NCBI GenBank assembly: GCA_964016885.1
Contig: OZ024750.1
Coordinates: forward strand, 1,612,001-1,676,000
Reading direction: 5' to 3'
DNA length: 64,000 nucleotides
From: Eledone cirrhosa
Lineage: Eukaryota
This document shows, piece by piece, positions 1 through 64,000 of the stretch. Made by a program: the position numbers and the translations under genes. The first letter of the stretch is position 1, and each line of letters begins with the position of its first letter. The notes beneath the pieces are model-generated. The model saw nothing but the letters and a program-made list of their open reading frames with translations, was not told the DNA's origin and made no database searches.

Positions 1-1929
1 ATGTTTGATCAGGCTAATTATTTGCGATTATTATTTTATCTGGTCCGTTAATCAACCTTTTGCAACTCGAAAAAACTGAAAAGGGGATTTCAATCGTAAG
101 AACATAGTAACTCCTATTTTCAGTTCAATTTATTGGAACATCTTTCATATCTAACACAATCATCCCATTGTTACCACTACCGCTAGGTATAATGTTCAAT
201 CTTATTCCAAACCTTAGCTAATTAATTGACGAGCTTCCTCTGTGGTGTAAGTCTGAACATCAGCAACAATAACAGAAATACATCGGTAATTAGAACATAA
301 ACTGCAATACAAATGAATGCCTTCTCTACAAATGTCATGTTCACATCATGGCTTCGTTAATAATAGGAATAAGTAGATTGCGTTAGAGATATGATACCTT
401 ATTGCAACTATTCTCTGAGATTTGTGACTATATTAAATAATTAACTCGCTAAAATGTATTCAAGAAATTACCACTAATTTTAAAGAATTGGAAAATTCTT
501 TAAACGAAGTTATAAAATTTAGATCGAAATTGTTTCATAGAAACTGTGATGTCTTCGCGGATATTTTCGTTTGTATTTATTCTCTAAGGTTTATACAAAA
601 CACAAAACATGGTATGAAAGAAATTTAGCTTATAATACAAATATGAATGAATAATTAGACTCTAGATTAATGAGATATTTTGGACTAAGATTCCGTGGAA
701 AATGCGTCAGATTGTGGTAATTATCTTATATAAAAACATTGGCATATTAGCTGTTTCTGTCGTATAAATATAAAAAAGAAAAGAATTATAAGGTAAAAGA
801 AAAAGAAGGAAGAAAACAATTAAGGAATGTTAGAAAATGTTAATGAATTATAGTGTAAATGGTGAGTTAGGTTTGGAAATATAACAATGAGTATTTTTCT
901 GATACAACGTACTTATCTCTAACATCATTACACTCAGCGGTAAGCTCTGTTTCATCAAAGCATTCTGCCGCATTTAGCAACTTCATTGACACCATTTAAG
1001 AAAACTAACTTCTTATCAATTAGTTCAGCATTTTCCAAAATGCATATCAATAAAAGAACAATAATTTTAATTTGTTCAAAGTTGAAATTTCAGTTTCTCT
1101 GTCTAGTTTTGCGTGGTTGACTTGAATAGTTTTGCATATTTCACGAGTTGCATCATACAGTATTTAGTAGAGGATTATTGAGCTCATGTTTTATCTTTCA
1201 AGAAATTTTATAAATATTGGAAGTACATGGAAATAAAAAAAGGACTGTGGAAGATATTACCATGAAAGAGAATAGAAAAAAAAGAAATGTGTGGTAAAAA
1301 TAAGAGGAAGACAAAGTGTGAATTCTGTTAATACAATTTGGCAGTTTAAAACAATATATTACTGTTTTGAAATTGTATAATTAAAACTTCATAATTTGGT
1401 ATTTACTAGTGTTAACTGTTCATACTAATTTTATATATGTACTCGTAACTTCCAGCGGAGTGGTAGGGTCAACGCAGTGACATACGGCGTTTCTTGGGCA
1501 CTTTTTATACCTGGAGGAGCTCATCTCTTCAAAACTGAGCACAGCCGAATTCTTCCAGAAATTGAGAGAGGATTGGTCGAGAAAGAAACATCAACCCCAG
1601 TATTCTACTGGCACTTTTTTTATCGACCTAATAAGTCTGAAGGCAAAGTTTACCTTGGCTGGAGCCGAACTTAGAGCTCAGAATCGGAACAAATACAACA
1701 AAGTAATATATCCAACTTTGAAACGACTCTATCATACTAATTAGTAAGTCGTATTTCCATTCTAATATTCTGAGTAATGAACATAACATAATGTTTTCTG
1801 GCAGAACATTTTCGACACAATCTCATTTCAAATGCTAAATAATTAATTCATAGTTGCGAACATGTAAATCCTAAAATATGCAATATGGCAATTTCTCAAC
1901 TATTTTGGGACGTTATTTAAATAAAACTT

Positions 1930-2110
1930 GGTGGATTGGCAGTATCGGTAGAGGGTCGGACGCCATGTTTTCCAGCATAGTTACGTCCCTTTACGATCTG
2001 AGTTCAAATCCCGCCGAGGTTGACTTTGCCTTTCATCCTTACGGGGTCGATAAAATAAAGTACCAGTAATGCACTGGGTAATTGCTGGCCTTGTGCCTAA
2101 AGTAGAAACA
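1930..2110 (+). mobile_element. tRNA-derived SINE family A (Meta-domain-like core), near full length
   Basis: A-box-like TGGCAGTATCGG, B-box GAGTTCAAATCC and the core GCCTTTCATCCTTACGGGGTCGATAAAATAAAGTACCAG. It has an exact 18-bp TSD gttatttaaataaaactt (1912-1929 / 2111-2128). Many copies in the window. Confidence 0.9.
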
Positions 2111-2326
2111 GTTATTTAAATAAAACTTCAAACGCAACGTTGTACATAATAATATGTATTACGTGTGCGAGTCGTGGCCAGTATGTGCACATAAATATAT
2201 ATGAATATATGATCGTATGACTTGCGTCCGAAACCTTACGACGCTTTTCTTACTATATCAAGCGTAAAACTAATATATTTCTTCATTGAAATGCGTCGAT
2301 TGCTTTGTTATTTCAGTTTACTTTTG

Positions 2327-2399
<73 letters not shown>

Positions 2400-2401
<2 letters not shown>

Positions 2402-2580
2402 TAAATGGAAAAGAAAATGCTGACAAATTGTTCCCAGTGAAAAATAGTTTAATTAGGAATAAGTAAAAATTAGTAATAGTATTGGTTAATATTCAGTTTT
2501 GGTTTTAAGTTTTACCGGTTGCGCATTTCTAATGCTTTTCAAAATAATTTTGAGATAGAGCGCCCGTGATGTTTGCTTTA
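2400..2580 (+). repeat. Dispersed repeat, second copy at about 33448-33640
   Basis: gtaaa.ggaa.agaaaatgctgacaaatt...ttaattaggaataa...accggttgcgcatttcta...aataattttgagatagag is shared by both loci, each bounded by (TA)n. Confidence 0.9.
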
Positions 2581-2625
2581 ATATATATATATATATGTGT
2601 GTGTGTGTGTATGTGTGTATGTATG

Positions 2626-2663
<38 letters not shown>

Positions 2664-2814
2664 CACACACACACATACATATATATACGCGTGCCTGTCT
2701 GTCTGTGTATGCGTGTAGCTTGTATGCATAAATGATAAAAAGAATATAACACCAGAAAAACAATTTCAAAGTTATTGTTATTAGGTTAAAACTCGCAGAC
2801 ATAAAAACACACAT

Positions 2815-2856
2815 TTAACGTTTCGGATGTATGCCCTTCATCGAAAGAAAGTCGAG
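2815..2856 (-). ncRNA. Decayed hammerhead ribozyme motif within a dispersed repeat
   Basis: UCGAUGA-AGGG(CAUACA)UCC-GAAA-CGUUA, with palindromic AACGUU stem III. Core positions 3-4 are altered. Confidence 0.4.
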
Positions 2857-3559
2857 AAAATGTGAGAAAAAGTATGGAAAGATATGCAGTAGAAAGAATG
2901 GAGAGGAAAATTATGACACGTATTAAAGTCTATATTATACTTATATAACAGTGGCTGCATGATCATATTTGTTTCATACATGTATGTCAAAACAAATATT
3001 TGCAACAGATGTATTTCACATTATTTGAACAGTAACAGCTTTTTTCTAAACGTGCGTTTGACAATGAATTGACTCGGTGACTAAATAGGAATAAGCTGTC
3101 ATTGACTTGTAAACATTTAGTTTTTTAAGTTTTTGTTTTGTTTAGTTTTGTTGTTGATTTTCCTTCCTTTTTTTGTGTGTTTGTGTTTGTTAGCCTACTT
3201 TGTCACGCCATGAAAGGTCACTCCAAATGATACAATTTTAATAGTCATTTAGTTTTTGTAGGAGTCGATATGTGGGTGAATGTTGGTACAATTGCTAGAG
3301 CTGGAGCGAATCACGTTGAAATTCTTCCCTTGTTGAGGACATTACATGTAAAAAGCACATTTTATTGTATTGACATGTACACATTGCTCCACCCACTCAA
3401 CTTTAATTAGAAGTAGCTTTCACTACTTTTATGATACTAAAGATTATTATTATCATCATCACCATCGTCATCATCATCTAATGGCATTGCTCCAGCATGG
3501 CCTCAACCTGTTAGCTGGAACACGAAGTAGATTAAATAGACTAAATTATTATAATTTGT

Positions 3560-3688
<129 letters not shown>

Positions 3689-3757
3689 CGTCATCATCAT
3701 CAACATCAGTAACGTGTTCGGCTGTTTAGATGAAGATGTGTGTGGACGTTAGGGACA

Positions 3758-3873
3758 CGAAGAAGAAGAAGAAGAAGAAGAAGAAGAAGAAGAAGAAGAA
3801 GAAGAAGAAGAAGAAGAAGAAGAAGAAGAAGAAGAAGAAGAAGAAGAAGAAGAAGAAGAAGAAGAAGAAGAAG
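3758..3873 (+). repeat. (GAA)n microsatellite
   Basis: Directly visible. Confidence 0.98.
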
Positions 3874-4014
3874 ATGAGAATTGCGATGATGGTAGTGGCG
3901 GTGAAGGGGGAGATATATGGCGGCGGTATTTCCAAACTGAATATCATATATCTCCATAAGGAATAATAATTCACCTTAGTTTATGACTTTCTGGTGATCT
4001 ATAGAGATCAAGAA

Positions 4015-4339
4015 GTGAAGGTGTGTGGCTTTGTGGTTAGGGAATTCGGCTCACAATCGTATGGTCATGAGTTCGATTCCAGGCGGCGCGTTGTGTCCTT
4101 GAGCAAGACACTTTATTTCACGTTGCTCCAGTCCACTCAGCTGGCAAAAATAGTTGTGCCCCTGTAATTCGAACTGCCAGTTTTGTCATATTCTGTGTCT
4201 TACTGAATCTTCCTGAGAACTACGTTAAATGTACGCGTGTCTATGGAATGCTCAGCCACTTGCACGTTAATTTCACGAGCAAGCTGTTCCGATGATCCTA
4301 TTAACTGGAACACTCGTCGTCGTAACCGACGGAGTGCCA
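4015..4339 (+). mobile_element. tRNA-derived SINE family B, full length
   Basis: A box TGGCTTTGTGG and B box GAGTTCGATTCC, followed by the CORE/V-SINE-like gttgtgtccttgagcaagacactt. Homologous to the 54574 and 57160 copies. Confidence 0.85.
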
Positions 4340-4803
4340 TATATAGATCAAGTAAAGAATATGAAGCTATATACATATTCCAAGCTTCGGACCCCGTATT
4401 ACTTGGATCTCGCATCACATTACACCAGAGAAATATGCCCTCAACTGATCCTGCTGCCATTAACATTATGTCAAAACAAATCTACGAAAAATAGGGTCAC
4501 ATAACCATCAATCGGTTCTTGGACAAGTTCTTTCAGGATCATTCTAGATAATCCATCTATACCATTTCCTTACTCGAGTGGACTAAGGTATGGAAAGTAT
4601 GACATCAATAGAAACATGGCATACAGGTGTTCATGAGGTGATACTATAAAGACATAAAGCTACATATAATGGAGCTTTCACCTTTCAGCCTGGCATTTGA
4701 TGATTTTATAAAATATTACCAGTAGAAATAATATAGTGATGATGTGGTCCTTGATGTTTCTGCGACTGACAATTATTAAATACAGTGTGAATATAATATA
4801 ATT

Positions 4804-4955
4804 GATTCTACTTTTGGCACAAGGCCATCAATTATCCCAGTGCATTACTGGTACTTTATTTTTTATCGACCCCGTAAGGATGAAAGGCAAAGTTATCCTC
4901 GGCGGGATTTGAACTCAGAATGGCAAGGGCCGTAACTCTATGCGTCAAAGCATGG
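4804..4955 (-). mobile_element. SINE family A, 5'-truncated
   Basis: Reverse complement of the 1930 copy, flanked by the near-TSD gtgtgaa(a)tataatata. Confidence 0.88.
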
Positions 4956-5266
4956 TGTGAAATATAATATAATATAATACTACGATCTATTATACTGCTT
5001 TTATAGACTTCGGTATATAGATTATGGCCATGCTAGAGCATATTCTTCTTCATCGAAGACAACTTATTTATACATCGAACGCCACATATTTTATGGATAT
5101 TGACATTATAGGGTGATATGTGGTCGTCTGTGCCATTGTTAGAACGTAAAGGGACATAACCAGACAGCTAAGAGTAGTTATTTCAACGCTTCTCCGATCC
5201 AGCCACATTCACACAAGCACACTCGCAATACATATTTATTCTCCATCTTGTTTTCATTTTCTCAAG

Positions 5267-5316
5267 TGCATCTGATGAGTTAGACATGTGTTCGTCTTGA
5301 AACCGGTGGTAGTGCG
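5267..5316 (+). ncRNA. Partly decayed hammerhead ribozyme motif
   Basis: GCAU-CUGAUGA-GUUAGAC...GUCUU-GAAA-CCGGUGGUA-GUGC. The core is intact, stem I is GCAU/GUGC, stem III is ACC/GGU, the triplet is GUA, and the base of stem II is mismatched. Confidence 0.55.
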
Positions 5317-5404
5317 GAGTATCGTTAATATAACTACTCATCTTACATATAATCTGTTAACTGCTTTTCATCTTTCGTTTCGGCCCACACAACTATATAT
5401 CATA

Positions 5405-5446
<42 letters not shown>

Positions 5447-5455
5447 CAAACCCAC

Positions 5456-5489
<34 letters not shown>

Positions 5490-5653
5490 ATCTGTACTTT
5501 TAACCCTTGGTCAATCACTGATAAACATTGATTGCCAAATAAATTAACTATGGAGATATAAAAGATACAGAAGCGAAAACCAACCAAACACTGAGTGTGT
5601 TCTGTTATTATTTCTGGCAATATTATTACAACAATATGACCCTCCCCAAGTAT

Positions 5654-5720
<67 letters not shown>

Positions 5721-7404
5721 CAGCTTCTACATTAAAATAGCAAAATTTACTTACATTAGAGCCGAGACACGGCTTCAATTGCTGTATGAACATGAAATTT
5801 GTATTTTAATATTCATTCTTAAATAGTAACGGGGGTATCCTGATTATAATAACCACCATATAAATATCATTTAACCTTCATAATCGAATAAATATATATT
5901 GACTCTATTGTGGTACTCTATCCACAGCTTGCAGTTATAACCATATAACTGAAGCAATTTACATACAGCATGCATGTATCCTTTTTCAATATATCTCTCA
6001 TAACAAAATCGCATGTTTTATTTGCCCTAATTAAACACCCCTGTTGTGTATTAATGTCGATACAATACAATATCTCCCTCGGTTTGACGTATGTTTAGCG
6101 GTTTATACAATAAGCGAATGTGTATGTCTGTGTATATTTGGAAGAAGTGCTTATGGCATTGAGAAATCGATGTGGTCTATAGTCGGTTTCAACATATGTA
6201 ACTTTACGTCGGGAAGAAAACGTAGTGAATTGATGTTCAGTGGTGTAAGAGATTGGCGAATGGTTTATTTACTGGCCTGGGAGTTGATATAGTAGGGGAG
6301 GTGAAGGACAAAAGACAAGAGATTCTGGTGATATTGAGTGGAGGTAATTTGCCACAAATTAATTCAGAAAGAGTTTAGTTTTTAATTTATACCTTTGTTT
6401 CACGTGAGCTCATTATGGTTTTCGACATCAAACAATGAAGTTATCTTCATAAAGTGTGCTTAGTGCATATCAACCATACAAAGTGAATTCCTTTCAACGC
6501 CAAATATTGGATGTGTAAAAGTACTATGTTAGTGAACCCGGCTGATTACAGATTCATTCACCTGGTTATTTAAGAAATATATATTTACAAGCTGGGAACT
6601 GTAGCAGTAAATGTTCTGTCCAATAGCCATGCGAATAGTTTTGCAATAGGGTTAAAATAACACAATCCAATCCTTTATCAGACGCTCATATGGCCAGTTA
6701 CATTTCTTTAAATTATTTTCTATTTGTATGGTTTATAGTTTGATCAATGACGGCAGATAATAAGAATTATGTAAAGTTTATAGTATTCTACTAAACGAAT
6801 ATCGTAGAAACAAAGAACTGTTTCATATCTGTGAACATTTCCTCACTATTCAGTATTATTTAATCATGTTGTAAGATAGAATTCAAAATGGGTCATTCGG
6901 AGCGTTAGCTAGATATTCGACTTCGGTGTAATCACTATATTCTATATTTCGCAATTCTATGTTTAAACGAACGTTAATTTATGCTTGATTGCCACTGGTA
7001 ATTTAAATAGGAAGTAGCATGGAAATTAATTTTTTTTTCTTCCAAGATTAAAATACAAATTCTGCGGTTAGGATGATCAATAGACGGAAATCGATACGTT
7101 AATCGCATGAAACAAGGTTGCTGATTCTGGTCAGACTACTCAGTATATCAACCGGAATCATGGACATAGAATTACATACATAGACACACACACGCACGTG
7201 TATATGCATACGTACACACACTGACGAGCATATATGTTTTGTGGGGAATAATATATTATATTTCCAAATCTTTAAAGACATTAATTTAATTATGTGAAGT
7301 GAATGGCATTGACAAACTACCCGTTTGTTTATTCATTCACACACATATTTGTCTGTGTGTGTAATATAATAGATGTATAATATAAACATGCATATGTAAG
7401 CATG

Positions 7405-7439
7405 TATGTATATATATATAAATATACATATACACACAT

Positions 7440-7473
<34 letters not shown>

Positions 7474-7507
7474 CATATATATATAAAAAAATATATATAT
7501 ACATATA

Positions 7508-7581
<74 letters not shown>

Positions 7582-7614
7582 TATATATATATATACACAC
7601 ATATATATATATAT

Positions 7615-7647
<33 letters not shown>

Positions 7648-7650
7648 CAT
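7405..7650 (+). repeat. Compound (TA)n/(CA)n microsatellite
   Basis: Directly visible. Confidence 0.95.
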
Positions 7651-9289
7651 GCATACAGACGTATACGTATTCGCACAAACATACATATATATTCACACGT
7701 ATCCGCAAACACACGTGCAATATACTTTTTAAGATAATTCATCATATTCTTTTTACTGTTAATGACATTTATTGAATTATCTTAAGTTTAATGGTATTGT
7801 TAAATTTCCTGTCTACATTTATGTTAGCCATATTAACACGTTGAAGAGCTATTGTTTAAAGCTTGTGTCATTTATCGTAATATTATTCAGACCATGTAGT
7901 GCACACATAAGTGAAAACGTGACCTGTTTTATGTGTTTATGATATTACAGTAATTGTGACCCTAGAATATTTACCAACAGAGATATTTGTAAAATGTAGT
8001 TTTATTGGATTGCTTATTTCAACAAAATGAATCTGTACCGAAACAAGACTGCAGACAACAAAAGAAATCAATATTTTGCAAATTGTTTCGTTTTTTTCAT
8101 ATATTTATCCTATTTTATTTATTGTTTAAATAAATATAGTGTTTATTTACCTTTGAGGTCCCTTCTTATATTATTGTTTGCTTCTTTAGTGAATAAATTG
8201 GTATATACTTAGCCCATGCATCATTAAGTCTATTCTTAACATTGTTTCACGTTAGAACACAGAACATAGTAACTTCGATTTCAGTTTATTTTTGTCAGTT
8301 GATTATTTACCATCTGACACTCAGTAAATTCTTAACTAAATATAAATTTGTTCAAAGGTTTCAATTTATGCAATTATTACAATTGTTAGGGAATAATCAT
8401 TTGGTACGATTTTTCAATTTGGAGCTTACGGCGTTTGTCTTAGAAAGAAACACACTTCGGGACTTGTAAGATCCTTCCTTGTGTATGAATATTTATATCG
8501 CATAGAATCTATTTTAAAATTGAATCTAGTGTTTTGCCTTTTCAATGAAGGTAATTTGAACATATTTATCAAACACACAGAGAAACAAAGCTCTTTTAGA
8601 TTATTGGAGTAATATCATTTAATCTATCAGTTACACAGATGAGTGGTCATATGGTAAAGGACAAAATGCATTTGTATATGTGAATATGGAAAGGCTTTAC
8701 AAAGTGTAAATTCGTATATTAGATAACTTATAGTTAAAGGACATTGAAATATCCATCTTAAGCGTTATTCATGATTTATGTACAACAAAATTGACGATTC
8801 TCGTCATTTGGTAAGACATATTTTGCCAAGAATATTATTTGAACACCAAGAATATAGAAGAATATTTTATTAGTGTATAGCTTCTGAATTGATTACATAT
8901 AGTATATGTCCTCATATAGTATATGTCCTTGCATAGAATAAATTATATTCAATAAGGAATTAGGATGCGTTCAATAAGTATTTGGACAAGAAGAAATGAA
9001 TGTGAGCAATTTATGACATAGGTAAAGAAGTTAATGAGATCTAGTGGTTCTTAAACCATTGGCAACATGTATAAAATATCTCATTCTTGATACCAGGTTG
9101 ATTAGTTTTCATCAAACAAGGAAGTGTGAATGAAGATTTTAAAAGGTATTTACCTTTTAAAATTGACGAAGTGAAAATGTGTATATAACGATACAAATAG
9201 TGTGCTCGATAAACATGAGTAAATGAGAATAATCAATCCAATTAATATATTATCCAAATTACTAGTTTATTGTATAATAATATACAATA

Positions 9290-9850
9290 AATAATATATT
9301 GAAATAATTGAACATATAGACGGCAGTTGCGCGTAGAACCGACTTAATAGTAGAATCAAGTTAGTTCCCCAGAAGCAAAATGCTGTAGTGTGATAAATTC
9401 GGCTCTTTGGCACATCATTACTGGAAGATTGTGGACTGAACAGAGAGTTGTATGTGAGAATAAGAACATCAACTATAATAGCACCAATAGAATGTGTGAG
9501 AAGACACAACTCAGTGACATGTAAAAGTTTACAAATGTAATTAGACAATTTCTGGTCGTCAATTGCACACAGTTGTCTGTTAACTATAAGTGAAATTGTT
9601 AATGATTTGTTGAATGAAATATATGGTAAAGCATTTCAAGTTATATAGATCACAAAATATTCGTTTTAGCATATTTAGATCTGGTGTATAGTAATGCATA
9701 AGGCCATTAATGATCTTAGAATAGGATCTCTCGAAGATAGTGTAATTGGAATTAAGGATCGTGATCACCTTATACATTGTACAAAAGACTTGCAACCAAC
9801 TACATGAATATTACATCTTACTGATTCTGAATAACATACAATATACATCA
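9290..9850 (-). mobile_element. Decayed CR1/Jockey-group LINE 3' region
   Basis: DVPKSRIYHTTAF resembles the ORF2 C-terminal VPxSRTxHYxxSF motif. Boundaries approximate. Confidence 0.4.
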
Positions 9851-10668
9851 CTGATGTTCGTATAGAGGAAGATCAACTTATCTATACTCAATAACAGTTT
9901 GTTCTTTACTTCTGTATTTACTATTCACATTACTGTTGCTGCTATGTTGTGGAGTTTAATCCAACATTCAATGTGTTATGTGGAAGGAAAACACGTCGTG
10001 GCCGTGGTATGACTTTAGCTCAAAACAATGAAACACACGTCAATCAGATTGATCATACTGCTTACTGTAGTAATTTATGACATATTCATTATTAGGTGGA
10101 TTACACTCTCCACGCTAACTTAAACATAGTCGTAACAAGAGGCCTGTGGGCAGATATAGATAGCAGACCTTACGGCAGTTACGGCAATATCATAGAAACT
10201 AGTCAAGATATCACAAAATCGAAGTTACTTACAACACACACAAACACACACACATATATATATATGTATATATATGTTTTATATAATATATATATATATT
10301 TCATCGTTATTTTTCTCTCAGAATTAAGCAATGAAGATTGTAAAGTGTAAATAAGATTTAAACAGAAAGACAAACATGTTTGAATTAGATAGTTCGTCTT
10401 GCAGGGCATTTCGTTTTACCACATGTTAAGGAAACCTAAATAACGTTTGGTATTCAGTTGACTTTGTATGCTTCTCATTAAAGCAATATCAGTCTATCTG
10501 ATTCTTGAAATTGTCTTCAATTAATTTAAATGTAATGCTGATTCAGGATCTTGAAACCGAATATTAGCTATTTCTCTACAGTAGCAGACATTAGTTGGTT
10601 ATTTATAATTATGTATCAAATCATAATTTGAGTTGAAATTTGTGAAACTGAGACAGAGGTCATAATTA

Positions 10669-10873
10669 CGAGGGTCGGCTGAAAATTTCATAGGCCGAAA
10701 GGTTCATAGCCTGAGCAAGATGTTCTCATTAAATACCCAAATGAGGTTTATTTTGCAACAAAGTCCCTGGAAAAAATAATGCAGTTATTAATAAGAAGAG
10801 TTGAAATTAATGCATGTAAGATTTCACAGTACTAGCATCACTACTAGCCTATGAACGTTTCAGCCTTCCCTCG
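10669..10873. mobile_element. Mariner-type MITE
   Basis: TIRs cgagggtcggctgaaaatttcataggc / gcctatgaacgtttcagccttccctcg flanked by TA on both sides. Confidence 0.85.
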
Positions 10874-11776
10874 TAGATAAGCGACCAAGCAGCTTCTTAC
10901 AAGATAATCACCATAGATTATATCATATATCAAATATCATATATTAAATATCATCTCTACTGTAACGTTCAAATTAAATCCTAGTATATGATCAAATATT
11001 TGTTTGTTGATACAGTTATTTGTTTGTTTTTATTCTGGCGTTGTTTCTTTGGTCAAAGTAGAATAGTAAATCTATAGATTACGGTTTAATACTACTAAAT
11101 TCAGGCATATATATATTTAATTATAGTAATGTTGTTGTTTTTATTTTTACCAATATCTACAAGAGAAACTAATTGTAGTATTAACATATTGGGTATTTTA
11201 GTCATATTATATTATATATTCGTTACTGTTCAAACAGTAGATTATTTTGAAACAATTTATTACTTAGTTTCATGTATGTCATTTCAAGGGAAATTTAAAG
11301 AAATCTTACACTAAAATTAATTTTCCTAACACAAACATCATTTATACGAGTGGAAACATAGAGGTGCTCAAGTTCTAGTTTACATTAAATGTTTATTGAT
11401 GATAGAGAAACAAATTGTGAGTGGCGATGAAATGTTTATCAAGATAAATTATAGATATCACCATCATTATTAACATAACTGAAACATCAAATCAACTATA
11501 TAGTATTTAGGAAAGATTATATTGGTGGGCGTACGCATTGACACTGACACTATATTAATAGATTTTCGATCTCGTATCACTAATATGTGTAGTATTATAT
11601 AAATTCATTTATTAGTGACATTACGACTAAAATATCGATTTAGAGGGAATATTTTAATATCAGGAACTCATTTTCTCATGAGTATTAAAAGAGCATTATT
11701 TTTATGTTTTTATGATGGCCAGATAGTAATTAAATGAATATATATATATATATATATTGTATATATATATATGTAA

Positions 11777-11833
<57 letters not shown>

Positions 11834-12382
11834 CAGAGAAAAAGATAGAATGCATATATATGTATATATGTGTGTGTCTCTGTGTGTGTGTATGTGTGTG
11901 TGTGTAGCAATTTCATAGCTGAAACGTAAAGGAGGTGAGGGGTACTGTAAAGCTCTTCTTCATAGTTGAATAAATAAATACGTACACATATGATATTTTC
12001 ACTAGCAACTGCAGAACAAATATATATATAAAATCACAAGCTATCTGGACAGAAAATGAAAAACCTGCAATTGATAAATGTGTAAATTCTATAAACTTAT
12101 TTACAGTACATGCCTTGATTGGAATGATTTTAGAATTATCTCAAGTAAAACATTTCTTTTTGTCCACTCACTTTCAAAGACATTAATGTTTAAATGAATA
12201 CATTTGTGGGTTTACCTTCCAAAACTGACGTCTAAACAAATCTTAAAGAAAATATGTAATTTAACATTGCTTTTGAATATTTTGTCCTTACTTATCTGGA
12301 ACATAGTTATATATAGAGATAGATATGTTCCAATTGCATGTTAATATCTCTAGATCAAATACATGCGTTCGTGAATGTGTAA

Positions 12383-12444
<62 letters not shown>

Positions 12445-12698
12445 ATATATTCGAAAGTAACGTTAATATATCTCACACGGGTAGAATGCAATTAGAATCT
12501 TTAAGAAGGTTCTAACATTACCAGTTTCCCAAATTTCATGATTTACAAATCGCAGATGTGAGGAACATGTCGGCATAGCCATAGATCTCTCCATCTCTCT
12601 TAATTTTTGAAAATCATGAAATTTATGAAATCTGTAAAGATATATGTTATTGTAAATAAACCGTCTTAAAGACACCAATTGCATTTTCAATTTCTTTT

Positions 12699-12701
<3 letters not shown>

Positions 12702-12795
<94 letters not shown>

Positions 12796-12800
12796 TATAT

Positions 12801-12841
<41 letters not shown>

Positions 12842-12850
12842 TATACATAC

Positions 12851-12933
<83 letters not shown>
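12702..12933 (+). repeat. (TA)n microsatellite
   Basis: Directly visible. Confidence 0.97.
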
Positions 12934-12935
<2 letters not shown>

Positions 12936-12952
12936 AGTTTGTTGTTCACTTG

Positions 12953-13318
12953 TATATATAAAGAATTCGAAGTTTGAAAGCCATGAAATGCCGGTTTGGA
13001 CGGAGAATAATTAAATCGTAAGAAACGGCTTGTTTTTTTAACCTTGATTTATTCATATGACCCGATATTTAGAGATTAATATATCTTCTTCTGAGTGCCC
13101 GATGTAGCTTGCTATACCATCTATGGTATAGCAAGCTACATCGGACACTGAAATAGTTCCTTTATTTTCCTCAGAAGAAGAGATATTAATCTTGAAATAT
13201 CAGGGCATATGAATAAATTCAGGTAAAAAAAAAACAAGCCTGTTTTTTACGATTTAATTATGCTTCGTCCAAGCCCGCATAGTCGTGGCTTTTAAACTTC
13301 GAATTCTTTATATATATA
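12953..13318. repeat. Long imperfect inverted repeat with a perfect 22-bp central hairpin
   Basis: Arms aagaattcgaagttt...atcttcttctgag and ctcagaagaaga...aaacttcgaattctt. Centre ccgatgtagcttgctataccat-ct-atggtatagcaagctacatcgg (13099-13144). Confidence 0.93.
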
Positions 13319-13965
13319 TATATATAAATGTGTTTGGGAGGGTGTTTACAATAGTGCTCAGAAATCTCTTTGTCCACTGAAAACATGTTTTGCTGAACGT
13401 TAAACAGAATTACATAAACTGGATACAGCATAATAAATATTTTGCTTACATCTGCATAAGTCTAGTAAGTGTAAAGTGTAAAGTGAAAACATATAGCATA
13501 GCAATGAATGAACATGGGACAATGTTTTTAGCTTCGGAAAAATATAACCATTAACATAAAACCAGTTTTTCGTTTAAACATTCTAGATGTATGTATTCCA
13601 TTCTTTCTTTTTTCTTTGATTGCCAAATATTTCCTCCAGTGACCACATCTCTAATTGGACATAAAATCAGTAAATTATCTCTCTATCGTGTATGTTGCAT
13701 GTGTATAGCAATTGCATGTTAATATCTCTAGATCAAATTCATGCGTTTGTGAATGTGTATATATATATATACATATATGCATATATTTGTGAGTGTGTGA
13801 GTGTGTTTGTGTGTGTGTAAATTTTTAAATATTTAAAAAAGACACCATGTAGAGAAACAGTGCAAATATGGAAAAATCAGTAAAGAATTGTCACGCGTAT
13901 ATACCATTACGTATGCTCTTAGGATAAAGACAAGCACACGCTCATGTTTACTCTGTCCCTCTCTT

Positions 13966-13999
<34 letters not shown>

Positions 14000-15161
14000 G
14001 ATGTGTACGCATGTATGTATATATTTATATGTGTATACATACAATCATACATCCCTACATGCATACATGAACGCATACATACACGTACACGCATACAGAC
14101 ATAAATACATGTATATATATGTATATACATTTATATACATACAGTGCATTTACTTTTATTTAGACATTTCATATAAAGGCAGATTTTGGCTGGAAAAGAG
14201 AATTTTAAAATGAAAAGTAGATTGTTTATGACTTTTCACAAAATTAATTTTGCTTACCAAAAGTAGTTGACACTGGAGATAAAACCAAACCGCCATTTGA
14301 TTTGAATTCAAAAATGTTGGATTTGTCAATTATTTTATGAAAACTATTTACGTGTTTTCATTTTATAAATATCTACAAAATATTAATTTAACTGAACAAT
14401 TAGATTAATTATATCCTCAGATTTCACTCATAGGGTTGGCTTAAAACACTCAGATACAGATACACACACTCATGTATAGGTATAATATCTTTAAGGTTGT
14501 ACGAGCTTATGACAATCAATTTTCTTAAAGTTTGTTTAAAGTTTGTTAAAAATTACCAACATTTTGGAGTTTCTTGCCTACAATATGTCTATTTATTAGC
14601 AAACTATGTCACAACACCAATGATCACCAGAACGTGAACAGAAAATTTAAAATTTTATTAATTCAGTTAGTCATAAAATTAATATTATTCATTCGTCCTT
14701 CATACGCGAAGAGTTAATATTGATAATTTATTATTTATTTATTTGTTTTTATTTGCTATATGCTTTTTTTCTTGTTTAATGTATTTCGCTTGTGTTCAGG
14801 ATTTATTATTTAAATGTTTTGAAAGACTCTACAATATGACTTTTGGATTGGAAGCCTTGTGTAGTTAAACCCTGAATACCTCGTTTAGTGTTTGCAACGA
14901 CTCAAATGCGAATTTAAAAGATACGACCATACAACCAGAAATCTACTCGAGATAAGAAAATATAGAAATTAATAAATAAAATTATCGACCTTTTAAAAAA
15001 ACCTAGAGTATTTGTTTTCAGTCACTATTCTCCTTTTGGTTAAACAAACTCCTGACAAACGTTAAATGGTGATCACGTTACTAATCGTTTTTTGCAATTA
15101 TCTTTTGGAGGTTATCCTAAAAAAATTGTATCATCTCAGGTATTATTTTGTCTCAAATGTT

Positions 15162-15210
<49 letters not shown>

Positions 15211-16071
15211 ACATATATACATACACATACATACACACACATATATATATATATAATACTCTAGAAAGAAGTAGATGTTGTATTTGATGATGCATTATTT
15301 TGCTTTTAGTGTCATGTAATATATATGGTGATACTGTTGAGGAAATATCTGACGGGCTACGAGCTGGCTATAGTATGCTTTTATTATATATATATAATGA
15401 ATTATTATATTTTTAATAATTAATAATAAACAACTTAAATGTTTGATGATAGAATGTAGTACTTGTTCCGACTGAAATATGGTCAACTTACTTGGGGTTT
15501 TGCCTTTCGGCTCGTCCATAGGTTTCACAGACGCTGTGTATGAGTCAGAATTTGAAACTTCAGAGAAGTCGTACAATATTTCAGTCAGTACAAATATATA
15601 CACATATTCATATATATATGCGTATATATATATATATACGCAACCTCCTTTCAATGTGTCAGTAGGGTGTAATATAATCTACTCAACATTCGATACATAC
15701 AATTTACATATATTTGAAATTCATATAAAATTCAGTTATCGATCTTTTCATGTCTCTCTCTTAAATCATATACCGTTACCACGTTAATAGACTATGCAGT
15801 TAACACTATAATGAAACGTAATTTCCACATTACAGTTATACAAACAATTTCAATGTTTGAAAAATGAATAAATATAATCTTGTAGATCACCTCAAACTAT
15901 TCGTAATGTCCTGCACACATTAAAACTGGACGGTGATTTGAAAGAGTTTCAAAATCAACATTTTCTACTGATGATAAATTTCTAATTTCTGAAACGGTGC
16001 TTGATGTAGCTTGCTCTGTACTTCTCCTAGCTTTGACACCTCAATTAACTATATTATTTGATGGGAAAAAC

Positions 16072-17119
<1,048 letters not shown>

Positions 17120-17539
17120 TGTCTGTGTCTGTGTGTGTGTGTGGTTTATTATTCTGAGTGGGTTGCAGAGATTAATGAGGTTATATGATATCAGTTTCTT
17201 CCTAATTAACCTTCTAGATTAACACATTATTATTATTATTATCATTATTAAATTGCTGTCCTTGTGCCTAAACTAGAAACAATTATTATCATCATCATCA
17301 TCATCATTACCTTCGTCATCATTGCTACTTATATCATTACAATTGTTATCATTATCGCTGATTCTGTGTTTTTTGTTGATTTTGTACGTGGTTGGTTATG
17401 TTTTATTATATTCTTACTTAATATACATATTTATGTCTTTTACCTGCTATAAACAGGTTTGTTTTTCGACTCTGTATTATCTGACAATTAAATATCACAG
17501 AAAAATTCACATTTTTATAAATACTCATATTGATCCGAG

Positions 17540-17570
<31 letters not shown>

Positions 17571-17680
17571 CTTTGCCACTTATGCCATTTCAAGAATGTA
17601 TTCAATTTCAATGCTAACATTATGCCAGCTGTCTAATTTCATGTGAGTTCTGAGACAGCCAACAGAAAAGCATTTATTAT

Positions 17681-18887
17681 TCATATCGATGGGCGACCAG
17701 TCTCTTCAGGTAGATCTTTTATAATATGTGGCTTATTTCTAAAAATTCTCCAAAGTTCCTGGACCAGGTCAGAGAGCACCATATCGTTAGAATTTTTGCC
17801 CACGAGTCGTAGAACGAATATTCCATCGTCTCGTAAATATTGATCAGCGAATCGTCTAGCCAGTTTCTTATCGGCTATTGTATGAATATTGTTGGTAATT
17901 TTTAAATATTTCTTTATATATTTGAGACGATTTTGCCGGAATACAACACGGTATATCCAAAAAAGAAAGTTACCACTAGTAGCAGCCGAAATCAACACCA
18001 ACCAAAACCAAATGAATATGAATATTTTCTCATTAAAAAGGTTGATTGGTAAGACACACTGTACAGTATAGCGATGGATATTTTGCAGCTGCCTAATTTG
18101 AAAATCACAAAGGGTTACCCGAGGAAAGCGATGTGATTCTCTCCATTCGTAGTTCTTTGCTAAATTTTCTACAACTTCAAAACCAAACATTGAATAAAAG
18201 TTGTGACCAAGAAAGGCGTTTAGAATAAAAAACTGACTGAAAACATTTACTACATATAGCATCTTAATAAAGAGGTAGAATCCTGTTAAGTATGTCCCTT
18301 CGCGTTTGCCACAAAAGAAACAGCAGAATTTGGCAATTTTCTGTCTGATACGGACAATAACATTCCAGTGATATTCCCGATGTGTTTCGAGCCAACGGTC
18401 CATATAAATAGCAATGTGATGGATCGTTTGATCTCTTGTGACTGGTGATCCTATTTGTGTAGCTGCTGTGAGATCAACGATTTTCTCTAGGCTCACGCCT
18501 GATGCCCCATTAAAAACACGCCAAATTATGCAAGGTATCTTAAACATAAGGGCCATAAAAAGAAGGATAATAGGTACCCACTGGTAGTAGTTTATTTCTT
18601 TTGATTCTCGCCAGTGAATTTCACTAGGTATCACATCACGCATTGGTATATAATAGGTATTGGAAATCCAGCAATAGTACTTAGTATACGCGACAAATGC
18701 AGACGTGAACTCTGCCGGACACCAGCACTGGATCGGGTCACCAACATATTGGCCTGTACTGACAAATATACTGAATAATGCCAATAGAAGGACTGTGTAA
18801 AGGTGGTTGCATCGATCTGCCCAGTCGTCATCATTTGATCCCTTAAGCCGTGAGTAAGTTGCAAAACCTCCAAGTAATGAATTTAAC
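17681..18887 (-). CDS. inx: Innexin (invertebrate gap-junction protein, unc-9/unc-7-like), main coding exon
   Basis: The ORF has the innexin hallmarks: DDDWADR before TM1, GDPIQCWCPAEF...YCW (EL1 cysteines), the YYQWVP signature, FPRVTLCDF...QCVLPINLFNEKIF (EL2 cysteines), four hydrophobic segments and the C-terminal YLRDDGIFVLRLV motif. Stop TGA is at 17683-17681. The 5' boundary is set by the acceptor ttctcttcctttttattgcag|G; the TTG start at 18919 in the ORF track is probably intronic. Confidence 0.97.
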
Positions 18888-18912
18888 CTGCAATAAAAAG
18901 GAAGAGAATAAA
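18888..18912 (-). promoter_or_regulatory. 3' splice acceptor of the innexin main exon (phase 2)
   Basis: A polypyrimidine tract plus CAG (atttattctcttcctttttattgcag) directly precedes G|TTA AAT TCA TTA CTT GGA GGT, where innexin-like sequence starts. Confidence 0.85.
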
Positions 18913-19899
18913 TGTTCAATTATAAACTTTTACGTTCATTATTGTCTTTAGTTTATGTGAATGTTTCTGAGTCTTTAGTGAATGACTGTATTTAGGAATA
19001 TATAACAGTGAGAATGGCCGTTTAATGGATTTGACTGTAAATTGTAAGATATATTTCTTTATTTGCCACAAGGGCGCACAAGAAAAGGGGACAATACAAA
19101 GACATATGGCGGGGATTTTACATACAATCGTGTAAAAAAAAATGTTAACATACAAATTCAACAATCGAAATCCCCAATAGGGGGGGGGGGTGTAAGATAA
19201 TAAGAATAGTATAATAAAAATGAAAATACTAAATAGGCATTTCCTTATGATAGACTTCAGGATAAAATTAGTCTTTGTGTCGTCCAGCGAAGCATCAGAG
19301 AGTGTATTTCCTCTCTAGCAATATGTTACATTGTGACATGTAAAAATGTGTATAACGTTCAGGGAGATTTAAAGACATTCCTCGCCTCTTCTTGACGTGT
19401 AAATATCTTACCTCAATGGATCTCGTGACAGCAATAGTCTGACAAATGTGATGCAAATAAGTAAAACATACATATGTAACAAAAATAACAAAATAACAAT
19501 GAAGAGTATCGTACAATTGCTACTGATTATATAATTCGTTTATCAATATCAATATATATATATATAAAATGTCCGTTTGTATTTATAAATATATATGAAA
19601 TATATGTAGAGGGCTACTCATATAACTTGCTAAGCATGCTTAGACAGTGGTGATGTGATTCTAATAAGATACATATTTATATAATAAACTGTGGACAGGA
19701 TACCCACGGAAATATAAGATAGATATGTAGCCTATATAAAAAAAATATTTTAAAGATATTGTTAAATACAGATGATAAAGATTCCAGAGAGATAACTATT
19801 TCTTCTTAGCCTTTTTACTAATATGCAAACTAGGAAGATAGAAGAATGGTGGAGTTCCTAAAACAAGCAATGCAATATAAAATAAATAATTTATATATG

Positions 19900-20360
19900 A
19901 AGTTTGAAAGATGAATCTCTGATTGGTGTCGGTGCTGGATTTTAGTGAAGAACTTGGAATGTAATATTAAAGTGCATAACAGGGGCTACAGATAATAAAA
20001 CAAAGAATATGTCAGAAAGAAATATGAAACCATTTCCTGATAAGACAGTGATAAATTACCAAGATACACAGGGTTATAGATATTTAGGACAGATGGATTT
20101 AGGTTTGATAAGGAAAACTCGGATGATGAAGTTATTTCAAAACAGAATGAAAGTACTTTAGATGGAAATATTTTAGTTAATTTTGGATGTTGTGGCATTG
20201 GGCCTTGTCTAGTCTGTGTAGAAGGTGAACAGATCAAATGGGCATATTATATTGATTAAGGCAATTTCGTTTTGTAGTACAAGAGAATAGGTGAATGGGT
20301 AGATCTTCCTTTGCAGGTAACCCAACCAGATGATATTCACGATGGATTTGGCTGATAGTT
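19900..20360 (-). mobile_element. Decayed LINE reverse transcriptase remnant
   Basis: KGRSTHSPILLYYKTKLP followed by FYTD*T resembles QGSxLSPILFxxYINDLP...YADDT. Boundaries approximate. Confidence 0.4.
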
Positions 20361-23300
20361 GATTTTGATGATGATAATGATGATTATGAAGATGATGATT
20401 ATGATGATTATGATAATGATATTGACGATGATGATGAGGTGGAGAAGGAAGATGCAGAAAAGAAGAAGAAGGAGGAGGTGAAAGAGGAGGAGTAACATTA
20501 TGAAGAAGAGAATGGGAAATTGCTTTGCAGAAAGTCGTCTATAGGTTTTAGTGAATGGATGCTGAATACTTATAAATAATAGTTGATATTTAAGAAACGT
20601 GCACTACAAGAGGCGTGAACATCGGTGGCGTGTGTTCCTTTACTTACGCTAAAAAGTCAGCCATTTCATATATTTGGCTGCTGCAGAATAACTAGAGATG
20701 ACATACCAGTTGGAAATTGTCTCTGAAAGAAAATGTTCATTCTAAAATACCAGTAGAAGGGAACAGTCCACATGAAAATGCATTTCGGAGGCTACTCATT
20801 TGTATTTCTTAAATGTTCCGATTTAAAAAAGTGGTATAAGTTTGTACCAACACATCCCCATATTTGCGGGTCGTTTCACAGACATTACCTACGGACGATT
20901 GAAATAAAAGTGTTTCTAATTATATCGAGAATAGTTAACTCATTTTATAGAATTATTGTTCATGTTATTCAGATATATCTGTAAATTATATCTTGCCACG
21001 CTGATTGGATTATATATATATATATATATATATATATCATTGTGTGTGTATGTGAATATGTTTGTGTGTGAGTGAAGTATATTATTCAAAGCAAATCAAC
21101 AAACGTGGTGCATGAAATAATATTCATATCATAACCTAGATCGATTTTATCTGGACGAAATTCAGCTAATAGGGTCGAATTAGATTTTTGTTTACAACTA
21201 ATGATTTGCAAATGGTTTATGGTTTATCTATAAAATCGTAATACGAATTATTAGAGCATACACATATAGATAAATGCAAAGAACCATGCATATGTACATG
21301 AATATATGTATATATGAATGTGTGTATATATATGTATCAGTATATGTATGTGTATATACATATATATAGAGAGAGAGCGAGAAATGTATGTGTGTGTGAA
21401 TATGTGTATGATTGTGTCATTAATATAAAGCTGTTGTTATTCCTGATGTCGTGCGTTAAAACAAACTTTGTTTACACAAATATTCGCCACTGCAAGTTCA
21501 TTAACTGTAACGTACTCTGGTTGTGTCACGCATGCTAGCATTTTCCCTTCTAATCTGCTTCGTTATCTACTCCATGTTACGCTATATTATATTGATAAAT
21601 AATCTCATTTAGGCAGCTGTTATAACATTAGTCTATGTTTTCTTAGATTAATGTTCACAACCTTCAACATTTCTCATTAATATAATTCAATGAGGTATAA
21701 CTGAAATTGTCAAAATATCGAGTAATTGAATGTGAAACTAACACCGAAATAATTTCGAGGATTCTCGTTTTATGATTTGAGAAGAACTTGTAAATTTAAT
21801 CAAATATGTCCACAATTGTGTGCATTTTTTTCTGTTGAAGGTCACCTTGTATAATGTTCATAATAGATGTGAGTGTTGTTACGATTAACTGAACTTGGAA
21901 ACATTGATAGTTAATTTTGGGAATCTATTTGTGCATTTAAATATACTTTACGTAACCTGTATGAATTATATAAAATATTGTTGCTTCTTTCCTCCCACTA
22001 ATGTGAATTCATACTAAATATGTGGATTGGGCGTAATGTCCCCAAGTTTAATCAAATATTTATTTTGTTCAATATAATTATGTCATACTATTCTAAGAAA
22101 TTGGCCTATATATATTTATGACTATCAACGTAACATTTTTATAAACACCTTACAAGATGCAACTTCCCAATTCATTCTTCTGTAAAATATTTTGAAATTA
22201 AGAAATTGTCTTTTTAAACTCATTCCATACAAGCTACTTATTACATAGAATTATAAATACATATTAATCAGTTTTGGCCAATATTGTATTTGCCTGATTT
22301 TTAATGGAAGATTAAACTTAAGCTAGTTATTAGAAAGAATATTGACTCTGGCTTCCTCACAATTCTCAATGTAATTTAATAGTATTAGATCTGTGAGAAA
22401 CGATACATATATCACTATTGAGAGGAAAATCGGTTGGATATTAATTTTTAAGACTGGCAGAGTAATTTATGTTAGGAAGTCTTCGCCAATATTCTCTTTT
22501 CTTTCTAAAGTATGAATAGAAGAAATAATGAGAAAAAAAAAAAGTTGGTAAAATCATTAAGCAATAATACATTTTAACTATTATGTTTTAACACATCAAT
22601 ATAGATACAGTTCCCTTGTAAATGTATTCTACCATTCCTACACGAATAAAAATGATTTAGGCAAATCGATTTCACCTTGGTAACACTGAAACTGATGCAA
22701 AGAAAATATAAGTAAATATAGGGACTCATCGTCTACTGCATTTTTCAACATTCGCTGTCAATAAGTCAATAGAGCACGAGTAAGTTATCTTAGTGACAAA
22801 TAAAAATGGGTTATCAAATGCGATGCTTTTATTATTCATTTAGCCTCTTATATTTTGATTAAGATGTTTTAATAAAAACCATATTGTTAAACTTAGTTGA
22901 ATATATTATCAAGGAGAAACTGTTTAACTGGTCTTCGTAAACCAGGAAAAGACATCATGCTTCTTAGCATTTTTCTAACTGTAGTGGAGTAATTAATTAC
23001 AACAACATTACTATTCCGGTATAGCTGTCGCGATCATTAAACTGATATCATTTTGTAAATAGAAAATGGTACATATAAATATAAATAAGCAAATAACTGC
23101 TATAAACAAAGAAAAGAAACTATTCCACATTAAAAACTGGCTGCATAAAATAGGAAATCAATCAGAAACATATATTCTATATACAATACATTTTATGTAT
23201 GACAGGAAACTATAAACAGAAATAAATGATAGTAAATTAGTTTAATGTCGAAGACGTAATCTAGTTATATAGCAAAAAGAAATGTTTTGTCTAATGATTA

Positions 23301-23395
23301 TTCTATTTGTCAGGATATTAGTAATTGATTGATATATTTTCGATAGAAACTTTGTATCCTATTCAATACTGAACAATACCCGACCACACACACAC

Positions 23396-23460
<65 letters not shown>

Positions 23461-23515
23461 GATATACACACACATATATGCATGTATGTATGTATGTATG
23501 TATGTATGTATGTAT

Positions 23516-23932
23516 GGTGCTACTGGTAACATGTATCCCAGTACAACCTGTCTCATGGTCGGGTGGTTGGCGACTAAACTGGCAACCCCACCAAGGTTTC
23601 TTGATGAGGAGGGTGACTTTGGACATCCTGCAGGACTAAAAACAAAACCTGTCAAAGGGCAAAGGAGCTCTTAAGAGTCAATGGCCATCCAAAATCACCG
23701 GGAGAGATGACCCCTTAGCCTTTGTCAAGGCAGAATTCTAGAAGGAAAACTCTGATATAACATCTGCAACCCTGATGGTATCCAATGATGTTGACTTGTT
23801 CTTCTGTTTGGTAAATATCATCTTGGTTAAGAGAGTGGGACTGGCTTTGTGCATTGCCTTTGCGTATCGGTAGGGGTTCTCCTACATGGATATAAAGTAG
23901 TGGCCATACTTGAAAACGAGTTGGCAGCCACC

Positions 23933-23933
<1 letters not shown>
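23516..23933 (+). mobile_element. Interspersed repeat, RTE-LINE 5'-region-like, inserted between microsatellites
   Basis: A GC-richer block with sharp microsatellite boundaries. The motifs ggcgactaaactggcaaccccacc and gcctttgtcaaggca...agaaggaaaactctga resemble RTE-associated 5' regions (from recollection, unverified). Confidence 0.4.
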
Positions 23934-24018
<85 letters not shown>

Positions 24019-24024
24019 TTATAT

Positions 24025-24084
<60 letters not shown>

Positions 24085-24159
24085 TTGTGGTAAGGTTGCT
24101 TGGATGCGTCTATAGGCGGTATGCCGGTTGAGCACTCTATGCTCCTTCAGAGCAGAGTA

Positions 24160-24410
24160 TAATAATATGGAAAACGAAGAATTAGTGATGCATCGGAACA
24201 CAATTTATTACATATTACCATTGTTTCTCTGGCGTACTGCTCGAAGTGCGATCTGTTTGTGGATAGAACCTGAATCTGGATTCGCAATTTCCTCAGACAC
24301 GTCTAGTGACGTTGATGCAAATCCTCGAGCTGCTTGCCGGAGAAAAAGTTGTAATACGTTAATAAATTGTGTTCCGATGTATCACTGATTCTTCGTTTTC
24401 CATATTATAT
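24160..24410. repeat. Fold-back element, arms about 85 bp
   Basis: ataatatggaaaacgaagaattagtgatgcatcggaacacaatttatta... pairs with ...taataaattgtgttccgatgtatcactgattcttcgttttccatattat. Confidence 0.92.
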
Positions 24411-26199
24411 ATATATAGCCAATTGGTGAGTGATAATATATTAATATAGGGGTCCCTTTTTAAGCCCTCTATGTTGAGCCCTCAATGTTTTAAGTGAATT
24501 AGATATTCAGTGTTACAGCGTAAATTAAGTTCGATACCTGTTTTTTTTTTTGTTCGCCTAATATGCATAGTGTTTATATTAGGAATGAGAGACCGAAGTT
24601 AGAGACTTACATATTTCATTCGTAATCACGCGTAACACATGTTTCGCAAAGGATCAGATCGGAGTCTTAATCGGTACCTTCATCGATTACAATATGTTCA
24701 TGTCTGTTTTAAAACAGAGATGAAGATATATATATATATAAATGCTAAATGTAATACTTACATGATTCTTCTTAGTTATTATTTATATTGCTGTTAAAGG
24801 CTGTCCAACAGTGAATTCATTGTCTTTTGACGTCTCTGTGATGAAGTTCACAACCACTGAAAAACAAACCAAAGAAGTTTATTAGCTTTTAAATGTTAAA
24901 TGGAATACATATTCAAGGCAGACATAAACTGTTACTCCTCGTAACAAAATTGTAAATGGAATCTAAGCTTGATTCTCTTTACGTCTTTATACTCTTTTAC
25001 TCTTTTACCTGTTCCAGCCATCCGGCTGAGGCCAAGCTGGGGAACCGCCCTTATCTATATTTATTCACAAGCACATACATATATAGTGAAGCCACATTGT
25101 AACACAATTATCGGGTTCAATATGATGTCATCTCAAACTACGTGAGATGTTCTGATATATTCATAAACAACAACAACAAAACGGTCCAATGTCTTATCAC
25201 GTTAAACCAGGCATGTTACAATGTGTATATATTCACTGAGTATAGTTGTGGCTGTATGTGTGGAAATTTCTGTTCACGTGCTCTTATGCGTACATATGTC
25301 TTTGTATGCGTACGTATGTTTTACACAGATCATTAGAAAAGCATCTAGATTGGCTTTAGATGTTAGTGTGCTGCTCTTGAAACGTAGTATCTCTAAACAT
25401 GCGTTCAAACGATTATCATTATTTCCAAAAATGTTTGCAGATTTGCAATCGTATTTAAGCAGATATGGACTAAGACAAACTACTCTTATATTAGTCAATT
25501 ACTATCCCTATGATATTAATGTTTCGGGTTATCATTACACATATCAATGAAAATATTTCTCATTGTACTGAATATCTATTATAGTTATTAAATATTTTAG
25601 ACCAGATATACACCCCCATGGTGTTCATTCTACTTAGAATTTAATTACGTATTTAACTATTTAAACTTTAGTTGTACGGTATGTTGCACTTCTTAAACTA
25701 AGCGCCTTTAGCAAAACGAAATCATCGACGTTACAACCGTATTTCTGCCCACCACTAAAATTATATTTCTCTTTGTTCATGTTCAATGAATCCGATATTT
25801 ATTATTAGTTTGTGACCAACTAGTAATAATTTCTTGGCAAACACTTGTATCTTGATTAGAATTGGCTTAATTCATTGACTTTTCAAACTCATCATTATTT
25901 TATGTATTGTAAGAAAACCAGACTAAATTCATTATTATATCAAGATCAGTATTTTACGGATATTTGTTCAAATCATAGCGATCTGCATTAAGCTTTTCAT
26001 TGTCAAGGAACCTACAAAATTGTTGCCATTAATATTCTGATATGAAGTGCATTCTCAGTATAGAACTAATGGCTGTTTTTGAATGAAGATATCCTTAATT
26101 CCTATTGTGTATTTCAGAATAGGCAGAAATAAATATGTATTCGTTTTGATTAGTCACGAAGACTAAAAGTCAATAAACAACAGTAATATGATTATGCAA

Positions 26200-26940
26200 C
26201 GTCTAAGCCTACATCAAGATCTTTGATAACGTAGGTGAAGGGAGTTGGCTTCAAATGACCATCAAAAATGTATGAAAATGGTTCGAGGGAATATCTACTT
26301 CTTTATGATACTCACCAGAAATTGTCGAATCTAATGTAAGAACTGGCCAAATTGCCAAGTTCATATAAAAACCTAGTAGATAAGCATCAGGTTTCACTTG
26401 ATGGGGCTTAGTTGGAAAGTTTGTGGTAGTGTACAGTAAGTAGGTGTGTAAAGTTGGACAGATTCTTGAGAAATAATCTGGAACAGTGCCTGAGTTTATT
26501 CATTTTACTCATGAATAGCACGATACTAAGATCGTTTAAACTACTATATAGATCGACATTTTTGGCAATGTTGACATATAATATAATGGTTTGTGGAGAA
26601 GAGAATGCCTTGTGGGATACCAAAAATGGTGTCAGAATGGCTACTTTATTCATTGGCTTGCTGAATGAAATAGTTGCTTTATTTTTTTAATTATATACTA
26701 TATAGAAAGCGTATCTTTCTTCTGGGCATTTACATTTAGTGAGAAAGCAGACGGAGTTAATAGAGGCGGTATTAGAAGTAATAGGGTAATGTTCCAATAG
26801 TATCAAGATGGAAAAATCTGGTGTGTAAGCAGGGCGTAAATATCGATCTAAAGAGTCAGCTGATGTTTGGAAGCAGCCATGATATTCCTGATATTCTTCA
26901 TGCTAATGCCATCATAGCTTCCGTGATGCTATCGTTTATA
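26200..26940 (-). mobile_element. Decayed LINE reverse transcriptase remnant
   Basis: Frameshifted GIPQG...SPQTIILYVN...LYSSLNDLSI resembles RT motifs GVPQGSVLSPxLFxLYIND...YxYADD. Boundaries approximate. Confidence 0.55.
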
Positions 26941-27344
26941 ACATCACGGAAGTATTTTATATTTTATGATATATTGAACAGAAAGTAATTCTTCTAGACA
27001 CTATATATGTGTAAATGTATCTGCATACATATATACATACATACATACATAAGTATATGCATACACATACATACATAGATACATACATATATGCATATAT
27101 AAGTACATACATACACATACATACATACATAGATACATAGATACATACATGCACACACATACATAGATACATAGATATATACATACATACACATACATAC
27201 ACATAGACATACATTTATAAGTAAATGAATATATGCAGACATTCAACATTCAGAAAGACAGTTATCTCTCTATCTATCTGTCTGTCTTCCTATCTATTTA
27301 TCTATCTTTTCGTCTGTCTACCTATCAACGTACCTATATATATA

Positions 27345-27477
<133 letters not shown>

Positions 27478-27783
27478 ATATAGGGGAGTTGTGAGTATGT
27501 ATATGTGTTAGTGTTGAGTATATTATGGAGTCGTCATAAAGTGAAGGTTATAAAGAAAAGTAAATGTAGAAAATAGTATTCTTTCTTCGCGAATGTTGTT
27601 TTGATAAGGAATATTTCTTACTTCAAGAACAGTAAATAGAACCTCATCATTTATCATAGCAAAGATTTCGTGCAGTCTATCACCTGGTTCTCTGACCTGC
27701 TACCAATAGCTGTCAAACACAACTCATATTGCATAAGTCCATCTCAAAATGGGGGAACGTATTAGATGTAATCTAGGGGAAGA

Positions 27784-28145
27784 TGTATGTATGTATGTAT
27801 GTATGTATGTATGTATGTATGTATGTATGTATGTATGTATGTATGTATGTATGTATGTATGTATGTATGTATGTATGCATGTATGTATGTATGTATGCAT
27901 GTATGTATGTATGTATGTATGTATGCATGTATGTATGTATGTATGTATGTATGTATGTATGTATGTATGTATGTATGTATGTATGCATGTATGTATGCAT
28001 GTATGTATGCATGTATGTATGTATGTATGTTTGTATATATGTATGCATGTATGTATGTATGCATGTATGTATGTATATATGTATGTATGTATGTATGCAT
28101 GTATGTATGTATATATGTATGTATGTATATATGTATGTATGTATG
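27784..28145 (+). repeat. (TATG)n microsatellite; resumes at 28452-28511
   Basis: Directly visible. Confidence 0.98.
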
Positions 28146-28454
28146 TTTTCTCTTTCTCTTAATTTCGAGTATATTTTTTTGACCGGCCACCTTCCTGGTG
28201 GCAAGGTTGTAAAAGAAAAGAAATTGTCATCCCTTGAATCGCAAGAATGTTTTGCAAATTTTGAAGGTGCCAGCTATCGCAGCCATTTGTAGACTATGAA
28301 TTAGGGAGCTGCGCTTTTTATCAGCAAATCCAAGTTCGGTCATACTTTGGTCCAAGCGGGTTGGTATATAACCCGTAGCACCAATAATGATGGGTATGAA
28401 GCTAAAGGTGTATCTTGGATACTGGATTTGTTAACTCCTCATCAATGGTCCGTA
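28146..28454 (-). mobile_element. 3' end of a restriction-like-endonuclease non-LTR retrotransposon (R4/Dong-like), inserted in (ACAT)n
   Basis: Manual translation of 28454-28227 gives [74 protein letters not shown]. This matches the RLE C-terminal pattern P-I-I-I-G-A-x-G ... LQ-x-AA-xx-GT-x-KI. A short 3'UTR follows, and (ACAT)n flanks both sides. Confidence 0.78.
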
Positions 28455-28511
28455 TGTATGTATGTATGTATGTATGTATGTATGTATGTATGTATGTATG
28501 TATGTTTGTAT

Positions 28512-28680
28512 GTATGTATGTATGTATGTATACGATTGGATTTCCCACACCCTCCGCCCCATCTATCAAACCGCACTCGAAGGTATTAGTCAACTCGAGG
28601 CTATGGTTGAAGAGAACAATGGTGCCATGCAGCTGTGCTGAATCGGAAAATCCGTGAATGTGACCGAAATTATTGGCCAT
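28512..28680 (+). mobile_element. Possible RTE-clade LINE 3' remnant
   Basis: Manual translation [16 protein letters not shown] resembles the RTE C-terminal WIGHTLR...AL motif. Short and weak. Confidence 0.35.
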
Positions 28681-30699
28681 GCAACCATGATGTTCGTATT
28701 GCTCTTTCAAAAAGTATCAATATCAAACAAATAAAAGAAAGAGAGAAGACCATTGACGAAGTTAATTTCACGAACATAACTCGTTTGTTGCAATGGAGAT
28801 AAAGTTAATATATTCCTCTGCAGTATGTTACAAGCAATTTTCTCAAACATATTTCCAGAAACAAAGAAATCTCCCAAGTGGGAAATAATCTAAGAACATG
28901 TGATAGCAATAGACATTTCATTCAGTTCTCGGTTCTTTTGTCAACCTCCAACACCATATAGTATTTTAATATTACTTTTTCATTAGAAATTATATTTTCA
29001 TATACAATGTTGTGTCATGCTTTCGCATAAAGTGCTGTTTCCTGTTTCAACAAAATTCTAATCACTGTGTTTCTGGTTGTGGTGGTGGTATGAGGGATAG
29101 AAGAGTGAAGAGTCTTACAGAATAACAATAGAGAATATAGTTAAAATATTACTGTAACAAGCGAAATAATATTGAAATGATGTCGTTCACACAATCTACC
29201 AATTGACTTAAACTTCTTTATACTCAATTACCGTTTAAACTAGTTTAAAAAAATCATACTGAAAGCATATATCAACCTAGTTTTAATTCAGGTATTGAAA
29301 TTAGTTTAGTTCGTCTTACCATAACAGACATTTGATATGAATGTTATTCACTATGTATGATACAAGAAAAATCGGCTAAAGTTGACAAAGGAGCCTGTCA
29401 GAAATCCAGCAACTCATCTTTCGGATGCCGGGCGACTGGGTTAACCATTCACTAATGAGGCTCAGGACACTGATTGCCTTCATTTATGAGATTTAAGCTT
29501 GTAGCTAGAAAGGTAAACAGCCGGTTGACTTAAGAATCATAGGGAAAATTTGAAATTTGAAATGTCGATCCAACGAGGATGATTGTATTATTAGTCTATC
29601 CTCATAAATATTAGTTGAAAAATCGCGTAAATTAGACCTGGAGACGGAAAAAGACTAGATCGAAGCGTCTATCAGGAATCAAACTACGTATATATATATT
29701 ATCGAGTGATAGATACAATTGTGTCTTTATGGGTGACTGGACGAGTGATAGAGGGGTAGAAATAGAGTGAGAGAATCTGAGCAGGGAGAAGGTGAGATGT
29801 GAAGAGGAGATAATTAAAAACAGAGGAAATTGAAGAAATAAAATGCTGTCTCCTGGGGAAATTCCTGTTACTTCTCTCTGCTCCACTCCGTTATAACTTT
29901 CAACTTTTCTACATCCAATTTTTTGTAACCATTGTTTTTTCCTGGGGAAAACAGGGGTCTCAAATATTTTAGGATATATCTGTATTTCTGCGATGATTCA
30001 TAGTTTAAGGATGATATGACATTTTCTCTTTCATATTATATAGATAGTATTTAGGAGAGAATTACATCAGATATGATTTAGAAAAGACGGATAAAGTATT
30101 TTTTAAACCGAAACCTCACTTCAATAGAATTATAATTTTTTCATACAATATAATTTATATGAGCACATTACTTATATAAATATTATTGAATCTTAAACAA
30201 TAAAGGTTTTGTTTTCAATGTTTCTATATTCGTGTATTGAAATCAGTATTGAACATTGTGGTATATATATATAAATATATATATATATATACACATATGA
30301 TTATATATTTATATTATGTATATACACAGGCATAAATGTAATTATATGTACATGAGTACATAGTTTAGATGTGTTCGTAATTTTCAATCGATGCGAGAAA
30401 ATAGACATTTGTGTTATTTTCTGTATTCTATTTTTATATTTATTGATGGTTATTTACATTTTGTATGGTTTATATACTATTATGATTTGGCAAGATTTAT
30501 CATCTTGTTGGCAAATCATAACATTTTGTTTGAACTAAAATCAATAAGCAAAGTTTTGGTGCAGTTTCTGCATCTAAAGCAAAAAATATGTCCCTTAAAA
30601 GTCCGATCAATTGCACAACGGATAGCCAATATTTGATAGATAAATATATATGAGCACAAACAAACTTTGTGTTTTAATATATTTAGATACTTAGAATGG

Positions 30700-30814
<115 letters not shown>

Positions 30815-31710
30815 GGTATATATATATATATATATGTTTGTGTGTGTGTGTATATATATACAGAATATTTCAGAAAATTAGATCTCATTGCAGATGTAAA
30901 TATTCCAGAAACTATGACTTCTAGGTCAACGAGACTAAGCAGGCTCAATGTTGAGCATGATATGATTTATTCCTCAAAGTTTGTCACCATTATAACCCTA
31001 ATTCCCTATATATAGTTGTAGTTTCTGGGATATTTAGATCTCAAATGATATTTAATGTTGTGGCAATATAATCTTTGGTGATGAAAACTGATGAACATGA
31101 ATATAGTATTTATTTAAACTTTGTCTGCGTATCCAACAGACGAATGCACACACACAAACACATACAGACGGATGCACACACACACACACTGACTGCGCGG
31201 AAATGTCTACCTTCAACTTGGAAACTTCAAGTAAAGAATTAATGGCTTCCGTTCCAACAGTCTTGGCGGCTCTAGAGAATCTATGGCAAGAGAATCTTGC
31301 TCCAAATGAATCTGACATTAAAGAAACCTTATTGTTCGACATTCAGTCCTAATAACAAGTCATTAGTTATAGTTTCATTCGTTAGTGGACATCTGGCTAT
31401 ATGTTCCAGAAACAAAAGTGATTTAAAGAAGAATAAAACCTATACACATCGACTGAGAAGATACACAAATAACTACGTGGAGTCTTCTACAGATCAATAG
31501 AATTTTACGATGGAAAGAATTACTACATACTTCCTATATTCTCAACTTAAATAAATATTTTATAGATGCCAATGATGTAGGAAGGAAATCTGTTGAAGAA
31601 TGACAATGAAAGTATTCTTTAAAACAGCAAACCTTCTTGAAATTAATGATAACATTTTTTTGAATATGGCAGACGATTAACCCGAATTTCTAAAATTTGA
31701 ACTGTATAAA

Positions 31711-31918
31711 GGGTGGCGGATTGGTAGAATTTGGATAAAAGGCTGTGTGAGTATTTATTCTGATTCTTTACACTCTGCACTCAAACCCCGTCGAGTTTAT
31801 CCTTGTGTTTCATCCTTTTGTGGTCAATAAAATAAAACACCTGTTAAATACTGAGGCCGATTTAACCAAATTTGCATCTCACCTATAATTTTGCTGGCCT
31901 AGTGCCTGAATTAGAAAT
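31711..31918 (+). mobile_element. SINE family A, diverged copy
   Basis: Collinear but mutated match to the 1930 copy (tggcggattggtagaa...tttcatccttttgtggtcaataaaataaa...gctggcctagtgcctgaattagaaa). Confidence 0.75.
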
Positions 31919-32708
31919 CGATAGTTGATCGGTATATAATCCAACCGTATTCTAGAATCAAATTTATCAAAATGTAATATAATTTAACTACATTGCGCAT
32001 ATGACAATTATAATGAACTCACACCCACAAAAATTATATATTTATTAGGATGTGCACTTAAAACTACGCCCACAGCATTCTATACTAATTACGCTGTATA
32101 CATAAATGTTATGTAAAGTGTAGCATTTAATTTTTTACCCATTACAATGATTTGCTATTTATCTTCCACATTTACGTCATTCACACGATCCAATAATCCT
32201 GAAACATCGATCCAAACATACAAAACTAAAATAATTTGTATTTATTAAATGCAGTGTTCCATTTTCTCGTTGAAAAAAGTATTAAATATATTTATAGTTA
32301 GGGGATAAATCTAGAAAGAAAAAATGTATCCGTTAAATTTGCAAGATTCTGATTTTCCAATTATAAGATGTAACAATGGATGAATAAGATAAAAACTATC
32401 TTTCTGTATAATTCCATCTGGCATCTCTCTAACTTCGTTGTAATTCGTAGAAAAAAGACGTATAAGTACAGACATTCAAATACATAGATATACTGGCCCA
32501 CAGACACACACACATAGACAGACAGACAGACACACACATATATACATATGTCTGTGTTGGCATGTGAACAGAACTGCAGTTCTGTTCGCATGCCAACACA
32601 AGAACAAGAATGAAGTGTTCATTCTACCGACATGGCTATAACATTGAGGCTTGTTTGCATAATTGCAAACGAATCGAATGTTATTATTAATATTCGAAAA
32701 ACTCAGAT

Positions 32709-33253
<545 letters not shown>

Positions 33254-33348
33254 CAACGTTTTTTGAAAGATTGACTTTGTTAGTTTCAGAAGATCCCGTT
33301 AAGGGTGAAAGCAGCGATTCTTTGCTTAAACTTTAATCTGTTATTTTA

Positions 33349-33393
<45 letters not shown>

Positions 33394-33397
33394 TATG

Positions 33398-33431
<34 letters not shown>

Positions 33432-33644
33432 GTATATATATATATATGTAAACGGAATAGAAAATGCTGACAAATTATTCACAGTTGAAAAATGGTTTAA
33501 TTAGGAATAAAAGAGTATTAGTGATTGTATGGGTTAGTATTCAGTTGTGGTTTTAAGTTTTTAAGTTTTTACCGGTTGCGCATTTCTAAATGCTTTTCAA
33601 AAATAATTTTGAGATAGAGTGTCCGTGCTGTTTGCTCTGATCTG

Positions 33645-33736
33645 TATATATATACATATATATATATACATATATATCTGATATATATACATATATATAC
33701 ATATATATATATACATATATATATACATATATATAC

Positions 33737-33769
<33 letters not shown>

Positions 33770-33803
33770 CATATATATACATATATATATACATATATAT
33801 ACA

Positions 33804-33839
<36 letters not shown>

Positions 33840-33840
33840 C

Positions 33841-33909
<69 letters not shown>

Positions 33910-33984
33910 TATACATATATATACATATATATGCATATATATATATATATATACATATATATACATATATATACATATATATAC
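33645..33984 (+). repeat. (TATATACA)-type compound tract
   Basis: Directly visible. Confidence 0.96.
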
Positions 33985-34417
33985 AGTTGCTTTCACTTCA
34001 ATTTATTATATATTTATAAATTTATAAATTTACAAATTTACAAACTTATAAATTTCTGGTTGGTTGGTTGGTTCCACAACCAGATAGTTGTTTATATATA
34101 GTCATAGTCCTTTCGTCACACACTCTGTGACCTCTTCAGTGACTGGGGATTCCTTTCTTTGTTTCTGTGCCTTTCCTTTCTTCTATCCTACGCCATTTTG
34201 TTTCTGTGTGTGTCTTGTGTGCTCAGTTTGCGCATGCGCCACATCCGGGTGTCTGTGTGTGTTTGTGTTCATTTATCTATTTGTTTATTTATTTATTTAT
34301 TTATTGTTAGTTGGTTGTTTGTTCTATGTGTGTGTTTATAAATATATAATAAATTGAAGTGAAAGCAACTGGTGCGTGTGTTTCTTATTGGCAACATGAC
34401 CCTCCCAAAGTATAACA

Positions 34418-34464
<47 letters not shown>

Positions 34465-34723
34465 CATATATATATACATATATATATACATATATATATA
34501 TATATACATATATATATACATATATATATATATATTTCGTTTCTGAATTTATTTAGCAAGATTCTTTATCTGAAAACGTGTGTTGAAACCGATATTGTTA
34601 TACTTTGGGAGGGTCATGTTGCCAATAAGAAACACAGGCACCAGTTGCTTTCACTTCAATTTATTATAATAAATTTATAAATTTAGGAATTTATAAATTT
34701 CCGGTTGGTTGGTTGGTTCCACA
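33985..34723. mobile_element. Penelope-like pseudo-LTR composite (direct plus inverted copies, with hammerhead)
   Basis: 33985-34078 is directly repeated at 34642-34723, and 34335-34420 is the reverse complement of 34592-34670. The hammerhead is at 34100-34144 and both sides are flanked by (TA)-rich tracts. Confidence 0.65.
34100..34144 (-). ncRNA. Minimal type I hammerhead ribozyme
   Basis: AGUCA-CUGAAGA-G-GUCACA(GAGUG)UGUGAC-GAAA-GGACUA-UGACU. It has a perfect 5-bp stem I, a 6-bp stem II, a canonical core, a very short stem III and a CUA triplet. Confidence 0.78.
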
Positions 34724-34740
34724 AATATATATATACATAC

Positions 34741-34779
<39 letters not shown>

Positions 34780-34784
34780 CATAC

Positions 34785-34887
<103 letters not shown>

Positions 34888-35842
34888 AATAAAGATTCAG
34901 CGAGAATCGCATTTTCGGCGGGCAGGAAAAAGCGAAGCGAAACGCAAAAGTCAGAAATGATACCGGCAAAGTGCTCAATAGTTAAAAACCAGAGCTAAAT
35001 AATGTGTTAAGAAGCCATACAAAACTGAAAAGGTGGTCAAGAAGGCATTAACCACCCAACCCCAAAACCAAATGAAGCTAAACAGGTCAAAACAAAACAA
35101 ATGATAAAAATATAAAGTTCCTTCTCTTAATTTTCATACTATCGTTATTCATTCTACAATCAGCAACATATATATATTGTCAATAGACTGGCAAACCTGA
35201 AGGCCCGCTGGGCTACACAGGAATTATTTTATTGGTTTAGTATGGCGTTCTGCATTTAAGACCTATGCCGCAACCTGCTGACCTTGAATTGCAGTATCTT
35301 AATACTTTACACCAATGCTTGCTTACTGGACAGCACTAACATAAACAAAATGGCTGAATACATGCTAACGAGGTCTAAAGTGTTTGTAGAGATGGTGGAG
35401 AATTGTTTTCGTAAACAATGTCTTCGTTAGTAAAAATATAATTGCCGGACAGTAAAAGAAGGAAGGGAAGATAGGTAAGAGAAAAAAAGAAGAGAGAACG
35501 AGACAGAGTGATTGAGTGAAAGGGCGACTGAAGTGGTAAGAGATGTAATAGATGGAGAAAGAGGTAGTAAAGTGTAGAGATAAGAGGTTTAGATAGACTT
35601 TAAATATGGAGGTAAAATAGACTGAAGTGGAATAGGTTAGTATGGTAAACAAATAAAGAAATAGAGGAGGGGTGGGGTGAGGGTGAGGGAGAAGAAGAAG
35701 TGTAGAGAGGGAGAGAAGGTAAGAGATAGGTGAGGAAGGGGGAAATGGGTAGATGTTTAAACAATGAAAAGTGAAAGGAAGGAATTAAATGTCTAATGGA
35801 AAAGTGTAATGAAGGCGAAAGAGAGAGGTAGAGACTGATAGA

Positions 35843-35844
35843 CT

Positions 35845-35927
<83 letters not shown>
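35843..35927 (+). repeat. (GATA)n microsatellite
   Basis: Directly visible. Confidence 0.97.
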
Positions 35928-35929
<2 letters not shown>

Positions 35930-36446
35930 CTTTCTTTTTATTTACCACCAGGGCATCAAAAGTGGGACAAGTACAAAGTGGGGAGTTTACATGCAAAGGC
36001 GTCCTCAATATGGAGGAGGCAATAACAAGATATAAAAGTATAAACATAAAGATAGATAGACTGATAGATAGATAGACTGATAGATAGGTAAATAGATAGA
36101 CTTATAAATAGATAGATTGACTAATTAGACAGAGTACGACTGTAGGGGGAGGTTCACACACACACACACTCACACACTCACTCACATACACTCACACACT
36201 CACATACAGAGCCAGAACGGTAAAATGATGTGAATGAACACTGAATATATGTAAGCAGAGTTTAAGTTGTTCCGAAGAAAGAAAAAACACTCATTCACTC
36301 TCACTCCATCACTACCAAACTCTGCCCCTCTCCAGATCAATTATTTCTTTCAATTATATATATATATATATAATATATATATATATTTATATATACTTTT
36401 TTACTGTTTTACCTGTTCCAGCCATCCGGCTGAGGTGGGACACCGC

Positions 36447-36497
<51 letters not shown>

Positions 36498-36687
36498 TCT
36501 AGGTTTGTTGGTTCACTACTGGATAGAACTGGTCATTCCGTATAGTCAACCTTGATGTAATATTAGGGACAGCACTCGACGTAATGCAACTCATCCGTCT
36601 TCGTGTGTGTTGTTGGTGGTACGAATACGGAGTTAATTATTATAAAATAAGAGGAGGCTGGACTGGTGTAATTCCTTAAAGATTTAT

Positions 36688-36748
36688 TATACTATGAACA
36701 TTTCAATGACCGGGTTCAGTATGAATCCGGTGACATCATCAGGTATTG
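36688..36748 (-). ncRNA. Partly decayed hammerhead ribozyme motif
   Basis: CUGAUGA, then a long stem II (ACCGG/CCGGU, UUCA/UGAA), then GAAAUGUUC, probably from GAAACGUUC by CpG decay. Stem I is imperfect. Confidence 0.55.
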
Positions 36749-37249
36749 TGGTAAAGGGTAGTAGAGTGGGTCATACTTTTTCCTATATATATATATATAT
36801 CTGTAGGAATAGTGTGTTGGTCAATAAGAAATAAAATAGTTAATATTATTGTTTACACTCTGTTACAATGACAGGCTTCATGCCAGAATATTTAGTGAGA
36901 TAGTCTGACTGCTCTTCTCACCATACGACATTGATAAACGCGTAGTTGCTATTTCCACAGACTGTTCTTATTGACTTCATACTAGACGGGCACACAAACA
37001 CTACCGCTCAATTATATATTATATATATATACCGGACATCATGCATATATATATAATATAATATTATATTATGTATATATGTATTTCATATTTATTTATA
37101 TATATATGTATATATTATTTGTTTGTTAAAATAATCAAATTAAATTAATTCAACAGTTAAACACACATAGGAATAATAAGGTTGTTACCAAAGAGCCAGA
37201 AGATTGACAAGTCAACTCTAAATATGACTAATAGCTCTAGGAAAGCCAC

Positions 37250-37576
37250 TTTGATTTTGAAAGTAGGTTTATAATTATTAATTTTCATTATACTTTTGTA
37301 GCATCTCGGTGGCATAGTTGGACGAATCGTAGACACTGATTATCCTGGTCTGAAGTTTGATCCTGGTCGGGAGTTCCCAGTGAACATTTTCAGTTTTTTT
37401 CTATGGGATGTAAAATTAAAACTGAAAATGATTACATGTACCTCTTCACCAGGATTGAACCCAAGGCCAGGATCCCCACCGTCTCTATTACCTGCCTTTA
37501 GGCCACTGCGACTACAACGAAAATATTATGAAAATTTATACTTATAAACCTATTTCAAAATTTTCAAAACAAAATC
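37250..37576. mobile_element. Fold-back element with two convergent tRNA-like heads
   Basis: Diverged inverted arms (taggtttata...ttttcat / atgaaaat...tataaaccta; cattttcagtttt / aaaactgaaaatg). Each arm carries A-box- and B-box-like motifs. Confidence 0.7.
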
Positions 37577-37800
37577 ATATGGTGTCGTTCATGTCTTTCT
37601 TATTGTTATTGCTCCTACTTATGGTCGACTTCTAAATCATTTGGGTGTTCCATAAACTATATCCTCGTTTTGTTTCTCATCTATCTAGACTATATTTTAA
37701 CCTGTAATCCATGTTTCATTACTGTTGCACCTCATCTCTCGCCCACTCTCTTTCGTTATATGTTTTTACATGTCAGATTCAAACTTACAATGATTGGCAT

Positions 37801-38530
<730 letters not shown>

Positions 38531-38677
38531 GTTCTATGTCTCGTAATTTAGTTATCATCGTGCAAAACCCTAGATCTATTTCTTGACACTATATATATAT
38601 TACCCATTCTACTACCCTAAGTATTGAGTACTCAGGTGCGTTATGGTCCATCTGGTTCCTTACCACAATTCCTTCGT

Positions 38678-38718
<41 letters not shown>

Positions 38719-38773
38719 GCATGTATATATGTATGTATATGTATGTATATATGTATGTATATGTATACATACA

Positions 38774-38807
<34 letters not shown>

Positions 38808-41051
38808 CATACATACATACATACATATATTACAGGTGAGTGTATTTTTTTACACTCTGTGTTTGTGTGGGAGAAAGGGATGTTGAAATAATTTAATCCA
38901 AACGTATTGTAAATGCTTTGCTAGCTGACTGGGAAACGCGCTGGTGCAGAATTCGAAGAACGCTACTCAACAGATTTTTTTTCCGCAGTCTGATTTTATT
39001 TTAATAATATGAATATAAATGTTAGAAGAGGGTGGGCATTTGTGAGTGTGTGTGAGACAGAGAGAGGGAGAGAGAGAGAGAGTGGCAGAGAGAGTTATAG
39101 GGGGAGGGGGAAGAAAGAGAGAGAGAGTGTGGCAGAGGGGGAGAGAAAGAGTGAGAGAGTGTGTGTGTAAAAGAGAGAGGTAGAGAGGGGGAGAGAGAGT
39201 GTGTGTGTGTATGTGTCTTTGTGTGTATGAGAGAGAGAGGGGGGTGGGGGGTGGGGGCAGAGATGGAGTGTGTGTACATGTGCATGTGAGTATGTGTGTG
39301 TCGTATATCCGTGACAGAAAATGTGTGCGTGTTTTGAATGTAAATAAAGTATATCAGATCAAACACAATGGTGTTTGTTTGATTCGAACAATCGATTTTG
39401 CAACAAGCACATATTATTTTCTTCATTTCACATGATATAAATGTATATGTGTGTTTGTTTCTGGTCTTTGTCGATTAAGAACCCCCGTATCAATATTGGT
39501 TTATTGGGCATGAGACCAGAAACAAAATCGCATACATTGCAATAATGTTACCAAACATTGTTATATGAATTTCGTTATATTTCCTCGCTTTCGTTTTTCA
39601 TATAATCATTCGCACTCTAATTATTATCTATATCCATCTATTATTATCTATATCCATCTATGATTATCTATATCCATCGAGCTAATAATTACACGAATAT
39701 TCCGCTATATCTCCACTGTCATAGATACGATATACATTATATTTCTCTCAGTAAGGAAATACGAGAAGTGCTTTAGAATTCCTGGTGTATCTAGATCGGA
39801 AACTGTCCGTCTGTCGTTCACCTATTAAGTATAAATTTATATATATATATATATATATATATATGTAGAGGTTATATTTAATTTGTTGGGATTCAACAAG
39901 CTTAAACATTTTTTATAACTAATATAAAGCACTCAACAAGTTAGTGGAGTAAATACACAATATATTAATAAATGGAAACTATATTTATATATATAAATAT
40001 GGTTTTATAAATATAGTTTCCATTTATTAATATATTGTATATATATATATTCTGTATCTGTGTGTATGTGTGCGTGTATGTGTGTATGCAAATATGCTTG
40101 ATTAAACAAGCTCATGGTTAAATTGTGTGTCGCTATGGAGTGAATCATCAATGAATTCCTATTAAGTACAAACTCGTATCTTATGTACTGAGCACACTCT
40201 GCTTCATTTGTAAGAAAACACCATGTATGAGACGCCATGTGTATACGACAAGGGAAGATGTAAACACGTTGCTTGAAGCAGTGTGCCGTATGGTACGATT
40301 AGGCTTTGAGGCGGTGGAAGTGAAATCATTTTGAAAAGAAGATAGCAGATATGTTATAGTTGGAGTCGGGAGGAGAGGAGTCCGTAGAAATTAAAAAGTT
40401 TCCATAAGCCAATATACAGTAGATTGAGATGTCCATGGATTTATCAAAGTATGTGGAAAGTCAGGGCAAGAGATGGCATAGGTGATGTGTGTGTGTGTGT
40501 GTATTGGTTGATGTTAACAACGTACTCAATATCTTATCTTTATATGACAAAAAGTGCTTTGAGGAGATTTAACTTTTGTTTCTAGCAAATTGAATGATCC
40601 CATAGAAGGTTGCTTTAAAAGGTTGACATCGAAATGAAATTAATACAATATTGATTAAGGTTTTTACGGACCATTATTAAATATATTTCTTCGCACTTAA
40701 CGAAAGCATGTTTTTTTTTATTAACCCACCCCTCAAAAAAGCAAATGTGCAAAAATCCTATTTGAAGATGATATAGGATTCATTGATTTTCACAGATATA
40801 TGGATATCTGTGAAGACTGAACCGAATAAACAAGCGTTTCGGATGGAAAATTGCAATCTTCCTGTTCGTATAAATATTCCCACATATTGGAGTCTTTCCA
40901 ACCAATTGCTATTGGAGAATGTTTTTTTTCAATAGGTAGCTACAGTTTCTATTGGTATCTTAGGTGAAAGAAATGAAAACGTTGATAAAACCTTGAACAT
41001 AAATACGATATATATATATGCGCAAAAGCATACATATATATAAATCATCAA

Positions 41052-41098
<47 letters not shown>

Positions 41099-41536
41099 CA
41101 AAACCATATATAGGGAGCGAGTGCGAGAGAGGGGGAAAAAAAGAACGAGAGAGAGATAAAAAAGACAGCATTGAAAGAACCGGAATTTCTAGCAACATCA
41201 AAGCCTATCTATTGTTATAGAGGGTATGTACTCGTAAAAATCGTTACTTCCATTCAACAATGTGAAAAGGTGTAGGCTTAAGTCCATGAATAAGTAGTTC
41301 GCCTTGGAATCACATGGTTCCGAGTTCGATTCAAATGCGTGGTACTTGGGAGAAATGCCTTCTACAACTATGTCGAGTTGACCTATGTCTTATAGGTGGA
41401 AATATGGACATATATATATATATATTTGGTGTGGGATGCTTAAAACGTCCGTATGCGGTAGGCCGTTTGAATCAGGTTCGATCACCGCATCGATAGTGCT
41501 TCGAGCTGGTCGCCAGAGAAACGATTTTAATATGTG

Positions 41537-41637
41537 TAATAAATTCTAATTCGTCGCACCACTGATTCTCCGTTTCTTATGTGATATATATCACATAAGA
41601 AACGGAAATCAGTGGTGCGACGAATTAGAATTTATTA
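41537..41637. repeat. Near-perfect 101-bp palindrome centred on TATATA
   Basis: taataaattctaattcgtcgcaccactgatt(c)tccgtttcttatgtgatat|atatcacataagaaacggaaatcagtggtgcgacgaattagaatttatta, with one bulge. Confidence 0.95.
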
Positions 41638-42110
41638 GATATATTATCGAACATGACTCTGAAATCGCAAGATCCTCAGATACGTTTTTTGATTTAACAT
41701 CGGTTTTACGAAGACTATTGTCCTAAACTAAGCAGAAAGAATTAATAAGGAAATATGAAAACTCCTTGACAGAAATGCTCAAACATTCACACAGTGGTAT
41801 AATAACATGCTTGAAAGTTAAGCTGGTTCATGTATATATGTGATAAGGCATTACATCTATCCTAGATAGATGAAAGACACAATTCGAATTAAGTGCTATG
41901 AGGGATGAAACTATATCATAATTCAACAAATTCAATCATCCAAAACCTTGATCACAGACTTCTCATTGTTCTTAAATCTAGAGAAAAAAATTATAAACTA
42001 TAATCAATGTAAAAAATGTTAGATTATTAAGGTTTTTCATGGATGTCGGACCCTTTGTTGTAGCTTATTTCAATCCTACCTTGGTAAGAGCTTCGCAATA
42101 TAGCTACATA

Positions 42111-42215
42111 CAGGGTGTCAAAAAATATGTATATACACACTTTGAAGACCCTTTACAGGCAATATTTATTAAAATGCTGCTGAAATGTGTATACATCTTT
42201 GGGGTGGACACCCTG
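42111..42215. mobile_element. Tc1/mariner-type MITE (~105 bp)
   Basis: TA-cagggtgtc...atgtata(ta)cac / gtgtatacat...gacaccctg-TA. Related copies at about 48327-48400 and 54449-54550. Confidence 0.85.
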
Positions 42216-45200
42216 TATATAAAGGCTGTAAGTAAAAGAATCCAATACTGACACGTATATCAATGGACGTTTTTCGTCAGGAGATTTAATTTCAATACAA
42301 AGAATTATCAGACACTAATTCGTTTTTTTTTTCTCGGTAAAATTGATATTTGAATTGTCGTTATTTAGCTACGGATGAACTCTAATCTATCAAAGAGATG
42401 ATCAAAGGTGGTCCAACAGTCAGACAATTTTTTTTTTTTTTTTTTTTTCGTCAGAAATATCTAGGACTTCATATATCATGCAATTTCTCATTTTATTTTT
42501 AATCTATTATAAAATTGATTTTGGCTGCTATTTCTAGCTGGGAGAGTAACCGTGTTGATGTTCCCTCAGGGATAGATTATTTGAATTGAGTTTCAATTTA
42601 ACGGAAATTACATGTTGGAGAAAAATTCCACTTCCCAATGTCTTTACACATTTTAGTTAGTTATATCGAAAGAAAGGCAATAACATTAATTTATGAATAT
42701 GAAACGCCAGTCACTTTAATGTTTAGATATAATGTACAACAATGTAATTTATGAATTAATTATTTAAATTGAAATGTTTGATATTAATAACTTCTAATCG
42801 CACAATTGATTGATAGTTTCATATAATTGATTTATTATAATTTTTAAAATGGGCCTATCATAGATTAGAATTGACATTTTCGATATTATAAAAATTAAAT
42901 GATTAATCTAAAAACACGTGTTCAGACACGCATGCACCTACACCAACATAAATGCGCATACATTTGGTTACATGTGTAATTTTCTTCATCTATTTTCTAC
43001 ATGTGTACCTGATATATTTACACTATACACGCGCATGTGTCTATTTTCATTAGAGTATATATATATATGTGTGTGTGTGTGTATGTGTGTGTGTGTAGGA
43101 ATGTATGCGTGCGTGTGTATCTTCAGTGTCACTTGTGTCTAGTAACTTTGTGTCTCTGCGTGATTATCGGGACTTAAGTGTAAAGGCACGCCACTGGCCT
43201 GCCTAAATCACCATCCGACCGTATTGTTTTCACATATAGGACAAGGTCAGGGAACAGATTACAAACATATTAATTAGTTTCTAAATGACATCAGTTTGAC
43301 ACATACACTTGCACTTAAACTGGTGTGCTCTCAATGAAAAGTCTTTTTTTTAATTTGACGCTCTTTTATTTACTGGTTAGACATGTATTAACATATACAA
43401 CTATTTTCCAACGATATAAATAACTCTTACATCAATGTCTTACTTTCAGACAAGGAACTAATGAGATTGTGGGGTATTCAAGGATTACCCACGAGAATTA
43501 CATTATGTGGTATTGCGATCGAGTTGTTAGCTTCTCAGTTACGTAGTTTCGGATTGGACTCATTCGAGGTTTTGATCTTTGTCCTACTGTTTGCGACAGA
43601 GGTTACTAATAGTGATTGCATTAAAAAGCTAAATAATAACAATGCCACAGCAACAATAGCAACAACAACAAAAACATGCTGCATATTCTAAGAATAATTA
43701 CAACTGGTAGTGTTAACCGTGTAGTGTTTCTTAAATATACATATATGTGTTGTTTATGATCTACTTAGGTCTGACAGATTTAACACACTTGGAATCTAAG
43801 GAGTCTTAACTGTTCCATACAATATCCATGATTTATATTGACTAAGCAGATGACCAATAATGTTAATGTAAGTTGTATAATCGAGTTATTCCACCCTAGT
43901 TGTTTCTTACTGGTGAATGTTTTATCGATCTCGGAAGGATTAAGTCATAGATCACCCGACATTTTAATGAGCCCTGACAGAGTAGAAATAAGATCAAAAT
44001 TTTATGCATCAGAAATTAATTTTTTTACATTCAGAAAATAAAGTTGTTTTCTACTAACGGAACAAAATACCAAATGTCTCACATGAGTATAAAACCCATT
44101 GAACTGACTCTAAAATGTATTTATGGCACTTATTTTATCGACGATAGAAAACTTTTGAAGGCACTCGAACGTATAAGTTAAAGAGTCGGGATTACAAACA
44201 GTTGGATATTTCTTCCAGTACTAAAATGATTCTTTCAGTCACCAACAACTTTCAGGGATCTTTAGACGTTAACTACTCATATATTGGATTGATGTAGGAC
44301 TTTAAATGATATTTCGGATAGTCGAAATACAACGCATTCTAACACAAATGATCGAAATCATGAATTTAAACAACATTGACAATAACAACATGCATTACAA
44401 GAAGCGGAAATTGCATTGTAATAATTTTTTTTAGTTAATCTCTTCCACAAGTTCAAATTTTGACTGGATCAAGTTTGCTTCCCGAAGACAATCAATAAAA
44501 TAAATACCAATATTATGTCAATACAATGTGTAACACTAACACGTTATCAATGATATATTGATGCTGAATCATTCTAATACCATCCCTACATTCGATCTCT
44601 TTAAAAGTTAGTACCAGAAACTTTTTCATAAAATTAGCCACAACACCCTCTAGCAATTATTGGCAATTTTGTAACTTAACTTCACAGAGTAAATATCTTT
44701 CCTGAGAATCCGAACAGCGATTACGTTTCCAACTAGAAAAAATCATTGCATTTGTTTCATCATTAGACATTTACTGCACACGCTTATAAAATTATCAAAG
44801 TTGATACATCTTCAATAACACATACCATAGGCGTTAGATATATTGATGATGTTTACTAAAACGTTTTCGAGAACTATCGCTTCTGGTAACTAAATAAAAG
44901 AAGGCGTAGAAGATGTTCATACGTTACATCTATTGCGGATGACTTTAATAAACGTGGTAGAATTGATTTCAGGAAATATATTGACAGATCCCACTCAATC
45001 AATGGCGGTTAGAAATGTTATGACAATATATAATTTATTTCTTGTACGACTAATTGGAATTTTTACAAGTTGTCTTAGAAAGGCTCATCTCATAATAATA
45101 TCTGTATTCGATTTAAGAACAAATCCGGAAAATACAAGTACTATTCAACATATTAAAGAGATCATTACCAAATTTGGGCAGAAGCTGTGTTCTGCCAATG

Positions 45201-45598
45201 ACAAAAATCAATCGAAGCAGCAATCTATTCAACTCCAATTATATAAATGAAGTGGAATGTTTAATAAAATTATTTTCAAAAGGTGGAAATGGTGAACGTT
45301 ATTTTTCCAGTGCACATAAATCAAATATTAATTCTACATATAAATGAGATAGATATTGGTTTTTGGCCATTTATTTCGTTTCTGTGCAGTCTGTGATACG
45401 AGGCAGACACATGGAAGAGAATTCAACCCATTACAAATCCAAATGTTCCTCTATTGAATTGACGGGAAACTAAATTAATCGTAACCCAAACCTATACACA
45501 CCTATATAAACACGCACAAACACACACACGATCAGACACACAAATACACACATACACGCATACATATATAAACACACATACATACATATATACATACA

Positions 45599-45632
<34 letters not shown>

Positions 45633-46295
45633 CATACATATATATATATACATATGTATTAGGTATAAGTTTAGTAGAAAATATGTAGGAGCAACTGGAT
45701 TGAAATTATCGATTCATCTTAACAGCGTCAGAATCCTTTCAAAATACGGTTTTACGACGATTGATTCCTAATTCTTTTTCACATTTTGTTTGATATACAC
45801 ATAAATCTCTTATTTTAACATGAATATATAGCTTGAACTTATAGTGTTATAGCTTAAAGTAATTTCGTGCTCTTCTAAGGCTAAATGTGCAATATTATAT
45901 ATCATGCCAAATAATCTGCCTTTTTTAACATCAGCAATCCTGTTGATATCTATATGGAAATTATTTATCATTCACAGATTCTGATTTATTTTTAACTTTC
46001 GAACAATGCTATGAATGCTTATGGGATTGGGAAAGTTGATTGAATCTATTCCAGTAGAAATCTGGTAGTAATTTTATAAACTATGGTGACACAATCTGTG
46101 ACATGGTTTGTATTACAGATTCAAATCATTTTCTCCAACTGATTGGGTGGGACTCAGGTAAAGTAAGATGTTTTGTTCAACGACACAACTCACCACCTGT
46201 AACCGTACTCAATACCTTCACAATTGTGAGCCCAACACCTAAAACACTAATCCACGCCCCTTATTTTTAATAGACATACACCCATATTAATTAAT

Positions 46296-46478
46296 TGTTT
46301 TTACTTTTGGCACAAGGCCAGCAATTACCCAATGCATTACTGGTACTGTATTATATCGACCCTGTAAGGATGAAAGGCAAAGTTAACCTCGGCGGGATTT
46401 GAACTCAGAATGGTAAGGGCCGTAACTCTATGCGTCAAAGCATGGCGTCTGACCCTCTACCAATACTGACAATCCACA
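46296..46478 (-). mobile_element. SINE family A, near full length
   Basis: Close match to the 4804 and 1930 copies, with imperfect TSD cacccatattaattaat / cacccacattatttaat. Confidence 0.9.
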
Positions 46479-46841
46479 CCCACATTATTTAATACACTGA
46501 TAATACGAAAGTAATACTCGTAGCTGATAAACAAGAAAATATGTATGTAGCTATAGACGGGTGTGCTCAGACACGTACGTTTTGGTACGAATAATATATA
46601 CGCCATTTTACCGTTTTATATGTTATCCATTTATAATTATAAAATGTCTTAGGATTGATCGCAAAAATAGAGAAATTATACAAAACTATTTGTAACAAAA
46701 ATGTTTAGCGGACGTCCCGAACTGTTAGTCACATGACCAGAATCTATCATTGATCTGTCTAATCTCTAACGGGATTAGCTTAATCCTTTTTAACGTAATC
46801 TAAACCATGCAGTACACATTTCCACGTAAAGGAGAATATTG

Positions 46842-46927
<86 letters not shown>

Positions 46928-47035
46928 TCTATCTATCTATATCTCTGTGATTCATACACACACAAACACACATACATTACATCCATACATACATATACAT
47001 ACTCAGAAACGCACACACTCATATACTTATGTGTG

Positions 47036-47226
<191 letters not shown>

Positions 47227-47849
47227 TTGTTTGCATCAGGGACACATAGATATATAAAGACAGCCATCCAGATGCATAAACATATACAGAATGAGCTGGG
47301 GAAATATATGAGAATGTACAGCAGTAATATTAATGTCTATATTTTTTTTTAGTTCAGATTAAGCTTGTTATCTCTGGTTCGGAGATGATGTGTATTAGAA
47401 ATAGATTTGGGTCGAATCTCTCAACTGTTACTTCCAACCATCCTTCAGAATAATTAACTTATGCCTCGATATATCAGATTGTACGGGGATATATTGGTGA
47501 GAGTGTTAATGTAACATTCAATGTGCATTTTCGTGTATGTCCACGTCTGTGTGTGTGTATGTGTGTGTATGAGTGTTTGCGAGCTTGTGTGTATATGTGA
47601 GTGTATTTATGTACGTAGGTTGAGGAGTTGGGTGGTTGCAGATATGAATCTCATATAAAAGTCATATTTCAATATTGCATTATAAATATATTTGCAAATC
47701 CTATGTATTACTATTTACAATGCCGTTGTTTCGTGCAAATATTGTGAAAGGAACATGAGAAACTGATGACGAGAATGAGAGACGAGAAGAAGGAGAGAAG
47801 AAAAAAATAAGAATAAATGATAAATGGAAAGAAAGCAAACAAAGAAGAG

Positions 47850-47986
47850 AAAGCGAGTGAGAGAACGAGTGAGAGTGAGAGAATGAGAGCGAGAGAACGA
47901 ATGAGCAAGCAAGCGAAGGAGTGAGAGAGCGAGAGAGAGAGCGTGAGAGAGAACGAGTGAACAAGCAAGCGAAGGAGTGTGTATGT

Positions 47987-48017
<31 letters not shown>

Positions 48018-48065
48018 ACGAGTGAACAAGCAAGCGAAGGAGTGTGTGAGAGAGAGATAGAGAGC
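47850..48065 (+). repeat. Purine-rich minisatellite, 3 copies of gagagaacga(a/g)tga(a/g)caagcaagcgaaggagtg
   Basis: Unit seen near 47891, 47946 and 48011, separated by (GA)n. Confidence 0.85.
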
Positions 48066-48224
48066 AATATTTACAACATTACACCTTCATTCTAATCGCT
48101 GTATATCTGCTATAAGTATTCCTTAACAGATGTCTTGTCTCTTTCTTACATAAGTGGAGTTTCAACAGTATTTATCAGTAGATACACACACATACACACA
48201 CACACAGACACACACAGACAGACA

Positions 48225-48266
<42 letters not shown>

Positions 48267-48279
48267 TACACACACACAT

Positions 48280-48314
<35 letters not shown>

Positions 48315-48326
48315 TTTATCTATATA

Positions 48327-48400
48327 CAGGTGTTTCAAAAAATGTAAGCACATTTATTAGAATGCTGTTAATGCTTGTATACATTTTTTGCGACACCCTA
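48327..48400. mobile_element. Same MITE family, internally deleted copy
   Basis: caggtgtttcaaaaaatgta...tttattagaatgctg...tgtatacattttttgcgacaccct. Confidence 0.7.
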
Positions 48401-48455
48401 TACACACACACACACACACACACGCACACACACACACATACACACACACGCACAT

Positions 48456-48521
<66 letters not shown>

Positions 48522-49573
48522 CAAAATAATATATACATATATACAATATATGTAATCATACGTACAGTTTTATACAGACAGACAGACACACACATACTCT
48601 TTCACACACACACACACACACATGTGTGTGTGTATTAGTTAGGTGTCGGATGAGTGGGTGGAGTTCTTTAATCTCTAAGATGGAGTGCCACAGATTAAAG
48701 CAAATATATAACAACTTGGCTTTCACCAATGTCAGAGTGGCCTAATAACAATACTTCCGATTTGAGAAGAGTATAAGTAGTTTTGGCGGTAAACTGTCTC
48801 GGGAGGAGGGGGGCGAGGAGATGTGGTGGTGGTGGAGGAGGAGGGGGTGGGGGTAGAGGAGGTTTGGGAGGACGAGATGGATGTATAAATGTGTCAAATT
48901 AAATAAATAAAAGAAGGTGAGATGTAGTCATGCTAAATAGTTAACTAATTATTTCTTGATTAGCAATGACAAGTCGAAGACGAGTAGTGTTAAATGTTTT
49001 GTCTAAAGATAATAACCCAGTTACACAACAAGCAACTGTAGTAGTAGACAAGAGGACACATATAAGTACAATAAGTTCAACATCATTATTACTAATATCT
49101 TTCTTCTACTTAATAAATAACGCCTTTGTATTTTCATTTATTCATGTAACAAAGACTTAAATTATTATTTGTGAAAAATAATTCTCAGTTTTGTATAATT
49201 TTGAAAACATTGAAAGGGTTGGCAATGTTTGTACAATAAATTTATTAGTATAATTGCAAGAGAGTTAGGAAATGTCCACTGTTGAAGAATTACTAATGGG
49301 AAAATGTTCAACATTTCTAAACGAGCTTTTGCCGTGGGTTCTGAAACGCATACTTCACAGTCGGAGCTGAGTTGGTTGCTCGCAGGTTCGATCCCCGCGA
49401 GATTTTTTCAGCGAAGTTCTTTCAGCGCGTTCTCCCTCGCCGTCCTCCGTATTCTCCACGATTTCGGCCGGGACTCAGAGGTGGAGCGCAATATAGTTAT
49501 AAGGTTCTCATGTAGAGGCCTAGTGAATTAGGAAGCCTAGTATGGTCAGTTAATATGGAATTTAACACACACA

Positions 49574-49607
<34 letters not shown>

Positions 49608-49673
49608 ACAGAAAACCCGAGCTGAAACTACAAGTCTTGCGGTCAAGATTCCTCAATGTATATACATACATAC

Positions 49674-49755
<82 letters not shown>

Positions 49756-50010
49756 ACACTGCATATTTGTTCTGATACTAAGAAAGAAAACAACAGAAAG
49801 AAAAGTGTGGCGATTGCGTAAACTTCTAAATTTAAAACTTTTTCCAAAGACAAGCTGTTGCAATAATTAAAGCTATTAACTAAACGAGGATAAAGAGCAA
49901 CGTAGTTAACCCCACACAAACTTACAGAACTTAATTAGAAAACTACTGTTCAACAAATAGACCACATATACCAAATCTTTGAACATTTGGTTCAATAAAG
50001 ACGTAATAAT

Positions 50011-50109
50011 TGTTTCTACTTTTGGCACAAGGCCAGCAATTACCCAATGCATTACTGGTACTTTATTCTATCGACCCCGGAAGGATGAAAGGCAAAGTTA
50101 ACCTCGGCG
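50011..50109 (-). mobile_element. SINE family A, 5'-truncated
   Basis: Core plus 3' end, with TSD aata(a)agacgtaataat on both sides. Confidence 0.88.
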
Positions 50110-50270
50110 CAATAAGACGTAATAATGAAATATACGACTAAATACTTTCGACTTCACATCCAGGACCAGCGTTTCACAACCTTTTTACCCTTGTGGACTC
50201 CTTGAAATGGTTTTCATGTCTCAGGGAACCCCTTCATAAAAATTATTATATACCATTATTAATATAAAAG

Positions 50271-50471
50271 GGCGGTGGATTGGCAGTATCGGTAGATCGT
50301 CAGACACCATGCTTTGCAGCATTGAGTTATGGCCCTTTATGTTCTGAGCTCAAATCCCGCTCAGGTTAGCTTTGCCTTTCATCCTTACGGGGTCGATAAA
50401 ATAAAGCACCAGCGATTTAATCGACTTTTCCCTCCCCTACAATTGATTGTCTTGTGCCTAAAGTAGAAACA
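50271..50471 (+). mobile_element. SINE family A, full length
   Basis: GGCGGTGGATTGGCAGTATCGG head, core and tail ending gtgcctaaagtagaaaca. TSD-like attattaatat(a/c)aaag. Confidence 0.9.
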
Positions 50472-51443
50472 ATTATTAATATCAAAGTATGTCGTTAGGC
50501 GCTCTACCGTTACTGCCAATTCACCGCCCTTCATCACCACCACCTACATCAACAATAATATTGATAGATTATTTTACCCTATCTGGAGCACCTTTCTTGC
50601 CACATATGTTAATAAAAACAATACAGGGATGGGACCATCATAAAGAAAATCATTAGAAAAGAAAATATGACCTCAGTTTCACAATAAATCTATATATGCT
50701 AAAATGTAATATTTAAGCTATAAATTAGAGAGAAATGTATTTATGAAATAATCAACAAAAATTAAATGATACCAGGTCTAATTGGAGGCTATTAGCCTTT
50801 ATGTTAATGAAATAAACGTCTGGTGATTTGTAAATGAACAGAATGAAAACAACTATACTGTTTCCATTTAGTGTGCAGAGCATTTTTTACGTTAGCCAGC
50901 AAAATATCCTTATGGAATTTCATTAAAAAATATGAACAATTAAATATACCAGAATCCATATTCAGAGGAATTTTTTTTGTTTTCTTTAATAAATTGCTTA
51001 CGAAATTGCAATATTTGTTACACTAAGAAATAAACATTATAGTATTTCGCTTTATGTGTGTTATTAAATTTCCGATAAAACATAAAAGAAAATACCAATA
51101 AAATGAAAGTTTATTTTCATAAAGCTCTGTATAATATATGTGCTGTGTCTGCCTAATGTCCTATTATCTTTACAATTGGCACATAAGATAAAGTACTTCA
51201 TGTACCTTCTGAAAAATAAAATAAAAACGGGATATTCATGGCTACAATGGCGATATTTCTGTCTGCTCGATCAGGGCTAAACAATAACAAGCAGTTTCTG
51301 CAATATTGTTTTCATTTTGGGGTCAATGTTAGTTTTGTTTTCTGAAATTATATGTAGTCGCCGCGGGGTCTGACTTAGTTATAATATCTAATCCCCCAAT
51401 GTCTGGAGATCGATTCCGTCATATATTTTCAAATATAATAATG

Positions 51444-51585
51444 GTTTCTGATCTAGGCACAATGCCAGCAATTTTGGGGGAGGGGAAAGTCGATTAAGTC
51501 GAATCTAGTGCATTACTGGTACTTTACTTTATCGACTCCGTAAGGATGAAAGGCAAAGCTAACCTCGGCGGGATTTGAACTCAGA
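51444..51585 (-). mobile_element. SINE family A, 5'-truncated
   Basis: Core tttatcgactccgtaaggatgaaaggcaaagctaacctcggcgggatttgaactcag. Confidence 0.85.
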
Positions 51586-51599
51586 TGTATATGTGCATA

Positions 51600-51671
<72 letters not shown>

Positions 51672-52213
51672 AGTATAAGAGAGAGAGTGTGTGTGTATGT
51701 TTTGGTCATACAGAGTTCTTTAATAAGAAAAACTTTAATAGAAAACTTGAAAAGTCAAGTTATAAACATAGCGTAGTCATGTCGGTACAACATTATTGAA
51801 TAATTACACTAATTATTCAAAATGACCATAGAAAATGCTCTCTCATGTTGATATAAAATATTTCCATCTAAGTTCCAAACAAATAGCTTCAAATTACTTT
51901 ATTTCACTTATTTATTATTTTGTTCACTTTTTCTTTCTTTTCAACAATATTTCTGCACCCTATTCATATTTCTGTATATATTCTCTAGTCTTAAGGCTAC
52001 TTTGGCAGTTTTAATATTTCTATAAAACAATGTTTACAAATGTAATAGTGTGTCCAAGTTCAATAACATTATCATTAAATTAAAGAAAATGAATTATTTG
52101 ATAAAAATTACATTGTATATTTTATATCTAATTAAGACATTATACTTTGTCATATATATATTTACATTGGTAATGTTTGTCATAACAATAGATATAGCTT
52201 ACATTGTGAATAA

Positions 52214-52329
<116 letters not shown>

Positions 52330-52964
52330 GGTGGTGGTGAATGCACGCTGTTATCTTATATAGAGGGATAATGTATGTGTTTTGATGCATGGTAATAAAA
52401 GAGTTGATTTGACATTACAGGACGTACGTATAAGCTATTATAATGGAGAATAACTGTCATGACTAAATATACCATTTTTGAAGGCGTTCATTAAAACATA
52501 TATGTATACATGAACATGAATCTACATATGTTAGTGTTACGTCCCTTTACGTTCTGAGTTCAAATTCTGCCTTTCATTCTTATGGGGTCGATAAAATAAA
52601 GTACCAGTAACGTATTTATCCATATTTCAGACACGTAGTCTAATTGGGGAACAACACATCGATCATCCGTTTTGTTTTCAACTGTTTCAACTCCTCCTTT
52701 GAAAAGAGGGTTACAGTCCTGAAATATGTTGAAATACACCGGGTAAAGCATTACTTTGTTTTGTTTTATTTATCATTTGGCCTTTTTATTTTACCGTCTT
52801 GTTGAAAATTATCGGTCTTTTTATTTGGGATTATTTGTCTCAAGAAATCATCTTCCTAAATCAGTAAGAAACACAGATTTTGGAAAGATAACATAGACTT
52901 TGTGATATTCCATAGCGACAAGAACAGTACGTGTATTTATACTATGAAACTTTCTTATAATAAT

Positions 52965-53068
52965 TGTTTCTTCTTTTGGCACAAGGCCAGCAATTACCCA
53001 GTACATTACTGGTACATTATTTTATCGACCCCGTAAGGATGAAAGGCAAAGTTAACTTTGGCGGGATT
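52965..53068 (-). mobile_element. SINE family A, 5'-truncated
   Basis: Core plus tail with TSD ttataataat. Further family A fragments lie near 1595-1680 (-), 52535-52610 (+) and 59647-59737 (+). Confidence 0.85.
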
Positions 53069-53764
53069 TATAATAATACCAATATAATATGCAGTTTCAT
53101 TGTCTGTTTCTCATTTTCACCAATTCTGGATAAAATAAAAGAGACAATTGCTTTTCACCAAATATATATAGAATTGTGTGAATACTTATTATATGCTTGG
53201 CTAACATACAGGTAATAATGTTGAGACTCGTCATAAATAGTGTTGTTTATGTTGGAAAATATCTTTAACGTCTTTGTGCTAAAATATCGATTAATATGCT
53301 TTAAAAATATACAAATGTTTAGGCAAATTATAACGTAATGCCATTAACAACAGCTTGTCCATAGCCCATAATTAGATCACCTAAATCCTTGAAAATAAAA
53401 GCAAATTGTATATTGTTGGACAATGAATATGTGATCAGAAAACAAATTATGTTTCTGTACGTCAGACAATACGACGTGGGAAATGCTTTAGAATATTCTA
53501 CAGTGAATTATTTACTCCATTCTTTTTTATGACTGTGTTATTCCATATCGTTTGTTGAAGTTTTAGCAAAATAATTTCCTCCTTAATACCAAAGTTGTCC
53601 TCTAGCAACCAAATATGTCATTCTTTACCTGGTAACAATCTATATACTACTAAAACTTTGTCATTGTGTGCTTGTCTGTAATGTAATACAGTCAAAACAG
53701 CCATAATGGGAAAATACTTTGAAAGGAAGTTGCCCTTGAAATGGGAATACAAATGGAATAAAAC

Positions 53765-54080
53765 AAGTTTCGTGTAAATCGGAGCACGAGTTCCCGAGAT
53801 ACGCGGTTTTTCCGGTTACCTTCATAAATAGCCAACAGCTCCGTGATATCCAATAACTTTCTCTATATATATTATAACCCCCTTCCTTTCTAATATATTA
53901 TAACCCCCTCTCTATATATATTATAACCCCCTTCTTTTCTAATATATTATAGCCATCTCTCTATATATATTATAACCCTCCCTCTATATATATTATAACC
54001 CTCTTTCTTTCTATATATTCAACCCTCTATATATATTACTGGACTACCCGTGACCCAAAGAGGTACGGGTAGTCTACGTT
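53765..54080 (+). mobile_element. Possible non-autonomous Helitron-like remnant with internal minisatellite
   Basis: aagtttcgtgtaaatcggagcacgagttcccgagata motif, a ~22-bp minisatellite (ctctatatatattataacccc, 53860-54035) and a terminal hairpin gactacccgt...acgggtagtc ending CTACGT. Confidence 0.4.
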
Positions 54081-54448
54081 TTCATAAGCCTACTCCTGTC
54101 AAACTCAAGCAAGCAATCAACATCGACATTTTAGCATATTCGCCAAACACACTACAGAGATGTGCGGCATAGTTTATTCAGCATGTATAAATGATTTAAA
54201 CAATGTATTTGCTTAAACAACATCTGGTACCTTCCACGTGGAAGGAGAGAATAAAAAGGAAACACTAATTTTCAGTCCTCGATTAGAATATGGAGAAGAA
54301 ACTCGCATGACAGGACTGAAAGTGACAAAATATCAATATACACTACATTAACATTGGGAAACCAAAGTATAATATATCTGAAACCAAGTACGCCATATTG
54401 GCCATAAAATGTCGGACAGAGACAACAAAGCATTTTATCCGACGCTCT

Positions 54449-54550
54449 AGGTGTCCCCCAGAAAATGTATACACACTTCAATAGCATTCTAATAAATGTT
54501 GCCCTGTACATGTCTCAAAGTATACATTTTTGGGGGGGGGGATACCCTAT
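54449..54550. mobile_element. Same MITE family, opposite orientation
   Basis: aggtgtcccccagaaaatgtatacacacttcaatagcattctaataaat...gtatacatttttggg...gataccct. Confidence 0.75.
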
Positions 54551-54573
54551 ATATTTCGAGTATACAATATTAA

Positions 54574-54700
54574 GTGAAGGCGTGTGGCTGAGTGGTAAGA
54601 GAATTGGATTCGCAATCGTGAGGTTATGAATTCGATTCCAGGACCGGGCGATGCGTTATGTCCTTGAGCAAGACACTTTATTTCTCGTTGCTCCTTCTAC
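54574..54700 (+). mobile_element. SINE family B, 5' portion
   Basis: gtgaaggcgtgtggctgagtggt...ttcgattccagg...tgtccttgagcaagacactttatttc matches the 4015 copy. Confidence 0.85.
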
Positions 54701-55556
54701 CTGGAGTTGCGACCGATAGATAGTATTAGCAATTGGAACGACCAACGGAAACATTGTTTCCTCGGTCCGATTTGACGAAAGTCGATCGACAGTCATACTA
54801 TTAAGATAATTCTCACGGCGTGTAGAGAGAGGTTCTGTTGTTGGCTACAACTAACGAGTGGCCATCGCAGCAGTGACCCTATTTGTTAGACATATCTGTT
54901 AGAAAAATCAAAGATGTCGTACAAAAGTAGGACATGGTAGATAACATGAATATCCATGCACCATAATTACAATTTAAAGTTTGGATCATAATTATTTTCA
55001 ACTGCATTGTAGCAATTTACTAGAGTAACGAACCAACACGAACGCCTCTATATGATAGCTCAGCTTGATAGAATTATTAATCAAATTTCTCTTAAATCAT
55101 ATATCATCTTTTAAAAGAGCTAGAACGCCTTTGATCATATTTCTGTTCAGTCAGGGATCACATGCAACGCTTTATGAATGTTTCCTCTTATTTTATAAAG
55201 AACATGTGCAAAATATAAAAATTGCAAAATAATTAGATGCGAACAGTTGACAAGTAGATACCTAACTTGATTAGCGTTGATTATTCAGTTGTATTTCTAT
55301 CGTACATGATCATATACACATATATTAACATACATACAGATCCATACAGAGAGGAGGTGGTGTTGCTTGATACACAGGTCTGATGAGCAGATCAGGCTGG
55401 AGCTGGGTCTATAGCATTTACATGAACCCTGAGCCACCCATCTGTGAAACGATCATAACTGTGTATAATCAATACAAAACTTAGTGTAAAACCTCGTCAG
55501 AAATATTATATTATTTAATATAATATTGAAACCATGGGTAGCGCCTTTGTTCCATC

Positions 55557-55620
55557 TATGAACTAAAATTGATAATATAATATATATATATATATATTAT
55601 ATTATCAATTTTAGTTCATA
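55557..55620. repeat. Perfect 64-bp palindrome centred on (TA)n
   Basis: tatgaactaaaattgataatataatatatata|tatatatattatattatcaattttagttcata. Confidence 0.95.
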
Positions 55621-55788
55621 TATACACAGATATAAACTAAATCAATGTAACAGCATTACATTGTGTAAATGAATACGTGTCACCAGCTAAAACATACAAG
55701 TGTACAAATAAGTAGCAGCTGTTCCTGTATTTACGTAAGTATATGCAAGTTATTGTCAGTATATGTATGAAGGATCAAATAAGTTCTC

Positions 55789-55822
55789 CCGATGAGCTGG
55801 CATTAAACAGGAGAAACTAGTC
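55789..55822 (+). ncRNA. Decayed hammerhead ribozyme motif
   Basis: CCGAUGA-GCUG(GCAUUAAA)CAGGA-GAAA-CUAGUC, with palindromic stem III ACUAGU and a GUC triplet. There is a U4->C change and stem I is poor. Confidence 0.45.
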
Positions 55823-55945
55823 AAGTTGTTCTTCAGTTCTTTCTGAAAAGTGGTGGATCTACATGCACAATAGGGCTATATGCTTGCTTACTAAACTTAT
55901 ACGTGTAAATGTATCATAACACATACAAACCCCGGTCAGACACAC

Positions 55946-56019
<74 letters not shown>

Positions 56020-56740
56020 TTATTTATTTATATTAAACAAGAGAAGAATGACTTCACTGGTGGTTTGTGTTCTTCAATTATTCTTCAAATATTTAGAGTA
56101 ATTCGTTATTTATATAAGTCTGGTTAAAATGATGTCTAAGGGGATGACATCAGGGTAGAGATTATGTTCACGTGCAGTTATCGTTGTTGAGTGTATCAGT
56201 TATTTACCATTGCTAGTGTATATTGTTTGAATGTGATTAGTAGAAGTGCATCAAATGCATGAATAGACGTAGGTTTTTCTCTGTGGGATATGTCTGTAAA
56301 GTACAGGCTGTAAAGTGTGTGTGTACTTGTAACTAAGCATAAATGTAATCGCGTATGTGTTTGGTGTTTGCTACCGTGTATGAAAGATGGATGTTTGTAT
56401 GTAGCTGTATGTATGTGTAGTATGTATGTGTGTGCGATATACATAGGGTGTTTTTATGTGTACGTATATGATAGAAATAAATGTAGTACCTTATATATGT
56501 CTGTTGTGTGTATGTGTGAGTAACATCGTATGTTTTGAAGACTGTAGTGTTGTTTTGTGACATGTGTGTGCATTTATTTTTACTATGTATGTGTATGCGA
56601 TTTGAACTGTGATGTTGGTACGTGATTAGATACTAGTAGGAAGCGTGGGGGTGTTTAGTGTAGTATTGAATAAATAACACAAACGCGGGGATGCAAACAA
56701 CACAGTCTTATTCATGTGTGTGTGCGTATGCAGGTATATA

Positions 56741-56815
<75 letters not shown>

Positions 56816-57159
56816 TCTCATATTTGCGTGTCAGTAGTCTATCTATGTTTTATTGAATATACCACTATATTCTAGAGCCAACTTTGGTTTTATTAATGAT
56901 ATATCAATCACATATGATCGTCGAGAACAATAAATATTCTAGGTCCGGCGGTGTTTCAAGACTTCCTTCTTTTATGGTCAGCTTGAAATTATTTTTGTTA
57001 TTGACATTTTTATGTTGTGCCTGTTATTTTTTCTTGTCTTTCAATCTCACCGGACGTTCATTTTTCATGGCTTCTGGTGACAGTACGTTACGTTCAACCA
57101 TCAGATTATATTTTTGTGGTTTTATCTCATATTATTAGTATTTTACTACAATAACCGTG

Positions 57160-57445
57160 TGAGGCTGTCTATCATAAGGTCGTAAGATCGATTCCCAAGG
57201 GCGCGTTGTATATTGAGTATGACGGTTTATACCACGTTTTCACAGGCCACTCAGCTGGCAAAAAAAATGAGTTGTAGCTTGTAATCGGAAATGCCAATCT
57301 TGTCACACTAAATCTCCCTGAGAACTATGGTAAGTGTTCCCGTGTTGGTAGAATGCTTACTCATTCGCAAGTTAATTTTACAAGCAAGGTGTAGTGTTGT
57401 TTGAAAAACTGAAACACTCGTCGTCGGAACTGACAGAGTACCAAT
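57160..57445 (+). mobile_element. SINE family B, diverged copy
   Basis: Shares ccactcagctggcaaaaa, cctgagaacta, gttaattt.acaagcaag and aacactcgtcgtcg with the 4015 copy. Confidence 0.75.
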
Positions 57446-57893
57446 GCACCTGAACAAGTCCATTAATGAGAGAGCGGTGAAGTACAGGATTAATCTGCTA
57501 CTTTTCCTCCTCGTGTAGGTAGACGGATTGTTCTAAAAAATAGTATGGTTTAATCTATCGATGTTTTATCAAGTTGTTTTTCTGATCATCATAACATCGA
57601 TATATCGTCTTCTCCTCTCGGGAATACTGTAGGCTTTATTATAATTAATGTGTCCTATTTTATGACGGCAGGGGTTGAGGGAGATTTGGAAACTATTTTT
57701 AAATCACGTAAAAACACATTTGTTGAATAGTTCTTTTGTGTATCTCTGTTTGCAATGTGCGCATGTGCAAGCATCTATGTATTTTGCAAGATATAATGTA
57801 CTTTAATGAGAGTTTGTTGGTGTTATTGTTAAGCCCCCAGGTTCTGATTATGAAGATCTAAGAACAAATGACTCTTATGTGAAGTATATCTTA

Positions 57894-57997
<104 letters not shown>

Positions 57998-58127
57998 ATA
58001 TATACATATTGCAAACATACACTTTGTAAGCACTCTGAGCCAGGCTTTGTCCTTACTAGTTCATTCCATAATTCATTGAGTGAGTAATGTGTGCAACCGA
58101 GATTATAGTTGATACTATAACCTCGTT

Positions 58128-58195
<68 letters not shown>

Positions 58196-58290
58196 AAAAA
58201 TATTGATGTAATTCAATTCAAGAACTCAACGTGCATTTTCACAGCCTTATCAATAAAGGACTTTATCAGCTAAACTTTGTATTTTCTTAT

Positions 58291-58380
<90 letters not shown>

Positions 58381-59370
58381 CGAGATTGCATTCGTTAGCT
58401 TGGCTGCAACCAGAGCTTCGATGATGCTGTACTAAATGTTGTATATATATATATGGGTAGTTCTAATTTACGTCTTTGATAATTTAATCAAATATAGCTA
58501 TAAAACTTTAACATTTTATGTAGAAATTAACTGAAATTTTAAAAGTAATTGCAATCAGCTACCCAGAGTAAATCTCATTTATGATATTAGTTAGCAAATC
58601 AAGCACAGTATTTAATATTTACTGTGTAATTTGTTTCTGTTTTGCTGGCTATTGTATCTGTTGTATTTACAGATGAATGTTTTATAATTATAGCAGGTTT
58701 CAAAACAAACATCTCGTCAGAACATTTAATGTTCAGTATTAACCAATTTCAAGCTGACATAATAAAAATGTCATTAATATCATCTCATACACTGTATAAA
58801 GTTATGGAATTCTTCAAACAATGAAGGGTTTCCACAGTTTATTAGTTCAATGGATTAAGAAGGAAATATGACAAATCGTTAATCAAAGCGAAAGGACTGA
58901 TTGTGTATTGGCAGAACCATTGGAGTGTCACTGCACAAAATACCTTGTATTATTTGTTCCGATGGAGGGATGTTACATTACCTTCCTTATGACCTCCCCA
59001 CTCCCTGAAACTTAAAACCTTCTACAGATCAACGGGTTGGGGTGGCGAGGGAGGGTTTGGGGGATGGCAGGGAGGGGGATGGCCGGCAGTGGTGGTGGGG
59101 TGGAATTCATTTGAAATTGGAGGAAAAGAATAGAAAAGAACAAAGGAAGAATGAATATATAAAATTATATCTTAAAAACATTGGAGCTTGAAGGTAATCT
59201 TATCTGATCCACCATCATTTCAGATATCAACCCCTTCCTCACCACCATCAACACCCCACCAACATCGACATCCCACCACCATCGACACCTCACCACCATC
59301 AACACCCCAACACTGCCATTTAACTTATATATTTATCCAATTTTATCCCTGCAGCAGCAGTAACAGCAAC

Positions 59371-59447
<77 letters not shown>

Positions 59448-59481
59448 CAGTAGTAGTAGTAGTAGTAGCAGCAGCAGCAAC

Positions 59482-59539
<58 letters not shown>

Positions 59540-59550
59540 GTATTAGTAGT
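59371..59550 (+). repeat. (AGT)n microsatellite
   Basis: Directly visible. Confidence 0.97.
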
Positions 59551-60247
59551 ATAGAGGTGAACCCCATTAAGTGAGGGGGGGGGACACAAAGAATCTATAA
59601 ATTGATTTTAATTATTTTATTTATTATTATTATTATTTTATGTGTAGGGGCGGTGAATTGTCAGTAACCGGTAGAGCGTCGTACACCATGCTTTGTAGGA
59701 TATAGTTACGGCCCTTTATGTTCTGAGTTTAAATCCCATTGATATATATATATGTGTGTGTGTGTGTGCCTGTGTGTGTGTGGGCGTTGTGTGTGTGTGT
59801 GGGGGGGGGGGGGGGGGGGTGATACATACATGTATGTATATCGTGAAGATAAGTATAATGTGGAGCTCTTTTCTGATATCCTGAAGCTTGGTTCAGAAAC
59901 TGTTTTGTTGGTCTCAGAGTGATCGATGTCGTGAATCAGCGATTGACTCCATCCAAGTCTGTAGGCCTCCACTCTATTGATTATATCATAGAATACTACA
60001 TATAATATACAAATAAACTTGTTTACCTTACATATGACATGCATATACATACCTTACAGTTAGCATGCATATACATACATGTATACCTTCATACATTCAT
60101 TTATATATCTATATATAAACATGTGTGTGAGTGTAGGTATTTATGTATGTGTTTCTTCCGTCTCTCTCTATCTATCTATCTGTATGTATATATATGTTTC
60201 TGTGTGTGTGGTCGACTAAGCGTGCAAGAATGAGAGGTCTGAAAGAC

Positions 60248-60258
60248 AGAGAGAGAGA

Positions 60259-60338
<80 letters not shown>
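60248..60338 (+). repeat. (GA)n microsatellite; complementary (CT)n at 60661-60723
   Basis: Directly visible. Confidence 0.97.
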
Positions 60339-60343
<5 letters not shown>

Positions 60344-60612
60344 TTAGAAAGAGGGAGTGAGAAATAACCTTACTTTCCTTTGGAAACTAATGTAATTTGT
60401 TGTCTAACTCGCTTGCTTGTCAATACAGACAAATAAATAAACAAACAACAATACTGAGCTGTCGCTGACTAAAAATTAGTACTAATCGCTGAAGCTGGAC
60501 ACAATTTAAGAGATTCGACCTTTCTATATATATATAAATGGCCGACACTAATTAAGGTCAGTAATCGAGATAACTAACAATTACTTAAACATCTGCTGAG
60601 CTAAGAGCTTAC

Positions 60613-60617
60613 TTCAT
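60613..60617 (-). CDS. Candidate innexin first coding micro-exon (ATG AA) followed by donor GTAAGC
   Basis: The minus strand reads ...GAAAACTACAGATC ATG AA|GTAAGC. This phase-2 donor matches the phase-2 acceptor and would give MKLNSLLGGFATYSRLKG. It is preceded by a purine-rich, 5'UTR-like tract. No transcript evidence. Confidence 0.45.
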
Positions 60618-60656
60618 GATCTGTAGTTTTCTTCTTTGTTTTCTTCTTCTTCTTCT

Positions 60657-60726
<70 letters not shown>

Positions 60727-60972
60727 TTTGCCCACCAACGAAATTAATGCACAAGATTCAAACTGTTTCATAACTCGTTCGACTACCCGTCATTATTTCT
60801 ATAGAAATTATCATATTACAAGTCAGTCTGTTCAAGTCTGTTCAATACCCTTTTTAAAATGAAGTATACACATTGTTCACCTTTTTTTTTCATATATATA
60901 TATATTCGTATATTTTTTTAGACATTTTAGAATTTCATTTTGTCTATTCATTTTGTTAAGCGAATCAAATAA

Positions 60973-61010
<38 letters not shown>

Positions 61011-61163
61011 CAAGATGTATGGTAGGTCGTATGTGAATCGCGATGATCACGTCTGACCTACCAAATATGTGACGGTAGCTAGTTAAGCTCTATGCGTATA
61101 CGCAGAGCAGAAATATTAGTGAAAAAGAACAAAGGAACTATTATGACATTATAACGAGTTTAT

Positions 61164-61210
61164 TGCCGACAGCCGTTTCGTCCGACCATATGGTGGGACT
61201 TTTCAAGGCA
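61164..61210 (-). ncRNA. Minimal type I hammerhead ribozyme, U3-A8 core variant
   Basis: UGCC-UUGAAAA-GUCC(CACCAUAUGGUC)GGAC-GAAA-CGGCUGUC-GGCA. Stem I is UGCC/GGCA, stem II is GUCC/GGAC plus ACCA/UGGU, stem III is near-palindromic (ACGGCUGU), and the cleavage triplet is GUC. Confidence 0.8.
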
Positions 61211-61805
61211 TATAACATGTGATTGTAAGATCATTATTTACATCAACGTATCACTCAAGGCTAGCAGTTTGAAATTGTGGTATACATCAGCAGCTCCGCT
61301 TGTATAGTTGGGGTCTATATTCTAAGGGGGCTCTTTTATATTAGTTGTCGGGGTCAGGGATTGAAGGTTAAAAATTAGATAATATATAATTTACGCATTA
61401 ACAGTAAACTAAAAGACTTGGGATCCCGTAGAAGCACCTTAAAAAATCCCTCAATAAGTGCATAAAGCTTGCAGGCTCCAATAAGCCTAATAAACTAGAA
61501 GAAATTAAGAGGCTAATAAAATAAAAAATAAAAATATAAAGTTCCCCTAAAAAATATAAAGTTTCCTATGAAATTCCTTCGAGAGAAAAAATTTTTTTCC
61601 CCATATATATATATATAAGACATAATAAAGAAGACATACGCTAATTTATAAAGCAAGGTATCAATTTATCGTTAGATTATCTTAGGTCATTTCTTATTCT
61701 TATCTAGTCATTGTAGCAGAACGATTGAGACTAATTGGTCATTTGTGTCCGTGTATATTTTTTATTATCATCAAAATCTTCCTTACTATCATTATCATTA
61801 TTATC

Positions 61806-61855
<50 letters not shown>

Positions 61856-62130
61856 CATTATTCTTATTAATATTATTTGAAAATGGCATTGAAGACGTCT
61901 AGCCAGTTAATGTTGATAAAGCAGAGAAATGGCATTTTTTGTATTATTCATTGTGGAACAATTTTGCTGGATGTATTGTGATGAGTTAATGACTGCTGCC
62001 ATTATTGTGTAGACACTAGGACGCCATATTAGTTTCAATAAAGAATCTATCGAAATGTCTTTGAAAACAGATTGAAATATAGGTATATATATATATATAA
62101 AGAGAAAGAGAGTGAGAGAGAGATAAACAG

Positions 62131-62252
<122 letters not shown>

Positions 62253-64000
62253 TTTTTCTCTGAATAACTCACTACCATTATGAATTACCCGTGCATCATT
62301 GAATATAGTAAATATAATTCTTGAAGAAACTATTCAAAGAATTGTATGATGTAATACATTTTTAGATAGCGTCTGTATTTTGTGGACTACAACGTTCAAC
62401 TTCTTACATTTATTTGTTATTTAAGTCCCTGAATAATATTTATTAAGTGTGGATTAGGAGGGCATTTTGACATTTAGGTATATTTCAATTTAAGCATAAC
62501 AAGGAGTTATGTAACCCTTTAAAGTTTCTAATTACAGAAGGATTTCGGGAAACTCTAATGAGTACGTTGTTAAAATCTCTTCATCGGTTTTGTTTTCCCT
62601 ATAAGTGTGAGATAATAATATCACTGTCTTAGTAATGACGAAGCTCTAAGCTTAAGATCTGTAATCCTTATCCGTTTCAAGAGGTTTCATTGTGTCCTTG
62701 AGCAAATAATTACATTAATTTGTCATGAAGATAATCACAGAAAATATTGAATGTGCTGGCTTCCGGAATACTAAGGTTAAATAACAAATGTCAAATGGAA
62801 CAAGAAGGTTATTAAAGAAATCATTCAGGTCAAGAGAAGTATTAGCAAGATTTAATAACATACAAAGATTAAAAGAACAATAAATGACTACAAGAATCTC
62901 ATTTATATTGATCTGGTATATTTGTGTAATGCATCAAACATATATATCAATGACGTTGTGCAACGTTCGTGATTTAAAAAAGTCATTTACGATGTAAGCT
63001 ATAATTTAGCAAGGAAATAAGGTTGCAGAGTAGAGATTCTGAGATTCCATCTATAATATTAATTGAATGTAGATGGCATTCTCGTTGCCCAAGAACCACG
63101 ATAGAGTTATACGTACAAGGAATTAGTTCTAACGATTTAATGTCCTTCATATATATATATTTGCTCAACTGATAAAGAGACTAAACACATTCAAACAAAC
63201 TTCACATGAAAACTATAACGCTTTGCCGCCATTACATTGCATCATACAAAATGGATTCTATTCCATTTTAGTTCCAGGTAAGCATACACTCTAATTGTTA
63301 ACACCACATCCCACCGCAATAGAAAATTATGCTGTCAAAATGTCTGTTATACGATAGTATCTTCTAAATATTTTCCGGAAGGAACTGTAGAAGCAACAAC
63401 AGTAACAAAAACATCTCTTATTAGATAGGGGAACATAAGGTGAATGGGGTTTTGATATACTAATAAAAAATATATAATGATGCAGAGAGAAAATTCTGGA
63501 AAATAATTCACAACATCCGGGTAGATAGACAGCTGTTGTGGCTTATAGAAGCTATTTTCAGAGCAGTTTGAAACTTTATTCTAGGAACGTAAAATTTCGG
63601 ATGGACATATGGTATGAAAAATCGGGATCGGATCACTCGATCCAATGAATACACAATTATTTCTGTTGTATGTCTTATTTTCCTTCGACTGCGAAATTTA
63701 TTGCTACACACTGGATTTATTCAATCCTACTGGCGAACATGAAACTTATAAGTTTCCAGAATAAAGGGTTAAAAAGATTGGCCGACATCTAGTTAAGGTG
63801 GTGGTATATTTAGGTATTGTAGTCAGATATAACACGTTGGGCCATTCACAATAATGTGATGTAAAACATTCTACAGTAAATAAAAGCAGTCAAATTATTT
63901 CATATTTCACACCTGATATCGACCGAAGGGTCAGGGTCAGCATGCATTTGATTATAAGTCTGCTTAATCTATGATGACTAAGATTAAAGAACATAGGTTA

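What the first reader, a model, noticed from the sequence alone, without database searches (positions are those of the whole stretch)
61164..61210. Intact-looking U3-A8 variant hammerhead just upstream of the candidate innexin first exon, same strand
Seen: all three helices form and the triplet is GUC. The core is UUGAAAA instead of CUGANGA, so the C3-G8 tertiary pair is replaced by a compensatory U3-A8 pair, which argues for selection rather than chance. Predicted cleavage is between 61168 and 61167, about 550 nt 5' of the candidate ATG at 60617. A second hairpin (ggtaggtc...gacctacc, 61021-61062) lies just downstream on this strand. Inference: it could cut upstream or read-through transcripts or a long 5'UTR.
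Basis: partly seen in the sequence, partly recalled or inferred. Interest (0 to 1): 0.75.

Follow-up and report, generated by a model that had tools for sequence, protein, structure and literature searches.

The report
Jumping-gene hammerhead inside an innexin intron
This self-cutting-RNA motif is real, but it is the ordinary end piece of a Penelope-type jumping gene with hundreds of near-identical copies in the genome, and this copy sits in what relatives' transcripts show as a long intron of a gap-junction gene, where a lone copy is predicted to cut little or not at all.

Summary
The type I hammerhead at 61210-61164 (minus strand) is real: UUGAAAA core, GUC, cut at 61168/61167. But helix III is only 2 bp (predicted pairing 0.00-0.03) inside a self-complementary ACGGCUGU, the mark of dimer-dependent hammerheads. 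It lies in a ~596-bp solo 3' end (pLTR plus tail) of a young Hydra-clade Penelope-like element, inserted in (TA)n. The genome holds 866 exact U3-A8 core matches; full copies carry an RT plus GIY-YIG ORF between two such ends. A sister family keeps C3-G8 (180 matches), so the covariation belongs to the transposon lineage, not to this locus. U3-A8 cores are published, including in Penelope-like elements. The ATG at 60617 is unsupported: none of 12 orthologs starts MKLNSLL, and relatives' spliced contigs use exons at 24856-24762, 20.7 kb and ~64.5 kb. The element therefore lies in sense in a 39.6-kb 5'UTR intron of the innexin. No second family copy lies within 104 kb. Most likely an inert passenger. 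The scan has found Penelope hammerheads in this genome before, including a Hydra-clade U3-A8 one on other DNA.

The parts
61164..61210 (-). Type I hammerhead, U3-A8 core (UUGAAAA), GUC triplet; predicted cut between 61168 and 61167
   Evidence: sequence; pairs checked; RF00163 20.1 bits, below gathering; descriptor against shuffles
61169..61176 (-). Self-complementary ACGGCUGU (helix III plus loop): 2 bp in a monomer, 8 bp with two G-U pairs between two copies
   Evidence: self-duplex -9.7 kcal/mol; monomer pairing probability 0.00-0.03
61006..61601 (-). Solo, 5'-truncated 3' end (pLTR plus tail) of a Hydra-clade Penelope-like element, inserted in (TA)n
   Evidence: shared homology begins at the 5' junction and ends at the (TA)n junction; other copies flank an RT plus GIY-YIG ORF
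61006..61112 (-). ~107-nt tail between the family's two recurrent 3' ends (about 61113 and about 61006)
   Evidence: partner arms of two-armed insertions end at 61113-61117
61021..61062 (-).
   Evidence: present in family copies
61088..61107 (-). Small hairpin CTCTGCGTATACGCATAGAG at the start of the tail
61333..61340 (-). TATA-like TATAAAAG in the pLTR; candidate element promoter (inferred, untested)
61159..61164 (-). AATAAA overlapping the 3' end of stem I; also follows the sister family's hammerhead; possible poly(A) signal of the element (inferred)
   Evidence: AATAAA occurs 61 times in this intron, so weak on its own
60975..61005 (.). (TA)n target remnant at the 3' junction (a second (TA)n lies at about 61602-61618)
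60613..60617 (-).
   Evidence: one of 9 open phase-2 ATG..GTRAG candidates listed; 0 of 12 orthologs start MKLNSLL
24857..64000 (-). 5'UTR intron of the innexin (GT at 64502, just beyond the window, to AG at 24857; 39,646 nt) that holds the element in sense
   Evidence: join seen in relatives' contigs from 3 runs, not in the closest-matching run
24762..24856 (-). Innexin 5' exon ending AT|gtaagt; supplies the split start codon of the MLNSLL isoform
   Evidence: orthologs
20648..20723 (-). Innexin cassette exon encoding MADFLA|gtaag
   Evidence: joint 18885-20646 with GT-AG ends in run X1
17684..18886 (-). Innexin main coding exon (unc-9-like)
   Evidence: PF00876, E 6.9e-98; cluster with octopus, Argonauta and Sepiella innexins

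Best explanation
The motif is the hammerhead in the end repeat (pLTR) of a young, high-copy Hydra-clade Penelope-like retrotransposon, and this copy is a lone truncated end that landed in a TA repeat within a long 5'UTR intron of an innexin gene (intron mapped from relatives' transcripts), where it is likely a passenger with little or no cutting activity. Shown: the element's boundaries, copy number, RT plus GIY-YIG ORF in full copies, Hydra-clade motifs, the C3-G8 sister family, and the absence of a second family copy in 104 kb. Inferred for the element: full copies are transcribed from the upstream pLTR as RNAs with two hammerheads, which can pair through the self-complementary ACGGCUGU (or be folded by the element's own protein) and then cut after GUC. 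The endonuclease nicks (TA)n, and reverse transcription starts at one of two sites bracketing the hairpin-bearing tail, which gives the two recurrent 3' ends. Here it stopped after about 600 nt. Inferred for the locus: the copy is transcribed as part of the innexin intron, lacks a partner in cis, mostly misfolds, and is spliced out.
For: Copy number: 1388 first-look candidates, 40 scored, 42 matches, nearly all 96-100% identical. The exact core pattern has 571 matches, control 0. Boundaries: homology with 29 of 29 other loci ends at the (TA)n junction or runs on into more element, and continues 5' of 61601 in the other copies. Full elements: L031, L032 and L033 have direct repeats about 5.3-5.4 kb apart around an ORF with RWR, DKT, YRDD, CNCRRKDKC, VVY..YVG without the CC pair, CSLC and CPH. 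These match the Hydra definition in PMC8557442 section 11 and the Hydra alignments in its supplement. In the 5' pLTR of L033 the cut site lies 238 nt before the ORF's ATG. Covariation in a shared stem context: U3-A8 866 (by subtraction), C3-G8 180, C3-A8 5, U3-G8 6, of 1057 matches. The C3-G8 form belongs to a sister family whose RT pieces are 44-69% identical. In 37-38 aligned copies, core positions differ in 3 of 525 cells (0.57%) against 1.0-2.3% in flanks; recurrent changes fall at N7 and loop II. Dimer logic: helix III pairing 0.00-0.03 as a monomer; double hammerhead -38.7 against 2 x -15.2 kcal/mol. Published PLE hammerheads showed no monomer cleavage and low dimer cleavage (PMC4209133), and one needed its element's protein (PMC11167929). 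No partner: one family copy and one compatible palindrome in the window plus 40 kb. Innexin structure.
Against: No cleavage assay exists for this sequence; inactivity as a monomer is a folding prediction plus analogy. The lowest-energy dimer found (-42.2) pairs through the loop II palindrome and is not the active double hammerhead, so even dimer activity is not assured. The intron's 5' end is mapped from relatives' contigs (runs X1, X6, X12, about 95% identical in the coding exon, RNA status guessed); the closest-matching run X22 shows cover on the 24.8-kb exon but not the upstream join. An alternative first exon near 60.4-60.6 kb is not excluded, since I laid no reads there. The element's period (about 5.3 kb) is longer than the '<3 kb' given for Hydra. 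Pfam and PDB searches did not name the RT, so the clade rests on motifs, not a tree. The conservation figure uses copies chosen for likeness to this one, 3 of them picked by the core pattern itself.
Confidence: 0.86

Rival explanations
1. The intronic copy is conditionally active: family transcripts (pairing in trans through ACGGCUGU) or the element's protein fold it, it cuts the innexin pre-mRNA before the 39.6-kb intron is spliced, and innexin output falls when the transposon is expressed.
For: Sense orientation in the intron. The core is intact and identical to a common family form (8 of 37 copies). About 36 kb are still to be transcribed after the site, which leaves time to cut (inference). 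Protein-assisted cleavage is shown for a Poseidon PLE (PMC11167929). Intronic ribozymes are proposed regulators in mammals (PMC6765202 passages).
Against: No partner in cis. Poor monomer fold and a competing dimer. PLE hammerheads are slow even as dimers, and RNA-seq showed no ends at the cut site for PAc. The insertion is young (99.2% to its nearest copy) and one of hundreds; a second, unrelated PLE hammerhead lies in the same intron, so such a placement is common here.
Confidence: 0.06
2. The solo pLTR affects the innexin by signals other than cleavage: its TATA-like box starts an alternative transcript that splices from a nearby donor (such as ATGAA|GTAAG at 60613) into the innexin exons, or its AATAAA ends the pre-mRNA early.
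For: TATAAAAG at 61340-61333 and AATAAA at 61164-61159 lie in sense; AATAAA also follows the sister hammerhead. pLTRs typically hold promoters (PMC6765202 passage). The 60613 donor is in phase with the main exon.
Against: 0 of 12 orthologs start MKLNSLL. All mapped joins use other exons. The intron has 61 AATAAA. Neither signal was tested.
Confidence: 0.05
3. One reading: a host-selected, monomer-active hammerhead just upstream of the innexin first exon that trims upstream or 5'UTR transcripts.
For: Motif, coordinates, strand and triplet are right.
Against: Transposon origin with at least 571 identical cores; helix III does not form; the first exon is elsewhere.
Confidence: 0.02

Closest known systems
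Hydra clade of C-terminal EN+ Penelope-like elements, e.g. Hydra-1_Obim, Hydra-1_Amil (Craig et al. 2021, PMC8557442; section 11, passages, supplement searches and supplement part 2 of 59 seen)
   Same: Single RT plus C-terminal GIY-YIG ORF, DKT, CxCX5C linker, no CCHH, CxxC and CxH near the end, (TA)n targets, partial tandems with an inverted truncated arm, a tail on one arm, a hammerhead in the pLTR with self-complementary helix III.
   Different: Core is U3-A8, whereas 26 of 26 Hydra rows in its File S2 have CUGANGA. RWR instead of RWK. Period about 5.3 kb against '<3 kb'. Tail about 107 nt against the 30-40 bp given for other PLEs. The two family core strings I searched for are absent from that supplement.
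Hammerheads in pLTRs of metazoan PLEs, including the U3-A8 variant of the Schistosoma Cercyon element (Cervera and de la Pena 2014, PMC4209133; parts 1-2 of 4 read)
   Same: Type I, short stem I, tiny palindromic helix III, mostly solo copies from truncated PLEs, opposite-strand pairs; the same U3-A8 covariation (about 1,300 hits in S. mansoni).
   Different: Here stem II is 4 bp with no bulged base after A9 and a palindromic loop II; different clade and host; copies are far more uniform than the variable Schistosoma sets.
Natural U3-A8 hammerhead cores (Perreault et al. 2011, PMC3088659; passages read)
   Same: C3-G8 covaries to U3-A8 in several natural examples; the paper says such ribozymes had been shown active in vitro.
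   Different: Activity of this sequence is untested, and its helix III is unstable as a monomer.
Poseidon PLE of Anolis, PAc (Frangieh et al. 2024, PMC11167929; parts 1-2 of 4 read)
   Same: Two recurrent 3' ends that define a tail downstream of the hammerhead, next to stem-loops; AT-rich targets.
   Different: In PAc the two ends were shown to be RT start sites inside the ORF and the ribozyme needed the protein. Here both are inferred, and the tail ends before the ATG.
Intronic ribozymes of amniotes and CPEB3 (PMC6765202 passages; PMC10919898 search listing only)
   Same: Sense ribozyme motif in a long intron of a host gene.
   Different: Those are conserved, low-copy motifs (recalled, not from a call); this is a young copy of a high-copy transposon with no sign of host conservation.
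Non-LTR retrozymes (bioRxiv 10.64898/2026.07.22.740005; part 1 of 5 read)
   Same: Type I hammerhead, PLE pLTR kinship.
   Different: Not a tandem array of short non-coding units; it is a solo end of an ORF-bearing element.

Membership tests
Type I hammerhead ribozyme | Core N3 U G A N N8 A / GAA, A15.1-U16.1, NUH triplet, Watson-Crick 3-8 pair | tested here: met
   UUGAAAA, GAAAC, GUC; U3-A8
Type I hammerhead ribozyme | Three helices able to form in one molecule | tested here: not met
   Helix III pairing probability 0.00-0.03, stem I 0.00-0.56; met only in the modelled dimer
Type I hammerhead ribozyme | Rfam RF00163 gathering score | tested here: not met
   20.1 bits against 34, E 0.26; the core departs from CUGANGA
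Type I hammerhead ribozyme | Self-cleavage after C17 | not testable with these tools
   needs an in vitro assay
PLE pLTR hammerheads (dimer type) | Lies in both direct repeats flanking an RT plus GIY-YIG ORF, in sense | tested here: met
   L031, L032, L033 and L037
PLE pLTR hammerheads (dimer type) | Palindromic helix III / loop 3 | tested here: met
   ACGGCUGU self-duplex, 8 bp, -9.7 kcal/mol
Penelope-like elements, EN+ | Partial tandems, inverted 5'-truncated arm, tail at one end | tested here: met
   12 fetched loci hold two or more copies; 8 of the 12 show both a long and a short 3' end
Hydra clade | DKT in place of DKG | tested here: met
   VPSDKTRNM (definition)
Hydra clade | RWK motif | tested here: inconclusive
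   RRIRWRTFH: RWR, a conservative change
Hydra clade | CxCX5C linker before the endonuclease | tested here: met
   CNCRRKDKC
Hydra clade | No CCHH (no cysteine pair between GIY and YIG); CxxC and CxH near the conserved E and N | tested here: met
   VVYACNVTTDTYTKTYVG has one C; CSLC; CPH
Hydra clade | (TA)n insertion | tested here: met
   junctions
Hydra clade | Generally short (<3 kb), canonical CUGANGA hammerhead | tested here: not met
   period about 5.3 kb; U3-A8 core. These are described tendencies, not diagnostic motifs; the sister family has the canonical core
Hydra clade | Groups with Hydra RTs in a phylogeny | not tested
   motif-level comparison by eye with the supplement's alignments only
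Neptune clade | CX2-5CxxC linker and CCHH motif | tested here: not met
   against definitions
Non-LTR retrozyme | Tandem non-coding units, each with a hammerhead | tested here: not met
   one copy in 104 kb; parent has an ORF
Host-domesticated intronic ribozyme | Conserved at the orthologous site across species | not testable with these tools
   no related genomes are held for G000; 99.2% identity to another copy suggests a young insertion

The most novel reading that the evidence does not exclude
Hundreds of sense-oriented intronic ends of this transposon are latent cut sites in host pre-mRNAs: silent alone, switched on when the transposon's own RNA or protein appears, so transposon activity would directly turn down genes such as this neural-type innexin. 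The natural C3-G8 and U3-A8 sister families would then be two tunings of the same switch.
Probability: 0.05. Interest if true: 0.72.

Novelty: new member of a known kind. Interest (0 to 1): 0.2.

Why it matters
As it most likely stands it matters little: a further Penelope-like family with a published core variant, and a warning that an 'intact, compensated' ribozyme near a gene can be a transposon end. Two points are of modest use. The genome offers a natural matched pair of sister hammerheads (C3-G8 and U3-A8, same stem I and stem II arms) for asking what PLE hammerheads do, a question the cited papers leave open. And a genome-wide strand count of intronic copies would test cheaply whether these ribozymes ever cut host RNA. 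If trans-activated cleavage were shown, it would be a new way for a transposon to regulate host genes.

Tried and rejected
Rfam at gathering scores found nothing; the other E-value hits near the site are microsatellite-driven miRNA models. Neptune clade: my first reading, from recalled motifs, dropped after checking the published definitions. MITE or SINE: rejected, since copies continue into an RT plus GIY-YIG ORF. Pfam on 4 ORF pieces: 0 relevant families, one below-cutoff Pox_A28 hit. PDB sequence search: no meaningful hit. Homolog searches returned mostly unnamed proteins of 35-59% identity; the two named ones carry the label 'GATA zinc finger'. P0001 (100% identical innexin) begins MKLNICFRFSSR before LNSLL, which looks like intron read-through, not an ATGAA exon; 3 more orthologs look the same; the 13th cluster member (320 aa) was not fetched. 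Heterodimer with the second hammerhead at 34143: rejected by inspection, since its stem I and helix III arms are not complementary. No RNA holder listed for the innexin exon; runs laid are Logan contigs, which show joins but not levels, strand or ends. Both read-laying runs went to the innexin exons, so neither the element nor 60.4-60.6 kb was laid. Lunse et al. on dimer cleavage is not held; I saw only its title in a reference list. Paper searches listed no paper on this family or on an innexin ribozyme; subscription journals and Repbase were not searched, and the supplement of PMC4209133 was not opened, so an earlier listing of this family is not excluded.

Full report
Observation. The minus strand of 61210-61164 reads as a type I hammerhead (pairs checked): stem I UGCC/GGCA, core UUGAAAA, stem II GUCC/GGAC closing on G10.1-C11.1, GAAAC, and GUC with C17 at 61168. 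It is not chance: a strict descriptor that it passes hit 0 of 20 shuffled windows, a loose one 3 of 20. Rfam scores it as RF00163 at 20.1 bits, under the gathering score of 34. The claim that all three helices form does not hold for one molecule. Helix III is 2 bp with pairing probability 0.00-0.03 in 5 of 5 folded windows, stem I reaches at most 0.56, and the active fold lies 3.1 kcal/mol above the minimum. The eight bases ACGGCUGU pair with themselves (8 bp, -9.7 kcal/mol), and a double hammerhead scores -38.7 against -30.4 for two monomers. Against this, the lowest-energy dimer (-42.2) pairs through the loop II palindrome and is not the active form. The second hairpin (61062-61021) is real.

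What it sits in. A search of the genome with 61010-61600 gave 1388 candidates; 40 were scored and gave 42 matches, nearly all full-length at 96-100%. In the window the shared sequence runs from 61601 to about 61006, with (TA)n on both sides; in the other copies it continues upstream of 61601. Three of four extended family loci (L031, L032, L033; L034 holds only the 3' part) show direct repeats about 5.3-5.4 kb apart, each with the hammerhead, around a frameshifted ORF with RT and C-terminal GIY-YIG motifs, and an inverted truncated arm at the 5' side. This is the layout of Penelope-like elements (PMC8557442 passages). The window copy is a solo 3' end. Copies end at one of two places, about 61113 or about 61006; 8 of the 12 loci with several copies show both. 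In a Poseidon element the two ends of the tail were shown to be reverse-transcription start sites at a stem-loop (PMC11167929, parts 1-2 of 4); the same here is inference.

Clade. I first took it for Neptune from memory. An earlier scan note (e1-9560118) pointed to Hydra, and the published definition (PMC8557442 section 11) fits: DKT, CxCX5C, no cysteine pair between GIY and YIG, CxxC, CxH, and (TA)n targets. It departs in RWR for RWK, in length, and in the core: 26 of 26 Hydra hammerhead rows in the supplement are CUGANGA. No tree was built. Pfam and PDB searches did not name the ORF. The host is an octopus-like cephalopod by its innexin cluster.

The U3-A8 pair. With stems fixed and positions 3, 7 and 8 free, the genome has 1057 exact matches: 180 C3-G8, 5 C3-A8, 6 U3-G8, hence 866 U3-A8, of which 571 have this copy's A7. 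The C3-G8 form belongs to a sister element with RT pieces 44-69% identical and the same stem I and II arms. So the pair did covary, between two transposon lineages. That is one event, and the few mismatched copies mostly reflect recent amplification. Among 37-38 aligned copies the core differs in 3 of 525 cells, against 1.0-2.3% in flanks, with recurrent change at N7 and loop II (a biased sample). This supports selection on the element. It says nothing about this locus, whose copy is 99.2% identical to another. U3-A8 cores are in print: natural examples (PMC3088659 passages) and about 1,300 hits tied to a Schistosoma PLE (PMC4209133).

The innexin. The main exon is 18886-17684 (PF00876), entered in phase 2. 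Of 12 fetched cluster members (of 13), 4 start MLNSLL, 4 start MADF(L/F)ALNSLL, 4 have intron-like starts, and none starts MKLNSLL. MADFLA|GTAAG lies at 20664, and run X1 joins it to the main exon across a GT-AG intron. Runs X1, X6 and X12 (three studies, relatives, RNA status guessed) carry an exon at 24856-24762 ending AT|gt, which makes the split ATG. Their next exon upstream maps, 27 of 30 letters and uniquely (next best 19 of 30), to 64506-64535, just beyond the window, ending at a GT donor. That exon has its own acceptor and X1 holds about 150 more letters upstream, so the start site lies farther out. (My note calling this 'intron 1' was too strong.) The element therefore lies in sense in a 39,646-nt 5'UTR intron. 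The closest-matching run, X22, covers part of the 24.8-kb exon but does not show the upstream join. The ATG at 60617 is one of 9 open phase-compatible candidates and has no support, though I laid no reads there and cannot exclude a minor alternative exon.

How it most likely works. In full elements, two pLTR hammerheads on one RNA, or the element's protein, could build the active fold and cut after GUC. Published PLE hammerheads showed no monomer cleavage and low dimer cleavage, and one cut only with its protein and was dispensable for insertion in vitro. At this locus there is one family copy and one compatible palindrome in 104 kb; the other hammerhead in the intron (34143) belongs to a different element and cannot pair with it. 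The copy is likely transcribed with the intron, mostly misfolded, and spliced away (0.86).

Novelty and verdict. A new member of a known kind. My searches listed no paper on this family, but Repbase, subscription journals and the supplement of PMC4209133 were not seen. The scan has reported Penelope hammerheads in this genome several times, including a Hydra-clade U3-A8 case on other DNA; a sequence look-up found no note on this family. Interest 0.2.

Noticed in passing
window 34143-34100 (-), fragment about 33985-34420 with a short inverted arm at 34593-34681: A second, canonical-core (CUGAAGA) minimal hammerhead in sense in the same innexin intron, in a (TA)n-flanked end of a different Penelope-like family (94-98% to pieces of L033).
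   Followed up: partly
L036:1600-5871 (-); G000:C1:203682067-203686370: Sister element, period about 4.3 kb, with canonical CUGAUGA core, quasi-palindrome ACAUUGU and AATAAA just after the cut site; 180 exact core matches. A natural control for the U3-A8 family.
   Followed up: partly
window 61194-61185 (-): Loop II holds a perfect 10-nt palindrome (ACCAUAUGGU) that favours a non-active dimer in folding; 22 of 37 copies have G at 61189 instead.
   Followed up: partly
window 60532-60368 (-): TATA-like TATATATAGAAAG followed about 150 nt later by a strong donor GGAAA|GTAAGG between GA and CT repeats: looks like a possible alternative non-coding first exon of the innexin. Untested.
   Followed up: no
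window 24762 / 18886 (-): The innexin start codon of one isoform is split by an intron (AT|G); the 20.7-kb cassette exon swaps in MADFLA. Both starts occur in Octopus and MADF also in Sepiella.
   Followed up: yes
L031, L032, L033: between the ORF end and the 3' pLTR: An unusually long (about 2 kb) region after the ORF with an internal ~120-bp direct repeat at about 80% identity; explains the element's length.
   Followed up: no
L031:8647-9267 (-); L033:726-1440 (+); L032:7830-9758 (-): Other mobile elements next to family copies: two further GIY-YIG PLE-type fragments and a decayed LINE-like RT (labels from recalled motifs).
   Followed up: no
proteins P0183, P0184: Octopus proteins labelled 'GATA zinc finger domain-containing protein 14-like' match this element's RT region (46% and 59% identity), so they are probably mis-annotated PLE ORFs.
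   Followed up: no
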